A stretch of 64,000 nucleotides of DNA from Candidatus Heimdallarchaeota archaeon (GTDB taxonomy: Archaea > Asgardarchaeota > Heimdallarchaeia > Heimdallarchaeales > Heimdallarchaeaceae): contig JAHLWR010000003.1 of assembly GCA_019057815.1 (NCBI GenBank), positions 64,001 through 128,000 of the forward strand, in the 5' to 3' direction. A program made the position numbers and the translations under genes. Positions within the stretch are counted from its first letter, which is position 1; each line of letters begins with the position of its first letter. Under the pieces are notes generated by a model. That model saw only the letters and a program-made list of their open reading frames with translations. It ran no database searches and was not told the DNA's origin. This document shows, one piece after another, positions 1 through 64,000 of this stretch.

Positions 1-168
1 ATCGCTCAATTGACACACTCTTGTAGTTCTAAGATTCTATTAAACAAAGCAAAAACATTTGTAGCAATGAAAAATGTAAATAAAAATATCTACATTAACA
101 ATTCCTATTTCTTTAGGTAAAGCCTTAGATTTTTCTTGTTTTACCCCTTCCAAAAAAAAATGATTTTT

Positions 169-1248
169 CTACCACAATAAGAATGTAGTAGAACTATCTC
201 CATCATATTCTTCAGGAGCGTCATTTCCTCTGTTGCGAGGATAAGCCGCGAAAGCATAATCAAAGGCTTCTTCCATGATAGTGTAGGGATCAGAGTCGAA
301 ATGTTGAATTAGCGTATAATCTTCAAAATACCAAGTCCACATACCGTTGTTATGAGTAGGATCATCGTAACCATATCCTTTGAGTCCACATGTTGTAGTT
401 AAATAAACATGAACTTTGTTTGGCATGCCCATCAAGTCATTACCAAAACCACCTGCTGAACAATGGTCTAAAAAGACAAAAATCCTATCAGCAACAGCAT
501 CGTCAAGTATATCTGCAAGTTCTGTATCTTTAAGGTCATTATCCCAAACATACAGGTCGCTATCCCACATACAAAGATAAGCATTATTACTTCTGTCTTT
601 TCCACCGTGTCCAGATGAAACAAAAGCTATAACATCGTTAGAATCTGCCGAATTGACCATATTAGTTAGAGAGTTAATGACACTCGCTTTACTTGCTTGG
701 TTATCAATTAGAGTAGTTATGTGTTCGTAACCTAATCCTTGGAAATAATCTCTCCAATCTCTTGCATCGTCATCACAATATTGAAGGTCGCTAATATCTT
801 TATAGTCGCTAATTCCAACTATGACAACATAGTGGTCAACATCAGGGGGTGGAGGAGGAGGACTACCGTTATCTATCGTTACGATATTATTGTCTGAATC
901 TGTTTTGCCACCACTATCGGTGACTTCTGCGTAAATTATGTGACTACCATCTGTGTATTCTGTTGTATCCCAATCATAACTATTAGAATGTACAATGAAA
1001 ACACTATCTATGTAAATATCAACGATTAATGGGCCATCTTCTTTATCTGTAGCTTCTACTGTAATAGTGATTATTCCTGAAACAGTTGCACCATTGGCTG
1101 GGTTTGTAATTGTAACCCTAGGTGCTTTGTTTTTTCCTGGGGGAGCTGGGGGTTTTACTTTTATACTTGCTGTAGTTAAGGGTGTAATAGTTATACAAAA
1201 TGACGAGATAAGTATTATCACAATAAGAGTTGCTCTTAATTTCTTCAT
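169..1248 (-). CDS. Secreted caspase-like (clan CD, C14-like) peptidase with bacterial Ig-like domain
   Basis: N-terminal basic+hydrophobic signal peptide, Pro-rich linkers, Ig-like domain (PRVTITNPANGATVSG...WDTT...DGSH), caspase-fold motifs VGISDY, L.YCDDDA, SGHG (His) and DHCSAG (Cys). Confidence 0.85.
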   Translation of the reverse strand: MKKLRATLIVIILISSFCITITPLTTASIKVKPPAPPGKNKAPRVTITNPANGATVSGIITITVEATDKEDGPLIVDIYIDSVFIVHSNSYDWDTTEYTDGSHIIYAEVTDSGGKTDSDNNIVTIDNGSPPPPPPDVDHYVVIVGISDYKDISDLQYCDDDARDWRDYFQGLGYEHITTLIDNQASKASVINSLTNMVNSADSNDVIAFVSSGHGGKDRSNNAYLCMWDSDLYVWDNDLKDTELADILDDAVADRIFVFLDHCSAGGFGNDLMGMPNKVHVYLTTTCGLKGYGYDDPTHNNGMWTWYFEDYTLIQHFDSDPYTIMEEAFDYAFAAYPRNRGNDAPEEYDGDSSTTFLLW

Positions 1249-1402
1249 TTTTCATCACTTGTGTAGTAATATTTTACCACAAATGAAAGAGTAGAGAAAT
1301 TCTCTAATAAATTTTGCCTAGCAATTGAGAACATTAAGTAGTAAATTCTTCTATTTTATTTTTAGAGTAAGACCAAATGAAATAAAAGAAATGAGGAAAA
1401 TC

Positions 1403-2695
1403 TCATTGTTCTGTCGATTTTCTTCTGCCGATTATTTTGTAAATAACAAAAACCAATATCGTTGAGCATAAAACAACTGATGCAATAACTGCTGCTAGCC
1501 ATGGTAACTTGTAAGATATATTATATAGATATCCTGAAAGATATGAAGTTGCTGAAATTCCTAGAAAGAATCCAGTTGTTATGATGGAGTATAATATAGA
1601 AAAGTGTGCTTTTGGTAATTCATAAGTAAGGATTGTGAATACTACAGGGAAAAATAGCGCATGACCTATGTTCTTAATGAAAAGCATCATTCCATAAACA
1701 AGGACGCTGTCTGGAAATAAGTAGAGTGTAAGGTAATTTCCAACCATTATTAAAGAAGAAGTCAACAATAAATAGTTGATTATATTGGGTTTCTTGGAGA
1801 TTAACCATCCAATTATTGGTGATACTACTATAAAGCTAAGTTGAGAAAGACCAAGTAATGTTCCAATAAAACTATCTGATTGGTTTAAAACATTTTTACC
1901 ATAAAGTGCAATAATAGGGTCTGTTACACCTGAAATGATTCCAAAGATAATGAAAGCTATAATAAAAAAGGTTACACTTCCTGATTTGAAAATTTGAAAA
2001 TCAAATTTTGTTTTTCTCCCTTCCTTTACATCGATTCGTCTGAGAAAATGAATTGTTTCAGCTTTACCTTTGACAAATAAGAGTCTGAAACTTATAAGAC
2101 CTAAAATTGACAGAGCAAACACACAAATTATCATTGCATAAGCAGGTAGAAAGTCTAGAACATATCCTAACCCTACTGTACCTATGAGTACTCCTAATCT
2201 CCCTGAACTTGAAATCACTGAATTAAACACGCCTTTATATCTAGTTTTCAAATCAGAAAGTAAGGATCGACTGGCTAAACCAAAAACATTATTCGTTAAT
2301 CTTAGTAGAGAGAATAGAACAGCTAGAAGTGCAGTATTGTTTGTAAATGCGAGACCACCAACAGAAAGTGTCATTATAACAAATGCAACAAAAAGGATTA
2401 TTTTTCTACCATATTTTTCAATTATCCACCCACTTGGTACTCTAGCAAATAACCCCGTAAAAGTATAAACTGTTGTTATTATGGCCCATTTAATAACTAC
2501 TTGTTCTTCGGATAATCCAAATCTTTCTTGAAGATAAAGTGGGAAAAGTTGTCGGATACTCATGTAGACTAAAAAACTAAGAAATTGCGCTGTTAAGAAA
2601 GCAAGAACTTCCCTTGTTTCCTGAGCCTTAAAGATATCAGAAAATTTTTCTTTTTTATCTTGTAATGAAGGTGAAATAGTTTCAAGCTCAGGCAT
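1403..2695 (-). CDS. MFS transporter
   Basis: 430 aa, about 12 hydrophobic segments, motif A-like GWIIEKYGRK. Confidence 0.85.
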   Translation of the reverse strand: MPELETISPSLQDKKEKFSDIFKAQETREVLAFLTAQFLSFLVYMSIRQLFPLYLQERFGLSEEQVVIKWAIITTVYTFTGLFARVPSGWIIEKYGRKIILFVAFVIMTLSVGGLAFTNNTALLAVLFSLLRLTNNVFGLASRSLLSDLKTRYKGVFNSVISSSGRLGVLIGTVGLGYVLDFLPAYAMIICVFALSILGLISFRLLFVKGKAETIHFLRRIDVKEGRKTKFDFQIFKSGSVTFFIIAFIIFGIISGVTDPIIALYGKNVLNQSDSFIGTLLGLSQLSFIVVSPIIGWLISKKPNIINYLLLTSSLIMVGNYLTLYLFPDSVLVYGMMLFIKNIGHALFFPVVFTILTYELPKAHFSILYSIITTGFFLGISATSYLSGYLYNISYKLPWLAAVIASVVLCSTILVFVIYKIIGRRKSTEQ

Positions 2696-2801
2696 GATTA
2701 ATTGGCAATTTATTGTTCATTTAAATAAATATTGAAACCACTGAACTCTCTATTTTGTTCTTTACAAAATCATTTAAAAGTATTATAAATTCTTGTTAGA
2801 T

Positions 2802-3836
2802 ATGGTCGTCGAGAAAGGGGAGGCGTTTAACCTAATAAAACGTAACACTCAAGAAATAGTTTCGGAAAAAGAGTTATTAGATCTTTTAGCAACTAAAGAG
2901 AATCCTGTTGCATATTGGGGAACAGCCACAACTGGTAGAGTACATATTGGTTATTTTATTCCTTTGACGAAAATAGCTGATTTTCTTAACGCTGGTGTAA
3001 CTTTCAAAATTCTTCTTGCTGATTTCCATGCACACTTAGATGATAGTAAAAGTCCTTGGGACTTGCTCGACGCTAGAACTGAATATTACAAACAAATTAT
3101 TATTGCAATGCTTGAAAGTATTGGGGCAGATATTAGTAAACTAATTTTCATTAGGGGAAGTGATATAGAACTTGAAAAACAATACTCCTCTGATCTCTTG
3201 AGACTCTCCACCATTGTAACAATAAAGAGAGCAGTAAGAGCAGGAGCAGAAGTTGTTCGTCAAGCTAGTGATCCAAAAATAGGTGGTTTGATATATCCTC
3301 TGATGCAAACAGTAGATGTTTCTGCATTGAAAGCTGACATAGCTTATTCAGGTATAGATCAAAGAGGAATCTACATGTTAAGCCGAGAAGTACTTCCTGA
3401 GTTAGGGTATAAGAAACCTATTTGCGTTTTCACGCCAATGTTACCTGGATTAAAAGGAGCAAAAATGAGTGCAAGTGATTCAGCATCTAAAATTGATTGC
3501 TTGGATGCAGAAGCTTCAATTACGAAAAAAGTCTTAAAATCCTTTTGCCCAGAAAAACAAATAGAAGAAAATGGTGTCATACTTTTTGTTAAGACAGTTC
3601 TCTTTCCTTTGTTAGAGAAAAGAAACGAGAAATATTGTGTCGAAAGAACGGAAAAATTTGGTGGAAACATTGAGTTTGCAACATATGAAGAAATTGAGAA
3701 AAACTTTGTTGAAGGTAGCTTACACCCTCAAGATTTTAAGAAATCTGTAGCTAAGTACATAAATATCTTGCTAGAACATGTTAGAGAAAAATTCAAGGAT
3801 AAACAAGATTTACTTAATTCTGCATATCCAGAATAA
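2802..3836 (+). CDS. tyrS: Tyrosyl-tRNA synthetase
   Basis: YWGTATTG, HIGY (HIGH motif), YPLMQ..D, G.DQ, KMSAS. ATG at 2802 chosen over TTG at 2793. Confidence 0.95.
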   Translation: MVVEKGEAFNLIKRNTQEIVSEKELLDLLATKENPVAYWGTATTGRVHIGYFIPLTKIADFLNAGVTFKILLADFHAHLDDSKSPWDLLDARTEYYKQIIIAMLESIGADISKLIFIRGSDIELEKQYSSDLLRLSTIVTIKRAVRAGAEVVRQASDPKIGGLIYPLMQTVDVSALKADIAYSGIDQRGIYMLSREVLPELGYKKPICVFTPMLPGLKGAKMSASDSASKIDCLDAEASITKKVLKSFCPEKQIEENGVILFVKTVLFPLLEKRNEKYCVERTEKFGGNIEFATYEEIEKNFVEGSLHPQDFKKSVAKYINILLEHVREKFKDKQDLLNSAYPE

Positions 3837-3854
3837 CTACTATATTCCTCTTAT

Positions 3855-4751
3855 TCATTTTTCGAGTTCTATTTTTACTTTTTCAGCTACTTCTTCTGAT
3901 TCTTCAGAATTATATAACAATTCAATTTCTGTAGGAGAACTGACCCCTAGTTCCAATTCTACTGCTCTCGCAATCTGTTCTTGATCGAAAATAGAACCTT
4001 CAGATACTTCAAGTGTTGTTCCAAACATCCTCAAGATTGCAACTGAAACAGCGTCAACTGCAATACGGTCTGTACCAGCGATTATTACATTAGCTTCTTT
4101 TCTAGTTCCTTTATCAGGCCCTCCGTCTACAAAAATAGACACACCATCCATGACTATTAAATCCGGAGAGAAAGCTGTATTAATTTCAGCTATCATTTTT
4201 CTCTGATTAGGAGAACCGTGGAGTTCACCCATGTATGATTTGCCATCGAGATTTCTTCGAGGAACTAAACCTGTAGCATTTTTTAAGGAAAGTGTAAAAT
4301 GCCCCCCATATTGATGCGTTTTAATACATCCTGTTTCAACGATACATTCAGCTTCATGATATATTTTCGCAAAAAGAAACCCCTCTTCCCAGTGACTATT
4401 TTCGAGTTTAAAATGGATATATTCTCCAACAGGGACTTTAGCAAGATTTACAATTTCAAATCCTAGTTCTTCTGAAAGTTTGTTAAGTCCTTTCTTCTCG
4501 AAAACTTCAGCGGTATCTGCGGGACCACTTCTCTCTGCTACTGTTATAGAATCTGCACCCATTTCTTTTAGTTTGACTATCAATGATTTTAAGAGGTTGA
4601 TATCTGTTGATGCAGGAGGTGGATCTGCTGTATTGAAGTTGGGTTTCAAAATTACATTTTTACCTTTTACTGGGTTTATACCTAATAGTTCGATTGCTTC
4701 AGTAACTCCCTTTTCTCTATTATTAGTAGATATTAAGGCTATTTTTGTCAT
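3855..4751 (-). CDS. DUF362 family protein
   Basis: ILKPN, KTH...FTLSLKN..G and D.IAVDAV motifs. Confidence 0.85.
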   Translation of the reverse strand: MTKIALISTNNREKGVTEAIELLGINPVKGKNVILKPNFNTADPPPASTDINLLKSLIVKLKEMGADSITVAERSGPADTAEVFEKKGLNKLSEELGFEIVNLAKVPVGEYIHFKLENSHWEEGFLFAKIYHEAECIVETGCIKTHQYGGHFTLSLKNATGLVPRRNLDGKSYMGELHGSPNQRKMIAEINTAFSPDLIVMDGVSIFVDGGPDKGTRKEANVIIAGTDRIAVDAVSVAILRMFGTTLEVSEGSIFDQEQIARAVELELGVSSPTEIELLYNSEESEEVAEKVKIELEK

Positions 4752-4845
4752 ACATACACAGTTTATAGAAGACGAAGAAGCTATATATTTTTTTTGTAAA
4801 GTAAAATTCCCTCAAAATTATATATATGTAAATTTTCTTTCTTAT

Positions 4846-6408
4846 ATGGAACAGAGATTATATGCTGATTTAGTAATAATCAATGGAAATGTTTGGACAA
4901 TGGATGATGCGCAACCAAGAGTTGAGTGTTTAGCTATTTTTTCAGATACAATTCTCAAAATCGGGAATACAAAGGATATAGAACCTTTAATAGGATCCTC
5001 AACTGAAATAATCGATGTTAAGAATAATACTGTCATACCTGGTTTCATTGATTCTCATACTCATATTGCTTGGACAGGGTTGAATAAAATGCGTCTTGAT
5101 TTAGGCAATACTAAAAGCCTCAGTGAAGTTTTAGAATTAGTTGAAAAAGAAACAGCTAAGAAAAATGCAGGCGAATGGATAATAGGACGTAATTGGGATC
5201 AAAGTAAATGGAAGGAACAGAGATACATAACAGCAGCTGATTTAGACCCTATTAGCACACAGAATCCTGTTATTCTTAAGCATGTTTCAGGACATTTTGA
5301 CACTATTAATACCTATGGTTTCGAAAAACTAGGTTTATCTAAAGACTTGAAAGGTGTAGATCTAGATGAACACGGAGAGATAACAGGAACTTTGAGAGAT
5401 GTTGAATTATCAAAATACAAAGAGATTCAACCTAGTCCTGTAGAGTTTATTCAAGGAATTAAACTAGGAATGAAAGAAGCTGTTAGATTGGGTATAACTT
5501 CTGTTCATGATAATATTACTTTTGAGTTATTACCTGCTTATAAGGAATTGATAAAGAATAATGAACTGCTCATTAGAGTTTATGGGATCATCTACCAAGA
5601 TATGCTAGAAGAAGCTATTAAACTAGGTATTGATAGGAACTTTGGTGATAAATGGTTCAAAATAGGGGCTGTTAAGCTGATGACTGATGGTGCTTTATCA
5701 TCTCGAACAGCATTAATGTTTGAAGATTATGACGATAAACCGGGAGAAAAAGGATTTGCTCTATATGATGAAACCATGCTCAGCGAGATGGTTACTAAAG
5801 TCCATAAAGCGAATTTACAACTCGCTGTTCATGCAATAGGTGATAAAGCAATTGCTAATGTGGTTAAAGCTATAGAAGACAACCTTGATCCTGAAGAGTG
5901 TAAATTAATTATGCATCGTATAGAACATGCTGAGATTTTGAGGAAAGAGGAAGTAAAACGATCCAAACCTTATGGGATAGTCTTTTCAATGCAACCTAAC
6001 TTCGTTTACAGATGGGGATTAGTTGGAGTAAATGGAATGTATGAGAAGAGAATAGGACATGATAGAACTTTGCTTAATAACCCATTTAAATGGATTTTAG
6101 ATGAGAATCTTCTCGTAATATTCGGTAGTGATGGGATGCCATTAGGACCTCTTTACGGTATTAAAGGAGCTTTATTTCATTCAAATCCAGATTTGAGACT
6201 GTCTCTAGAAGAAGCAATTCGATGTTTTACTGTATATCCTGCCATAGTATCAAAAGATGAAAAAGATAAAGGTACGTTAGAAAAAGGAAAACTTGCGGAT
6301 ATAACTATTTTAGACAGCAATTTGGATGAAATTGAACTTGAAAAATTCTATGATGTCGATATAGCTTATACAATCATTGGAGGAAGAATTATCTACAAGA
6401 AAGAGTAA
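4846..6408 (+). CDS. Amidohydrolase (YtcJ/amidohydro_3 family)
   Basis: PGFIDSHTH, K..TDGAL.SRTA, HAIGD, HRIEHAE, GSD, GKLAD. Likely start is ATG 4846; the upstream part of the tracked ORF overlaps DUF362 antisense. Confidence 0.9.
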   Translation: MEQRLYADLVIINGNVWTMDDAQPRVECLAIFSDTILKIGNTKDIEPLIGSSTEIIDVKNNTVIPGFIDSHTHIAWTGLNKMRLDLGNTKSLSEVLELVEKETAKKNAGEWIIGRNWDQSKWKEQRYITAADLDPISTQNPVILKHVSGHFDTINTYGFEKLGLSKDLKGVDLDEHGEITGTLRDVELSKYKEIQPSPVEFIQGIKLGMKEAVRLGITSVHDNITFELLPAYKELIKNNELLIRVYGIIYQDMLEEAIKLGIDRNFGDKWFKIGAVKLMTDGALSSRTALMFEDYDDKPGEKGFALYDETMLSEMVTKVHKANLQLAVHAIGDKAIANVVKAIEDNLDPEECKLIMHRIEHAEILRKEEVKRSKPYGIVFSMQPNFVYRWGLVGVNGMYEKRIGHDRTLLNNPFKWILDENLLVIFGSDGMPLGPLYGIKGALFHSNPDLRLSLEEAIRCFTVYPAIVSKDEKDKGTLEKGKLADITILDSNLDEIELEKFYDVDIAYTIIGGRIIYKKE

Positions 6409-6418
6409 TTTCTTTTTC

Positions 6419-7543
6419 TTAGAATTTTTTAATAATTATAGTTATAACATCCCCTTCTCTAACTATATGATCTAATCCTACTCTTTGGTTGGGATGCTTT
6501 GCACTCCTACCGGATATAACTGCGTATCTAAACTCTTTTTCAAATTTCCGATGTATTTTACCACATACATCTTTTATAGTCGAATCTCTAGCTATTATAA
6601 GCGGTTCCTCATAATCAGTCTTTTCACCTTGTTTTTTAAGGTAGATTTGCATTAATTCTAGTTTATCAACAATAATATCCTTTAGGTTTGAAAGGTTTTT
6701 TCCGCTTAATGCACTAATAAAAACCGCATCTTGAAAGATTTTCTTTAAATTTTTCAATTCTTTTCTAGATAGTAAATCTGTTTTATTTATAACAACTAAT
6801 AGTTTAGGGTATGTTCGATTACCTTCCAAAATGTCAATTAATTCATCAATGGTCGGATCGCTTCTTACAGTAACTTGTGCATTACTAATCTTATATTCTC
6901 TCATAATGCTTGCAAAAGTTTTTTCACTCATATGAGAAAGAGATTTAAGGGTGGAAATTGATACACCACCACGTTCTGTCTTGGTTATTTTAATAAATGG
7001 TTTCTTTTTACCTGGTTTAATAGCAACTTTACCTAGTTCGTTAATTATGATGTTGTAGGTATCGATTATTTTGAGAACCAAAGGTTTAGATTCGAGAAGA
7101 ACTAGAATCATATCTGCCACTCTAGCAACAGCAAGAATCTCCTTTCCTCTTCCTTTACCAATATGGGCTCCTTCAATTATACCAGGTAGGTCAATAATCT
7201 GGATTTGCGTTCCTTTATGAGCTAAAATACCCGGAATAGCTGCAGTTGTAGTAAAGTAATAAGCTCCAACTTTAGATTCTTTGCTAGTAATTTTAGAAAT
7301 AAGTGTAGACTTCCCTGTTGATGGAAAACCTAGAAGAACAACAGTGCCATCGCCAGTTCGCTTTACGTCAAAACCATAACCTGTAGATCCTTTAGAAGAA
7401 AGCTGAAAATCTATCTGTTTTCTACGTAATTTAGCCATTTTAGCTTTAAGAAATCCTATATGCCGCTCTGTAGACTTGTTTTTCGGCGTTTCTCGGATTT
7501 CATCTTCTAAATCCCTGATCTTTTCCTCTATGGTAGTGCTCAT
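6419..7543 (-). CDS. DRG/Rbg family GTPase (OBG superfamily) with TGS domain
   Basis: KNKSTE.HIG.LKAK, GFPSTGKS, DLPGIIEGA..GKGRG, NKTD, Q.VGLDH. Confidence 0.95.
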   Translation of the reverse strand: MSTTIEEKIRDLEDEIRETPKNKSTERHIGFLKAKMAKLRRKQIDFQLSSKGSTGYGFDVKRTGDGTVVLLGFPSTGKSTLISKITSKESKVGAYYFTTTAAIPGILAHKGTQIQIIDLPGIIEGAHIGKGRGKEILAVARVADMILVLLESKPLVLKIIDTYNIIINELGKVAIKPGKKKPFIKITKTERGGVSISTLKSLSHMSEKTFASIMREYKISNAQVTVRSDPTIDELIDILEGNRTYPKLLVVINKTDLLSRKELKNLKKIFQDAVFISALSGKNLSNLKDIIVDKLELMQIYLKKQGEKTDYEEPLIIARDSTIKDVCGKIHRKFEKEFRYAVISGRSAKHPNQRVGLDHIVREGDVITIIIKKF

Positions 7544-7808
7544 ACTATTCCCTGAAGTATGTTATTTTATAGATTGAGTAACTTAATTTCGATAAATATT
7601 TAGATTTAACGATTGTAATGAAAAACCAAAAAAAACAGCATGTTAGTAAAACTGAAAGCACACGCACTAATATTGTACTTTCAATAAAAATCGATAATAT
7701 ATAGACTTTTTGTTAATATAACAACATAAGCGCTTTAAAATAAACAGAATATTTAAATATCTATATAAAAGGAAAATAGTAGTAAGTTATTGATTGGGTG
7801 TTTATTTA

Positions 7809-8087
7809 ATGACAGAAATATTAGAATTAAATGATGAACAAGGTATTATTAGCTTAGCAAAAGCTCTTTCATCCCCCACACGATATAAAATCGTGAAGCT
7901 GCTTGTTAACAAAGAAATGGATATTTCCAATATTGCTAAGAAGATGAATCAAACAGAAGCTAATACCTCAGCTCAGATTAAATTCCTTGAAAAAGCCGGT
8001 GTTCTTGAATCAAGATACGAACCTGGTGTTCATGGAGTTAGAAAGGTCTGTAAAACTAAAATAAGGAAAGTTATTATAAATATTTAA
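7809..8087 (+). CDS. ArsR-family winged-HTH regulator
   Basis: KALSSPTRYKI...IAK....SAQIK.LEKAG; ATG at 7809. Confidence 0.85.
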   Translation: MTEILELNDEQGIISLAKALSSPTRYKIVKLLVNKEMDISNIAKKMNQTEANTSAQIKFLEKAGVLESRYEPGVHGVRKVCKTKIRKVIINI

Positions 8088-8638
8088 TATAATTTACTTC
8101 CCTTTTTTTTTCCTATTAAACAGTAGTCTTCAATTTTTAATTTCCATATTTTTTCTACTTCTATATCTACATCTTTAGCCAATTTAGAAAGATCATCCAA
8201 GTTGAATATATTTGTAAGAACTGATAATATAATTTTTCCGTTCTCTTTCAAAAAAAGAATTCCCTCATTTAGAGTTATAGCAGGTTTTGGGCTATTCTGT
8301 AGAATTGAAAAAAATGTTAAAATATCACAAGAGTTTTTTTTAAAGGGCAACAAATCTGCGTCAGCACATATAAAACAACTATTTGGATGCTTTTTTTTCC
8401 CTTCTAAAAGCATTTTGTAAGAAAAATCGCAACATATGATATTAATATCATACTGCTGAAGAAAATCTAGAAACAGGGCAGTCCCACATCCAATATCAAT
8501 TAAGATATCTTCTGATCTCAATTTTATAAATGATAAAATTTCTCTATATTTTGTGAACTGAATTTGTTTGTATCTACTGTCGTATTTATCAGCTGTTGCA
8601 TCATACTTTCTACGAACTTCTTGTTTCTTATTTTTCAT
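8084..8638 (-). CDS. Class I SAM-dependent methyltransferase
   Basis: DIGCGT motif I, D.S..ML, DA..LPF. Confidence 0.85.
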   Translation of the reverse strand: MKNKKQEVRRKYDATADKYDSRYKQIQFTKYREILSFIKLRSEDILIDIGCGTALFLDFLQQYDINIICCDFSYKMLLEGKKKHPNSCFICADADLLPFKKNSCDILTFFSILQNSPKPAITLNEGILFLKENGKIILSVLTNIFNLDDLSKLAKDVDIEVEKIWKLKIEDYCLIGKKKGSKLY

Positions 8639-8748
8639 TCTATTAGATTATAAATGGAAAACAATTTTAAGTTATTCTCCTATATACAATTAATGAAAAC
8701 AAACCAAATAAAGGACTAACAAGCGAAGGAGAATAAGGAGGTAAAGGT

Positions 8749-9639
8749 GTGACACTCTCTCTTAAAGGAGCAAAAATACTCAAAGATTTATCTATTAAAG
8801 ATATACGTGTTTTACAAATGGTGGAAACCTTACTTAAAAGAGGAGAATATGCTCCATTTGAGAAGATAGCTCTTTATTCTGGATTTAGAGAAAAGGATGT
8901 AGATATAATGATATCTAGACTCCACAAGTTTAAATTATTACAAAGGTGGAAAGGACATTACGTAGGTTACACTCTAACTTTTGCAGGTCATGATGCTCTT
9001 GCTTTGAATGCACTCTATAACAAAAAAGCTGTCTACGGTGTAGGTAGAGAGAGAGCAAAAGGAAAAGAGAGCGATATTTACTACGCTATAGACTTCGAAG
9101 AAAATGAGGTTATAATCAAAATTAATAGAACAGGAAGACCTAGTTTTCAACATATAAGAAAGAAAAGAGATTTCTTGGATGGAAAATTCCACTATTCGAT
9201 ATTCTTTTTAGCTGCTATCTCTGCTCAGAGAGAGTATAGTGTTCTTTCTAAGTTACAGAAATCAAAGCTTTCTATTCCTAAAATCATAGATTACAACAGA
9301 CACATTATCGTAATGGAATCAATTCCTGGAACAGAACTTGTTAACGTCCGATATCTGAAAAACCCTTTGAAAGTTCTAAAGGAAACCATCGAATTTGCAA
9401 AGAAACTTTACAAAGACTATCATCTTGTCCATGGTGATTTAACCGAATATAATATCCTTTATGATGAAAAAAGAGAAAAAATTACAATAATAGATTTTCC
9501 ACAAACTATTCCTTCTGATCATCCAGAAGCAATGAATTTTCTTTCTCGAGATTTTGATCACTTATTTGACTTCTTTGGAAAGAAATGGTCTATAAGTATG
9601 GAATTAGAATCAGTAATTGACTACATCACAAAAAAATAG
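8749..9639 (+). CDS. rio2: RIO2-type atypical protein kinase
   Basis: N-terminal wHTH (GY.LT..G.D.LAL), GKESD, HGDL.EYN, IIDFPQ. Confidence 0.92.
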   Translation: MTLSLKGAKILKDLSIKDIRVLQMVETLLKRGEYAPFEKIALYSGFREKDVDIMISRLHKFKLLQRWKGHYVGYTLTFAGHDALALNALYNKKAVYGVGRERAKGKESDIYYAIDFEENEVIIKINRTGRPSFQHIRKKRDFLDGKFHYSIFFLAAISAQREYSVLSKLQKSKLSIPKIIDYNRHIIVMESIPGTELVNVRYLKNPLKVLKETIEFAKKLYKDYHLVHGDLTEYNILYDEKREKITIIDFPQTIPSDHPEAMNFLSRDFDHLFDFFGKKWSISMELESVIDYITKK

Positions 9640-9642
9640 CTG

Positions 9643-11769
9643 GTGATAATAATCGTAAAAGAAGAATCGATAATTATTGGAGTAGACATTCTTCCACAGA
9701 CATCGCCTTTAAGAAAAAATTACTTTGCTGTTTGTGTTTATGATGTCAAACAAGAAAAAGTGCTGATGGAGTTTGAGAGAGTTAATATTCACAAACTCCT
9801 AGGGATAACAACAAGCGCCAAAGCGCACTTGTTAGCAACTGACAATATATATGAGCTTGTATTTTCTCCCTCACAAATTCCTTTTCTTTGTACCAGACTT
9901 TTACCAGTAACAAAATTAGTTCAGGTTACAGGTTCACCTATCCACGGTTTTACTCCTCTATCACAATTAATGAGAAATCACGGAATGAAAATATCTGGAA
10001 AACTAACTCCACTAAACGCAGCAAAGGCTTGTGCTTTTTTGGCTAGTAAAAAATTAGGGTATATTATAGAACCTTTTGAAGACGAAACAAAAATAATCGT
10101 TTCTAGAACTAGATCAAAAGGAGCTGGAGGTTGGTCTCAAGCTAGATATAGTAGACTGATGGATACATCAGTAAATCAAGAAGCTAAAAAAGTTGAATTA
10201 ATTCTAAAAGAGCAGAGCTTTGATTATGATAAAAACACAGCTAAGAGCAAATATGGAGCTCAAAAAGTTATTTTTAACATATATGCTCCTTTTAATGAAG
10301 TTACAAAAGTTATCAAGAAACAAAAAGGTGAGATATGTAAAATTAATGTTGTACCTATAAACAAAGAAAGAGTAGAATTTATCCCTCTTTCTCAAGAAGT
10401 TACAGAAAAATCCAAACTTAAACGATTAATAGTAGGTATTGATCCTGGATTAACAGTTGGACTATCTATTCTAGATTTAAGAGGTAGGGTCGTAAAAATA
10501 GCCAGTTTTAGAGAGGTGAGTAGAGGTCAAATAATACGAGAAATAACCCGTTATGGGAAACCTACAATTATTTGTTGTGATGTTTATCCTTATCCCAGCT
10601 ACGTTGAAAAGATTGCAGCAACTCTAAGTGCTAGAATTTACGCACCAAAGAGTGTTATGACTGTCGCTGAAAAAAACGAAATGTCTAGAACACTTGCATT
10701 GCAACAAGGTATATCTGTTAAAAATGCACATCAACGAGATTCTTTGGCAGCTGCTTATAGTGGTTATAAAAAATATAGAGGCGAATTTGACAAAATTGAT
10801 AAAAAATTCTTTAATGATTTTAACCAAACTTTACGGGATGAAATCAAGAATATGATCGTAAAAGGCAGTTCGATTTCTGATGCTGAACAATTTATAAAAA
10901 AAGAATTAGTGGAGGAACGATTACCAATAAAAGCTCCAGCTGACATTAAAATTATCGAGAAGGAACCCACTGAAGAACAAGCTGATTCATTGATTCAAAG
11001 AATAAATTTACTCGAAGAACTCTTAGATTTTGAAAGAAGAAAAAACACTGAATTCTATTCTGAGAATAAGGAACTAGAAATAAAAATCGAATACCTTCAA
11101 GAGAAGCTTGAAGAAGGGAAAACAGATTATTTTAAACAAATATATCGAGAGAAAATAATAAGACAGAAAGATAATTTAATCTCTTCTTATAGTGAAAAAA
11201 TGAGATTATTAGAAAGAGAAATGGAGTTTTTTGCAGATAGAATAGAGGAGCTTAAACGAGTAGCTTGGTTGAGAGGAAATGAAGGCTGGACTCCACTGAA
11301 AGTAATTCGAAAGTTTTCTCAAGATGAAATTATGAAAACTGAAAAAACTTATGGTCTAGGTCCTGGGGATTCGGTCTACATCTTGGACACAACAGGTGGA
11401 GGAGGGCAAACAGTTGAACTTTTACTTTCCTACAAAATTAAAGCTGTAATAGGTAATATCGATCAATTTTCATATTATGCAAAGGAAAAATTAGTTGAAT
11501 TAAATGTCCCCATGGCTGATTCTAGTAGTGTAGAAATTGTAAGAATAGATGAGATTGCCATTATTAAGGAAGAGGATCTCAATAATATTGTAACAAAAGC
11601 TGAGAAAGATTTAGAAAAAATTCAAACAAAGAAAAAAAAGGGTTTTCTTATTAGCTTGCTTGAGGAGTACAGAGAGGAGAGACAGAAAGAATTTGAAGAA
11701 TATGACGAGTTAAAGAAGCAGAAAGAACATAGAAGGGATAAAATCGATTATACTCGTGAAAATGAATAA
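9643..11769 (+). CDS. DUF460 family protein (RNase H-like fold plus coiled coil)
   Basis: GGWSQARY, IVGIDPG.TVG, H.RD.LAAA; commonly found next to rio2 in archaea. Confidence 0.85.
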   Translation: MIIIVKEESIIIGVDILPQTSPLRKNYFAVCVYDVKQEKVLMEFERVNIHKLLGITTSAKAHLLATDNIYELVFSPSQIPFLCTRLLPVTKLVQVTGSPIHGFTPLSQLMRNHGMKISGKLTPLNAAKACAFLASKKLGYIIEPFEDETKIIVSRTRSKGAGGWSQARYSRLMDTSVNQEAKKVELILKEQSFDYDKNTAKSKYGAQKVIFNIYAPFNEVTKVIKKQKGEICKINVVPINKERVEFIPLSQEVTEKSKLKRLIVGIDPGLTVGLSILDLRGRVVKIASFREVSRGQIIREITRYGKPTIICCDVYPYPSYVEKIAATLSARIYAPKSVMTVAEKNEMSRTLALQQGISVKNAHQRDSLAAAYSGYKKYRGEFDKIDKKFFNDFNQTLRDEIKNMIVKGSSISDAEQFIKKELVEERLPIKAPADIKIIEKEPTEEQADSLIQRINLLEELLDFERRKNTEFYSENKELEIKIEYLQEKLEEGKTDYFKQIYREKIIRQKDNLISSYSEKMRLLEREMEFFADRIEELKRVAWLRGNEGWTPLKVIRKFSQDEIMKTEKTYGLGPGDSVYILDTTGGGGQTVELLLSYKIKAVIGNIDQFSYYAKEKLVELNVPMADSSSVEIVRIDEIAIIKEEDLNNIVTKAEKDLEKIQTKKKKGFLISLLEEYREERQKEFEEYDELKKQKEHRRDKIDYTRENE

Positions 11770-11792
11770 AGAAAAATGTAGAATAGGGAAGA

Positions 11793-12023
11793 TTATTCCT
11801 TAATTGAAAGTTGAACTAACAAGATGTTGTTTCCTCTAACAAATATGCTCCCATAACGAGAAACTTCTTCATCGTCTATAATCTCAACAGCTTCAGAAAG
11901 ATGGCAGTTCATATATTGGTCAAAACTCTCAAGTTTTCCTTTATACTTGACATTATCTTTTAATCTTATTATGATAAATTTTCCTAATGCTTTTTTTAAT
12001 GTACCTATCGGAAAGCTGCTCAT
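11793..12023 (-). CDS. Sm-like (Lsm) RNA-binding protein
   Basis: Sm1 G.L..FD.YMN..L and Sm2 G.IFVRGNNI. Confidence 0.93.
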   Translation of the reverse strand: MSSFPIGTLKKALGKFIIIRLKDNVKYKGKLESFDQYMNCHLSEAVEIIDDEEVSRYGSIFVRGNNILLVQLSIKE

Positions 12024-12109
12024 ATGTTACACCTTGTTCAACTAACTGAAGATATTGCCAAGTGGGATGTTTAAAAACATTTTGATGGCAAATTAGTGTT
12101 TTTGAGTTT

Positions 12110-13603
12110 TCAGTCTATATCATAAGCTTTTGCGGATTCTTCTAAATCCATTGTCTGAAGAGCACTTGTTTTTCTCTTTCTGATACTAACGAAAATAGGG
12201 TGGTTTACAGCATTACCAACAATAATAGCTTCCCCTATTCCTAAAGTTGTTATTGAATCCATTGTTTCTCTATCAATACCTTCTGAAGATCTACCAATAA
12301 AATCAAGATCATAGGGATTCACAATTCTCATTATTACGTGGGTGTTGCATTGGCTCAGTGCTGTTGTGGATAGTTTCACCGGTCTTTGACTTATCAGAAC
12401 TAGGGAAATGAAGAACTTCCTTCCTTCTCTCGCAATTGTTTCGATTATTGGTCGGGATAGTCCCATATTAATGCTTGCTTCAGGAGCGAATTGATGTGCC
12501 TCCTCTACAATTATTGTTGTTGGCGGAATCTTGCCTTTCTTTCGTAAATCAAAAAGTTGAGTGAGAAAATAGCTCATTATTAACTGTTTTTTCCTTAAAC
12601 TAGTGAAATCACTTAAATCTACTATTAATAGCTTTCCTGCTTTTATATCATCTTCTAAAGAAGGTTTCTCAACCTGACCAAAAAGTTGTGTAGATTCAAG
12701 AGTATAAAACCACCCAATTAGTGCTTCTTTACTTCTTTGATTGATATTATCATCGTTTTCTATTTTTTCAATAATATCTTTAATCAGATAACTTTTGCCC
12801 TGTTTTGTATTTGTTACGTATAATTTTCCTAAAATTCTATATAACTCTCGAACTTGGACAGCTGACATTTGAGGTTGAAATGATGCAAACTGTCCTGCTG
12901 TTAATTTATGCGTAGCAAATTGAATAAACGCGCCTGGAAAGAATTCAATTTTATCTTTGAATTCCGAGGAATCATCACTTAATCCTTTATATTCACCATG
13001 AACATCGAACAAAATTACAGCTACTCTTCCTTGCTCTTGACTCCTTGATAATAGTTCTTCCAAGATTATTGAAACTGTGTAAGATTTTCCAGCTCCTGAT
13101 ATAGCCAGTAAAGCTGTATGTTTTTGTAAAAATCTTGTTAGGTTAACTTTTACTTCTAAATTATGATGAGCAATTTTACCTAAAAACAAACCGTTTTCTG
13201 GGTCAAGCCCGAGAAATTTTGATAGAGTACCAGTATCGGGAACATATACTGTATCTCCCGGTGAAACAGGATAAAGTAAGCGTTTTATACCTATTTCTGA
13301 AAATATCCCCAAGGGTTTTGCTTGTGCAATAATATATTCCCATGAATCGACAGGAAAAATCGACGCTAATGTTTTACCGCTAGTTTCGTATGCTTTTACA
13401 GCTGAAGGGGATGAAAAATATCTGTTTGTCTTGAAAACATTTAGAACTGAAGCAATAATTTCTCCTTCTTCTGATTGAATAGTTACATACATTCCTTTCT
13501 GTAAACGGAAATCTTCTTCTGACTTTGTTAAAACAAAACTAAATTCGGATGGGTTTGGAGTTTCTTCGGCAACAATTACTGTTCCTATACTTTTTCCTTT
13601 CAT
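12110..13603 (-). CDS. herA: HerA DNA helicase/translocase
   Basis: HAS-barrel-like N-terminus, SGAGKS, FDVHGEY, EEAH, REGRKF, SQRP; adjacent to nurA. Confidence 0.9.
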   Translation of the reverse strand: MKGKSIGTVIVAEETPNPSEFSFVLTKSEEDFRLQKGMYVTIQSEEGEIIASVLNVFKTNRYFSSPSAVKAYETSGKTLASIFPVDSWEYIIAQAKPLGIFSEIGIKRLLYPVSPGDTVYVPDTGTLSKFLGLDPENGLFLGKIAHHNLEVKVNLTRFLQKHTALLAISGAGKSYTVSIILEELLSRSQEQGRVAVILFDVHGEYKGLSDDSSEFKDKIEFFPGAFIQFATHKLTAGQFASFQPQMSAVQVRELYRILGKLYVTNTKQGKSYLIKDIIEKIENDDNINQRSKEALIGWFYTLESTQLFGQVEKPSLEDDIKAGKLLIVDLSDFTSLRKKQLIMSYFLTQLFDLRKKGKIPPTTIIVEEAHQFAPEASINMGLSRPIIETIAREGRKFFISLVLISQRPVKLSTTALSQCNTHVIMRIVNPYDLDFIGRSSEGIDRETMDSITTLGIGEAIIVGNAVNHPIFVSIRKRKTSALQTMDLEESAKAYDID

Positions 13604-13607
13604 TTTT

Positions 13608-14765
13608 TCACCTTGTAAATGGAGATCTTGCTCTTCTTTTTTGGAGAGAGAAACTAGAATATCCTATTTTTGAAGCTATTTCATCTATTAAAATATCAGC
13701 ATCAACCTCTTGTAATCTGGCCCGTGCATCTGCTTCAATTATTACGCTTGGTAACCCGTACTCTGGGTTATGTTTGGATACTGAAATAACTAATGCTGAA
13801 ATTGATTGAGACAAATCTTGGGGGTTTGAAAAAAGAATGGGGAATTCTACTCTCAAAGGAGTATCATATTCAGCTGTTTTAAGATAAAAGCAGTGAATAT
13901 CGAAATCAGGCAAGTTTTTATCGAATTTCTCATTGAAGTTTGATAAGTAAAACTCAAATGTTCGCTCATTCTGGTCTAAAACTTGGAATAATAGATCTGT
14001 ATCCCGTAATTGCCTTATTATAGGACGGTAGTCTATTTCTAGAAGCTTTTCAAATTCTTTAAGTTTGCTTAAATGCGGTAATAAGTGCGACATTTTTTCA
14101 GTCAAAATAGCTGATCTTGAATCTTTCACAATCCCACATAAAGAAGTATGATGTTTTTGGCAGAGAGAATATAGTTGTCTGTATAATGTTTTAAGGTTCA
14201 GGTACTGATGAACAAGAAATTCACTGTGATTAATCACCTTATAATCAATATATGGCAAAACAGAACCATCAATAATAATAATATCTGGAAGATCCTCTTT
14301 AACCAAGGAAATTGCACATTTAATCTCTTTTTGCATTCTCCAAATCGATATTAAACTTTCAATCTCATTCTGATTTAATGGTTCAATACTGGTTACAATA
14401 TCAGGGAAAGGATTCTCTTCAGGAAAATATCTAACTACTGGGTTACTGTTAGGTAAATAATAAAAAAGAACACCAACAGCACGTATTAATGCAATATCAA
14501 AGAAATTCAACGATCGATGGATAATACCTCCATCTACACCTGCGATTTTAAGTCCTTCAATATTTGTCTCAGGACAGTTCACTACAAACGATTTATCTGT
14601 TGTTTTAAAACCAAAAGAGTCTGGAAACTCAGTTGGGTTAAGAGAATTTTTCACACTTCGAAATAAATTTTGAAACAACCTTCTATGCTCGTTGTATCTA
14701 AGTATTTGTTGAGAAATTTTGTCAATAGCACTATTTATTTTGTCCTTAAGATGCATACTCTCCAC
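13608..14765 (-). CDS. nurA: NurA nuclease
   Basis: GVDGG, IIDGS, GIVKD, P.RVE, YG.P..IIEAD..AR. Confidence 0.9.
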   Translation of the reverse strand: MESMHLKDKINSAIDKISQQILRYNEHRRLFQNLFRSVKNSLNPTEFPDSFGFKTTDKSFVVNCPETNIEGLKIAGVDGGIIHRSLNFFDIALIRAVGVLFYYLPNSNPVVRYFPEENPFPDIVTSIEPLNQNEIESLISIWRMQKEIKCAISLVKEDLPDIIIIDGSVLPYIDYKVINHSEFLVHQYLNLKTLYRQLYSLCQKHHTSLCGIVKDSRSAILTEKMSHLLPHLSKLKEFEKLLEIDYRPIIRQLRDTDLLFQVLDQNERTFEFYLSNFNEKFDKNLPDFDIHCFYLKTAEYDTPLRVEFPILFSNPQDLSQSISALVISVSKHNPEYGLPSVIIEADARARLQEVDADILIDEIASKIGYSSFSLQKRRARSPFTR

Positions 14766-14821
14766 AATCTTCGTATACAGTGTTCTAATAATAAAGACAT
14801 TTTTTTGGTATAAAAACCAGT

Positions 14822-16429
14822 TTATTTTTTCCTTGAAAGAGCTGATTTGATAAATTCAAAATATGGAGGTGAGGGATTGTTGGGTCTAGATTGAAATTCA
14901 GGGTGGTACTGTGTTGCTATGAAATAGGGATTTTCATCAATTTCTAAAGTCTCCATTCTTCTTCCATCTTCAGATTTTCCTGAGAATACAAGACCATTTT
15001 TCTCTAATAACTCAATATATTCAGGATTAACCTCGTATCTGTGTCTATGTCTTTCGAAAATTGAAGTCGATTTGTATATAGCTTCAAATCTGGATCCTGG
15101 ATTGATCAAAACCTTGTGTTTTCCTAATCTCATGGTTCCTCCTTTTCTCGTAATTGTTTTTTGTTCAGGTAGTATATCAATAACAGGATAAGGCGTATTA
15201 GGGTCAATTTCTGCAGTGTTAGCCCCTGCTAAATTGCATACATTTCTCGAATATTCTATCACAGATAATTGAAATCCATAACAAATGCCTAAAAATGGGA
15301 TTTTATTTTCTCTTGCATATTTTATTACATTTATTTTTCCTTCAATTCCTCTAGAACCAAATCCACCTGGAACTAGTATGCCATCATACTTGTTTAGTTC
15401 CTTTATTCTGTCTACATTGTCTTCAAAATCTTCAGTATCAATAAATTCAATATTAACTTGAGCATTATTATGGGCTGCACCATGTTTAAGGGCTTCTTTA
15501 ACACTAATATAAGAATCAGCTAGACGAGTATACTTCCCAGTTATTGCTATATTTATAGTATTATCTGCATGAAGGAATTTTTCGATTATTCTCTCATCTG
15601 CAGACCAATCTGCTGAAACATCTTCATATCTAAGCTTTAGGTTCAGTGTTGATCCTAAACCTTGTTTATCCAAGTAAATAGGGGATTCCAGAATGTGTTC
15701 AAGATCTGGAAGGGAAAATACTGCATTAGCGGGAACATCACAATACATGATAATTTTTTCTTTTGCTTTCTGTGTAAGATCTTTTTCTCCTCGAGCAATA
15801 ATTATATCTGGGTTCAACCCCATAGATTGAAGTTCTCTGACAGCATGTTGAGTTGGCTTTGTTTTCTGTTCATTTAAATTGGGAGGTATCATAATATATG
15901 TTAAAAGAACTAAAAGCGAATCATTACTAGACATTTCTCTTCTAAGCTGCCTAAGAGCCTCCAAAAAGGGTTGACTTTCAATGTCACCAATGGTACCCCC
16001 TATTTCAATAATAAGAACATCAAGATCTGGGTCTCTATCAGCTACTTTCTTGACACGACGTTTTATTTCATCAGTAATATGAGGAATTACCTGAACTGTC
16101 TTGCCAAGAAAATCTCCTCTTCTCTCAGCTTCAATGACATTAAGGTATACTTGACCAGTTGTGATATTTTGATCTTTTCTCATTTCTAAATTAAGCATTC
16201 TTTCATAATGGCCAAAATCAATATCAATTTCTGAACCATCAGATGTAACATAAGTTTCACCATGTTCAAAAGGGTTCATAGTGCCTGCGTCGATATTTAG
16301 GTAAGGGTCAACCTTAATTACATCAACTTTCTTACCACGAATTTGGAAATTTCTTCCTATAGCTGAGCTAACTACTCCCTTACCTAACCCTGATATTAAA
16401 GCTCCACAGACAAAGATATATTTAGGCAT
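14822..16429 (-). CDS. pyrG: CTP synthase
   Basis: SGLGKG, DPYLNIDAGTMNP.EHGE, KTKPTQH, GICYG, ERHRHRYE, HPEF. Confidence 0.98.
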   Translation of the reverse strand: MPKYIFVCGALISGLGKGVVSSAIGRNFQIRGKKVDVIKVDPYLNIDAGTMNPFEHGETYVTSDGSEIDIDFGHYERMLNLEMRKDQNITTGQVYLNVIEAERRGDFLGKTVQVIPHITDEIKRRVKKVADRDPDLDVLIIEIGGTIGDIESQPFLEALRQLRREMSSNDSLLVLLTYIMIPPNLNEQKTKPTQHAVRELQSMGLNPDIIIARGEKDLTQKAKEKIIMYCDVPANAVFSLPDLEHILESPIYLDKQGLGSTLNLKLRYEDVSADWSADERIIEKFLHADNTINIAITGKYTRLADSYISVKEALKHGAAHNNAQVNIEFIDTEDFEDNVDRIKELNKYDGILVPGGFGSRGIEGKINVIKYARENKIPFLGICYGFQLSVIEYSRNVCNLAGANTAEIDPNTPYPVIDILPEQKTITRKGGTMRLGKHKVLINPGSRFEAIYKSTSIFERHRHRYEVNPEYIELLEKNGLVFSGKSEDGRRMETLEIDENPYFIATQYHPEFQSRPNNPSPPYFEFIKSALSRKK

Positions 16430-16467
16430 ATTATTCGTTTTTCAAAGTTGAATATAAAGTTATCAGT

Positions 16468-17034
16468 TCAAATCTCATTATGTAGAATTTTAGGTTTTTT
16501 CACTAATTCTTTCCATTTTTCTACTGCATCTACCACTATTTCATACAACCATTTTTCTTCAGGAGTAAAGTTCCTAGTCTTACTAGTGATGTTTTTTCCT
16601 TTCTCTGCCATTTTTATTATTTTGGAAAGCCTTACCGTCATAAATTCTCTAATTTTCGTTTCTATTGATTGTTGTTGTCTAAACGATATCACTTTCTCTT
16701 TCTTCTGTAATTCATCAAATGTTTTGCGTGCTAAAATGTAGAAGAATTGGTCAATCTTTTGAAGGCTTATATTCTCTCTCTCTTTCCGTGTGACTTCATG
16801 TAATTCTGGAAAATCAAAATCAGATAAATCTTCAATTGTTACATAATCTTCTTTCGCTAGTACTATAGCTAGCCAATATGGCAATTTAATTTTTACTCCT
16901 TCTGTAAGCTTGATTTTTCTTTCTCCCAAATTAAATTCTTCAAGATTTTGCTTACATATAACTGTGATTTCAAGGGTCTCAAAATCGAGTTGAATTCTTT
17001 CAAGCTCATCTGATAATAGATTTTCATCTAACAT
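16468..17034 (-). CDS. GINS complex subunit (Gins23-type, B-A domain order)
   Basis: N-terminal B-domain motif LP.WLA..L, C-terminal R..KI...A and TPEE..LY; near mcm. Confidence 0.8.
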   Translation of the reverse strand: MLDENLLSDELERIQLDFETLEITVICKQNLEEFNLGERKIKLTEGVKIKLPYWLAIVLAKEDYVTIEDLSDFDFPELHEVTRKERENISLQKIDQFFYILARKTFDELQKKEKVISFRQQQSIETKIREFMTVRLSKIIKMAEKGKNITSKTRNFTPEEKWLYEIVVDAVEKWKELVKKPKILHNEI

Positions 17035-17076
17035 GTTATCAAAAATAAGACTCTGAAAATAGTTTTAAAACATTGC

Positions 17077-19335
17077 TTATTTTGTGAAAAAATCTTCTAA
17101 ACTCTTCTGAGATTGAGAATATTCGCCTGAATTCTCTTCAGATTCTTCACTAGGTAATTCTTGTAACATTTCAAGAGACTTTTTTTCACCAAATAAATGG
17201 TTGTAAATTGATTTAACTATCTCTGTACCAATACCTGGTATTTTCTGCATTTCTGTTGGATTTGTCTGTTTTATTATTTCTTGAGAAGAATAACCTTTAT
17301 TGAACAGCAATCTAGCTCTTACTCTTCCGATTCCAGGGATGGAAACAAGGTCTAGAAGTTCTTCTTTTATACCATTTATTACTCTATTATGAAGAATTTT
17401 AGTTTTTGCTGCAACTTCAGAATACCCAAGTAACTTAGCTATCTCATTTGTAGCATAAAGAAGCCATTCAGCATTTGAAACAACTGAAAATACGTCACCA
17501 CTACCTACATTATATCGGTCCAAAATGCTGTCCTCTGAAGTTTCCGTTATCCAATCTTGAATAATGAAAGCTGTTTTTAACTGACTCATAAATAGTTCAA
17601 GTTCAAAAGGCGATGAAGGAAGTTCGGTTAGAAACTCTTCGTCGTGCTTCGACATAATGTTTAAGATAGGAATTTCATCCGATTTTTTTATGCTAATAAA
17701 ACGTACATCAGGAGTTGAGCACACTAAGTGAAGTAGACTTAAATCAGTTAGAAATTCTTTTGCCATAATTTTGGAACGATTTAACCCATCTCTTATGATT
17801 ACAGCGCTTAATGGATCAATGTACAGCTGACTAGCTCGCTTCCCAAAACTTGTAGCATCTAAATAGTCAGGATCTTTAATAATCAACCCCTCTTCTTTGA
17901 GGTAGTCTATAACTTTTATTAGGATTGAAGCTAAATTATAAGTGTCCTGTTGGTAACCGTAAAATGTTTGACTAAAGAAATCATTCAGTTCTTCCAAAGA
18001 CTGAACATTTTCAGTAGCAATTTGACCTAAAACTATTCTTCTTAATGCAGGTTCAGCAGCTATGCGCGATTCTATTTCTTCAGTCTCACCAATTAAATAT
18101 CTTTGAAATAGTTTCTGTGCTTCAATTTCACTTTTTGCTATAAGAATAGCATCTCCTTCTTTATCAAACTGTGGTCTACCAGCTCTCCCAGATTGTTGTT
18201 TAAACTCTAAAACAGGGATAGGATAGCTTCCTAATGTAACATCGTATCGATAGATACTTTTTATAACAACATATCTAGCTGGTAAATTTACTCCTGAGGC
18301 AAGAGTTGGAGTACTGGTTATTATTTTGATATACCCTCTTTTGAAACTCTCCTCAATAAACCTTCTCTGTCCTAAGTTTAATCCTGCGTGATGAAAGACT
18401 GTTCCTTGTCGAATTAAACTTGCAACTTCCTTTGACTGTTTTGTTTGTTCCCCTTTTTTGATGAGTTCATTAGCTATTTCATTTAATTTTAGTCTTTCCC
18501 CCTCTTTTAAGGTACTTGAAACTCTTCGAGCTATTTTCTTAGCTATTGATTCAGTCATATTTCTTGTTGTTCCAAAAACTATTGCTTGGTGATTATTTGT
18601 GAGAATATAATTCAATAAATTGTCAAAGCTGTCTTTGTATCTCATTGGAATTGTTTTTTCGCTTCCATCAGCATAGATAATATTATTACCATAGACAACA
18701 CCTTCATTTAATTTTACAGAACGCCAATCACTAGAAACTAATTCTGCTTCGAGCCATCTTGCTATTTGATCAGCGTTTTTTATAGTTGCACTCAATGCTA
18801 TTATTTGAGTCTCTGTTATCTGACGTAGTTGAGCAATAACAACCTCTAAAGTAGGTCCTCTATTCCTATTGTTAATCAAATGAACTTCATCTACTATTAT
18901 AATACCTAATTGTCTAACCCATTTTGCTCCATGCCTGAGCTCAGAATCTATTTTTTCATTTGTTGCAATGATTACATCTGCATATTTTGCTTTTTGATCT
19001 TCTTTATCATAGTCTCCGGTTAATATAACGGTTTTTTTACCCAAAGAGTCAAAAATACGTTTGAACTCCACATATTTCTCATAAGCTAGTGCTCTTAATG
19101 GAGCTAAATAAAGTGCTTTCATACCTTTCTTTTCAATATTGTGAACACAAGCTAGAAGTGCTAAAAGCGTCTTACCTGAAGCTGTAGGAATTGCTATAAC
19201 TAAGTTATTATCTTCAAAAAGACCTTTTTTTACAGCTTCTACTTGAGGAGGATAAAGCTTTTTTATGCCCTCTTCTTTAATTAAGTCAGCAACTTTCTGA
19301 GGTATAGGTAAGTCATCAATATCCATAAATCTCAC
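17077..19335 (-). CDS. hel308: Hel308/Hjm Ski2-like DNA helicase
   Basis: PTASGKT, DEVH, SAT, HHAGL, TLASGVNLPA, GRAGRP, C-terminal HhH IPGIG..RAR. Confidence 0.93.
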   Translation of the reverse strand: MRFMDIDDLPIPQKVADLIKEEGIKKLYPPQVEAVKKGLFEDNNLVIAIPTASGKTLLALLACVHNIEKKGMKALYLAPLRALAYEKYVEFKRIFDSLGKKTVILTGDYDKEDQKAKYADVIIATNEKIDSELRHGAKWVRQLGIIIVDEVHLINNRNRGPTLEVVIAQLRQITETQIIALSATIKNADQIARWLEAELVSSDWRSVKLNEGVVYGNNIIYADGSEKTIPMRYKDSFDNLLNYILTNNHQAIVFGTTRNMTESIAKKIARRVSSTLKEGERLKLNEIANELIKKGEQTKQSKEVASLIRQGTVFHHAGLNLGQRRFIEESFKRGYIKIITSTPTLASGVNLPARYVVIKSIYRYDVTLGSYPIPVLEFKQQSGRAGRPQFDKEGDAILIAKSEIEAQKLFQRYLIGETEEIESRIAAEPALRRIVLGQIATENVQSLEELNDFFSQTFYGYQQDTYNLASILIKVIDYLKEEGLIIKDPDYLDATSFGKRASQLYIDPLSAVIIRDGLNRSKIMAKEFLTDLSLLHLVCSTPDVRFISIKKSDEIPILNIMSKHDEEFLTELPSSPFELELFMSQLKTAFIIQDWITETSEDSILDRYNVGSGDVFSVVSNAEWLLYATNEIAKLLGYSEVAAKTKILHNRVINGIKEELLDLVSIPGIGRVRARLLFNKGYSSQEIIKQTNPTEMQKIPGIGTEIVKSIYNHLFGEKKSLEMLQELPSEESEENSGEYSQSQKSLEDFFTK

Positions 19336-19375
19336 TGTTTTTTTGAAACTACTAATGTAAGGATTTCAGAATGTT

Positions 19376-22300
19376 CTATGTATAACTAATCCTTCCTTCT
19401 TTAGGAGTGAATATTTGTCCACTCTTTTGAAGTTGTTCGATAACTTTGATAACGAAATCTTCTTCAATATCTCTCTCTTTTGCTATTTCTTTTAATTTCT
19501 GCATCGTAATATAGTTATATTTGCTTTTAGTAATTTCATCTTTGATAATATCAAGAATCTTATCCATCTTTGAACGTGAAACTGAAGTCATTCCTGATAC
19601 CATATAATCAACAGTAACTTTTCCACTGATAGGATCTTTACCAGCTTGTTCTAAAGAGGTTTTAAGTAATCTGATAGCTGCTTCAACATGGTCTATTGTA
19701 ACATCATTTTTTAGAGCCATTCTAGCTTGAGATTCTGATAATCTGACTAAGGCTTCTAAATATCTAGGAGTAATAGCAATTTCTAATCCATCTGATTCCT
19801 TTCTTAATTCTAGATAATACTTTTCTATTCTTTCCATTGCTTCATCTGTAAGAACTGGATGTACATGTTGTTTTGAATAACTTATGTATTTGCGCAAAAG
19901 TTCCATAGAAATTGGGGGTTCAGCTTCTTCTAACAAATGACCTCGCCTTAATTCTAAGATATGACGAGCCATTTTAGTATCAAATTCAACCTCTGGTTCA
20001 TCTTTAATTATGAATATTAGATCAAACCTAGAAAGGATAGTAGATGAAAGGTTAATATTTTCTCCAGGAGAGCGTGAAGGCTCATAGCGTCCAAAACGCG
20101 GGTTAGCAGCTGCAATAATAGCTGTTCGAGCGTTTAATTGGGCAATAATTCCAGCTTTAGCTATACTAATACTTTGTTGCTCCATAGCTTCATGTATTGA
20201 TGAACGGTCAACTTTATTCATTTTGTCAAATTCATCTATTGCAACTACCCCTCTATCTCCTAATACTAATGCTCCTGCTTCTAATGTGAATTCTCCCGTA
20301 TCTTGATCTCTAATTACAGCCGCGGTGTTATGTGTAACAAATCCATTTACAATAAAATTATGAGTTTCTGGTATTGACAAATCATAAACATATTCTTCTG
20401 TATTTTCAAACTCTTCAATTTGTGCAATCTCATCCCATAAAACATCTGAATTTGCTAATGTCTTTAATAACTCATATCTCTTCTGTAAATATTTGTGTTT
20501 TTCTTTTATCTTTTCAATTACGTTATCTATGTACTTTGTTATTTCCAGTGGTAAAACAATATTTTCAAGTTTTTTTAGCTTGATAATTATTTTTATTTGA
20601 ATTGAGATATCCCTATTTTTTCTCATGAAAAAATCATAAATATTATCATAATTGAGTCCAGTTTCTTTTTCTATCTCTTTTCTTTCTAATTTCTTATTTA
20701 TTTCTGAAAATAATGTGCTTCGGACAGAGAAAGGTAATTTAATTCTGTGTCTTAACCAATTTGTATCAATTTTTTCTAGTATCTCTTTCAGACGTTTTTG
20801 AGATATTGCTTTATCGAAATTATCTTTGGAAAAAGCTCCATGATAACCTGTCAAATCTCTACTACTATAATTGTAGAATATCTTTAGTTCATTTACCATT
20901 GAAAAGATTTGGGGTATGTTATCCAAATTTCGATGTTTCTGTCTGGTTTTTTCACATATTTCGTCTAGTTTCTCCATTTTACTAGAGTGCCTAAAACCAA
21001 CAAATTCTCTAAATACTTTGAAATCTTCATTATTGCTAAATGCTATTTCATATTTCTCTAGTTTGCCTGTTATTTTAGTCCCATCTTTCTTAATTGATGT
21101 TTTTGGTTTTCTCACCCTTCTAAATGAAGCGATGTTAAGAGTTGATAGTGCATCTTGAATAAAATTTGCAAGCTTTTTGCTTGTTGTAGATATTCCGATG
21201 TGAGAAGAACTATTTTTTCTTACAGTTATCCATCCATCTGAATCATATAATCCCTGAAGAAGATTCTTTAGATAAATTTCTGGATAAAATAGAATGTCCC
21301 AGATAGGTGCTATTGTGCTTGATTTAGGAGCTAATGTCAGGCCAAAATAATTGAAAATATGATAAAGCAATTTGGACCAAATTCTATATTCTGCTGGCCT
21401 AGATTGTGTTTCTTTTGTTTTGCTAATTGTGAAACCTAGTTTTTTAAAGAATTGTTCAAAAGTATCCAATATCTCTTGCTGTGTATTAGACAATCCAATA
21501 GTAACACCACCATAACCCTCTGTTCTTTTATCAATTGATACCCGACCATCACCCATTAATAGACCTAACATGTAGAACCATTCTTCATCTAAAGTTTTAG
21601 GAAGGAAAATAGTTTGACCTTTTTTGATCTGGAGTTCTAATATATCTGGGAGTTCATTCAGCAGATCTTTGTTTGCTAATTTACATAAGTTACCAAATTG
21701 TCTAAAACTTATTGAACCTCGTTTGCTTTTATCTTGCCAGTTTGATATTGTACTCTCTGTAACCTTTAATATTTTCTCTATGTCTTTTATTGTATAAGAA
21801 GTGCTATGTTTCAATTCTTCAATAATTGTTGCAACTTTGTCTTCAACAGAAGATAATGTAATAGTTCCTTTATAGATTTCAATAATTTCATATGATATTG
21901 GTACTTCTTTTCTTGTTATAATTGGTAATTTTCTCGTTGTAGCTACCCTATCTCCTTCTGTAAGGATGCTTGCATGTTTCCAAACTACTCCTTCATCCTT
22001 TGTTATTGAAAGAAGGCTAGTTTGAGGAGTGATTACAAGTTGTTTTCCTGTTCGTGAGGTTATTCTAATTAGACTCTTTGGAGGTTTAATTTTCCAAAAT
22101 CTTGATATCGGTTGTTTATCTAAATGTAAATTCTTTGAATGGACAGCTAAATTTTCATTGCTAGAATTCTCAACATATTCCATTTGTTCATTATAATATA
22201 AGATATCGCCAGATTCAAATTCTTGTTCAACTATTTCAGAAATAGGTTTAATTTGATTATGAAGAAGAATTCGGCTATCACCAGAAACACAAAGACCAGC

Positions 22301-23401
22301 AGCTGTTGAGGCTTTTCCAGATGTCATTAGTCCTCTTGGTGCAAGTTTACATGCAAATTGTAAAATTTGACTCTTAGCAACTCCTGGATCGCCTATTATT
22401 AATAAATTAGATTCACCTCTTTGTTTCATCCCATCGGACGCTACTCTACTTTCTCCACCAAAGAGAATGGTTGCTATGGCTTCTTTGATTGTCTCCATTC
22501 CGTATATCGAAGGTGCAACAGATCTTATTATCCTTCTATGAATACTTAAATCGCGGGATAATTCTATGATTTCTTTTTCTGTTTCTGGGTCTATATCGAT
22601 TTCTTCATACTCTTTCTGTTGGGAAGAAATATAATTGACATCCAACCAAAGGTCAAAAATAGCTAGTTTTCCTTTCTTCTTTGGAGTTGGAGCTTTCATT
22701 CTCAAAATACCACTAACAACAGCTCGATCTCCTGCTCTGACAGCATCGACTAAATCTCCCACTAATCTTGCAGAAAGGTTTCTAGGAATTTGACCTGCTG
22801 GGAGTGTTTCAGGTCGTTCCTGAACTGTTATTGTCTGTAGATCTTTGTATGTAGATTCCTCTGAATTGAGTTTAAAGAAACCTTTCTTTCCACAGCTTGG
22901 ATTAACACAGATATGTGGTTCCATATACATACCTCCTATTTGAGGGACATAATTAATTTCACCGCAGCTCAAACACTGAAAAGAACCTTCAATAAGTAAA
23001 GGTTTGACAACACTCTGTCTAAGAACAATGCCTTCTACAGATATTAGTTTCCCTAAATGCACATTTCTAACCCTTCTCAAATCAACTTGATCAGGAATAT
23101 TTGAAAAACGAACAACAAATGTTTCTTCACCTGTTGCATAAATTGGGTCTTCTATGGTTAATACTTCCTTTAATGCTCCATTAGCTTCTTTGAGAATCTC
23201 TTCAGGATTCTCTCTTAATTGTCTAGCTGATTCTGGGTCGTATCGAAGAAGATCATCATAACTTACAAAAAGTGACGTTAAACCTTCTAAAACCATTTTT
23301 TGAATTTGTTCTGTATATACTCTTCTTCCTTTATCATCCATATATCCTTGAAAAAAATCAGTAAACCTATCTATAGGCGTAGATTGCATGTCGATGTGCA
23401 T
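19376..23401 (-). CDS. mcm: MCM replicative helicase (intein-containing)
   Basis: Zn finger, GDPGVAKS, AAGL|intein|TAAV, IDEFDKM, AANP, SRFD. Start placed at ATG 23401. Confidence 0.97.
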   Translation of the reverse strand: MHIDMQSTPIDRFTDFFQGYMDDKGRRVYTEQIQKMVLEGLTSLFVSYDDLLRYDPESARQLRENPEEILKEANGALKEVLTIEDPIYATGEETFVVRFSNIPDQVDLRRVRNVHLGKLISVEGIVLRQSVVKPLLIEGSFQCLSCGEINYVPQIGGMYMEPHICVNPSCGKKGFFKLNSEESTYKDLQTITVQERPETLPAGQIPRNLSARLVGDLVDAVRAGDRAVVSGILRMKAPTPKKKGKLAIFDLWLDVNYISSQQKEYEEIDIDPETEKEIIELSRDLSIHRRIIRSVAPSIYGMETIKEAIATILFGGESRVASDGMKQRGESNLLIIGDPGVAKSQILQFACKLAPRGLMTSGKASTAAGLCVSGDSRILLHNQIKPISEIVEQEFESGDILYYNEQMEYVENSSNENLAVHSKNLHLDKQPISRFWKIKPPKSLIRITSRTGKQLVITPQTSLLSITKDEGVVWKHASILTEGDRVATTRKLPIITRKEVPISYEIIEIYKGTITLSSVEDKVATIIEELKHSTSYTIKDIEKILKVTESTISNWQDKSKRGSISFRQFGNLCKLANKDLLNELPDILELQIKKGQTIFLPKTLDEEWFYMLGLLMGDGRVSIDKRTEGYGGVTIGLSNTQQEILDTFEQFFKKLGFTISKTKETQSRPAEYRIWSKLLYHIFNYFGLTLAPKSSTIAPIWDILFYPEIYLKNLLQGLYDSDGWITVRKNSSSHIGISTTSKKLANFIQDALSTLNIASFRRVRKPKTSIKKDGTKITGKLEKYEIAFSNNEDFKVFREFVGFRHSSKMEKLDEICEKTRQKHRNLDNIPQIFSMVNELKIFYNYSSRDLTGYHGAFSKDNFDKAISQKRLKEILEKIDTNWLRHRIKLPFSVRSTLFSEINKKLERKEIEKETGLNYDNIYDFFMRKNRDISIQIKIIIKLKKLENIVLPLEITKYIDNVIEKIKEKHKYLQKRYELLKTLANSDVLWDEIAQIEEFENTEEYVYDLSIPETHNFIVNGFVTHNTAAVIRDQDTGEFTLEAGALVLGDRGVVAIDEFDKMNKVDRSSIHEAMEQQSISIAKAGIIAQLNARTAIIAAANPRFGRYEPSRSPGENINLSSTILSRFDLIFIIKDEPEVEFDTKMARHILELRRGHLLEEAEPPISMELLRKYISYSKQHVHPVLTDEAMERIEKYYLELRKESDGLEIAITPRYLEALVRLSESQARMALKNDVTIDHVEAAIRLLKTSLEQAGKDPISGKVTVDYMVSGMTSVSRSKMDKILDIIKDEITKSKYNYITMQKLKEIAKERDIEEDFVIKVIEQLQKSGQIFTPKEGRISYT
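20327..22291 (-). mobile_element. 655-aa intein in MCM with LAGLIDADG homing endonuclease
   Basis: Begins CVSGDS after AAGL and ends VYDL...HNFIVNGFVTHN before Thr+1; LAGLIDADG blocks LGLLMGDG and LQGLYDSDG. Confidence 0.95.
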
Positions 23402-23542
23402 TTTTTCCAACCTTAATTCTACAACTTTCCTTAGTTTATTAGTTTTACTTTGTACTGACAAAGCTTTATGTTTAATAAAATATACTGAAAATTAGTATAA
23501 AAACTACTCATCAGAACAAAAAGAACATAAATTAAGAGATGG

Positions 23543-24898
23543 ATGTTGACTAAAATGACTTACACTAATACTCACTTAGCCTTACAAGGAATACTGATGT
23601 GGATTCTTTTATCAAAAAAATCTAAAGAATATTACAAAGAGCATAGATGGGAGTTTCTTTTAGTTAATTTATTTGCAATTTTACCTGATATAGATCTTCT
23701 GTTCGGTCTTCACCGTTCATATACTCATTCACTAATTCTGCCACTAGCTATTCTCTTATGTTGTTTAACGGTAGGGAAGATAGGCGGAGGATTCTCGAAA
23801 ATAAGTGAGAAGGGGTTAAGGATTATCCGATTTATTAAGTTAGCTTGCTATATGTATTTGCTTCATATTGTTCTTGATATTGGTTGGGGACCTGTAATGT
23901 TTTTCTGGCCATTAGATACTAATTATTATGATTTATCGGTGTTTTTAAGGCTTGAAAACGTTAAGTGGTTATTTCTACCGATGACTTTTATCGGTTTAAT
24001 ACCATCGTGGAAAGTTTATACTTATTCAGAGGGACATAGTCAGTTTTTCATCAATTTAAGTCAAGAAGAAAGACAGTCGATTTATGGTCAGTATTTGGAT
24101 TTTAAAATAGAGTATTTTATTTTTCATGTAGTCATTTTAATAGCTTGGATTATAGTCATTTTGCTCCCTGTATTTAAAAGGAAACGGCAAAAAGAAAAAT
24201 CAAATTTTACTACAAATTTAGTTAAGGGCTTCAAACAGATTACAAGAGAGACAACTCTTGTTGGAGTATTAATACTAGCATTAGGTCTAATTATAGGTCC
24301 TTCGATAGGCAGAAGTTATAGTGTATCACATATAGTGAATATAGATTACGTTTCAAGTAATACTCTTTTTGATCCAACATTGGGAGTCATTGTAGATAGG
24401 GGAGTATATGAAAACACAACATTAAGCTATAAATGTAAAACAGGATTAGTAGACTACAATGCATCTGTTATGTTTGTAGAAAAAGAAACGTTCTATAATT
24501 TCTTCAATTCGTTTTCTAATATAAGCTCTGAATATCAAGCTGGAAATATATCCTATACAGAGTTAATTGTCTCATATTCAGTTCTAGTAGATGGTGTAAA
24601 AAACGCAAGTAACGAAGTTTATCAATTAATTGGGGAACAGAACCAAATTGGCTTAAATTTTACTTATGATTCTTCTTCAGAAGAAAGTACACTCTATTTC
24701 TTAGCTCTTATCGATGAATGGAATTGGACAGAATCGTATGTATATAGATGTACGTTAACTATATCACACACATTAGACAGGAGTATAGCTCAGATTGAAG
24801 GTGCTGTCCTAGTTTCTTTGGCGTGTGTAATAATCTTATTAGACCAATCCTTTAGTGTTATAAGAATACGTAAAAAAATAGATGAAAAAATAAGTTAA
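23543..24898 (+). CDS. Membrane metal-dependent hydrolase (YdjM-like) with extracytoplasmic C-terminal domain
   Basis: TH, LPDID, HRSYTHS, H..LD motifs; several TM segments. Confidence 0.75.
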   Translation: MLTKMTYTNTHLALQGILMWILLSKKSKEYYKEHRWEFLLVNLFAILPDIDLLFGLHRSYTHSLILPLAILLCCLTVGKIGGGFSKISEKGLRIIRFIKLACYMYLLHIVLDIGWGPVMFFWPLDTNYYDLSVFLRLENVKWLFLPMTFIGLIPSWKVYTYSEGHSQFFINLSQEERQSIYGQYLDFKIEYFIFHVVILIAWIIVILLPVFKRKRQKEKSNFTTNLVKGFKQITRETTLVGVLILALGLIIGPSIGRSYSVSHIVNIDYVSSNTLFDPTLGVIVDRGVYENTTLSYKCKTGLVDYNASVMFVEKETFYNFFNSFSNISSEYQAGNISYTELIVSYSVLVDGVKNASNEVYQLIGEQNQIGLNFTYDSSSEESTLYFLALIDEWNWTESYVYRCTLTISHTLDRSIAQIEGAVLVSLACVIILLDQSFSVIRIRKKIDEKIS

Positions 24899-25902
24899 GA
24901 GGCCATTTCTGTTGTCAATTCTACTAGGTCTGTATTTTCATTTAATTCTCTCAAAATTACGTTTGATAATATAGCTATTTCATCTACAAAAGGCATCCTT
25001 CTATAGGTTCTAAAATAAATTACTCGGAAATCTTTTGCTTTTTTGATAAAGGGAAGAGGGTTCTTACCTGCTGTTCTTTCTAAATCGCTGATAAGATAAA
25101 TTATACGTTCAGGAGCTGATACCTGTTCTAACTCATCAAGTGCCAGTTCAAGAGCTTCAGAAATGTTAGTTTTTCCTCTACTTTCTAAATCAAGGATTTT
25201 TCTAACTATCTCATTAGGATGAGTTGCTTCAGCCATTTTCTTGAGTAATTGAGCTTCTGAATCAAACCCTATGATTGCCAAATTGTCTCTTTTAACTGTC
25301 AAAGAGAGTACTGAAGCAGTTAAAACTATTTGATGTATATGTTGTAAAACACTAAGACTTTTGTCTATACATATAACAATGCTACGTTTTCTTTTTTCAG
25401 GTTCTCGAACAACTATATTATCATAAGTGGGCAGAATGTTACCACTACTTAACAACCGTTGCATAGTCATTTCGAGATCCCATTGATCTCCAGGTTCATA
25501 ATTCTTAAAACGAGCTACAGATGAAGCTATTCCTTTAAGGTAGATGAGCTTAGCTTTTTCCGTTATAAATGGTATAAGTTTATCAAGAATTTCCTTGCGA
25601 ATTTTAAAACTCAAATGTTTTTTTGTGAGAGAATAAAGTTGTATCAGATCCTCTTCAGATATTTTTTCAAGGATTACATTATCAATATCCATTTCATTTA
25701 ATGTCTTAGCGACAAAATTGGGATAATTAGTTGCAATTAATCTCAACCCTTCCAAATTTCTAGTTTCTGCTGCTTTTTGAGTCAGTTCAGCTATACGTGC
25801 CATATCTTCTTTGTAATGCCCTAGTTCTAATGAGATATCATTAACTAACATACGAGCTTCTATATTTGAAGGAAAGTGTAACAACGGTTCATTCTCTATC
25901 AT
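24895..25902 (-). CDS. VWA domain protein (MoxR partner)
   Basis: MIDAS DKSLS...T...SD; directly downstream of a MoxR ATPase. Confidence 0.85.
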   Translation of the reverse strand: MIENEPLLHFPSNIEARMLVNDISLELGHYKEDMARIAELTQKAAETRNLEGLRLIATNYPNFVAKTLNEMDIDNVILEKISEEDLIQLYSLTKKHLSFKIRKEILDKLIPFITEKAKLIYLKGIASSVARFKNYEPGDQWDLEMTMQRLLSSGNILPTYDNIVVREPEKRKRSIVICIDKSLSVLQHIHQIVLTASVLSLTVKRDNLAIIGFDSEAQLLKKMAEATHPNEIVRKILDLESRGKTNISEALELALDELEQVSAPERIIYLISDLERTAGKNPLPFIKKAKDFRVIYFRTYRRMPFVDEIAILSNVILRELNENTDLVELTTEMAS

Positions 25903-25922
25903 TTGGTTGATAGAGTCACCTT

Positions 25923-26810
25923 TTATCCTTTTTTTCTTATTATACGCTCATCTTCATATGTAGAAAGAATTTTAGAAACAATTTCTTCGAGAACTGTTTG
26001 TTCAGATTTTTGACTCGTTGTAGTACATCTGACTTTACGTGAGTGTACAGCAATAACATGCGAAATCAATATATTTTCATCTATATCTTGATTTTGAGGA
26101 TGTAATTCAACTAATTGAATAGCTCCTCTTACAGTAGAAGAGATATCAAGTTCAGGGTGGTTAATTGTGGTTTGAACTATATCGCACGAGATTTGAATAA
26201 GAAGATCATCACTTGAACTAGTTCGAAGTTTAACAATTTCTATCATCTCTTCTCTAGATTGGTGATTTACGTTTATCCATATGCAACGATCATAAAACGC
26301 TCTAGGGAGAGGATTCGTGGCTACTGTGTCCTTTGGATTAAAAGTGAATATGGGTATGAAACCTACTTCAGCTTTGATTGTACCCAGTCTGGGAATTGTG
26401 ATTAATCTTTCATCCAAAGCTGATAATGCAGCGTTTATGGTCTCAGAAGGAGCTCGATTGGTTTCATTGAAGAAGAAAATACCCCCTTTTTCCATTGCTT
26501 CAGTTAAAGGACCAGGAATAAAACTTTCTTTAGAAAAACCTTTCTCGAGAACTAATGGTGGATCATACCAGCCTTTTAATTTTATGGCTGTAAGATTATC
26601 ATCTCCATCAACACGAATGAAAGGACGTTCTAAACAATCAGAGACAGCTTTTGCCATTTCAGTTTTACCAGTTCCTATGGGACCTTCAATAATTATTGGG
26701 AGATTTTTCTCAATAGCTCTAAACATTAAACGAAGCTCTTCGCGACGACCAATTATAAGAGTAAAAACTTTTTCCAATGAGTCGTCTAAAGACATACTAG
26801 AATTGGTCAT
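25923..26810 (-). CDS. MoxR-family AAA+ ATPase
   Basis: GPIGTGKT, FIPGPL..AM, NE.NR, TFNP, DR. Start uncertain (26810 or 26795). Confidence 0.88.
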   Translation of the reverse strand: MTNSSMSLDDSLEKVFTLIIGRREELRLMFRAIEKNLPIIIEGPIGTGKTEMAKAVSDCLERPFIRVDGDDNLTAIKLKGWYDPPLVLEKGFSKESFIPGPLTEAMEKGGIFFFNETNRAPSETINAALSALDERLITIPRLGTIKAEVGFIPIFTFNPKDTVATNPLPRAFYDRCIWINVNHQSREEMIEIVKLRTSSSDDLLIQISCDIVQTTINHPELDISSTVRGAIQLVELHPQNQDIDENILISHVIAVHSRKVRCTTTSQKSEQTVLEEIVSKILSTYEDERIIRKKG

Positions 26811-26829
26811 TACTAGAGGAACATAGAAC

Positions 26830-26862
26830 AAAAATAAAACTCTTGTCGTTTAAGCTGAAAAA
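26830..26862 (+). repeat. 33-bp direct repeat, copy A (AAAAATAAAACTCTTGTCGTTTAAGCTGAAAAA)
   Basis: Exact match at 28271-28303; the 12-bp core AATAAAACTCTT also occurs at 29505-29516. Confidence 0.95.
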
Positions 26863-26870
26863 GAAAGAAG

Positions 26871-26922
26871 AAAGAAAAAGAAAGGAAGGTTAGTAATTTT
26901 TAGCGGATTTTTCAGGATTGAC
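26871..26922 (-). repeat. Displaced copy of the MFS gene 3' end plus U-rich downstream tract
   Basis: 26890-26922 matches 29549-29581 at 31/33 nt (VNPEKSAKNY* vs VKPEKSAKNY*); similarity extends into the flanking AAAGAAAAAGAAAGGA. Confidence 0.92.
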
Positions 26923-27116
26923 AGATAGAGAGAATAATAAGAAGTGAGACGATAATAAACATAACAATATCAACAGTAGATGAAAAAGAGGAGTTAATAG
27001 AAAGGGTAAAGCTAGCAGAAGAATATCAAGAGGAAGGAGGAAAAGTGGCTTTGAGGGTAGTAACATTTGCGTTCAAAGAAAGAGAAGAAATAATCAAACT
27101 AAGCCATAAAAACTAG
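26922..27116 (+). pseudogene. Start-less ORF fragment, possibly the C-terminal part of a PD-(D/E)XK-like domain
   Basis: 64 open codons (QIERIIRSETIINITISTVDEKEELIERVKLAEEYQEEGGKVALRVVTFAF...) beginning at the repeat edge; the family guess is weak. Confidence 0.3.
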
Positions 27117-27129
27117 ATTCTTCATATAA

Positions 27130-28008
27130 CTATTTCATTTTTTTACCACAATTCGAACAGAATTTAACTGAATCTCTATGTTTAGAACCACAGTTTATAC
27201 AAAATTTAGAATTAGTATCCTCCTTAAAAGTGTCTTGGTGAGGATGGAGTGTTTGAGAAAAAGAATTTTGTTTTCCTGTTTTTATTTCATTAAAATCGTT
27301 AGATGTTCGATAGATACCAAGTAAGAATAAACCATAGTATATAAAACTAGTAACATATGTGAGTATATAATAAGTAAACTGAGAAGTATTAAAGCTCCAG
27401 TTACTAAATATTGTGTTACTAAGACTATTTTGGAGGATATTAATGAAAAGAATATAGATTTGAGAATAGAGGAGAAACCTATCAGCTCGGTTGTCGATAA
27501 TTTGCTTTTCTTCCATCTCCGCAAATAAATCCTTCATGAACCAAAAAGCAAATATAAAAGGCACAGGAGTAATACAGATTAAAATGTCATAAACAAGACC
27601 CATTCTAAGGATGCTAAAAAGCATTGTTATGAACTCAAAAGTAGCAGCAAAAATCAAGGAAATAGTTATCTTATTTGATTTAAACTCTAGCTCTGGGAAT
27701 GCTTCTTCAAGTTTGTTAAAATCAGAAGCTAATAAATAGAAAAGAATGAACAGTGTAGCATTGATGAAATATACAGCGTAGAATATATAGAAATAAATGT
27801 TGTTAATTGAAGTAAATTCAGGAGAAGTAGGTTGAACAAAAGATTTAGTGCTAACAATCTGATAAAGACGAATGATAAACTGAATGAGAGTTCTGGAAAA
27901 GGTTATAATAAGTATGATCCCAATTGTGTTAAGATGTCTTTTGAAGTTTCTTTTAGCTATTGACAAGAGATCAAGAGGTACATGTGTAGGGTGATACATA
28001 CTAATCAA
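27130..28008 (-). CDS. Multi-pass membrane protein with C-terminal zinc ribbon
   Basis: About 6 TM segments, then FCINCG...FCSNCG. Confidence 0.85.
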   Translation of the reverse strand: MISMYHPTHVPLDLLSIAKRNFKRHLNTIGIILIITFSRTLIQFIIRLYQIVSTKSFVQPTSPEFTSINNIYFYIFYAVYFINATLFILFYLLASDFNKLEEAFPELEFKSNKITISLIFAATFEFITMLFSILRMGLVYDILICITPVPFIFAFWFMKDLFAEMEEKQIIDNRADRFLLYSQIYILFINILQNSLSNTIFSNWSFNTSQFTYYILTYVTSFIYYGLFLLGIYRTSNDFNEIKTGKQNSFSQTLHPHQDTFKEDTNSKFCINCGSKHRDSVKFCSNCGKKMK

Positions 28009-28197
28009 CTTACAATTAGAAAAAGTGAACTATTTAAGCTTATTTAACGATTTTTTGAGTTTTCTTAATGTGCAATAGGTAGTTAACAGTAATACTCATC
28101 AAAGTATCCTTCCACTTCAATATTAATAAATTCTTACTGATTCGAAATTTTCTTTGAACAACAACTTTGTTGTCTTTTTATGTCCCTTTTACTATAT

Positions 28198-28274
28198 TGA
28201 AGTATGAAAAAGCAACAGCTGAAACAGTGGATATTACTATGAATATCATCCCAAAGGATTCTAACATAAGAAAA
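28198..28274 (-). repeat. 77-bp diverged internal fragment of the MFS gene
   Basis: Matches 29995-30071 with 6 mismatches (FLMLESFGMIFIVISTVSAVAFSYF vs FLMSETFGMIFIVISTVSAVAFSYF). Confidence 0.93.
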
Positions 28275-28303
28275 ATAAAACTCTTGTCGTTTAAGCTGAA
28301 AAA
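28271..28303 (+). repeat. 33-bp direct repeat, copy B
   Basis: Identical to 26830-26862; offset 1441 bp. Confidence 0.95.
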
Positions 28304-28413
28304 AGATAACAAGAAAGAAAAAAGAGAGAGTATACTACATACAATCTTAATTATTACCTGTTTATTGAGAAACTATTAAAAGAAATAGAAACTAGAGAAT
28401 AACATCGAAGTAA

Positions 28414-28674
28414 TTATCTTACTTCTCCTGGAGGGATTGGTTTATTATGGCTACCTACTCTTTGTAAATATTTTCCAGAGTTTGTACAATGATGGTGTTT
28501 ACTAAATCTAGGAACAAGAACACAAAGTATACCTAAATAAGTTGATGTAATTATTGTGTGAAATTCAGGTGTAAATGGAAGTAAAATTCTGTCTCTAGCA
28601 AGATTAACAATTTGATTTTAAATTTTATCTCTTTGCTTATAATCCAAAGGATATACTTCTTTGTTGTGGTCCAT
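28414..28674 (-). pseudogene. Schlafen/AlbA_2 domain remnant
   Basis: Manual translation MDHNKEVYPLDYKQRDKI*NQIVNLARDRILLPFTPEF...ILCVLVPRFSKHHHCTNSGKYLQRVGSHNKPIPPGEVR*. It has an internal TAA, and the VP...H...G.Y..R.GS.N.P...E pattern fits the AlbA_2 C-terminal half. Confidence 0.7.
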
Positions 28675-28722
28675 ACTTGAGTATCGAGTGTTTTTTATAC
28701 AAACTGAAGTCTACTTTGTATT

Positions 28723-29463
28723 ATGGATGAAGAGATTACCCAAGTATCTAAGTTTCTTTTAGAATTCAATACATATTTGAATATATCATCAATCATATCA
28801 ATAATGGAATTTGAAGGTATTAAACTTGAAATTGAAAAAATTGAGACTTATCCAACTACTTTAACTGTACAGAATGAAGAACTCCAACGAGCTTTCGATA
28901 CCTATAATAAAACTTTGACCATAGAAGGCTATATAAAATATAAGAATAGGTTTGAATTGATTCATCTAAATACATTATTAGAAGCATATCTCTTTAATTG
29001 TTGCAAATATCATATAGAACAGCATAAAGATATTCTAGATTGTACTAAAATATTATTTAAAGATCTTAGAACAAAAGATACTGAAACAATAATTGATGAA
29101 AAAATTGAGAAATATCTTAATGATGCAATAATGTATGGAGATTACACAGATATCTTTGAAAAGATAAAAAGAAAACTGAAATTGAATCAAATTGAAAGAA
29201 TTCTTTCTGATGAGGTGGTTAGAGAATTAAATGAATTGAGTGCCAAACGAAATTTAGTTTTGCACAGAAATGGAAGAATCGATAGAAAATATATACAAAA
29301 GATACACGATGATAATTCAGAAATTGGAGATAAACTACAAGTAGACAGCGAGTATATAAAACATATCAGATTAATAGTTATGACTTTTGCTATTGATTTT
29401 GACAATATTATTTGTGAATTGTACCCTAATCTAAAAACAAGTTTAACATATTATTATACTTGA
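28723..29463 (+). CDS. Putative HEPN-domain protein
   Basis: Helical protein with LLEAYL and the R-x4-H motif RNLVLH followed by NG. Confidence 0.65.
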   Translation: MDEEITQVSKFLLEFNTYLNISSIISIMEFEGIKLEIEKIETYPTTLTVQNEELQRAFDTYNKTLTIEGYIKYKNRFELIHLNTLLEAYLFNCCKYHIEQHKDILDCTKILFKDLRTKDTETIIDEKIEKYLNDAIMYGDYTDIFEKIKRKLKLNQIERILSDEVVRELNELSAKRNLVLHRNGRIDRKYIQKIHDDNSEIGDKLQVDSEYIKHIRLIVMTFAIDFDNIICELYPNLKTSLTYYYT

Positions 29464-29548
29464 TGAATTTCAATAAGCTTTTCTATTAAGCCTAGAAAAG
29501 ATACAATAAAACTCTTAGAATCTAAAAGAAAAGAAAAAGAAAGGAGTT

Positions 29549-30275
29549 TTAGTAATTTTTAGCAGATTTTTCAGGCTTGACCATAATTATTACCCCGAGT
29601 CCTATGACCATCATTATTCCGATAATCAACATAGCCCAACCATATGTTTTGTAGTTCCATTTATCATAAAAGACAATGAAAGCAAGACTCCATATTATTG
29701 GGCCTACAGCTGCAGAAACTTTACCGGATAACTTGGAAAAACCAAAATATTCGCCAAATTTTTCCTTAGGAGCTAATGCAGCAACCATAGCTCTCTGAGC
29801 AACCCATGTACCACCTAAAGCAGGTCCAGCGAGTACACCCATGAGAATTATCATGATAAAAGGGAAATTGAAACCAGTGTCTATAGGAGCCCAAATGAAA
29901 ATACCTAAGATTCCAAGAGCTAGTGCTACAAACCAAAGGATTCCAACTAAAATGAAAGCATTCTTAGCTCCTTTTTTATCAGCAAAGACACCGATGAAAT
30001 ATGAAAAAGCAACAGCTGAAACGGTGGATATTACTATGAATATCATACCAAAGGTTTCAGACATAAGAAAACCGTCGCGAATTAAAGGGAACATATAAAT
30101 CACTATCACATTCGCAACATCAACAAAGAGGAAATATCCGATAATAAAGATAAACATCTCTCTATGACGAGTAATCTCTTTAAAAGTACGTCCAAGACTC
30201 TTGAAAGTATCCTTTATTAGAACACCAGCAGAAGGTCTGTCTCCTTTTTTCTGTCTTTCTTTGACAAAGATGAAT
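29549..30275 (-). pseudogene. 5'-truncated MFS transporter (UMF1/ATG22-like), C-terminal half only
   Basis: About 6 TMs, G..ADKKGAK, GEYFGF..LSGK.SA..GP. Upstream of FIFVKER the sequence is the antisense of another gene fragment. Confidence 0.75.
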
Positions 30276-30620
30276 TCTACCCAAAATGTTGACTTTGTAA
30301 CAATGGATTTGGAAAATTTCATCAAGTTCAATTCGACTTTTAATGAATCTTCATCGGAGGAATTCAATTATATTAGCAATTTTTCTGAATTGAATACAAC
30401 ATCGATTTCATTTGATTTATTATTTGAAGAAGAAACTAGACTCTTTTTCATTATCGAAAATGCTGAATTAATCTTAGGTGGAATAAATGGTACCGATAAT
30501 TGTGATATATCTCTTGTTTTGACATCTGAAGAGGAAAGTGATTATGTTTTTGGCATAATTATTGGTGTTATAATTCTCTTATTCATAGGTTTAGCCGTCT
30601 ATTTAAGGAAGAGAAAATAA
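30270..30620 (+). pseudogene. C-terminal fragment of a membrane-anchored surface glycoprotein
   Basis: Six N-x-S/T sequons, C-terminal TM plus RKRK tail, no signal peptide; abuts the truncated MFS gene head-to-head. Confidence 0.6.
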
Positions 30621-30657
30621 ATTTTTTTCAACATTCTTTTTTGATTTTTTCAAGATT

Positions 30658-31710
30658 TTAAAGAATCCAATAATCTTTTTGAGCTTTTTTTACTAAATTA
30701 ATCATATCTATAGTGTGTTCAGTTATATTTTCTATTTTTACATCGTCACACAAAGAAGATTTTTCACCTAAAATCCCTTTTAGGTATTTCTCGCTGACCG
30801 TTGCTAGCTTTTTCAAATAGTAACCTCCTTCTAGAACGTTTACTATTTTTCCACCAGTTAATTTTTTTGCTGTTTCTTGAATCATGTAACCTGCAGCTTG
30901 GAATGCTTCTGCTGTGATGTTTAAAATCCCTGCAGGGTCACCCTTCAATGCATCAAATCCAATTGAAACAAGAACAATTTCGGGCTTATATTGTTCCACT
31001 ATTTGTAAAGCTGTTTTCAAAGCGTAAAGCCAATCAACATTTTCAGTATTTGGTAGAAGAGGTATATTTACTGTGAATCCTTTTCCTTCTTTTATTCCCA
31101 CTTCTGAAGGGTATCCTGATCCTGGATATGAGTATTTAGGATGAGCATGTAATGACAAATAAAGAACATCCTTTCTGTGATAGAATATGTGAGCAGTACC
31201 ATTACCAAAATGATGATCAATATCTAATATAGCTATTTTCTTGATATTTCTTTCACTAATTAGCCATTCAGCAGCAATAGCGATGTTATTAAAAAAGCAG
31301 AAACCTCCACAAGAATTTACTTCAGCGTGATGTCCCGGTGGTCGAACTAATGCAAAACTTGTTTTTGATATACCATCAACTACCACTCTAGTTGCTTTTA
31401 TTGTTCCTCCAACAGCTAACTTAGCTGTAGTGAACGAATGCTCATTCATGGAAGTATCAAGAGATACCATACCTCCTCCTAGTTCTGAAACTCTTTTAAT
31501 ACGATAAACAAGATCCGGAACATGAACTCTGAGTATCTCATCCTCTTCAACTAATTCAGGGTCATCGATTTTAATTGTTAGTGAACTTTCAGATTTCAGT
31601 TTCTCTACTCCCTCAAGTATAGGATTTAGCCTTTCTGGACACTCTGGGTGTAAAGTATCCATTTTATGATCCTTGTAACGTTCTGAGTAAATGACTATAA
31701 GATCATACAT
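30658..31710 (-). CDS. Histone deacetylase family protein
   Basis: HPE.PER, RPPGHHA, GFC.FNN, D.D.H.GNGT, GFD...DP, LEGGY. Confidence 0.93.
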   Translation of the reverse strand: MYDLIVIYSERYKDHKMDTLHPECPERLNPILEGVEKLKSESSLTIKIDDPELVEEDEILRVHVPDLVYRIKRVSELGGGMVSLDTSMNEHSFTTAKLAVGGTIKATRVVVDGISKTSFALVRPPGHHAEVNSCGGFCFFNNIAIAAEWLISERNIKKIAILDIDHHFGNGTAHIFYHRKDVLYLSLHAHPKYSYPGSGYPSEVGIKEGKGFTVNIPLLPNTENVDWLYALKTALQIVEQYKPEIVLVSIGFDALKGDPAGILNITAEAFQAAGYMIQETAKKLTGGKIVNVLEGGYYLKKLATVSEKYLKGILGEKSSLCDDVKIENITEHTIDMINLVKKAQKDYWIL

Positions 31711-31863
31711 TTAGTTTAACTAGGTCATAGAACAATTAATCTTTTCGTATTAATCTATCAGCAGAACATTTTGTTTGTTAATTGAGAATAAAAATAGAAA
31801 CTACAAACTTATATATGGTTTTTTTGAAATCAGAATTATTGTAATATCGATGGAGTTAGAAAA

Positions 31864-32400
31864 ATGAGTTTCTTGGTTGATGTTGGACTAGCGCTACTCT
31901 TTGCTGGACCTATCTTCTTTTCCAATGCAATTCCTTCAGTGCTTGGAGGAGGTTATCCTATAGACTCTTATAAGAATTTCTTCGATGGAAAGAGAATTCT
32001 TGGCGATCACAAAACACTGCAAGGATTAATTAATGGAATACTTTTTGGTTTTTTCACAGGTGTGATTATCTGGTATACCGTTGGTGAAACTATGAATGCA
32101 AGGTATGAACATCTTGGTTTCCAATACCCATTCTGGATTGGCATATTGTTTGGTTGGGGGGCTAACTTTGGTGATTTGTTAGGGTCATTCATAAAACGAA
32201 GAATAAATATAAAATCTGGTGGTAAATTTCCTGTTTTTGATCAACTTGGTTACATGGTTTTTGGTATTCTCTGGGCATGGCCTGTGTATAGAGCTATTCC
32301 ATGGCAATTCTGGGTTTCTTTGTTGATTTTTGCTCCCTTACTTCATATATTATCTAATCTTTTTGCTTATGCTATTAAAGCAAAAGACGTACCATGGTAA
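31864..32400 (+). CDS. carS: CDP-archaeol synthase
   Basis: N..P...GG..PID....F.DGKRILGD.KT..G, GDL.GSFIKRR, DQL, terminal K.VPW. Confidence 0.93.
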   Translation: MSFLVDVGLALLFAGPIFFSNAIPSVLGGGYPIDSYKNFFDGKRILGDHKTLQGLINGILFGFFTGVIIWYTVGETMNARYEHLGFQYPFWIGILFGWGANFGDLLGSFIKRRINIKSGGKFPVFDQLGYMVFGILWAWPVYRAIPWQFWVSLLIFAPLLHILSNLFAYAIKAKDVPW

Positions 32401-32507
32401 ACTACTAGTTCATATAGAAAAAGAGCTATTTAATACACTGTCGATAAAGTCAAATTTATAAAGGAAATTACGTATAGAAAATTGTACTAACTTAAAAGTC
32501 GTTTTCA

Positions 32508-32831
32508 ATGAAAGTAGATTCAGATAGAAAGGATTGCATTCTAACTTGTCGTTCCTTTATGTGCAGCAAACGAATGTTGAAAATAAAAAGAGATGGAGAA
32601 AGTAAAAGCTTTATTTGTCGCTTGGATGGATATGAATGTTTAGGATACAGCTGCAGTTATGCTGAGTGTAGAGACAGATTACTTAGTGACGATGGAAGAT
32701 GTTTAAAACCTGTTCAGAAGGATCAGAAACATCTTAGGGTAAAGAATCTTGCATTTGAGCAACACAATAATAAGTTTCAACAAAATCTAGATGATAGAAT
32801 TCAAAAGAAAATAAGCAGAAAGTTGAAATAA
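32508..32831 (+). CDS. Small Cys-rich hypothetical protein
   Basis: Eight cysteines in the N-terminal 65 aa (C...C..F.C...C.....C....C.YA.C......G.C). Confidence 0.65.
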   Translation: MKVDSDRKDCILTCRSFMCSKRMLKIKRDGESKSFICRLDGYECLGYSCSYAECRDRLLSDDGRCLKPVQKDQKHLRVKNLAFEQHNNKFQQNLDDRIQKKISRKLK

Positions 32832-32896
32832 GGCTATGACTAAATCTTAAATATCTATAATGTAAAAGGTCTATAAGAATAAGATGTGATGTAAAA

Positions 32897-33676
32897 ATGA
32901 TTCCTAATAGTTCTGGAACAGGTCAAAAAAAGCTTTTAACTTTCGGAATACCAAGTCTTGATGAAATTTTAGGGGGAGGAATACCTCCTGGATCAAATGT
33001 TCTAATAGAAGATGCAATAGGTGCTGAAGCGGAGCCTTTTGTTCTACAGTTTCTTGCTGAAGGCCTTAAAGCAGGTGAATACGGTTATATTATGTCGACA
33101 GAACACCCATACGACTATTATGTCGACATATTGAATGGGATAGGTGTTAACCCTGATATGCTATCAGCAACTGGGAGATTGCAATATATTGATGCTTTTA
33201 GCAACCCTTTTGGATATGCAGATAAGAGAGATTCACACCAACACACTGTAAACGATTTAAGCCAACCAAGAGAAATTAACGAGACAATAAGAAGAGCGTT
33301 TTTACACGTCCAAAATCAAAAAATCATGAAAAGAGGTATAGTCTTATCACTTTCATCGATAATTTACGCATCCAACGAATCGAAAAATATCTTATTTTCT
33401 TTTCTACAAAATAGATTAGCAAGCAATAAAAATGATGGGTCTGTAACAATTTTCTTACTGCATTACGATGCTCATGAACCGTTATTGGTAAGAGCAATAG
33501 AACATAATTGTGATGCAACTATAAGAGTATTAAAAGCTAAAACAGATAATGATCGACCTATTACAGAAGTCCGAGTTGTTAATGTAAAAGGCAAACCTGA
33601 ATTAGTAGGAGAACCAGTACTTTTCGAGTTCATAAGTGGAAAAATCTTACCCTATTATGAAGGTGAAAAGTTCTAG
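32897..33676 (+). CDS. KaiC/RAD55-like RecA-fold protein with degenerate Walker motifs
   Basis: TFGIPSLDEILGGGIP.GS N-terminus; Walker A position reads DAIGAEAE and Walker B position reads IVLSLS. Confidence 0.85.
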   Translation: MIPNSSGTGQKKLLTFGIPSLDEILGGGIPPGSNVLIEDAIGAEAEPFVLQFLAEGLKAGEYGYIMSTEHPYDYYVDILNGIGVNPDMLSATGRLQYIDAFSNPFGYADKRDSHQHTVNDLSQPREINETIRRAFLHVQNQKIMKRGIVLSLSSIIYASNESKNILFSFLQNRLASNKNDGSVTIFLLHYDAHEPLLVRAIEHNCDATIRVLKAKTDNDRPITEVRVVNVKGKPELVGEPVLFEFISGKILPYYEGEKF

Positions 33677-33699
33677 ATAACTCTTCATCCTTTTTTTTG

Positions 33700-34302
33700 A
33701 TGGGAATTAAAGATAGGTTTAATAATCAATATGAAAAGAATAACACGAGAAACTTGATGTTTGATTACCTATTTAAAACGATAATTGTTGGAAATCCAGG
33801 AGTAGGGAAAACATCAATAACACTCCGATTTGCTACTGGAGTATTTAAATCAAGATATCTCCCAACAATAGGCGTAGAATTCTCAGTAAAAGATATTGAA
33901 GTGAAAGGACAGCACATAAAATTACAATTATGGGATACAGGAAGTCATGATCGTTTCTCTTATATTAGACCAATGTATTATAGAGGAAGTTATGGTGTTC
34001 TGGTAGTTTGTGATTTAGCAAATGAGCTGACACTTAAAGAACTCGATAAATGGTTCACAGAAGTGTACTCCAATACTGAGGAAGTGATACCAGCTATATT
34101 GATAGGTAATAAAGCTGATTTGGGTGATAAGCGCTTGATATCGACAGAAGAACTTTTGCAATATGCTTCAGAAAAGAAAGACGAGTACAAATTAGCTGAA
34201 ATACCAGTCTATGAGGTTTCAGCAAAATCAGGGCAAAATATTAATGATATTTACTATCGCTTAGCAGATTTAATGATTAAAAAATCTAATGAATCGGAAT
34301 AA
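33700..34302 (+). CDS. Rab-like small GTPase
   Basis: FDYLFK, GNPGVGKT, PTIGVEF, KLQLWDT, YYRGS, NKAD, SAK; no C-terminal Cys motif. Start may be the ATG at 33757. Confidence 0.93.
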   Translation: MGIKDRFNNQYEKNNTRNLMFDYLFKTIIVGNPGVGKTSITLRFATGVFKSRYLPTIGVEFSVKDIEVKGQHIKLQLWDTGSHDRFSYIRPMYYRGSYGVLVVCDLANELTLKELDKWFTEVYSNTEEVIPAILIGNKADLGDKRLISTEELLQYASEKKDEYKLAEIPVYEVSAKSGQNINDIYYRLADLMIKKSNESE

Positions 34303-34443
34303 ATAACTTATAACTCTGCTTCTTCTCATGTTATTAATAAAAATCCAAATTTTCATTTTAATGAGGTTGTATGCAAATATTTAAGTTATTTTTACTCATT
34401 ATAGTATATATAATAAATTTAGATTGTTTTAGGTGAAAAAACT

Positions 34444-35013
34444 ATGGCTAAAATAGTTGATGTCCGTATAAACGGAAGAGGAGGGCAAGGAGCTGTGACA
34501 GCTTCTCGTCTATTAGCAGAAGCAGCTATCATAGAAGGACAATATGTTCATGCTTTCCCTAACTTCGGTCCTGAAAGGGCAGGGGCTCCAGTTACGTCAT
34601 TTTCAAGAATCAGCCCTGAGCCCTTTACAGAGAAAATAGAGGTTTATAATCCAGATATCGTGGTTGTAATAGATTCTTCTTTGTTGGGTGATGTTCAAAT
34701 AGCTGAAGGTTTAAAACCTGGAGGTATAATTATTTGCAACTACGAAGGGAAATTGGAATCGCTAAAACACTATTTTGAAGGAGTAGATTCTAAAATTTAT
34801 AAGATATCTGGAACAAGAATTGCTAGGGAAGAGCTGGGAATAAATAAACCAAATATGATAATGCTAGGTGCATTGTTAAAAGTTGTTCAGATTGTTAAAC
34901 TTGAAAGTCTAATCAAAGTAACTAAAGAAAGATTCAAAGGTGTAATTGGTGAAAAAAATTCTAAAGCTATGAAAAGAGCATATAATGAGGTGACAGGCAA
35001 TGGTACAATCTAA
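34444..35013 (+). CDS. porG: 2-oxoacid:ferredoxin oxidoreductase gamma subunit, copy 1
   Basis: GRGGQGAVTA, FP.FGPERAGAP, N..MLGA. Confidence 0.93.
   Translation: MAKIVDVRINGRGGQGAVTASRLLAEAAIIEGQYVHAFPNFGPERAGAPVTSFSRISPEPFTEKIEVYNPDIVVVIDSSLLGDVQIAEGLKPGGIIICNYEGKLESLKHYFEGVDSKIYKISGTRIAREELGINKPNMIMLGALLKVVQIVKLESLIKVTKERFKGVIGEKNSKAMKRAYNEVTGNGTI
34465..34959 (+). repeat. 495-bp identical direct repeat within the two porG copies (partner 35596-36090)
   Basis: No mismatch found by eye; offset 1131 bp; flanks diverge on both sides. Confidence 0.93.
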
Positions 35014-35269
35014 TGTCTGGTTCATAAAAAAGCAGAGTTGCTCAACCAACCTGTCAGAATAGCGTCAGAAGAACTATAAACAGAGAAGCTAAATTTAGGA
35101 GGTTTAGAATATAAACTAGATTAGTGAATTATTAGTGTTTAAAGATTTTAATCCTATTTTAGGTCCCCTAAATGTTATTTTCTCTCGGGAAAACTATATT
35201 TAAAAATAACCTATTTACGGAGAATATCACAATAATTTCTTTAAACATAAGAAAGTTTCCGGTGATAAA

Positions 35270-35563
35270 ATGGTATATAAATTTCCAAGCAAAGGATGGA
35301 TTGAATACTATAAGGACATTCTAAACAGTGAAAAGGGCAAACCATGGCAAAAAGCTGCTAAAGCGTGGGAAGGCGACTTTCTATTTGTTATAGAACCTGA
35401 TGAAAAATTAAAGCAAGGGAACACTTTCTACATAAATCTATGGCATGGAGAATGTAGGAAAGTAGACAGCTCAGAGGATGGAAAAAAATTACCGGAATCT
35501 GAGTTTGAGTACAGAGGAATACTTACTCAAGATAGCTTAATTAATAAATTTAGATTATTTTAG
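35270..35563 (+). pseudogene. 3'-truncated SCP2 sterol-carrier-like protein
   Basis: FPS..W......LN......AAK.WEGD..F.IEPD......Y..LWHG.C; similarity ends near 35520, where the duplicated porG leader begins. Confidence 0.7.
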
Positions 35564-35574
35564 GTGAAAAAATT

Positions 35575-36129
35575 GTGGCTAGCATAGTTGATGTTCGTAT
35601 AAACGGAAGAGGAGGGCAAGGAGCTGTGACAGCTTCTCGTCTATTAGCAGAAGCAGCTATCATAGAAGGACAATATGTTCATGCTTTCCCTAACTTCGGT
35701 CCTGAAAGGGCAGGGGCTCCAGTTACGTCATTTTCAAGAATCAGCCCTGAGCCCTTTACAGAGAAAATAGAGGTTTATAATCCAGATATCGTGGTTGTAA
35801 TAGATTCTTCTTTGTTGGGTGATGTTCAAATAGCTGAAGGTTTAAAACCTGGAGGTATAATTATTTGCAACTACGAAGGGAAATTGGAATCGCTAAAACA
35901 CTATTTTGAAGGAGTAGATTCTAAAATTTATAAGATATCTGGAACAAGAATTGCTAGGGAAGAGCTGGGAATAAATAAACCAAATATGATAATGCTAGGT
36001 GCATTGTTAAAAGTTGTTCAGATTGTTAAACTTGAAAGTCTAATCAAAGTAACTAAAGAAAGATTCAAAGGTGTAATTGGTGAAAAAAATACTAAAGCTA
36101 TTAGAAGAGCATATAATGAGGTGGAATGA
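35575..36129 (+). CDS. porG: 2-oxoacid:ferredoxin oxidoreductase gamma subunit, copy 2
   Basis: Same motifs as copy 1; GTG start after AGGTGA; stop overlaps the porD start. Confidence 0.93.
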   Translation: MASIVDVRINGRGGQGAVTASRLLAEAAIIEGQYVHAFPNFGPERAGAPVTSFSRISPEPFTEKIEVYNPDIVVVIDSSLLGDVQIAEGLKPGGIIICNYEGKLESLKHYFEGVDSKIYKISGTRIAREELGINKPNMIMLGALLKVVQIVKLESLIKVTKERFKGVIGEKNTKAIRRAYNEVE

Positions 36130-36467
36130 TGAAAAAAAAGGAAATACCTCTTGATATCCAAAAGTGGCATATAAACAAGTGGGGAACTGAAAAATTGCCA
36201 ATTGGTGGAGCTGTACCCTTTCACAGTTCATATGGTTATAAAACAGGAAATTGGTCAGCGAGGAAACCGTTTATTGATCAAGAAAAATGCACTGGGTGCT
36301 TGAATTGCTTCTATTATTGCCCTGATTCTGCAATTGAAATGCAAGAAATTGAAGGAAAATACGTAGCAGAATGTGATTTCAACTATTGTAAAGGCTGTGG
36401 AATATGTGTGCAACATTGTCCTGTTAATGCAATAGAATGGACGAAAGTGAGGTGGCACACAAAATGA
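36126..36467 (+). CDS. porD: 2-oxoacid:ferredoxin oxidoreductase delta subunit (2x[4Fe-4S])
   Basis: KTG.W...P, CxxCxxCxxxCP twice. Confidence 0.93.
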   Translation: MMKKKEIPLDIQKWHINKWGTEKLPIGGAVPFHSSYGYKTGNWSARKPFIDQEKCTGCLNCFYYCPDSAIEMQEIEGKYVAECDFNYCKGCGICVQHCPVNAIEWTKVRWHTK

Positions 36468-37654
36468 TAGAACCAATAGTTAAAGGAATGACAGGTGATG
36501 AGGCTGTTGCTTGGGCTGCAAAACAAATAAATCCAGATGTAATAGCCGCCTACCCTATCACACCCCAGACAATTATTGTTGAACGCTTTTCAGATTATGT
36601 GAATGATGGTTTAGTTGATACTTCATATATTCCAGTTGAATCAGAACATTCAGCAATGTCTGCATGTGTAGGTGCTTCAGCAACGGGAGCAAGAGTTTTT
36701 ACTGCTACGGCTTCTGCTGGACTAGCTTTAATGTATGAAATTCTTTATGTGGCTTCAGGTATGAGATTACCTATCGTTTTAGCTGTCGCAAACAGAGCTT
36801 TTTCAGCTCCAATTAATATACATGGAGAGTGCACAGATCAAATGGTCTGTCGCGATGCTTCATGGATTTCTCTTTTTGGTGAATCAGCACAAGAGGCATA
36901 TGATGAAACTATTATGTCTTTCAAAATAGGAGAAAACCCAGAAGTAATGCTTCCAACAATGTTTGGTATAGAAGGTTTTATTGTTACACATGCTCTTGAA
37001 AGAGTCGATACACTTCCTGACAAAACCGTTAAAGAATTTCTCGGTGATAGAAGAGTAATACCAGCCTGTTGTACTTTTAACCCATTCGCTGTAGGAACTT
37101 TTGGTTCTTTAGTTTTACAAGATAATTACATGGAACTTAAAAGACAACAAGAAGAAGCAATGCAAAAAGCTTATCACGTAACAAAAAATGTTATGGCAGA
37201 ATTTTCCGAGATTTCAGGAAGGGATTACGAAATAATTGAAAAATATAATCTTGAAGATGCTGACTATGCTTTTGTCTCGTATGGAGCAACAGCAGGGAAT
37301 GCTAAAGCTGTAGTTGATCGTTTAAGAGAAAAAGGAGAAAAGGTTGGTTCACTAAAAATAAGACTATATCGTCCTTATCCTGTTTCTGACATCTATGAAG
37401 CTCTGAAAGGAATTAAAGCCGTATCTATTCTAGATCGTTCTGCAACTTTCGGTTCTCCAGCAACCATAGCTCAAAACGACTTGGCAGCAGCTCTTTATGG
37501 AAAGAAAGATGTTCCTACACTACATGGCTATATTAATGGTCTTGGGGGACGCGTTTTATTACTTCCTGAAATTGAACAAGTCTATGAACAGTCTAAGAAA
37601 TATCATGAGGAGGGGAAAGCCTTGACTCAAGATTGGATAGGGTATAGAAGGTGA
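36464..37654 (+). CDS. porA: 2-oxoacid:ferredoxin oxidoreductase alpha subunit
   Basis: AYPITPQT, ESEHSA, TATAS.GL..M, NRA..P.NI; ATG 36464 follows GAGGTG. Confidence 0.95.
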   Translation: MIEPIVKGMTGDEAVAWAAKQINPDVIAAYPITPQTIIVERFSDYVNDGLVDTSYIPVESEHSAMSACVGASATGARVFTATASAGLALMYEILYVASGMRLPIVLAVANRAFSAPINIHGECTDQMVCRDASWISLFGESAQEAYDETIMSFKIGENPEVMLPTMFGIEGFIVTHALERVDTLPDKTVKEFLGDRRVIPACCTFNPFAVGTFGSLVLQDNYMELKRQQEEAMQKAYHVTKNVMAEFSEISGRDYEIIEKYNLEDADYAFVSYGATAGNAKAVVDRLREKGEKVGSLKIRLYRPYPVSDIYEALKGIKAVSILDRSATFGSPATIAQNDLAAALYGKKDVPTLHGYINGLGGRVLLLPEIEQVYEQSKKYHEEGKALTQDWIGYRR

Positions 37655-37659
37655 GGAAT

Positions 37660-39729
37660 ATGATAGAATTACAACGTGTTAACTTAAAAGAAATCTCTAA
37701 ACTAGAACCTGCTCTAACAGGAGGTCATAGACTCTGCGCAGGATGTGGTGCAGGTACAATGGCAAGACAAGTAACTCTAGCTGCACAAGCTCTAAAGGAA
37801 CCTTTTATGATTGTTAATGCCACAGGGTGCCTTGAAGTAGCAACAACTATCTATCCATATAATTCATGGACCGTACCATGGTTGCATAATGCTTTTGAGA
37901 ATGCAGCAGCAACAGCTTCAGGAACAATTGTAGCACTAGAAGCTCTGAGAAGAAAGAAACAACTAGAGTATGATCAAATAAATATATTAATTTTCGGAGG
38001 TGATGGGGGGACGTATGATATAGGTCTTCAGAGTCTATCAGGAGCAATAGAAAGAGGACATGATTTTCTATATGTCTGTTATAATAATGGAGCATACATG
38101 AACTGCTTAAGTTTAGATACTTTCATTATGACTGAAGATGGTCTTAAACGTGTAATTGAAATCCAATTGGGTGATCTTGTTTATGCTTTTGATCAGACTA
38201 CAGGGGATTTGGTCTTAAAAGAATGTAGCGGTATATATGATAATGGTACTAAAGAAGTCTATGAATTGAAAACACTACATCACTCAATAAAAACAACATT
38301 AAATCATCCATTTCTGACAGTTCAAATGAGTCGAAAGAAAGATGTGAATGCTTTGATTTGGAAAACTCTTGAGCAATTAGAACTAGGAGATGAGATAATC
38401 GTTTTAAAGAAATTGACAGGTGGAAAGAGTTATACTTTCAAGAAAATAGATCTCTCCGTAAGGGGAGATTTTAAAGTTCATAAAATAAATGAAATCCAAC
38501 TACCAGAAAGTAGCAATCCAGAGCTAATGGAATTTCTTGGTCTGTACATAGGTGATGGTTGGACAAGATCTCATAAAGCTGAAACAGGATTTTCTTTTCC
38601 AGAGAAAACAGATGCGAGAGCGAGGTTAGTCTTCTTATCAAAGAAATTATTTAATTTAGAACCTAGTACTACTAGTCTTAATGACGTATATTTATACTCT
38701 ATAAATCTTGCACGGTTTATCGAATCACTTGGTTTTGGTAAAGGAGCTAAAAATAAGATTATACCATCTTGGGTCTTTACTATACCTCTTGAAGAAAAAG
38801 AAGCATTAGTTAAGGGATTAATGCAATCTGATGGATATATTGTAGGAAAAAGCAAAAGGTATGTTTCTGCTAGTTATGAATTGCTCAAAACATTAAGACT
38901 GTTATTGCAAACCATGAATTATAGAGTTGGAAAAATACATCAACAAACAAAGAAAAAAGGAACGTTTGTAGTTTATAGAAAATTACTGGAAGATAGTAGC
39001 TACGGTTATGTCTGTTTTAGTAAAAAGAAGGAACCGAATATAGACAAATATCTATCACAAATTAAACAGAGAAACTTCTTAGCAGAAAATAAATATTTTA
39101 GTTCAGAGAAAATTACTTCCATTGAATTCATTAAGGAAGAACCTACAATAGATCTTAGAGTTGAAGATGAACATAATTTCATTGCAGATGGAATAGTCGT
39201 CCACAATACTGGAATCCAACGTTCTAGTGGAACCCCTATGTGTGCTTCCACAACAACCAGTCCTGCTGGAACTGTTATCCCTGGTAAGATTAAGTGGGCC
39301 AAACCTCTTCCAGATATTATGGCTGCTCATGGAATTCCAACATTTACTGCTAGTCCCTTCTACCATCGCGATCTGATGTCCAAAGTTCAGGCTGGGTTAA
39401 ACCATGAAGGTCCTGCTTTCCTTCTTGTCGATTCACCTTGCAACTTGGGTCAACGATACGAGCCTAACATTTCATTAGAAATAGCTAAACTCGCTGTTCA
39501 ATCTTGTTTCTTCCCATTATACATGACATATCAAGATGAATGGGCATTCACTAGTGAATCCTTAAGAATTGCTAATAATCCTGATAAAAAGGTTCCAGTT
39601 GAAGATTACCTTAAACTTCAAGGACGGTTCAAACATCTCTTCAAACCTGAATGGAAGGATAAGTTGGTTGAGATTCAAGAAACAATTGATAATCGTTGGG
39701 AACGATTAATAAAGAAAACAAAATACTAA
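37660..39729 (+). CDS. porB: 2-oxoacid:ferredoxin oxidoreductase beta subunit (intein-containing)
   Basis: GH.LCAGCG, TGC, GGDG...DIG...NN..YMN|intein|TG.QRS, SPC. Confidence 0.95.
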   Translation: MIELQRVNLKEISKLEPALTGGHRLCAGCGAGTMARQVTLAAQALKEPFMIVNATGCLEVATTIYPYNSWTVPWLHNAFENAAATASGTIVALEALRRKKQLEYDQINILIFGGDGGTYDIGLQSLSGAIERGHDFLYVCYNNGAYMNCLSLDTFIMTEDGLKRVIEIQLGDLVYAFDQTTGDLVLKECSGIYDNGTKEVYELKTLHHSIKTTLNHPFLTVQMSRKKDVNALIWKTLEQLELGDEIIVLKKLTGGKSYTFKKIDLSVRGDFKVHKINEIQLPESSNPELMEFLGLYIGDGWTRSHKAETGFSFPEKTDARARLVFLSKKLFNLEPSTTSLNDVYLYSINLARFIESLGFGKGAKNKIIPSWVFTIPLEEKEALVKGLMQSDGYIVGKSKRYVSASYELLKTLRLLLQTMNYRVGKIHQQTKKKGTFVVYRKLLEDSSYGYVCFSKKKEPNIDKYLSQIKQRNFLAENKYFSSEKITSIEFIKEEPTIDLRVEDEHNFIADGIVVHNTGIQRSSGTPMCASTTTSPAGTVIPGKIKWAKPLPDIMAAHGIPTFTASPFYHRDLMSKVQAGLNHEGPAFLLVDSPCNLGQRYEPNISLEIAKLAVQSCFFPLYMTYQDEWAFTSESLRIANNPDKKVPVEDYLKLQGRFKHLFKPEWKDKLVEIQETIDNRWERLIKKTKY
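38104..39207 (+). mobile_element. 368-aa intein in PorB with LAGLIDADG endonuclease
   Basis: Cys1 (CLSLDT), block B TLNHPF, FLGLYIGDG and KGLMQSDG, ends HNFIADGIVVHN before Thr+1. Confidence 0.95.
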
Positions 39730-39956
39730 TCTTTTTCTCCTCATTCTTTCTTTTTCTTGAGATTATTAGTGAAATATTCTCTTTCTGATTATAGTATGCA
39801 CAAGATTATGAAAATGTTGTTTTAAAAAAGCTAAAAGTATTATAATAGGGAAAAGAGAATATTTGCTAATGCCCTTTTTTTCTTGTAGAAACTCTAATTC
39901 TGATTTAATATTTGTGTCTTCATAATCTTTATTAAATATTTATCTGATTTGCAATC

Positions 39957-40307
39957 ATGGCGACAAAAAAACAATTGGCAAATTGGGGCTCTATTCTTGC
40001 TCTAATTGGTGGAATTCTTGAAGTAGCTGTAGGAGTCTTGATGTTAATAGGAGGAATTCTAGAAAGTATCCTTGATATCTTCAATAAATCTAATTGGCTT
40101 GGTCCTTTGGTAGGGAATGATTTAGTCTCTGCTATAATACTAATAGTTGTTGGAGTTATTGTCATTCTCATTGCGATTGGGAGATTTGGATTAAATTATA
40201 CTGTAATTGCAATTATCTTCATCATCTTAGGAATTATAGGAAGTAGTCTTGCTGCTTTACTTATTCTAATTGGTGGAATTCTATACTTAATCGCTGCTTT
40301 GAAATAA
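39957..40307 (+). CDS. Small hydrophobic membrane protein
   Basis: About 4 TM segments with repeated LIGGIL. Confidence 0.7.
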   Translation: MATKKQLANWGSILALIGGILEVAVGVLMLIGGILESILDIFNKSNWLGPLVGNDLVSAIILIVVGVIVILIAIGRFGLNYTVIAIIFIILGIIGSSLAALLILIGGILYLIAALK

Positions 40308-40310
40308 ACT

Positions 40311-41774
40311 CTAATTTTTTTTCTTTTTCTTTTTCCTTTTTACCTTCCTTTCTGATCTCTTTTGCTTTAAGAGGATGAAATTATCCTTTGAAAAAGCATA
40401 TAGTTCTTTGTAATTTTGTGGTCTCCAGAAAGCTAAATGCATTGTTAAATCATATGTAGAAATTGCAGTTATTAAAAGCAAAAATACGTAGAACATATGT
40501 AACCATTTTATTTGCATGATAATCCACACATTAACAACAAAAAGCCAACTAATAAGAGCTAGGAAAATTGCTGTTGCAAGAGGCTTCCATTTAATATTCC
40601 TGTATAATTGGGTGAAAGCTATTATCAAAAAAGGCATGAAAAAAGGGTCGTAATATTTGTAATTTCCTCGTGGTTGGAAAAGGTGTGCACCAACTACAAA
40701 CATCGCGAGAAAAGAATACCAAGCGCCTTTTTTCTTATATAAATGAGGACCAATTAACATCATAGCAAAATAGCATAAAACAGAGAAAAGAAGAAAAGGC
40801 AAATATAATTCATTCATTTCATAATAAAATAAAGCTAAACCTTCCCATTCCCAATAAAGAAATGCGTGAAAAGGTGTTGTTGACCATAGTCTCCACGTAG
40901 AATGAATAGAAAATTGAACATTGATGGTTGTACCTGTCCAAAGTTGTCGTCTAAAGTAACTTAATTTATGCATGTAAATCCATGGTAGAGAAATTATTAG
41001 TCCAACAACGAATAGAACTAAAAGAAATTCTAGACTTTTTCTAATGTCATTACGGAAGTAGTAAAGAAAGAAAATTGGTACCAAATATAGGGCAATGAGT
41101 TTTGTAAATACAGCTATAGCTAAAAAACTAGCTGAGAGTTTGTGTTTTTCGCTAATAAGAAAGTATAGGGCGAGTATGGTGAAGAATGTGAACATGTAAG
41201 TGTTGAGATAAACAATAGTATTGTAAAAAAGAACTAGAGGTGAAAAGGTGTAAATTAAGCTACCTGTTAGTGGTAAAACGTATTGCATAACTCCTTCGAT
41301 TTTCTTTTTCGCGCTTTTTTGAATGATTAAAAATATAAGAATTGTAGTAAGAGAATCAAAGAAAGCTGGAGCAATTGTTACAGTTTCCCATGCTAACTCC
41401 ATGCGAGTAAGAGAAGGATGAAAAATTTGAACAAAATATGAAAGAAAAACAAACATGTAAGCAAAAATCGGTCCATAAACATACCCCACTAATGGCCAAG
41501 TCATGTCTCCATAAAGATTCCAATTTTGATACCTAAAAGCATAGAGATAAGATCTATAGTAATCAGTTGCATCTTGATATGTTTCCCAATAATGACCTGT
41601 AGAGGAAATATACGGAGTGACATCATAGTTGTGCAAGAACCAAGTTTCTATTATTGCTCTAATAGCGAAAGATATTAAGAATATACTGTAACATATGGCT
41701 ATCTGCTTCAGCTTCTGATAGTTGTTTGAAGATAAATAGATTCCAGTTTTGTCGACAACGTTTCTAATTCGCAC
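40311..41774 (-). CDS. GT-C-fold membrane glycosyltransferase-like protein (GT87-like)
   Basis: More than 10 TMs, first loop with D...Y and YVYGP, A....K...L..P pattern. Confidence 0.6.
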   Translation of the reverse strand: MRIRNVVDKTGIYLSSNNYQKLKQIAICYSIFLISFAIRAIIETWFLHNYDVTPYISSTGHYWETYQDATDYYRSYLYAFRYQNWNLYGDMTWPLVGYVYGPIFAYMFVFLSYFVQIFHPSLTRMELAWETVTIAPAFFDSLTTILIFLIIQKSAKKKIEGVMQYVLPLTGSLIYTFSPLVLFYNTIVYLNTYMFTFFTILALYFLISEKHKLSASFLAIAVFTKLIALYLVPIFFLYYFRNDIRKSLEFLLVLFVVGLIISLPWIYMHKLSYFRRQLWTGTTINVQFSIHSTWRLWSTTPFHAFLYWEWEGLALFYYEMNELYLPFLLFSVLCYFAMMLIGPHLYKKKGAWYSFLAMFVVGAHLFQPRGNYKYYDPFFMPFLIIAFTQLYRNIKWKPLATAIFLALISWLFVVNVWIIMQIKWLHMFYVFLLLITAISTYDLTMHLAFWRPQNYKELYAFSKDNFILLKQKRSERKVKRKKKKKKN

Positions 41775-41951
41775 AGAATAAATGAAAAGCTTACTATAGT
41801 TAAATTTTTTCCAAAGAAAGAGATTTTAATACGAAATGCAAGAGATTTGCAAATAAACTGTTTTTTTGACTGAACATAGCGAAGTACACTTCCTTTGGGG
41901 AGTAGTTTATCATAAAAGTTAAATCACTATTAGTTGTATTCTTAATAGAAT

Positions 41952-43790
41952 ATGGGTATTTACAAAAATCACGCGAAAAAAGTTTCTGGGGAATTTTACA
42001 CTCCTGAAATAGTTATTGAATATATGATTCAAAGGATCTTCAATTTATTAGAAGATCAAGGAAGAATCACCATGTTTTCTTTTTCAAAATTCATTGATTC
42101 GCTTGAGAGAATAAGTTTTTGTGATCCTGCATTAGGCACTGGGAACTTCATTTTGGGTATTATGCAAAAAATCCGTAGATTAAGTGTTGATTTTCCAGAT
42201 TATTCAGATAAAAAATACTCTTCTTTTATTAAGAAATTTGTAGGTAACAATATTTTTGGTATAGAACTAAGTAGAAATTCACTACAAGTTTGCAAAAAAA
42301 GACTGAAAGAAAATCTTTCTCTACCGGAAGAATTCGAATTAAGGAATTTAAAACTGGGAAATACACTGGTAGATGAAGATGCATTTGATATCCTTCAAAT
42401 GGAGGAAACTTCAGTGTTAAAACCTTTTTCTTGGGAAAATTTTTCTGGAAATAACTCCAAATTTGATATAATTATCGGTAATCCTCCATACTTTAACCTA
42501 AAAAAAATGATTCTGTTAGATAATCAAGTAAGACTGTTATTTACATATTTAAGAAAATCTAAATTCTGGAGAGGATATTATCGTTCATCTTCTGATATAT
42601 ACTATTATTTTCTCATCAAATCGCTCTTACACTTAAAAGAAAATGGTTTATTATCATTTATTTTGCCAAATTCTTGGATTGAGAATAAATATGCGGATAA
42701 ATTAAGAGATTTCCTATTAAACTACGGAATAATTGAGATTGTTGATTTAGGTCCGATGTTGATATTTAAAGAAGAAGGAAGATGGCTCAATATTGAAAAT
42801 AGTATTTTAACAGTACAAAACAAACCTGCTTTAGATACTTTCCAAATAATAAAAAATGAAGAAATAAGAGTATTGAATCGAGACAAATTTATTGGAGAAA
42901 TAATGAACAACTATAGCAGATTCAAAATAGCTCAAACAGCTCTTAACAAAGAAAAATGGGTTCTTAGTCCAAATTTGTCACTTATTCGAGAAATAGAAAA
43001 AAACCCATCTGTTGTTCAATTAGGAGAAATTGCTACAGTAGCTCAAGGAATGTCACCTGGACTAAAATCGGTTTTCGTTCTTTCAGAAGACGAAGTAATA
43101 AAACATGAAATCGAAGAAGATGTGTTAGTACCATTCATTACAAATAAAAGTATAAAGAAATGGTTCTGCCAAGATTCAAAGAAAAAATGCATATTACCTT
43201 CAAAAGTAGAAGACATTAGTGAGTATGTAAACTGTTATAGGTACTTGACTTCTTATGAAAAGGAATTACAAAGAGGTCCTGATAGACAAAGATTACTTAA
43301 AAAAGGTCTAATAAGGTTTTACGATTTCAGTGTTTACAGGAATCTAAACTTGTTTCTTACAGCTAAAAAGAAAATAATCTGTCCTTATAGATCTTATAAC
43401 AACAGATTTGCTGTTGATTTGAAAGGTTTATTTGGGGCAACAGATATCTATGCTATTGTACCTGACGATGAGACTATGCTTTATTATCTCCTAGGCATAT
43501 TAAACAGCACTATCTTTGAATTCTGGTATAAAGAAGCTGGAAAGCGTAAAGGGAAAATGCTTGAATTCTTTAGCCATCCTTTAAGAAAATCTCCTATCCC
43601 TTTAATTAATGAAAGAGAAGAGATTCAAGATCATGTGAAATCAATTGTGCAAATGTCAGCAAGGGAGAAGGGAAAAGAAACAACTGAAATTGTCAAGAAA
43701 CAAGTAATTATTGATCAGCTTATTGTTGAAGGAATGGGAATTAAACAATCAGATTTCAATAAAATACTGAAATTGAGTTCAAAATTATAA
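41952..43790 (+). CDS. Amino-DNA methyltransferase (gamma class, TaqI/Eco57I-like, probably N6-adenine)
   Basis: GEFYTP, DPALGTGNF, IIGNPPY, C-terminal YLLGILNS target-recognition region. Confidence 0.9.
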   Translation: MGIYKNHAKKVSGEFYTPEIVIEYMIQRIFNLLEDQGRITMFSFSKFIDSLERISFCDPALGTGNFILGIMQKIRRLSVDFPDYSDKKYSSFIKKFVGNNIFGIELSRNSLQVCKKRLKENLSLPEEFELRNLKLGNTLVDEDAFDILQMEETSVLKPFSWENFSGNNSKFDIIIGNPPYFNLKKMILLDNQVRLLFTYLRKSKFWRGYYRSSSDIYYYFLIKSLLHLKENGLLSFILPNSWIENKYADKLRDFLLNYGIIEIVDLGPMLIFKEEGRWLNIENSILTVQNKPALDTFQIIKNEEIRVLNRDKFIGEIMNNYSRFKIAQTALNKEKWVLSPNLSLIREIEKNPSVVQLGEIATVAQGMSPGLKSVFVLSEDEVIKHEIEEDVLVPFITNKSIKKWFCQDSKKKCILPSKVEDISEYVNCYRYLTSYEKELQRGPDRQRLLKKGLIRFYDFSVYRNLNLFLTAKKKIICPYRSYNNRFAVDLKGLFGATDIYAIVPDDETMLYYLLGILNSTIFEFWYKEAGKRKGKMLEFFSHPLRKSPIPLINEREEIQDHVKSIVQMSAREKGKETTEIVKKQVIIDQLIVEGMGIKQSDFNKILKLSSKL

Positions 43791-43805
43791 ACTGCTTTCA
43801 AGAAT

Positions 43806-44609
43806 TTATATGTAAGAACAATGGACACTCCATTCATCAAAACCAGCTAAATATAATTTTACTTTGTTATATCCTATTTCTTTAAGAATTAAATAAACAA
43901 GAGCAGATTGTGGAGCGCTTTCACAATAAACGACAATGTCTTTTTTTCTTGTAATTCCTTTGGATATTAAAGCATCTTCAATACACCTAAGAGCTTTTAA
44001 AATAAAATAATCGGGTAATTCTTCATACATATCCATCCACCAATATTGCAGGCTGTTTGGAATATTACTACCCATATTATCCATTTCAATTGCATAAATT
44101 GAACGGTTGTCAATAAATGTAAAATTACCAGTTTTTAATGAAATCAATATTTCATCGCTAGTAATCATTATTTCTTCATTACAGCAATTTAGGTCAAAAT
44201 CTCCTCTCACAATTTCATGAGTATTCGTTCCCATGGGTAAGTTCTCATTTTCCCATTTGGCAAGCGCACCATCAATCAATTTAACGTTCAGAAAGTTGAA
44301 ATAATGCAAAGACCACGTAGCCAGGGAGCAATTAAGGTTGAAGACATCATCAACAAAAATGATTGTATTTTCTTTATTCACACCTTTTTCTTGTAAAGAG
44401 TTAACAACGTCTTTTCTATCGGGTAAAGTGTTAAAACCATCTTCATTTTTCCGAATAAAAACAGAAGAATCAATATGAACAGATCCAGGAATGTGGGCTT
44501 CTTCATACTTTTCTTTTAATCTTAAATCAATTATTTTGAAGTTCTTATTATCAAGAATGCTAGCTACCCATTCAGTTGAAACGAAAGTTTGAATCTTCTC
44601 CTTACTCAT
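43806..44609 (-). CDS. Tandem-domain rhodanese/sulfurtransferase
   Basis: VSTEW, Y...HIPGS, DG....W, active loop VYCES, Y.AGF.EW. Confidence 0.88.
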   Translation of the reverse strand: MSKEKIQTFVSTEWVASILDNKNFKIIDLRLKEKYEEAHIPGSVHIDSSVFIRKNEDGFNTLPDRKDVVNSLQEKGVNKENTIIFVDDVFNLNCSLATWSLHYFNFLNVKLIDGALAKWENENLPMGTNTHEIVRGDFDLNCCNEEIMITSDEILISLKTGNFTFIDNRSIYAIEMDNMGSNIPNSLQYWWMDMYEELPDYFILKALRCIEDALISKGITRKKDIVVYCESAPQSALVYLILKEIGYNKVKLYLAGFDEWSVHCSYI

Positions 44610-44654
44610 TCATTGTTGAGAAAAGTATTATCTATTAATAATTTTGTTGTAGTA

Positions 44655-45620
44655 CTACTCGTCTCGTTGTATGTTGGCTAAAGTTCCAGCAAATATTAGT
44701 GGGAGTGCTATAGTTATATCTGAGACAACTGTAACCATCTTAGATCTACCTGATGTCTTACCCCACGATATAGATTCCGAAAGAGATGCTCCTGAAAGAC
44801 CACCTGTTTCAACTCGATCCATGGTGATTTGAATGGCATATTCATATGTTTTAGGGGACATAAGTCTAGACTGAAAAATGTAATTTTTAGGAACTCCTCC
44901 TCCCAAGAAAAATGTTCCAGCCTTATCTGAATCACACGCAATTTGTTGGATTTTACTCAAATCCCCCATTATATCGATAAATACTTTGTGAGTTTGTGAG
45001 AATAACCAGAGTTGTAATCCAAGAATACTATCGGAGAATGCAGGAACAAAGATTGGTATCTTTTTTTCATAAGCAGCTTGAACAAAAGAATCTTCATCAG
45101 ATATTTTACTTCCTATTATTTCAAGTAATTTGTAAGTAGTAAGAGAAAGTTGCTGGTTTTCACTTCTTTCGCCCCAGATCTCTTGAAAAATAGGTTGAAG
45201 ACCATCTTCAAGTTTCATAAAGGATTCGTCAGAAACAAAAGCATCGTAGATTCTATCAATTGACTTTTCCCTTAATTCAGCATCTGAAGTGTAAGGCACT
45301 TTATGCATATGCCTTCCTCCAAAAGCTTCAATTAAATCATGAGTGACATTTGCTCCAGTAGAGACGATCACATTAACCATATCATTTCTGATTAAATCAA
45401 CTAGAACTTTTCTCATACCACCAGGAACTAAAGCTCCTGCTATTCCAAGAAAAACTGTTGCCTTATTTTGGAGCATTTCAGTAAATACTTCAATTGCTTC
45501 TGCAATTCGTCCTGGACCAAAAACACCAGAAGATCTAAATTCAGATAGCAATTCCTCCACTGTTTGTCCGTTATTAACCTTGATATGATTTACTCGGGAA
45601 TATTTATTATGGTTTTTCAT
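44655..45620 (-). CDS. dys: Deoxyhypusine synthase
   Basis: STGAN..HD, GGGVPKN, GGLSGA...E.ISWGK with catalytic Lys. Confidence 0.92.
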   Translation of the reverse strand: MKNHNKYSRVNHIKVNNGQTVEELLSEFRSSGVFGPGRIAEAIEVFTEMLQNKATVFLGIAGALVPGGMRKVLVDLIRNDMVNVIVSTGANVTHDLIEAFGGRHMHKVPYTSDAELREKSIDRIYDAFVSDESFMKLEDGLQPIFQEIWGERSENQQLSLTTYKLLEIIGSKISDEDSFVQAAYEKKIPIFVPAFSDSILGLQLWLFSQTHKVFIDIMGDLSKIQQIACDSDKAGTFFLGGGVPKNYIFQSRLMSPKTYEYAIQITMDRVETGGLSGASLSESISWGKTSGRSKMVTVVSDITIALPLIFAGTLANIQRDE

Positions 45621-45699
45621 CGACTTCTAAGTCTAATATTCTAATCCATTCTTTAGTTTTTTCACTGAACGGAATGTTTTCCAAACCATCCACAAAAAA

Positions 45700-46014
45700 T
45701 TATTTGTTTTCCTCTTCTTTTTGTGCAATAAGCAGTTCTATCTCTTTAGCTCGAAAAGGTGATTCATCTAATTCTGTATGATCAATAGGACAAATATATC
45801 GAATCTCATCTCCAATTTGAATTTTACCTAAAGGGAGATTGCAGATATACATGCGTCCACATGCAGGGCAATAGAATGTAGAACGTGTTGCTTCTTCAAA
45901 TAAATCTAAATCTTTATCTATAGCACAAACAGGGCATGGGAACATACAAATTGTAGGGCGAAGAGATTCTTTTGGTGACAAAATTATACACCGTGATATT
46001 TTAACATAAAACAA
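45700..46014 (-). CDS. Small zinc-finger-like protein
   Basis: CPVC, CPAC, CPID.H; the true start is probably downstream of 46014. Confidence 0.55.
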   Translation of the reverse strand: MFYVKISRCIILSPKESLRPTICMFPCPVCAIDKDLDLFEEATRSTFYCPACGRMYICNLPLGKIQIGDEIRYICPIDHTELDESPFRAKEIELLIAQKEEENK

Positions 46015-46084
46015 TTAGAATATATTAATTTTGGCATTTAATTTCTTTATAAAATAGTTAAGACAACTAATTTTTTCTCTTATT

Positions 46085-46861
46085 TTATGCTTTGAACCAC
46101 AATTTTAACTCTGGAAAATGGAACACTTCATTTTTTTCACCTAGAACAAAGAATTCCATCAGATTAATGTTTACTTGCGTTCTTAAGATAGGGGATAATA
46201 ATGATTTTTGATTCAAGGGTGTAATGGGTGTTCCTGCAGAATATACTGTATAAGCTGGCATTACAATGATTTTTGCGTCATAATTTATTAAAGGTCCAAG
46301 TAAGAATGAAGGCGCTTTCAATTTTTGAATTTTATTCACTTTCTGTTCAAAGACAGGGTGTTCATGACCTATTATCACATAATGAACTGAAGAAGGAAGA
46401 TGTTCAGGTAATGGCTGATCACCATGAGTAAAGTAATAATTCTTAAAAACAAAAGACTCTGGATGGAAATGAACATTAGTATATTCTCTAGCTACCCAGT
46501 TAAGAAAAATGTCATGGTTTCCTTTAATTAAATGAATATCCTTAACTAGTTTGGAAACAGCTCCTACAAATTTCTTTACATCTCTATTTTCGATTTTTGA
46601 AGGTTCTTGAAAAGAATGTTTTACATCTCCATTAAGTACAAGCATACAAGGTTTAATCTGTTTAATTAGTAGTTTTATTGTATTGATAACAGAATCTGTC
46701 TGATTATAAGGAGTAAAAGATCCATCCTCATTCATAATAGCTTCTATTCCCAAATGTAAATCTGAAATTACAAGCGCATTAATATCCTCTAAAAATAAAA
46801 CTGGTTGGGCATTTATTATACTAATCAACGAGGATATTTGGTATTTAGTGAACGATTTCAT
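46085..46861 (-). CDS. Calcineurin-like metallophosphoesterase
   Basis: SDLHLG, NGD, GNHD, HG, GHEHP. Confidence 0.9.
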   Translation of the reverse strand: MKSFTKYQISSLISIINAQPVLFLEDINALVISDLHLGIEAIMNEDGSFTPYNQTDSVINTIKLLIKQIKPCMLVLNGDVKHSFQEPSKIENRDVKKFVGAVSKLVKDIHLIKGNHDIFLNWVAREYTNVHFHPESFVFKNYYFTHGDQPLPEHLPSSVHYVIIGHEHPVFEQKVNKIQKLKAPSFLLGPLINYDAKIIVMPAYTVYSAGTPITPLNQKSLLSPILRTQVNINLMEFFVLGEKNEVFHFPELKLWFKA

Positions 46862-47707
46862 GTAATTCCTTTTTCCATATTTTTGAAGATAAGAAGCTGT
46901 TAACGTGTTCAATTAATGCTTCTTCTTTTCCTTCAATAAACTTGTGGGAGTCATGTTCGAATAATTTGTGCTCACTGAGTGGATTTCCTACTAGATATCT
47001 TCTAGCATCTTTAGGGTCCGTAAAATCATCATTTGTACTTGACATAACAAAAATAGGATAAGGCATGTTTCCTTCTTGTCCTCTAAAATCTACTACTCCT
47101 AAAGTTTCAATAGCTATTCTTCTTTGAACCCATGGATCATTATCATAGAACCTTTTTTCTGCATGCTTAACATCTTTTCGTTCTTTTTTATTTCTTGTAA
47201 TTTTTAGCCAAAGAAAAACGATTTTTTGAAAGAAACTGAATAACCAATCAGGAAACCATCCTATTCTCTTAAAAATGCCTGCTTCTCTATATTTTGGAGA
47301 AGGAGAGGCTAATAATAATGCAGCTGGTTCAGGTTTTTCACCTTCTAAAAAAACTGAATATTGATGTATCATAGCTACAGCTAAACTTGATCCAAAAATG
47401 GTAAATTTTTGACTCTGGAGATTCAATTCCTGAAAAATCTCTCTCATCTCATTTGCATAAGAAACAATTATTAAATTCCCTTTACATGCAATTTGGAAGA
47501 CTTTCCATATCCTCTAGGTTCATATAAAATAACATTATAATATTTTGAAAATGCTTGTGCTAGAGGGTAGCGCTCTTCTATAGTACCAAAAAATCCTGTA
47601 ATTATTATAACAGTTTTATCTTTGCCTTCCTCGTTCTCAGTCTGAAGGTGAACATATCTAATGTTTATTTCGTTAAAGGAAGGAAGTGTTAGTGTCTGAA
47701 AATGCAT
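46845..47707 (-). pseudogene. Alpha/beta hydrolase split by a 1-nt frameshift near 47470
   Basis: 5' ORF has TGF and EPRGYGKS; 3' ORF has GSSLA, Asp and His. Adding one base in GGA ATT TA- ATA ATT GTT joins the frames. Confidence 0.8.
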
Positions 47708-47832
47708 TTTCTATCAACAAATGATTTCTATTTCTGGTTTGTTGATAAATTTAAAAATTATTGTTTCGTACCAAATATTTGTTGAGACGAAGTAAGCTTT
47801 AAGAAATCAAACACAAAGTAATTTTGAAAGAT

Positions 47833-49092
47833 ATGACGATACGAAAAGAAATTCAAGAATTTCTATTAGAAGAGACGGTAAAGAGATTTCTAGTGTACGT
47901 TAAGATTCACACAACATCTTCAGAAGAATCAACTACTTATCCCAGTACATCTTGTCAACTGGATTTAGGTAGTAAATTAAAGGAGGAATTGCTTGAGTTA
48001 GGTCTAGATAATGTTGTGCATGATGAGTTTGGTTATGTCTATGCTGATTTATCTGCAAGCGAAAATCGTGAAAATGTTCAACCAATAGCGTTTATTGCTC
48101 ATCTTGATACTTCTCCTGCTGCAGAAGGGAAAGATGTTAAACCAATAATTCATGAAAACTATCAAGGGCAAGAAATCAAGTATCCTGAAGATCCTACTCT
48201 GTCTTTAAGTGTAAAAGATTCACCTGAGCTTGAATCATTTATTGGGATGGACATCATTACTTCTTCAGGTGATACTCTTTTAGGAGCTGATGATAAAGCT
48301 GGAATAGCCGAGATTATGGCAGCTCTAAGAGCATGGAAGAAATTTCCTGAACTTAAGCATGGTAAGATAATTGTCTGTTTTACTCCTGATGAAGAAGTTG
48401 GTAAAGGTACAGCAAAAATCAATTTAGATCGATTACCTAAATTCTGTTACACTCTTGATGGTGGAGAAATGGGAGAATTAGAAACTGAATGTTTTGATGC
48501 ATGGAAAGCAGAATTCGAATTTAAAGGCTTGAGTGTTCATCCAGGATATGCAAAAAACAAGATGATAAACGCTATTGATACCGCTTCAAGATTCTTTTCA
48601 GAAGTTCCAGAATATGAAACGCCAGAACACACTGAAAAAAGGGAGGGTTTTTATCATCTGTATAATCTTTCAGGTAGTGCAGAAGTAGCGAAAGCTGCAA
48701 TGATTTTGAGAGATTTTGAAGAAAAAGAAAATAAGAGACGAATGGTATTTCTAGAGTCTCTGAAAGAGACCTATGAAAAGCGATATATTGGGTTAAAAAT
48801 AGATTTAAAATTATCTCACAGTTATGAAAATATGTCTGTGTATTTGGAACCATTTCCTGATGTTATAAAACATGCAGAAAAGGCTATAGAAGAAGTTGGT
48901 CTAGAAGTAAAACGAATAGGGATACGAGGAGGAACTGATGGTGCAAGATTGTCAGCTAAAGGGATACCAACACCTAACATCTTTGCCGGTGGAATGCTGT
49001 TCCATTCACGAAAAGAATATATACCTGCCAAAGCTTTGCAAAAAGCTGCTGAAGTCGTGTTAATAATCGCAAAAAATTGGATAAGTAACTGA
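47833..49092 (+). CDS. pepT: Peptidase T (M20B)
   Basis: AHLDT, LLGADDKAG, FTPDEE.G.G, HPG.AK, IRGGTDG, FHS..E. Confidence 0.95.
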   Translation: MTIRKEIQEFLLEETVKRFLVYVKIHTTSSEESTTYPSTSCQLDLGSKLKEELLELGLDNVVHDEFGYVYADLSASENRENVQPIAFIAHLDTSPAAEGKDVKPIIHENYQGQEIKYPEDPTLSLSVKDSPELESFIGMDIITSSGDTLLGADDKAGIAEIMAALRAWKKFPELKHGKIIVCFTPDEEVGKGTAKINLDRLPKFCYTLDGGEMGELETECFDAWKAEFEFKGLSVHPGYAKNKMINAIDTASRFFSEVPEYETPEHTEKREGFYHLYNLSGSAEVAKAAMILRDFEEKENKRRMVFLESLKETYEKRYIGLKIDLKLSHSYENMSVYLEPFPDVIKHAEKAIEEVGLEVKRIGIRGGTDGARLSAKGIPTPNIFAGGMLFHSRKEYIPAKALQKAAEVVLIIAKNWISN

Positions 49093-49125
49093 AATGTAGT
49101 GCAGAAAGTTAGAAAATACTTTTAT

Positions 49126-49794
49126 CTATTTATTTTTCCTTGTTCTCTCTTTTTCGAATAAAACAGAATACATCTTTTTACATGCAATACAACAGTTGCT
49201 TACTATTTCTTTCATTTTGTTTGCCATTATATATAAAGAGAACTCGTCTTTCAATGTTTGGGTTTCTTGCATCATGTATCTGAGCATCACACGATACAAT
49301 TTTTGCGAACTAATATCAAGTTCAGTTAATTGGATTTTGTCAAGATGTTTTAAACTTGTAAACTGTGGTTGGATGATTCTGTTGAATAATGCTATTGAAT
49401 CAGCTACTGTTTGATTAAGAGCATATAACACATCCATAAATGGTAGTTGCATTTCTATGTGTTTGTGAGATAATAGTGTGTTAAGATCAACCATTAAATT
49501 GGCAACAATTTTGAGATGATTAAAAACATAGTCATAAGATGGAACTAGGCTTGTGTATTCCTTTTCAGTCGGAATAATTACTATTGTTGAAATATCATCC
49601 AGAAAATTAATCACATTGATATACAACTGTTCGATCAGAATCCCTCTCTCTTCTATTCCTGGATGAAAGAGAAGAGAGTTTGTCAGCAATTCAGACATTC
49701 GTTCCAAAGTACTACCCACTAGCGTAGAACAATTTTGAAGTATTATAATTATTTCTTCACTTGTACTCTTTTTAGGTGACATTATAGAACCCAA
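49126..49794 (-). CDS. Hypothetical helical protein (possibly PhoU/DUF47-like)
   Basis: 222-aa ORF, amphipathic helices; family not firmly recognised. Confidence 0.45.
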   Translation of the reverse strand: MGSIMSPKKSTSEEIIIILQNCSTLVGSTLERMSELLTNSLLFHPGIEERGILIEQLYINVINFLDDISTIVIIPTEKEYTSLVPSYDYVFNHLKIVANLMVDLNTLLSHKHIEMQLPFMDVLYALNQTVADSIALFNRIIQPQFTSLKHLDKIQLTELDISSQKLYRVMLRYMMQETQTLKDEFSLYIMANKMKEIVSNCCIACKKMYSVLFEKERTRKNK

Positions 49795-49867
49795 ATAATA
49801 ATATCTTCTATAAGTATAAAGATTTTTGTGTGATTTATTTCCACTGAATAATCCCCTTTACAGCTGT

Positions 49868-50401
49868 TTATATGGGTATAATTTGGACAAATTCAAGAGT
49901 CTGAGCAAAGAGTCTGAAGTCTTCAGTATCGAAGATGTTCTTATGCTTCTTTCTATTGTAGCCAAATACGAATTTTGCTCCATTATAATTCTCGCAAAAA
50001 AATTGTAGGTGTTTGATCTTTTCTTCAGGTTCATCAACAAAAATAGCTTCTGCTCTAAATCTCTTAAAACCCTTGTAAACAAAAACAATTTTTTCTTTTT
50101 GAGCTCGGATATTTCTAACCCAATCAGCATTTTTACCTCGAGCTGAATAAAGGGTAATAGTATTTGTGTAAAAAGAGTTATGGAGAGTTGGAGTTCTTCT
50201 TTTCTTTCCCGTTCTTCTTCCGATTGTTTCAATAACTAGCATACTTTTACCTATGCCAAATATTGGTAAAACATAAAACCGATACAGAAATATTATAACT
50301 CTGTTCATTCTTTTTGTCTGTTTTCTAAAAGAGCTATTGCTAGCTCTATGTTTAGAGACAATAGAGACAATAGAATTAGAAGAAGGGAATTCATTAGACA
50401 T
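49868..50401 (-). CDS. Deazaflavin (F420)-dependent nitroreductase family protein
   Basis: T.GRRTGK.R.TP, S..G..ADW.RN; start placed at ATG 50401. Confidence 0.85.
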   Translation of the reverse strand: MSNEFPSSNSIVSIVSKHRASNSSFRKQTKRMNRVIIFLYRFYVLPIFGIGKSMLVIETIGRRTGKKRRTPTLHNSFYTNTITLYSARGKNADWVRNIRAQKEKIVFVYKGFKRFRAEAIFVDEPEEKIKHLQFFCENYNGAKFVFGYNRKKHKNIFDTEDFRLFAQTLEFVQIIPI

Positions 50402-50500
50402 AATGTTACTTTTGTTTATCAATATATAAAATTTTGCAGAACTGAGCCTTAAAATCAAATAATTACACAAAAAATGAAAATAAATAGGAAAACTAGTTTT

Positions 50501-51019
50501 TTAGTTCTCTTCTGTGAAAAGTTTTCCTACTCTATCAGCCCATTTTTCGATTTTTTCCCAGTCACGATTATCTTTTTGGAATGTGGGTATCCTCTGTAAG
50601 ATACGAAGAGTCCAGATTTTTGGTATTTGTGTTAAAGGTATTCTACCACCAAAAGCTTCAGCGGCTATTGGATTTACATTAGAGTGTTTAGCAATTACAT
50701 TTTCAAGAAAATTCTTCTTTGCGTAATCATATGTTTCTGTTTCTCCTGCGTAACTAGAAGAAATATAAACAGCTACTTTCTTACCAGTAAAATCGTTTTC
50801 GAGATATTTTTCAGTATTTTCAGTCCATTTACCATATTTGATACCACTGCCGATAATTACATATTTGTAATCTGATAAATCGGGACAAGATCTGTAGTCT
50901 TTAAGATCCCATATATCGGATACAAGTTTGTGTTTTTTCTTCAATACAGCTGCTATTGCTGCTGCAGTATCACCTGTAGCTCCATATCTTGTTCCAAATG
51001 CTATTAGTACGTCACTCAA
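50501..51019 (-). CDS. Flavodoxin-domain protein (HemG/Flavodoxin_5-like)
   Basis: TRYGAT, IIGS.I..G.W, FGG, D.RDW..I..WA. Confidence 0.88.
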   Translation of the reverse strand: MSDVLIAFGTRYGATGDTAAAIAAVLKKKHKLVSDIWDLKDYRSCPDLSDYKYVIIGSGIKYGKWTENTEKYLENDFTGKKVAVYISSSYAGETETYDYAKKNFLENVIAKHSNVNPIAAEAFGGRIPLTQIPKIWTLRILQRIPTFQKDNRDWEKIEKWADRVGKLFTEEN

Positions 51020-51136
51020 TTATTTCACCTTAATTGGGTATTCATCCATTTTCTACTTCAACTAACGTGTTAGAGTTTATTAAATTTCTCAATAAACAAA
51101 TTTTTAAATTATTTTTATAAAGAGATTTAGAACATC

Positions 51137-51664
51137 ATGCCATATCCAGTAAGACTTGTAGATTACAAATCTGAATGGTCTGCTCATTTTAAGAAAGAAA
51201 AGGATTTAATTATGGATATAGTCTGTGTCAAAAACATTGTAGTTGAGCATATAGGCAGTACATCTATTCCAGGAATAAAAGCTAAATCGACGATAGATAT
51301 CTTAGTAGGTGTTCAAACGTTAGAGGAAGCAATGAAAATCATTCCAGATCTTGAAAAGATAGGATATGAGTACTTTCCTGAGTATGAAGAGCGGATTCCA
51401 GAGAGAAGATATTTGAGTAAAGGCGAAAAAGGGAAAAGATCTCATCATCTTCACATGTTTGATATCAAGAGCGATTTATGGAAAGAACATCTTCTTTTCA
51501 GAGAATATTTAAGAAAAAATAAAGAGAAAGCAAAGGAATATGAGAAATTAAAAGTGAATTTCGCAAAAAAGTATCACTCAAATAAGGAAGAGTATACAAG
51601 AGCTAAGGGTCCTTTTATCGAAAAAATGATTAGAGAAGCAAAATCCCAGATTCCTTCACTTTGA
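51137..51664 (+). CDS. GrpB family (nucleotidyltransferase-fold) protein
   Basis: EHIGSTSIPG..AK..IDI, HHLH, L.FR.YLR, Y..LK, YT.AK..FI. Confidence 0.92.
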   Translation: MPYPVRLVDYKSEWSAHFKKEKDLIMDIVCVKNIVVEHIGSTSIPGIKAKSTIDILVGVQTLEEAMKIIPDLEKIGYEYFPEYEERIPERRYLSKGEKGKRSHHLHMFDIKSDLWKEHLLFREYLRKNKEKAKEYEKLKVNFAKKYHSNKEEYTRAKGPFIEKMIREAKSQIPSL

Positions 51665-51710
51665 TCAAGATTTTCTCTACCACTAACTACTTTTTTAACT
51701 ACAAGGATTT
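51514..51710 (+). repeat. About 200-bp direct repeat, copy 1 (grpB 3' end plus downstream DNA)
   Basis: Matches 52955-53151 with scattered substitutions; offset 1441 bp. Confidence 0.95.
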
Positions 51711-52206
51711 AAGATACGAATTCATGATTAATTGTACATTATATGTATTTGCTGGAACAGATATGCTAGGTATTGAAACAAGTCTTCGTTTAAAATGCTC
51801 TCATTCAAGTCGTTTTCAACCCCATTACCAACTTTATTTCTTACTTGGTATAAATCGACACAAACTGCAATATTAATGTTTTCGAATAATCTTCTTCTAG
51901 ACGCACTCTGATTATATATTACACATTTCTTAAATCTTAAATGAAATCTCATCTAATTCAGACTTGTAGACGTTTTAACATAGTCTAGATATTTATTGTG
52001 TTTAAAACAGAGAGAGCGTGTTAATAATCGAATATAACCAAAAATAAAGCATTTTCCAAATTCTATTCACCAGAGTGAACATTTTGTTGATATATATCTT
52101 ACAACTATAAATTCTATAGAAATAGTTAAAATATGCATATTTTTTAACTAAGTTTAAAAGATACTTATCCTTTTTATTATTAGATTAAATATCTAGGAGA
52201 ATAAAA

Positions 52207-52614
52207 ATGATTGAACGAGTTCATGAACATATTCTTGATGAATTAAAAACTAATACTAGAACAGACACAATTTTCATCATTACTGCTATCATTCTAAATA
52301 TTGTTGCAGCAAGCATTAACGCTACAATTGCAGAAGGTTCAGATCTTTCAGATACACTAATCTTTGTTATATTTATTGTGTTAGTTCTCGTGATTAATAC
52401 TGCTGTATTCTTTGGTTTAAATAGAGGAAAACAGACTCGACAGAAGTTGTTAGATGGTTTGATAAGATTATATAAAGATCAAGAAGTCAGTGGATATTAT
52501 GATTCATCGATTCTAAGTTCATATAACTTTAGATATATTCTCTTCACGATAGTTGTTTTAACTACTGGAATCGCAGCTTTAGCAATCTCCATAATTCTAA
52601 AAGTTTTGGCATAG
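52207..52614 (+). CDS. Hypothetical 3-TM membrane protein
   Basis: AGGAGA RBS, clean ORF, three hydrophobic segments. Confidence 0.75.
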   Translation: MIERVHEHILDELKTNTRTDTIFIITAIILNIVAASINATIAEGSDLSDTLIFVIFIVLVLVINTAVFFGLNRGKQTRQKLLDGLIRLYKDQEVSGYYDSSILSSYNFRYILFTIVVLTTGIAALAISIILKVLA

Positions 52615-52634
52615 TCAAAATTCATCAGAATTCA

Positions 52635-52938
52635 GTACAAGTTCTAGGGAATGATATTATAATTGCATCAGACGAGAGCCATGGTAGCGTTAGATTTTAA
52701 CACTATGAAACCTCTTATCACTGTAAGTATTCTTGATTCAATCAACCTAATGTCCAAAAGTATCATATCTTTCACAGAAAATCTTCTGAAAGGTTTGAAA
52801 CCAAATATTGAGAATATCAAGAAGCATATGGAAAGAAATTTGATATCTGTAACTAAACTTGCACAAATAATCGGTTATGATAAAGCTGAAGAATTTGCCA
52901 TTAAAGCCCATGAAACTAACAAAACAATCAAGGAATAG
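52635..52938 (+). pseudogene. fumC: Class II fumarase/aspartase C-terminal remnant
   Basis: VQVLGND...G(frameshift)LDFNTMKP...IGYDKA...A.KAH...TI.E resembles the FumC C-terminal region; truncated at both ends. Confidence 0.8.
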
Positions 52939-52954
52939 TTTCAGAATCAGATTT

Positions 52955-53151
52955 AAAAAATAAAGAGAAAGCAAAGGAATATGAGAAGTTAAAAGTGAAT
53001 TTAGCAAGAAAGTATCACTCAAATAAGGAAGAGTATACAAGAGCTAAGGGTCCTTTTATTGAAAAAATGATTAGAGAAGCAAAATCTCAGATTCCTTCAC
53101 TTTGATCAAGATATTCTTTACCACTAACTACTTTTTTAACTATAAGGTTTT
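52955..53151 (+). repeat. About 200-bp direct repeat, copy 2 (orphan grpB 3' end)
   Basis: See copy 1; encodes the last ~49 codons and stop of grpB. Confidence 0.95.
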
Positions 53152-53251
53152 GGGACATGCTTACAAACGATATTTTCTTTTTTTCTTTTCTTTTTAATGA
53201 AATAAACAAATATATTAATGAGAATAAATAACATATTGAAGTGAATGCTAA

Positions 53252-55942
53252 TTGCTAAAGGAAACTAATAAAAGGTCAACCATAATATTGTTACTACTGC
53301 CACTTTTATTGATATCAATCTGCTTTTTCACTGTATATTCGAGTGATATTTCAACTTACTACCAAAATTATGATGAAATTATAACAAATTCTTTCCCTGA
53401 TTATTTAACGTTTAATGAAAATGCTTCCTTTATTCACACACCAAAATTTCAAAGAGATACAGTTATTCAAGAGTTCACTTTGGAGGATTATACTCATCTA
53501 GGTTTTTTCTCATGTGAAACAGCGTTAGGTGACAAAAATTTTCCACTGATGACAATTATATGGGCACCTAGTTCGTTTTATGAAGAGTACCTTAGTTTAT
53601 CTTTGTTTGAAGGAGAAATATTTATAGGAAGTTCACTAAGAAACGAATATTTTAATTATACAACAACGCTCTTTACTTCATTTAAACCTGCAGAAAGCTT
53701 GATTATTAATAGTTCTTTTACTCTAAAAAATTTCATACAAATAGAAGATATCTTTATTGGGAAAATGCTTTCAAGCCTACAGAGAGACAAATTAGGAACA
53801 AATAGTAACTACATTTGTATGACAGATGATACTTTTAACACTATTTTTAGTGAACATATAAACAATTTCGGTTTTTATAATATTTTTATGTTTAAATTCG
53901 ATAGAGAAACAATTTATTCTCTTCCAATTGATCAAATCAAGAAATTTCTTGACACTAATGAGAGAAATATCAATTCTTACTTTGAATACCAAGCAGATAA
54001 TGATTTGATTTTTATTCAGTTTTCCTTAAAAGGGGAATTAGAAAGGTTTGATGAGCGATACAGTGGAGTAAAAATATTCCAAATGTTAATTATTTATTTA
54101 GTTGTTACCTTTTTAGCTACAATCTCATTGGCATTTACGGTAGAATCATATATCACTAACCAAAGAACTACAATTAATTTATTCAGATTGAGAGGAGGAA
54201 AAAGGTATGATATTTTTAAGAAGTATTTTAATATAGAATTAAAATTAATAATTCTAACAAGTCTTATAGTATATATCTTCTCGATAGGGTATATTGCTAT
54301 TGTGGCTCCAGCTTTCTTACATTTTAATACAAACTTCTTTAAGCTTGCAGGATCAGTACTTTCATTTGTTATCCTCTGTGGAAGCATTCAAATATCTATG
54401 CTAGTAAGATACATTTCACAAATAAGGACTGTAGAATACAGTTCTACTGTCCTAATGCAAAAAATGAAGAATATCATAAAAGATTTATTATTTTCGCTCA
54501 TTCCAACATTGTTTTGCGTTCTTTTATACTTCATCCTATTTGCGATGCTATTGGGTAATGAAGTTTTTGTGAATTACTGGATATTAGGACTCTTTTACGT
54601 TGCAGTGTTGATGTTAAGTTTTATTATTACAAGAAACAGGATTTTAAGAGTGGGTACGCTAATATTTTCAGCGTTTTCCAAGTTATATAATCTCTTTTCT
54701 TACACAAAAGAATTTTCACAAAAAGTATTATTAAAGAGATTAAAAATGTCTAAATTATTAATAGTATACATTATAATTCTGTCTCTATTTTTCTCAATGT
54801 TTGATTCCTTTAATTCCTACGAAACTAGAAATGAAGTCTATAATGAAGTTGGTGACTTGACCATTGTGTACCCAAAATCAAGCAGTTATCAGGTGCAACA
54901 AACCCTAGCTCAATATATTGATTTATCAATCGAATTTTCTCATTTTCGAATTCATAAACAATACATAGATGCTGAAAATTCATTAAGAAATATAAATATT
55001 GATAGTTACATTTTAAATCATAGTAAGATTAATGATTTGTTTGAATGTGAGAAGTTCAAGAAATCTTATGCTGGTCTAGAAGATCTTGAAATTATTAAAT
55101 CAAAGTTCCATAATAGTAATGCAACTATAGTTTCTGAAACTTTATCTTCTGAATTGCAAAAGGAGATAGGAAATACTCTTATTCTTAAAATAGCAACACA
55201 TAGTACTTACAGAGCAGAGATAATAGATATTGTCGAGATTCTACCTGTTTTTTCATGGATAAGTATGAACTATTTTTTCCCAAGTGCAGTTTCAAACTAC
55301 ATATTATTAAATAATGAATTTACAGAAAACATTTCTGAATTAGAAATTAGTGAGACTTGGACAATCCTTTTTACAAATAATTCATGTGACCGTAATCAAC
55401 TAATAGAGATAATAAACAACTTAAACAATGATCTACACTTGGGTATCTCAATCATAGATTTTGGGGAGACAAATCTAATAGATGAAAATTATGCGGGAAT
55501 TATGATAAATTCAACACAAATAGTAATTATAATAGTAATTCTGAGTGTTGCACTTAGTTTTTTCACATTAGAATATTGTAGACAAATGTTTAGTGAACAA
55601 CTTAATGGTTTTAGAGTATTTTTTGCTAGAGGAGTTCCAATAAGAAAAGGTTTATTCCTCGCTTTAGTGCCATTACTCTTGTTTATTTATTATATCACCG
55701 TAATAGGAAATATTTTCGGTTGGTTGTTAACTTTTATAATCTCAAGCGAAATGCAACCGTTTGATTATTTAAAAGTACGATTATCGATTTTTCCTTATTC
55801 ATTATTGTTCCTTGTCGCACAATTATCTTTATTATCAATTATAACTTGCATAACAGGATATCTTAGTTATAAGAAACTTAAATCAAGATTACCAGAAATC
55901 ATTTCAACAGATAACCTAACGATTAAATTAGAGGAGAGTTAA
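53252..55942 (+). CDS. Large FtsX/MacB-like ABC permease
   Basis: Two repeats of TM, large loop, TM bundle; R.RG motifs; in an operon with an ABC ATPase. Confidence 0.75.
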   Translation: MLKETNKRSTIILLLLPLLLISICFFTVYSSDISTYYQNYDEIITNSFPDYLTFNENASFIHTPKFQRDTVIQEFTLEDYTHLGFFSCETALGDKNFPLMTIIWAPSSFYEEYLSLSLFEGEIFIGSSLRNEYFNYTTTLFTSFKPAESLIINSSFTLKNFIQIEDIFIGKMLSSLQRDKLGTNSNYICMTDDTFNTIFSEHINNFGFYNIFMFKFDRETIYSLPIDQIKKFLDTNERNINSYFEYQADNDLIFIQFSLKGELERFDERYSGVKIFQMLIIYLVVTFLATISLAFTVESYITNQRTTINLFRLRGGKRYDIFKKYFNIELKLIILTSLIVYIFSIGYIAIVAPAFLHFNTNFFKLAGSVLSFVILCGSIQISMLVRYISQIRTVEYSSTVLMQKMKNIIKDLLFSLIPTLFCVLLYFILFAMLLGNEVFVNYWILGLFYVAVLMLSFIITRNRILRVGTLIFSAFSKLYNLFSYTKEFSQKVLLKRLKMSKLLIVYIIILSLFFSMFDSFNSYETRNEVYNEVGDLTIVYPKSSSYQVQQTLAQYIDLSIEFSHFRIHKQYIDAENSLRNINIDSYILNHSKINDLFECEKFKKSYAGLEDLEIIKSKFHNSNATIVSETLSSELQKEIGNTLILKIATHSTYRAEIIDIVEILPVFSWISMNYFFPSAVSNYILLNNEFTENISELEISETWTILFTNNSCDRNQLIEIINNLNNDLHLGISIIDFGETNLIDENYAGIMINSTQIVIIIVILSVALSFFTLEYCRQMFSEQLNGFRVFFARGVPIRKGLFLALVPLLLFIYYITVIGNIFGWLLTFIISSEMQPFDYLKVRLSIFPYSLLFLVAQLSLLSIITCITGYLSYKKLKSRLPEIISTDNLTIKLEES

Positions 55943-58594
55943 GTGAAAATAACTTATTTACTTTCAAAAGGTCAGAGAAAATTACTTGTAATAGAGTTTA
56001 TAATTATTTTCTCTTTATTTATTGGTACTTCTTTCCTTTTTTGCACATATTTATCAGAATATCATAAAGAATATTCAAATCTTGTAACAGCAAATAACGA
56101 CCCAGATTATGAAGTACAAGCAGATCAAAGGTTTTCGTCATATTTGTTATCTCATAGTTCTTTCGTTGGTCAATTTGGAGGTTATAAATACCAATCAATA
56201 GTTAATATCCCCAAGAGTTTAGTAAATGTCCAAGTTAAAAACAATAGTTTCGATAAATATAATCTTATATTAATTAATTCGGAGATTAATGAAGCTGTGA
56301 ATGCTGATTTACATGACAATGAAATCATGATACTTTTACGTAATTCTGATGAAATACAAGTTTCAGATATTTCTATCAATTGGAATTTTTATGTAGAAAA
56401 CGAGAGTCTATCGGTTATCAACATTGTAAATGAGACATTCTTTAAACCTGCTTTTTCTTCAATGAACAATTTGCTGGTTAACCATGCTTTGCAAAATTTT
56501 AACATAATTATTTATGAAACATTTTTCTTTAAAATTGCCCAAAAAGTAAGTTATAACACTTTGTTGAATATTGCAGCCTTAAATACTACTTCTCTTTTCT
56601 CTTTCTTTCGGTGGAACAAAACAGAGTATCTCAACTCTTTACCAAAACGAGTACAAGAAGCACATGACATATGGACAAATACTATAAGGAATGGTTTTTT
56701 ACAATTTTATGGTTTCTTTGATGCAGTCAGCGGACCTTACGCTCAGATCGATTTTAACGATATTTTCGCAGATAAAGTATCGAAACTTACTCAAAAAATG
56801 AATGCTGTTTTTATAAGCACATCTATTATAGCATTGATTATTTCTTCAATTTTCCTTTTTACAACATATAATTTTCTCAAACAAAGTCAAACAGATTTAA
56901 GGCGTGTTTTAAAGAGTTTCAGCGAGAAAGGTGCTAGTTATTCAACTCTAAGTAGGAGGATAATTTTCCTGCACATTCTTGTTTCGCTGTTCTGTTTGAT
57001 TTTTTCTCTCTGTGTATCCTTTTCATTCTTATTTATCAATAAAATTAATAGATGGTCTTACTCAAACTTACTTATAATAATAGTTCATTTAATAGTTATA
57101 TTTCTCATAAGCTTCTTTCAATTTAGACTAAACTCAGCTGTTCAATTGAAGGAAACCTTGAGAGAGAAGAGGAAAAGAACATCATATTCAAAATCGGAAA
57201 TAATAAGCGTTATTATTCAATCTTCAGCAATATTAGTAATCGTTCTGACTATAACTGTCTTTTGGACGATAAACAAGACAACTCTTGGATCCGGAGGACT
57301 GACTACAGGAGCAATTTGGTTAATTTCATTAGGTATTCTTAGTTTTACTACTCTTCTACTTTTCACTCCTAGAATATTACCACTTGCAGTAAAAAGAGTA
57401 GTAAATAAACTTCTATCCCTTTTTACAGATCTATATTCATTTATCACCAGACTTTTTACATCAATTTACAGAAGTAAAAAACAAGCTTGGTTACTCAGCT
57501 TCTACTTACTCTTTTTTACTTCGTTTCTAACATTAAGTTATTCAACACTTCAAAACCATCAAGAACAATTATATTTATCAGCAAAATTGGGAGATGCAAC
57601 AGTAATTATTGATTCAGACGCTGTTTCAGATGTAATCAAGATAGGTGGAAAAGAGAATTGCGTGGTCTCTTATTTAGACACTGTGAGTACGGTAAAAGGT
57701 GTGTTCTATATGTTATATCTTAATAATCCATTGAAATTTTATGAAAATGCTTTTTTTGCAACTGAATGTTTTCAAGAGATGGAAAATTATGAGGTTTTTA
57801 ATCTTTTGAATAGCTCATCTGACTATTTTATAACTTCTAGTCTCATTGCAAACGCATTTTATTATTCCATAGGGGACAATGTTTCAATTCCAAGAACTTC
57901 TCATGATTTTAGCATCAATTATGAAAATAAAATTCTCTTAGACATAGCAAAATATTTACCGTTTTATTTTCCAACAGGTGATATAAATTGGTATGTGATG
58001 AAACAAGATATATTAAAAACAAATGATACCCATTATCAATTCGCATATATTAGTATTAAGAAAGATAACAATAATATTGAAGATTTAATCTTTTTCTTGG
58101 ATGAACAAAAAATATGGTACTCGATAAATGAATATGACGAAAATGTGTTATCAATTGAAAATACAAATGAAAGTTTTGTAGAAGGATTAAAACTTCCAGT
58201 TATTTTCATAAACATAACTATCCCAGCAATTCTAGCATTAATTCTGTTAGATATTCAAAAAACAAGCAAGGAACAATTTTCATATCTCAATCTGAGAGGT
58301 TTAAAAAAATCTGTTTCTGTTTTTGCAATTTCTAACTGGTTTTCAATCCATATGTTACTAACTATTATTTTAACCATGTTAATTTCGATTCTTGGTCTTC
58401 AAATTATTCTGTTTATAAGAAATTCTTCTTATGGTTTACCCGTAACACTGAATATTTCTAGTGTTTTTTTTGTAACACCGCTTATTCTTATAATTGTTAC
58501 ATTAGTAGTACCCTATTCCTCATCTTTACTTCTGAGGATTATGGGACAAAAACAATCTTCCAAATTCATAATCAAAGGTGATAATAATGAGTAA
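55943..58594 (+). CDS. Large FtsX/MacB-like ABC permease
   Basis: Same architecture as the upstream gene; abutting start. Confidence 0.75.
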   Translation: MKITYLLSKGQRKLLVIEFIIIFSLFIGTSFLFCTYLSEYHKEYSNLVTANNDPDYEVQADQRFSSYLLSHSSFVGQFGGYKYQSIVNIPKSLVNVQVKNNSFDKYNLILINSEINEAVNADLHDNEIMILLRNSDEIQVSDISINWNFYVENESLSVINIVNETFFKPAFSSMNNLLVNHALQNFNIIIYETFFFKIAQKVSYNTLLNIAALNTTSLFSFFRWNKTEYLNSLPKRVQEAHDIWTNTIRNGFLQFYGFFDAVSGPYAQIDFNDIFADKVSKLTQKMNAVFISTSIIALIISSIFLFTTYNFLKQSQTDLRRVLKSFSEKGASYSTLSRRIIFLHILVSLFCLIFSLCVSFSFLFINKINRWSYSNLLIIIVHLIVIFLISFFQFRLNSAVQLKETLREKRKRTSYSKSEIISVIIQSSAILVIVLTITVFWTINKTTLGSGGLTTGAIWLISLGILSFTTLLLFTPRILPLAVKRVVNKLLSLFTDLYSFITRLFTSIYRSKKQAWLLSFYLLFFTSFLTLSYSTLQNHQEQLYLSAKLGDATVIIDSDAVSDVIKIGGKENCVVSYLDTVSTVKGVFYMLYLNNPLKFYENAFFATECFQEMENYEVFNLLNSSSDYFITSSLIANAFYYSIGDNVSIPRTSHDFSINYENKILLDIAKYLPFYFPTGDINWYVMKQDILKTNDTHYQFAYISIKKDNNNIEDLIFFLDEQKIWYSINEYDENVLSIENTNESFVEGLKLPVIFINITIPAILALILLDIQKTSKEQFSYLNLRGLKKSVSVFAISNWFSIHMLLTIILTMLISILGLQIILFIRNSSYGLPVTLNISSVFFVTPLILIIVTLVVPYSSSLLLRIMGQKQSSKFIIKGDNNE

Positions 58595-59273
58595 AAATAC
58601 CCAACCAATCGTTCAAATAGTAGATTTAGTGCAAATTTATAAAGGAAAAGTCGAGACAATAGCTCTCCCTGGGATTAATCTAAAAATAAATCGGGGTGAG
58701 AGAGTTGTAATAAGAGGAAAATCTGGAATTGGAAAAACAACTTTACTTCATTGTTTAGCAGGAATTCTTAAACCATCAGCTGGAAAGATAATCATTGAAA
58801 ATAGAAATATTGTAGACTTTAACGAGGATCAACTAGCAGATTATAGGTGTACAACTGTTGGGTTAATTTATCAATCATACAATCTTGCTCCATTTTTAAC
58901 AGTCGAAGAAAATATTGAATTTCCCATGGTTATAGCGAAAATTAGAAGAGAAAAACGAAAGGACAGGATTCTTGAGCTTGTTGACTTGCTTGAAATTGAA
59001 AGATATCTTAATCAAAAACCCCCTTATCTGAGTGGAGGAGAACAACAAAGAGTCGCTATTGCAGTTGCTTTAGCTAATAAACCTGCTATCATACTAGCGG
59101 ATGAACCTACAGGGAATTTAGATACAGAAACTTCTGATCAAGTATACAAGCTGCTTTCAAATATGTGTATAGCTCATAATACTACATTAGTCATGGCTTC
59201 ACATGATCCTGAAGCCAAAAGTTATGCTGATCGCGAGATTGTACTTTCTAAATTAAAGTCACATGACTTATAA
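58587..59273 (+). CDS. ABC transporter ATP-binding protein (LolD/MacB type)
   Basis: GKSGIGKT, LSGGEQQR, ADEPTGNLD, SHD. Confidence 0.95.
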   Translation: MSKNTQPIVQIVDLVQIYKGKVETIALPGINLKINRGERVVIRGKSGIGKTTLLHCLAGILKPSAGKIIIENRNIVDFNEDQLADYRCTTVGLIYQSYNLAPFLTVEENIEFPMVIAKIRREKRKDRILELVDLLEIERYLNQKPPYLSGGEQQRVAIAVALANKPAIILADEPTGNLDTETSDQVYKLLSNMCIAHNTTLVMASHDPEAKSYADREIVLSKLKSHDL

Positions 59274-59351
59274 TTCTCAAGAATCCCAACAGTTATTGCT
59301 GGTTGAAGATCACCTATCTATGATTTAAATTCAATAATTTTTCGAGTGACA

Positions 59352-60656
59352 TTAAGAAACTTTTGGAGTTTTAATCTTCTTTCCTTCTCCTCTCAATAAA
59401 AGATTAATGATAAACATAGTAGCTCCAACAATTACGAAAAGTAAAGGAATTGAATAATCTCCAAGTAAACCAAATAATGGTGCAAAGATAAGCACTAATA
59501 TTGATTTTATCTGCGACTCTACGCTTAACATAGTTACTCTCTGTTCCTTTTTCATAGTTTCTCCTAGATAGTCGACACACAACGGTCTCCTAATGTTTTG
59601 CAAAATGTATATTATTAAATAGAGAATGGTGACTACTATAGGAATTTCAATATAAACGAATAACGCGTTCAAAAGCAGTAATGCACCAAATATGTAGAAA
59701 ATAATATCCATTCCTTTTTTAGCTGATTTGAAATAATTTTTTACTAGATAAGCGTTCCTAGAAGAAAATGATGAAAGTAGATAGAAAAGTGTGTACAGTA
59801 AGCCCAAAATGATTGAAATAATGTCCTCTTCTGAGATATTTAGACTACTTAAACCTAAATGCAATATCATCGCTGCAATTAATATTTGAATAATGGGTTG
59901 AATGTAGTCTTTCAATGTTCTGAAAATAGCATCATAAGTCGCAGAAGAAAAAAGTCCTTTAACTAATCTTCTATTCTTCAAAGCTGCAAATATATCCTTA
60001 AAACCACTTGCCATTTCTTTCCAGCTAGATTGAGTGTGGGGAACATGTTCATTCATGTAGGACGGATAAGTGGTGATGAGAATAAAATCGAGGATATAAG
60101 GAATAATTGTAATTAAGAATAACCAATTGCTAGCAGGAGCAAAGATTATTATAAAGATTGCTAAAATACCTGAAAGAGCAGAACCTAATAACGACCAAGA
60201 TCTTGTTCTACCATATACAAAGGTTTTGTGATCTTGATAATTGTTTTTATCCATCCAGAGCAAGATCATAGCTTTATGAGTACCAGAGCGAAAAGCTTCA
60301 CCCAAACCAAAAAAAACAGAAGCGAAAATTAAAACAGTCCAATTGGGTCCAGAACCAAAGAAGAAGAAAACAAAGGAAGAGATATAAAAAACAAAACAAA
60401 CTAGGAGTTCGTTCTTTTTACCATATTTGTCTGCAATGATGCCTGAAGGTACTTCGAAGACATAGGTGATTATTTCTCGGATTAAAACCAATAACCCTAT
60501 TTGAAAAAGATTTAACCCCCAAGCTAAAAGAATAATCAACAAGTAAGGTTCAAAGAATCGAAGATTCTTAAAAAAACCATAAAGCTGGAATTTTTTCATA
60601 ATAGGAGCTTTAAGTATCTCAGTTTGAAGCGCATCGTACTTGGGAACATCGGGCAT
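59352..60656 (-). CDS. MFS transporter
   Basis: EVPSG..AD.YG.K, G.AF.SG; about 12 TMs. Confidence 0.88.
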   Translation of the reverse strand: MPDVPKYDALQTEILKAPIMKKFQLYGFFKNLRFFEPYLLIILLAWGLNLFQIGLLVLIREIITYVFEVPSGIIADKYGKKNELLVCFVFYISSFVFFFFGSGPNWTVLIFASVFFGLGEAFRSGTHKAMILLWMDKNNYQDHKTFVYGRTRSWSLLGSALSGILAIFIIIFAPASNWLFLITIIPYILDFILITTYPSYMNEHVPHTQSSWKEMASGFKDIFAALKNRRLVKGLFSSATYDAIFRTLKDYIQPIIQILIAAMILHLGLSSLNISEEDIISIILGLLYTLFYLLSSFSSRNAYLVKNYFKSAKKGMDIIFYIFGALLLLNALFVYIEIPIVVTILYLIIYILQNIRRPLCVDYLGETMKKEQRVTMLSVESQIKSILVLIFAPLFGLLGDYSIPLLFVIVGATMFIINLLLRGEGKKIKTPKVS

Positions 60657-60915
60657 AATTAGGTGAAGATTTCGTAACTTTTTAAATATCTATTTGCTAA
60701 AACAAAAGCTATTATTTTCCTATTTGAATATTAGTAAAAACAATCAGTTGATTATAAAATACTGTTTTAGTTAGTCTATTTCCAATCTTTGTTAACCATC
60801 TACACTTGACTGTTGACATAATTGGTGAGATTTCTTTTTCTGTGATTTGATAGACAGTTTAAGATGTTTTTGGGAGTAAATTAAATTAAATATCCAACAA
60901 AAATAATTGATTTCC

Positions 60916-61365
60916 TCAGTCTTTTTTCTTAGGTTTTTTCTTGATTGCTGTGAGCATTTTTACATCTTCTAAATCTTCAGGTTTATGAACTCTAATCCAC
61001 AACCATTTACCATCGTGGAATTTTTTTGTATTCTCATACAGTTGGACTATTTCTTGACTAAATTCTAATTTTAGCTCCTCAAATTTTTGTATTTCATTTT
61101 TACCAAAAACTAGTAGAATAGTGAAGCTTCCTTTTTCAGGAAAAAGAGAACATAAAGTTTTTCCACTTCTTCGATAACGAACAGTCCAACCATATTTCCT
61201 GCCATAAAACGTAGTTTCCGGAATAAAATCATAATTAATATCTAGAAAACTCCTTAAATCGATCCAAGCTGTATTTGCAGGTTTTTTTAAAAAGTATAAA
61301 ATATCTTTTTCTGTTGGTTTGATAGCTTCATCAAACATTCTCTGAGTTTCCTGTTTTGAGTTCAA
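60916..61365 (-). CDS. DUF3788 family protein
   Basis: GW..RY...GKTLC.L.P, HDGKWL, K.KP. Confidence 0.8.
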   Translation of the reverse strand: MNSKQETQRMFDEAIKPTEKDILYFLKKPANTAWIDLRSFLDINYDFIPETTFYGRKYGWTVRYRRSGKTLCSLFPEKGSFTILLVFGKNEIQKFEELKLEFSQEIVQLYENTKKFHDGKWLWIRVHKPEDLEDVKMLTAIKKKPKKKD

Positions 61366-61534
61366 AAAACCACCAAATCAAAATCTTACGCTAAAATAAA
61401 TATCTATCACTTTTAAATATGACTATCTTATTTAGAGAAACAAAAATTCGAATCAAAATTCTATTATCTTTTCTTTTTATTCATTTCTTCAATTAAATTG
61501 TTTATTTTATCTGAGTGATAGGTTAATGCTTTTC

Positions 61535-61605
61535 CATTTGTGATAGCAGGATGTTCCATAAGGGTGGATTTTTTTTTGAGTTTTTCTACAATAGCTGTAA
61601 GTTTT
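61535..61605 (-). pseudogene. Eroded CutA-like remnant
   Basis: With two 1-nt frameshifts it reads KLTAIVEKLKK/IHPY/EHPAI, resembling the HPYE.P.I motif. Confidence 0.4.
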
Positions 61606-61653
61606 AGTCTTCTTTATTTAGTTAAGGAAACAGGATTTTTACAAGAATTGCTT

Positions 61654-62025
61654 TTATGATAAACCTGCTTTTGTAGTTGAATCCAGAAGTAAGTGGCTAA
61701 AATAACCTGTAAATAAACCCAGTAGCGGATAAGCGATAAATACATTATCATATCTAGTTACTAATACAAAACTTATCACAAAACAAGCTGAGAAAACAAA
61801 GAATAGTATAAAGACTGAATGAAAGAATTTTCTATGATTCGGGCTTTTCGGAGGTTCTATAATGTCTGGTAAATGGGAACCAACCAGTATAAATGGTAAT
61901 GAAACAAGTAATGATAGTATCAGCAACCATGTACTAAATTCCGACGCTAAGAAATATCTTACTACTCCTATGATAGGTAGTCCAATTATCAATCCTCCTA
62001 GTGTATGAACGATTCTGTTCGGCAT
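61654..62025 (-). CDS. Membrane metal-dependent hydrolase (YdjM family)
   Basis: H, GS.LPD..E, HR.FFHS, SHL.LD..T. Confidence 0.85.
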   Translation of the reverse strand: MPNRIVHTLGGLIIGLPIIGVVRYFLASEFSTWLLILSLLVSLPFILVGSHLPDIIEPPKSPNHRKFFHSVFILFFVFSACFVISFVLVTRYDNVFIAYPLLGLFTGYFSHLLLDSTTKAGLS

Positions 62026-62207
62026 TGAGTTTCACTATAATATTATGTGTTTCATTTTTAAGGTCAAAGAATATACTATTCTTAAATTATCTTATATAGA
62101 TTCTCCATTCTCCATTCTTTAGTTTTAGTAATTCCTTAGTATTTCAAGTTCACGTGTATTCAGAAGTGACTGAAATGTTTAAAAGATGTTTTGTCTAAAA
62201 GCATGTT

Positions 62208-62657
62208 ATGAAAGCTGTTTTTATTGCATCAATGGTACCTGTTCAAGGACCAACGATAATCTCACTAAATCCTGATGATTATTTATCAAACAAGGAAAAA
62301 GAGGAGGTTGCTCTCATTAGTATGCCTGTAGGGGGTAAAGAGGGGGAGTTTTGCTCTGTTTCACTAAATAATTATCATGCATGTAGTATCCTAACAGTAC
62401 TTCCACCTATTGATGAAGAATTGGATACAAGAGACACTCCAACATCAATTGGTTTCTTACTAGATCCATATGAAAACCCTATTCCATACAAGAATCTTAT
62501 CGAAGATTTCATTGAAAAATGCAAGACTCATGGCATATTCACCTTAGATTTTTTGAAAAAGGCTCACCCTGAATTATTTAAACTTCAAAATTCTACTAGC
62601 ATAAAAATCCCCTTTGGTGAATCTAGTTCATTTAATATTAGTATCACAGGAAGATGA
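62208..62657 (+). CDS. Putative uDENN/longin-like domain protein
   Basis: N-terminal strand, GP, P...L...E...VA..SMP.G pattern recalled from uDENN modules. Confidence 0.55.
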   Translation: MKAVFIASMVPVQGPTIISLNPDDYLSNKEKEEVALISMPVGGKEGEFCSVSLNNYHACSILTVLPPIDEELDTRDTPTSIGFLLDPYENPIPYKNLIEDFIEKCKTHGIFTLDFLKKAHPELFKLQNSTSIKIPFGESSSFNISITGR

Positions 62658-62763
62658 AAAACACAAATTAGTGCACCATTCAATCTTTGAAAAACAATTA
62701 CAGTTTTTTTAGATGGTTTGATGGATAATCTTTAATTACAGCTAAAAGAGCTTCATGTAAAAG

Positions 62764-63747
62764 GTGTTATACTTGAAATTTAAAGAAAAAATAGCAAACT
62801 TACAAAAAAAACAAATAATTTATGGAATTTTAATTCTAGTTTTCTTAACTGTCTTCATAATCTATTTAGTTAGTCGATTTGTTGATGATACTTTTGTCGA
62901 GGTTATTTTTGATAATCTTAAAGGTGAATCTGAAGTAATTTACAAGGATTTTCTGAAAGCATATGTTGATTCATTTTTCATTTATGCTACTTGTCTAATT
63001 GCTATAATGTGGATAATGAATTTTATTCTCCGAACAGTTAAAAAGAGAGTCTCACCCGATTTTCACAACGCAATACGAGTAATTATAAGAGTCACTGTAA
63101 TACCTTTTTTTATTATAGCATATCTGAATAAATTTCCTGCATTTACTGGAGCCATAATTGGAGTAGCTGCAACGATAGGTATAGCTTTTGGTTTAGCAGC
63201 TTCTAGATATGTTAGTGATTTAATAACTGGTCTCTACATTCTTTTCAGTAAACATCATAATATTGGGGATTACTTAATCATACCATCTTTAAATATTGAG
63301 GGAATTGTACAAGAAATTTCAATTAACTATTTAATTATTCTCCAACCGGGTGGAACTACCTCTGTAATCCCAAACAACAAGTTGAAAGATCAAGATATCA
63401 TTAATATCACTGTCGTAAAAGAGGAAAAAAGTAGAGATGGTATTTCACAATTGATAATGTATGGTAAAAAAGTTTCAGAAGTTCAATATATCTATCCATT
63501 AAAATGGGCGTGCAACTCCGATGACTCCCATGAAATGATTGCAAAAGCTATTGAAGAAACTGGGGATGATTTCAAAGACTTTCTTGAAGATAAGGTAAAC
63601 TGGCACATTTCAAAGAGAAATAGATTAGACCGTGAATACACTATTATGTTAACTGTAATTGATTCTAAATCTCTACTTGCTTTAGTTCCCAAATTCACTA
63701 AAACTCTGGAAGAAAATTATGAAAAACTAAAGAACAAAAAAAGGTGA
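62764..63747 (+). CDS. MscS-family mechanosensitive channel
   Basis: G.A.GLA.....D...G..I......IGD, EG.V.EI, IPN. Confidence 0.88.
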   Translation: MLYLKFKEKIANLQKKQIIYGILILVFLTVFIIYLVSRFVDDTFVEVIFDNLKGESEVIYKDFLKAYVDSFFIYATCLIAIMWIMNFILRTVKKRVSPDFHNAIRVIIRVTVIPFFIIAYLNKFPAFTGAIIGVAATIGIAFGLAASRYVSDLITGLYILFSKHHNIGDYLIIPSLNIEGIVQEISINYLIILQPGGTTSVIPNNKLKDQDIINITVVKEEKSRDGISQLIMYGKKVSEVQYIYPLKWACNSDDSHEMIAKAIEETGDDFKDFLEDKVNWHISKRNRLDREYTIMLTVIDSKSLLALVPKFTKTLEENYEKLKNKKR

Positions 63748-63786
63748 ACTTCTTTCCCTTTTTCTTTGAAAGTCAATAAGATTCGA

Positions 63787-63999
63787 TTAAAACCTCAACT
63801 CACTTAAGAATTTTCGTATATTCTTCTTTCTTCTAAGAATAACAACGCTTTCTTTACTCAATATTTGACTTATTTCTTCTAGTAGTTTCTTATATCCTCG
63901 TTTTTTGAATCTAAATGCATATTTTGCTAGTTCAACAAAACTCTTGAAAAAATACTCTTTATTTTCATTTTCCTCTATACGTGATGGAAGACGAGAAAT
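63787..63999 (-). CDS. Partial CDS (3' end; continues beyond the window)
   Basis: Open frame ISRLPSRIEENENKEYFFKSFVELAKY...LRF* running off the window edge. Confidence 0.55.
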   Translation of the reverse strand: MSRLPSRIEENENKEYFFKSFVELAKYAFRFKKRGYKKLLEEISQILSKESVVILRRKKNIRKFLSELRF

Positions 64000-64000
64000 T

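What the first reader, a model, noticed from the sequence alone, without database searches (positions are those of the whole stretch)
26830..29581. Cassette-like island bracketed by copies of an MFS gene's 3' end, carrying defence-type cargo
Seen: the last 33 bp of the MFS gene plus its downstream tract occur at both 26871-26922 and 29530-29581. A boundary motif starting AATAAAACTCTT occurs three times (26833, 28274, 29505) and divides the island into 1441-bp and 1231-bp units. Unit 1 holds an ORF fragment and a Zn-ribbon membrane protein; unit 2 holds a Schlafen remnant and a HEPN-motif gene. Established: integrative elements often duplicate the 3' end of their target gene. Inference: serial accretion of small cassettes at a fixed site with no recombinase in cis, i.e. 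a possible integron-like or homology-anchored defence-gene exchange locus.
Basis: partly seen in the sequence, partly recalled or inferred. Interest (0 to 1): 0.8.

Follow-up and report, generated by a model that had tools for sequence, protein, structure and literature searches.

The report
Patchwork accessory-gene islet behind MFS gene
A 2.7-kb strain-specific patch of accessory genes and gene fragments sits between two conserved genes of a Heimdall-group Asgard archaeon, and it looks stitched in stepwise by ordinary recombination that re-copied the neighbour's promoter and the transporter gene's tail, not by an integron-like machine.

Summary
The repeats are real. The island (26,830-29,581) is absent from the only other genome of the genus, which has moxR, about 60 bp, then an intact 486-aa Atg22-like MFS gene.

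The "boundary motif" is the moxR core promoter. It is conserved about 20-25 nt upstream of moxR in 15 of 17 family loci. It forms no attC-like hairpin and occurs as a long repeat nowhere else in the genome.

The island is a patchwork:
- an orphan MFS tail and a 77-bp internal MFS piece;
- a 171-bp piece of an unrelated repeated gene;
- an intact zinc-ribbon membrane gene;
- the last 86 codons of an AlbA_2/Schlafen gene;
- an intact gene with a conserved Rx4H (HEPN) motif.

Three junctions show 3-7-nt microhomology. The resident MFS tail (29,549-30,118) is a diverged, selection-shaped allele with a sharp breakpoint, which indicates import by homologous recombination.

Contigs from another metagenome fit a strain with unit 1 but not unit 2, so stepwise growth is plausible. 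No tyrosine recombinase is found in the assembly.

About 30 other genes in this genome carry similar orphan gene ends. Earlier unchecked notes of this scan report the same integrase-free pattern in other Asgard genomes.

Verdict: a real recombination-built islet. It is homology-anchored in part and not integron-like.

The parts
25923..26831 (-). moxR (AAA_5 / MoxR-type ATPase), first gene of a conserved moxR-VWA pair. The likely true start is the ATG at 26813.
   Evidence: Pfam AAA_5 E 1.1e-18. Synteny YdjM-VWA-MoxR-MFS-HDAC across the family.
26830..26862 (-). Promoter copy A: the functional moxR core promoter (TATA/BRE-like AATAAAACTCTT read on the minus strand). It is an exact 33-nt repeat with copy B.
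   Evidence: The motif A[AT]TAAAACT[CG]TT lies 20-25 nt from the moxR ATG in 15 of 17 family loci. Exact repeat shown.
26871..26922 (-). Orphan MFS tail: the last 33 nt of the ORF plus 19 nt downstream.
   Evidence: 52-nt repeat, 90% identical to 29530-29581. Contiguous with the MFS body in G001.
26920..27090 (+). 171-bp in-frame internal fragment of a 317-aa Cys-rich gene of unknown function. It joins the MFS tail at a GAC(A) microhomology.
   Evidence: 89% identical to C38:154174-154344 and C24:14068-14238, inside a 1.9-kb two-gene repeat.
27130..28008 (-). Intact 292-aa multi-pass membrane protein with a C-terminal zinc ribbon (cargo of unit 1).
   Evidence: Pfam Zn_Ribbon_1 E 3.6e-7. The best homologue is 63% identical, in another genus and in a different context; the only G001 hit is a weak partial match over the C-terminal region (27% over residues 209-290, E 5e-5). 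No PADLOC hit.
28198..28274 (-). Orphan internal MFS fragment (equivalent to 29995-30071). It is fused to promoter copy B through an AAAA(A) microhomology.
   Evidence: 92% identical to the resident copy and 97% to the G001 MFS.
28271..28322 (-). Promoter copy B (33 nt exact) plus a diverged polypurine tract.
   Evidence: The Logan unitig of this 33-mer has twice the depth of its neighbours (85 against 43-45).
28417..28674 (-). AlbA_2/Schlafen-like remnant: the last ~86 codons with one in-frame stop. About 230 N-terminal codons are missing.
   Evidence: 42% identity (E 1e-14) to residues 243-309 of a 320-aa paralogue, whose AlbA_2 domain scores E 1.5e-14. The remnant's own Pfam hit is only E 0.064.
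28723..29463 (+). Intact 246-aa all-helical protein with an Rx4H motif: a candidate HEPN ribonuclease. It stands alone and is convergent with the MFS gene.
   Evidence: R176 and H181 are invariant in a 7-member alignment. The top VIA-align hits are HEPN proteins at Z 7.3-7.9. No Pfam, PADLOC or Foldseek hit. GC is 25% against 33-38% in the flanks.
29505..29548 (-). Promoter copy C: a diverged intergenic copy (12-mer plus polypurine tract, 13 nt shorter) directly downstream of the resident MFS stop.
29549..30275 (-). Resident MFS (Atg22-like) C-terminal half. Positions 29549-30118 are a diverged allele; 30119-30275 are nearly identical to G001.
   Evidence: Pfam ATG22 profile 229-479 of 482. 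There are 93 nt differences, 66 of them at third codon positions, giving 57 synonymous and 21 non-synonymous codons. Only 1 difference lies right of 30118.
30270..30275 (.). Junction of a 1035-bp deletion (ATGAAT microhomology). The deletion removed the MFS N-terminal half, its promoter region and the start of the divergent 194-aa gene.
   Evidence: Contigs of related strains X3 and X5 still carry the deleted DNA.
30276..30620 (+). 3' remnant of the 194-aa secreted/membrane protein gene of G001.

Best explanation
The island is not a machine. It is the accumulated scar of at least four ordinary recombination events at the junction between two conserved genes, moxR and an Atg22-like MFS transporter, in a Heimdall-group Asgard archaeon.

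Inferred order of events:
1. A ~585-bp segment was duplicated in tandem by illegitimate recombination at an AAAA microhomology. The segment ran from the moxR TATA box to an internal point of the MFS gene. This produced promoter copy B fused to an orphan MFS 3' piece.
2. The middle of that dispensable orphan was replaced by foreign DNA: a 171-bp piece of another gene and a zinc-ribbon membrane gene. The replacement was again joined at microhomology. This state appears to exist in related strains.
3. In the G000 lineage only, a ~1.8-kb fragment from a more distant relative came in. It carried a diverged MFS tail, its downstream intergenic copy (C) and the HEPN gene with the Schlafen remnant. One end recombined homologously inside the MFS gene at about 30118-30190. 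The other end joined in the polypurine tract of copy B. This resembles 'gene-tail displacement' or homology-facilitated illegitimate recombination.
4. A 1035-bp microhomology deletion then killed the MFS gene.

The shared 'boundary motif' is the moxR promoter, carried along because it lies in the duplicated or imported segments.

Status of each claim:
- Shown: the empty site, the fragments, the microhomologies, the breakpoint and the promoter identity.
- Inferred: the order of events, the single-fragment import in step 3, and the enzymology.

On function, the HEPN-motif gene is most likely a stand-alone RNase of defence or toxin type. The Zn-ribbon membrane protein has unknown function.
For: - Empty site. 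G001 has moxR, ~60 bp, then an intact 486-aa MFS.
- Promoter identity. The motif is conserved at a fixed distance from moxR in 15 of 17 loci, as a single copy everywhere else.
- Fragments. The island holds a 77-bp internal MFS piece, a 52-nt MFS tail, a 171-bp piece of a 317-aa gene and a Schlafen C-terminal remnant.
- Microhomology at three junctions: AAAA(A), GAC(A) and ATGAAT.
- Homologous-recombination import. Identity to G001 is 72-89% over 29527-30126 and 99-100% over 30127-30275. The differences are mostly synonymous (57 against 21 codons), so the divergence arose in a working gene. The orphan 77-mer is G001-type at 97%.
- Stepwise states. Run X6, from another study, has a contig joining ...28303 plus 8 nt to 29530. 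It shows no depth over 28516-29017 but does hold unit-1 contigs. X3 lacks both units.
- Assembly. An independent Logan assembly of the source run tiles the locus with 0 differences, at depths 42.6, 45 and 43.6, with the 33-mer at 85.
- No site-specific machinery. No attC-like fold (z -1.0 to +1.3), no PF00589 in G000 or G001, and no tRNA or Rfam hit.
- Generality. Of 2831 ORFs, 20 have a 3'-end-only copy in direct orientation downstream and 11 have a 5'-end-only copy upstream. The opposite placements number 7 and 6, and inverted copies 4.
Against: - The left edges of copies B and C fall within about 4 nt of each other, at the A-run beside the TATA box. Two independent illegitimate events there are a mild coincidence. 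I found no significant evidence that the two junctions share an origin. I found only a marginal hint (z 3.1, one of 17 comparisons) that copy C extends into leader-like sequence.
- The stepwise states rest on short Logan contigs of mixed communities, not on reads from one genome.
- The donor of step 3 is unsampled.
- From the de Bruijn graph alone, unit 1 could also be a 1441-bp circle at equal depth.
- An integrase on an unassembled element cannot be excluded, since the assembly is 95% complete.
Confidence: 0.6

Rival explanations
1. The island is a decayed tandem pair of site-specific integrative elements (CIME-like islets). They would have targeted the MFS 3' end or intergenic region through an integrase acting in trans or since lost. 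The repeated MFS tail and promoter copies would then be attL/attR-type sites.
For: - Direct repeats of 50-90 nt that include a gene's 3' end are the classic att topology.
- The units look discrete and seem to be present or absent independently.
- The cargo is accessory or defence-like.
- A paralogous HEPN gene on contig C22 is also bracketed by 52-nt copies of another gene's tail, with spacing 1230 against 1231 here.
- Six serine-recombinase genes exist elsewhere in the genome.
Against: - No tyrosine recombinase in G000 or G001. The serine recombinases were not examined further, and none lies on this contig.
- attL and attR should share an identical core. Here the copies are 90% identical, and the MFS body next to one of them is diverged for 570 bp with a homologous-recombination-type breakpoint.
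- Unit 1 is bounded on one side by an internal MFS piece, not by a tail.
- The junctions carry microhomology, and gene fragments sit inside the units.
- 5'-end orphans are also common genome-wide.
- The long motif occurs nowhere else in the genome, so there is no attP-bearing element.
Confidence: 0.2
2. The locus is a dedicated integron-like or promoter-anchored capture site. Each captured gene would be inserted at the edge of the moxR TATA box and receive its own promoter copy, through an unknown recombinase-independent or trans-acting site-specific process.
For: - Three promoter copies sit in the same orientation, with left edges within about 4 nt of each other.
- On the minus strand, each copy lies upstream of a cargo gene or former cargo gene. 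Copy B precedes the Zn-ribbon gene. Copy C precedes the former full-length Schlafen gene.
- Earlier unchecked notes of this scan describe similar integrase-free arrays in other Heimdall genomes.
Against: - No hairpin or other cassette-borne site.
- Copy C shares only 12 nt plus a polypurine run.
- The Zn-ribbon gene has its own upstream region, conserved with its homologue in another genus (homology reaches 28058).
- In 15 other family loci the promoter is single-copy, even where the interval holds 1.6-3.8 kb of other genes.
- The right-hand insertion points differ.
- The fragments and microhomologies point to non-specific joining.
Confidence: 0.07
3. The island is an assembly artefact: a mis-join of strain haplotypes, or a small circle collapsed into the contig.
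For: - The genome is a metagenome-assembled genome.
- Unit 1 is bounded on both sides by the same 33-mer. A k=31 graph therefore cannot place it uniquely.
Against: - The independent Logan unitigs match with 0 differences.
- One unitig spans 28274-32000, so unit 2, copy C, the MFS, the deletion junction and the HDAC gene are all linked.
- Depths are equal (42.6, 45, 43.6), and the repeat unitig has exactly double depth.
- A second run of the same study holds all the sampled words.
- A 33-bp repeat is shorter than a read.
Confidence: 0.03

Closest known systems
Insertion-duplication by single-crossover (Campbell-type) integration and homology-facilitated illegitimate recombination (one homologous anchor, the other end joined at microhomology). 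From my own knowledge of bacterial transformation genetics; not checked in a paper here.
   Same: Foreign DNA is flanked by direct copies of local sequence. One end shows a clean homologous crossover inside a gene (about 30118-30190) and the other ends sit at 3-7-nt microhomologies. No dedicated recombinase is involved.
   Different: Here at least two rounds stacked at one junction. An Asgard archaeon is involved, and its recombination enzymology is untested. No circular intermediate or donor has been seen.
C-terminal (gene-tail) displacement with orphan modules, as at Rhs/CDI/T6SS effector loci.
   Same: A diverged incoming 3' end plus a downstream gene replaces the resident tail by recombination in the conserved gene body. 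The old tail is left as an orphan further downstream.
   Different: The MFS tail is not a polymorphic toxin domain, and the cargo is not an immunity gene for it. No selective logic links the tail to the cargo.
Tandem genomic islands at tRNA/tmRNA or gene 3' ends made by tyrosine integrases, including integrase-less cis-mobilisable remnants (CIMEs). Known Heimdallarchaeum mobile elements integrate at tRNA genes (PMC8813620).
   Same: An array of small islets separated by partial copies of the target's 3' end, with accessory or defence cargo.
   Different: There is no integrase in this genome and no identical core. The target is a protein-coding gene plus a promoter. One boundary is an internal gene piece, and a long diverged homologous tract lies next to one boundary.
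Integron gene-cassette arrays (from my own knowledge).
   Same: Single-gene units in tandem next to a promoter, with no recombinase inside the units.
   Different: There is no IntI, attI or attC hairpin. The repeats are copies of the host promoter and gene tail, gene fragments sit inside the units, and the insertion points are not identical.
Microhomology-mediated template switching (FoSTeS/MMBIR). From my own knowledge; an earlier follow-up of this scan cited it for the grpB locus in this window.
   Same: Templated insertions are flanked by a duplication of the local segment, with 3-7-nt microhomology junctions and short pieces of unlinked loci (the 171-bp fragment).
   Different: Copies made this way start identical and derive from DNA in the same cell. 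Here the MFS tail is a diverged allele and the Zn-ribbon gene has no second copy in the genome.

Membership tests
Integron cassette array | Cassette-borne attC site: imperfect inverted repeats that fold as a hairpin. | tested here: not met
   DNA folds of all three boundary regions, on both strands, give z-scores of -1.0 to +1.3 against shuffles.
Integron cassette array | An IntI-type tyrosine recombinase with an adjacent attI site. | tested here: not met
   No PF00589 match in G000 (95% complete) or G001, while the control genomes all match. No recombinase is seen among the ORFs of 22000-34000.
Integron cassette array | Insertion of every cassette at one identical nucleotide position. | tested here: not met
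   The break for unit 1 lies 33 nt inside the MFS ORF. The break for unit 2 lies in the polypurine tract downstream of the stop.
Site-specific integrative island / CIME | attL and attR share an identical core derived from the target's 3' end. | tested here: inconclusive
   There is a 52-nt tail repeat, but it is only 90% identical. This could be decay, or two different alleles.
Site-specific integrative island / CIME | A cognate integrase or an attP-bearing element somewhere in the genome or population. | tested here: not met
   No PF00589 match. Copies A and B (about 60 nt including the motif) have no match outside this locus, and only short weak (about 82%) matches to the polypurine tract beside copy C occur elsewhere. 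Six resolvase-domain genes exist on other contigs and were not examined further.
Site-specific integrative island / CIME | Excised circular form and precise empty site. | not testable with these tools
   Only Logan contigs were available, not raw reads. Empty-site-like forms exist in G001 and in X3/X6.
Homologous-recombination import (allelic replacement / gene-tail displacement) | An abrupt change of divergence inside a conserved gene, with substitutions shaped by purifying selection. | tested here: met
   Identity is 99-100% right of about 30127 and 72-89% to the left. Of 93 differences, 66 are at third codon positions, giving 57 synonymous against 21 non-synonymous codons.
Homologous-recombination import (allelic replacement / gene-tail displacement) | The displaced native tail persists downstream as an orphan of the native allele type. 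| tested here: met
   The orphan 77-mer is 97% identical to G001 against 92% to the resident copy. The 52-nt tail itself is uninformative: 6, 4 and 5 mismatches in the three comparisons.
HEPN superfamily | A conserved Rx4-6H motif in the last long helix. | tested here: met
   R176 and H181 are invariant in the 7-sequence alignment, within I-R-N-x-x-V-H-x-N-G.
HEPN superfamily | The four-helix HEPN fold. | tested here: inconclusive
   The AlphaFold2 model has pLDDT 73. Eight of the top ten VIA-align hits are HEPN or HEPN-like proteins at Z 6.9-7.9 (sacsin HEPN: rmsd 3.4 over 129 residues), but that Z range is not decisive for helical bundles. Foldseek and Pfam found nothing.
AlbA_2 / Schlafen-type domain (PF04326) | Significant match to the domain profile. 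| tested here: inconclusive
   The remnant alone scores E 0.064, below the cut-off. It is 42% identical (E 1e-14) to the matching part of a paralogue that passes at E 1.5e-14.
Archaeal core promoter (BRE/TATA) of moxR | A conserved A/T-rich element at a fixed distance of about 25 nt upstream of the start of a leaderless gene. | tested here: met
   The motif is conserved in 15 of 17 loci, 20-25 nt from the ATG. Transcription itself was not tested.

The most novel reading that the evidence does not exclude
Heimdall-group Asgard archaea may routinely gain accessory and defence genes by an integrase-independent route. In this route, incoming DNA carrying a diverged copy of a resident gene end recombines and displaces the old end. 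The result is arrays of single-gene units separated by orphan gene tails or promoter copies.

This locus, with its intermediate states visible in other strains, would be a caught-in-the-act example. About 30 similar scars in the same genome would mark a lineage-wide mode of gene flow.

A stronger version is not excluded: that a specific but unrecognised factor targets A-rich promoter or terminator edges.
Probability: 0.25. Interest if true: 0.7.

Novelty: new member of a known kind. Interest (0 to 1): 0.4.

Why it matters
Asgard archaea are studied for how they exchange genes, and their described mobile elements rely on integrases at tRNA genes (PMC8813620).

This locus shows a different and simpler route. 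Accessory genes, including a probable HEPN nuclease, entered between two core genes through microhomology joins and one homologous crossover. The intermediate states are still detectable in other populations, and the price was a dead transporter gene.

The pattern of gene-end orphans recurs about 30 times in this genome. Its direction bias fits insertion with duplication: 20 3' orphans lie downstream and 11 5' orphans lie upstream, against 13 in the opposite placements.

If this is general, such scars give a countable marker of recombinational gene gain in uncultured archaea. The finding also warns that repeat-bounded 'cassettes' in these genomes need not imply a recombinase.

Tried and rejected
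- I stopped that step, fetched the loci and used references instead.
- **Empty metagenome scans.** Both JGI metagenome scans returned nothing: one with the HEPN protein and one with the 25-mer motif allowing one ambiguity.
- **Empty library searches.**
  - PADLOC gave no hit for the HEPN or the Zn-ribbon protein.
  - Pfam gave nothing for the HEPN protein.
  - An HMM search against PDB sequences gave only chance ribosomal-protein hits.
  - Foldseek against the PDB gave nothing at E <= 0.001.
  - Rfam and tRNA scans of the locus were empty.
  - The sigma-70 and terminator scan was uninformative for an archaeon.
- **Idea that the junctions of copies B and C descend from one event.** This would require the left flank of C to be a decayed MFS internal piece. 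The local alignment scored no better than shuffles, so the idea is rejected. A hint that C's left flank resembles a moxR leader of one relative (z 3.1, 1 of 17 comparisons) is too weak to use.
- **Idea that the interval is a family-wide cassette hotspot.** In genus g3 the interval is either 33-120 bp or holds a serine hydrolase, a second MFS and a 188-aa gene, with decayed remnants. That is ordinary gene loss with a single promoter copy.
- **Other repeat-bracketed loci as presence/absence polymorphisms.** Two (L052, L055) are shared with G001 and two are only partly so or are fragmented. They are therefore older scars, not active cassettes.
- **Equal 1441-bp spacing** of this unit and the grpB duplication. 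With several hundred repeat pairs listed genome-wide I treat it as coincidence.
- **Parts of the read laying stretch without cover** in X3, X5 and X6 are used only together with the bridging contig of X6.

Full report
**Setting.** The window is G000:C48:64001-128000, from a 3.7-Mb, 48-contig, 95%-complete low-GC archaeal assembly. The two closed 3.1-3.3-Mb genomes in the same family fit the size I recall for the published Heimdallarchaeum genomes, but I did not check this. The gene order around the finding is YdjM-like, VWA, MoxR (minus strand), the island, MFS (minus strand), a small plus-strand ORF, then a histone-deacetylase-like gene. This order is conserved across the family.

**Observation.**
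- The 52-nt repeat at 26871-26922 and 29530-29581 is 90% identical.
- The motif AATAAAACTCTT starts at 26833, 28274 and 29505.
- Copies A and B share an exact 33-mer. Copy C shares the 12-mer and the polypurine tract and is 13 nt shorter.
- Sensitive blastn of the island against the whole genome finds copies A and B only in this locus. The bare 12-mer occurs 13 times in the genome, three of them here.

Two features were not in the finding:
- A 77-bp internal piece of the MFS gene (28198-28274) abuts copy B.
- The "MFS gene" is only a C-terminal half, matching Pfam ATG22 profile positions 229-479 of 482.

**The empty site.** G001 is the only other genome of the genus, about 94% identical in the flanks. 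It runs from moxR through about 60 bp directly into an intact 486-aa MFS gene. A divergent 194-aa gene and the deacetylase gene follow. Relative to G001, G000 has gained 2.66 kb and lost 1035 bp. The deletion removed the MFS N-terminal half and the start of the 194-aa gene, and its junction carries an ATGAAT microhomology.

**What the boundary motif is.** In 15 of 17 moxR-bearing loci of the family, the element A[AT]TAAAACT[CG]TT lies 20-25 nt from the moxR start codon, while the rest of the spacer is not alignable between genera. Read on the moxR strand, it is an A/T-rich box preceded by a conserved purine-rich stretch. That is what an archaeal TATA/BRE core promoter of a leaderless gene looks like. 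This reading is an inference from position and conservation; no transcript data exist.
- The element is single-copy in every other locus, including those where the moxR-MFS interval holds 1.6-3.8 kb.
- It forms no hairpin.

**Content of the island.**

Unit 1:
- The orphan MFS tail is joined at a GAC(A) microhomology to a 171-bp in-frame fragment of a 317-aa Cys-rich gene.
- The complete copies of that gene lie in a 1.9-kb two-gene repeat on contigs C38 and C24, and in G001. Both G000 copies sit next to defence-type genes: AlbA_2 plus an OLD-family nuclease, and AbiV-type HEPN plus a CAAX protease.
- Next comes an intact 292-aa membrane protein with a C-terminal zinc ribbon. Its nearest homologue is 63% identical and lies in another genus, in a different neighbourhood. 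G001 has only a weak partial hit.
- Then comes the 77-bp MFS piece, fused to promoter copy B over AAAA(A).

Unit 2:
- The last 86 codons of an AlbA_2/Schlafen-type gene, with one in-frame stop. The remnant is 42% identical to the matching part of a 320-aa paralogue whose domain is significant.
- An intact 246-aa gene on the other strand. It has no Pfam, PADLOC or Foldseek match.
- In an alignment of that gene with six homologues, R176 and H181 (Rx4H) are invariant.
- Its AlphaFold2 model (pLDDT 73) aligns best to HEPN proteins at Z 7.3-7.9. This is suggestive but not decisive for a helical bundle.
- Homologues are sporadic, in 8 of 31 family genomes.
- Unit 2 has 25-29% GC, against 33-38% in the flanking core genes.

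**Evidence for homologous import.** The resident MFS half is mosaic against G001. It is 99-100% identical from about 30127 to 30275, but only 72-89% identical from 29527 to 30126.
- Of 93 differences, 66 are at third codon positions, giving 57 synonymous and 21 non-synonymous codons. Only one difference lies right of 30118, and the frame is open.
- The divergence therefore arose in a functioning gene of a more distant relative, and entered by a crossover inside the MFS gene.
- The orphan 77-mer is 97% identical to G001 but 92% to the resident copy. The lineage therefore once carried the G001-type allele there.
- Copy C, the HEPN gene and the Schlafen remnant lie directly beyond this foreign tail and are unique to G000. 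The simplest reading is one imported fragment of about 1.8 kb, whose far end joined in the polypurine tract of copy B. This last step is inferred.

**Population snapshots.** Logan contigs of four runs were laid on 24500-32000.

The source run (X1) tiles the locus without a difference:
- One unitig ends in copy A.
- A 1468-bp unitig is exactly unit 1 between the two 33-mers (depth 45).
- The 33-mer itself has depth 85.
- One unitig runs from 28274 past 32000 (depth 43.6).

So unit 2, copy C, the MFS half, the deletion junction and the deacetylase gene are physically linked. Unit 1 is present at single-copy depth. From the graph alone, a 1441-bp circle at equal depth cannot be excluded.

The other runs:
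- X3 lacks both units and has the undeleted MFS, like G001.
- X5 and X6 come from other studies and are about 91-96% identical. Both hold Zn-ribbon gene DNA but show nothing over 28516-29017.
- An X6 contig joins the promoter copy through 8 nt straight into the MFS tail and body. Another X6 contig links the orphan tail, a shorter version of the 171-bp fragment and the region downstream of the Zn-ribbon gene.
- X5 retains the DNA that is deleted in G000.

This fits the series: empty site, then unit 1, then unit 1 plus unit 2 plus the deletion. It rests on short contigs from mixed communities.

**Mechanism.** The island combines four features:
- direct copies of local sequence around each insert;
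- 3-7-nt microhomologies at three junctions;
- short pieces of unlinked genes;
- one clean homologous breakpoint.

These are the signature of illegitimate plus homologous recombination, not of site-specific recombination. The relevant processes are tandem duplication or template switching, homology-facilitated illegitimate recombination, and gene-tail displacement.
- The junction of copy B with the internal MFS piece is exactly what a tandem duplication of the ~585-bp segment from the TATA box to that internal point would give.
- No tyrosine recombinase is detectable in G000 or G001. In the family such genes are sporadic (15 of 31 genomes) and are missing even from one closed genome.
- Six resolvase-domain genes lie on other contigs and were not examined further.

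One point remains unexplained. The left edges of copies B and C coincide within about 4 nt, at the A-run beside the TATA box. I could not show a common origin for the two junctions. An A-run is an easy microhomology partner in a 31%-GC genome, but a site preference is not excluded.

**Generality.** A k-mer scan and a crude census of 2831 ORFs gave these counts of partial gene-end copies within 15 kb:

| Copy type | Orientation | Position relative to the gene | Genes |
|---|---|---|---|
| 3'-end only | direct | downstream | 20 (this MFS among them) |
| 5'-end only | direct | upstream | 11 |
| 3'-end only | direct | upstream | 7 |
| 5'-end only | direct | downstream | 6 |
| either end | inverted | either | 4 |

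- Six inspected loci have 74-300-nt repeats, 87-95% identical, around one or two ordinary genes: an amino-acid kinase, an FAD oxidoreductase, an APH-type kinase, a nucleotidyltransferase, a NosD-like protein and a membrane protein.
- The grpB locus in this same window has a 197-nt repeat.
- Two of these loci are shared with G001, so they are stable scars.
- In the L057 locus, the orphan and the resident copy are both about equally distant from G001.
- A paralogue of the HEPN gene on contig C22 is likewise bracketed by 52-nt copies of another gene's tail. Three contig ends fork at that tail, which suggests alternative cargo in the population.
- Because 5' ends and intergenic segments are affected as well as 3' ends, a tail-specific integrase system is unlikely. 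The process looks generic.
- Earlier unchecked notes of this scan describe the same integrase-free pattern in other Heimdall and Loki genomes.

**Comparison with known systems.**
- The locus fails the defining tests of an integron: no attC fold, no IntI, no single insertion point.
- It does not meet those of a tyrosine-integrase island: no integrase, no identical core, no attP.
- It meets the tests for homologous allelic import with a displaced orphan tail.
- Known Heimdallarchaeum mobile elements integrate at tRNA genes with integrases (PMC8813620). This islet is of a different and simpler kind.

**Verdict.** The locus is a real, strain-variable, stepwise-built accessory-gene islet, anchored in part by homology, with partly defence-like cargo. 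It is not integron-like, and its "boundary motif" is the neighbour's promoter. It is a well-resolved new example of a known kind of recombination scar. Its moderate interest comes from the visible intermediates and from the genome-wide recurrence of such scars in an Asgard lineage.

Noticed in passing
window 51514-51710 and 52955-53151: A 197-nt direct repeat (95% identical) of the grpB 3' end brackets a 1.25-kb insert. Its start-to-start spacing is 1441 bp, the same as unit 1 here. I treat this as coincidence, given the several hundred repeat pairs listed genome-wide. G001 is fragmented at this locus.
   Followed up: partly
G000:C22:1-1282 (L049), with contig ends C7:69559-69648 and C16:189167-189263: A 265-aa paralogue of the HEPN-motif gene (30% identical) is bracketed by two 52-nt copies of the 3' end of another gene, with spacing 1230 against 1231 for unit 2. 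Three contig ends carry versions of that gene tail. Each is followed by different cargo: the HEPN paralogue, or one of two ORFs (330 and 440 aa) that look HNH-like by eye and were not searched. This suggests a second tail-delimited array with population variants.
   Followed up: partly
G000:C38:152835-154772 and C24:13640-15578; G001:C112: A 1.9-kb two-gene repeat (a 234-aa protein and a 317-aa Cys-rich protein, neither with a Pfam match), 92% identical between the copies. In both G000 copies it lies next to defence-type genes: AlbA_2 plus an OLD-family nuclease, and AbiV-type HEPN plus a CAAX protease. It is sporadic in the family (4 of 31 genomes). It may be an undescribed mobile or defence-associated module.
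   Followed up: partly
whole genome G000: In a crude census of 2831 ORFs, 20 genes have a 3'-end-only copy in direct orientation downstream within 15 kb, and 11 have a 5'-end-only copy upstream. The opposite placements number 7 and 6, and inverted copies only 4. Local insertion with duplication seems to be a common mode of rearrangement here.
   Followed up: partly
family-wide (31 genomes): Tyrosine recombinases (PF00589) are found in only 15 of 31 genomes of the family. None is found in either genome of this genus, and none in one closed genome, so no universal Xer-type recombinase is detectable with this search.
   Followed up: no
L012-L020 (genus g3 loci): In the sister genus, the moxR-MFS interval is either 33-120 bp or holds a 460-aa serine-hydrolase-like gene (beta-lactamase-like by eye, not searched), a second 410-aa MFS gene and a 188-aa gene. 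L018 and L020 keep decayed C-terminal remnants of the second MFS gene. The variation there is differential gene loss.
   Followed up: partly
L029:4399-4953 (G022:C81) and L033:802-1344 (G012:C3): A ~180-aa protein next to the Zn-ribbon homologue in one genome appears homologous, by eye from the N-terminal sequences, to the neighbour of a HEPN homologue in another genome. The two cargo genes of this island may therefore belong to the same travelling accessory-gene pool.
   Followed up: no
window 27010-28013 in run X6: Summed contig depth over the Zn-ribbon gene is 10-15, against 4-6 in the flanks. The unit may be present in more than one organism or copy in that sample.
   Followed up: no
window 19376-23461: A 1361-aa ORF that reads by eye like an MCM helicase gene interrupted by a large intein with a homing-endonuclease-like insert. 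No domain search was run on it.
   Followed up: no
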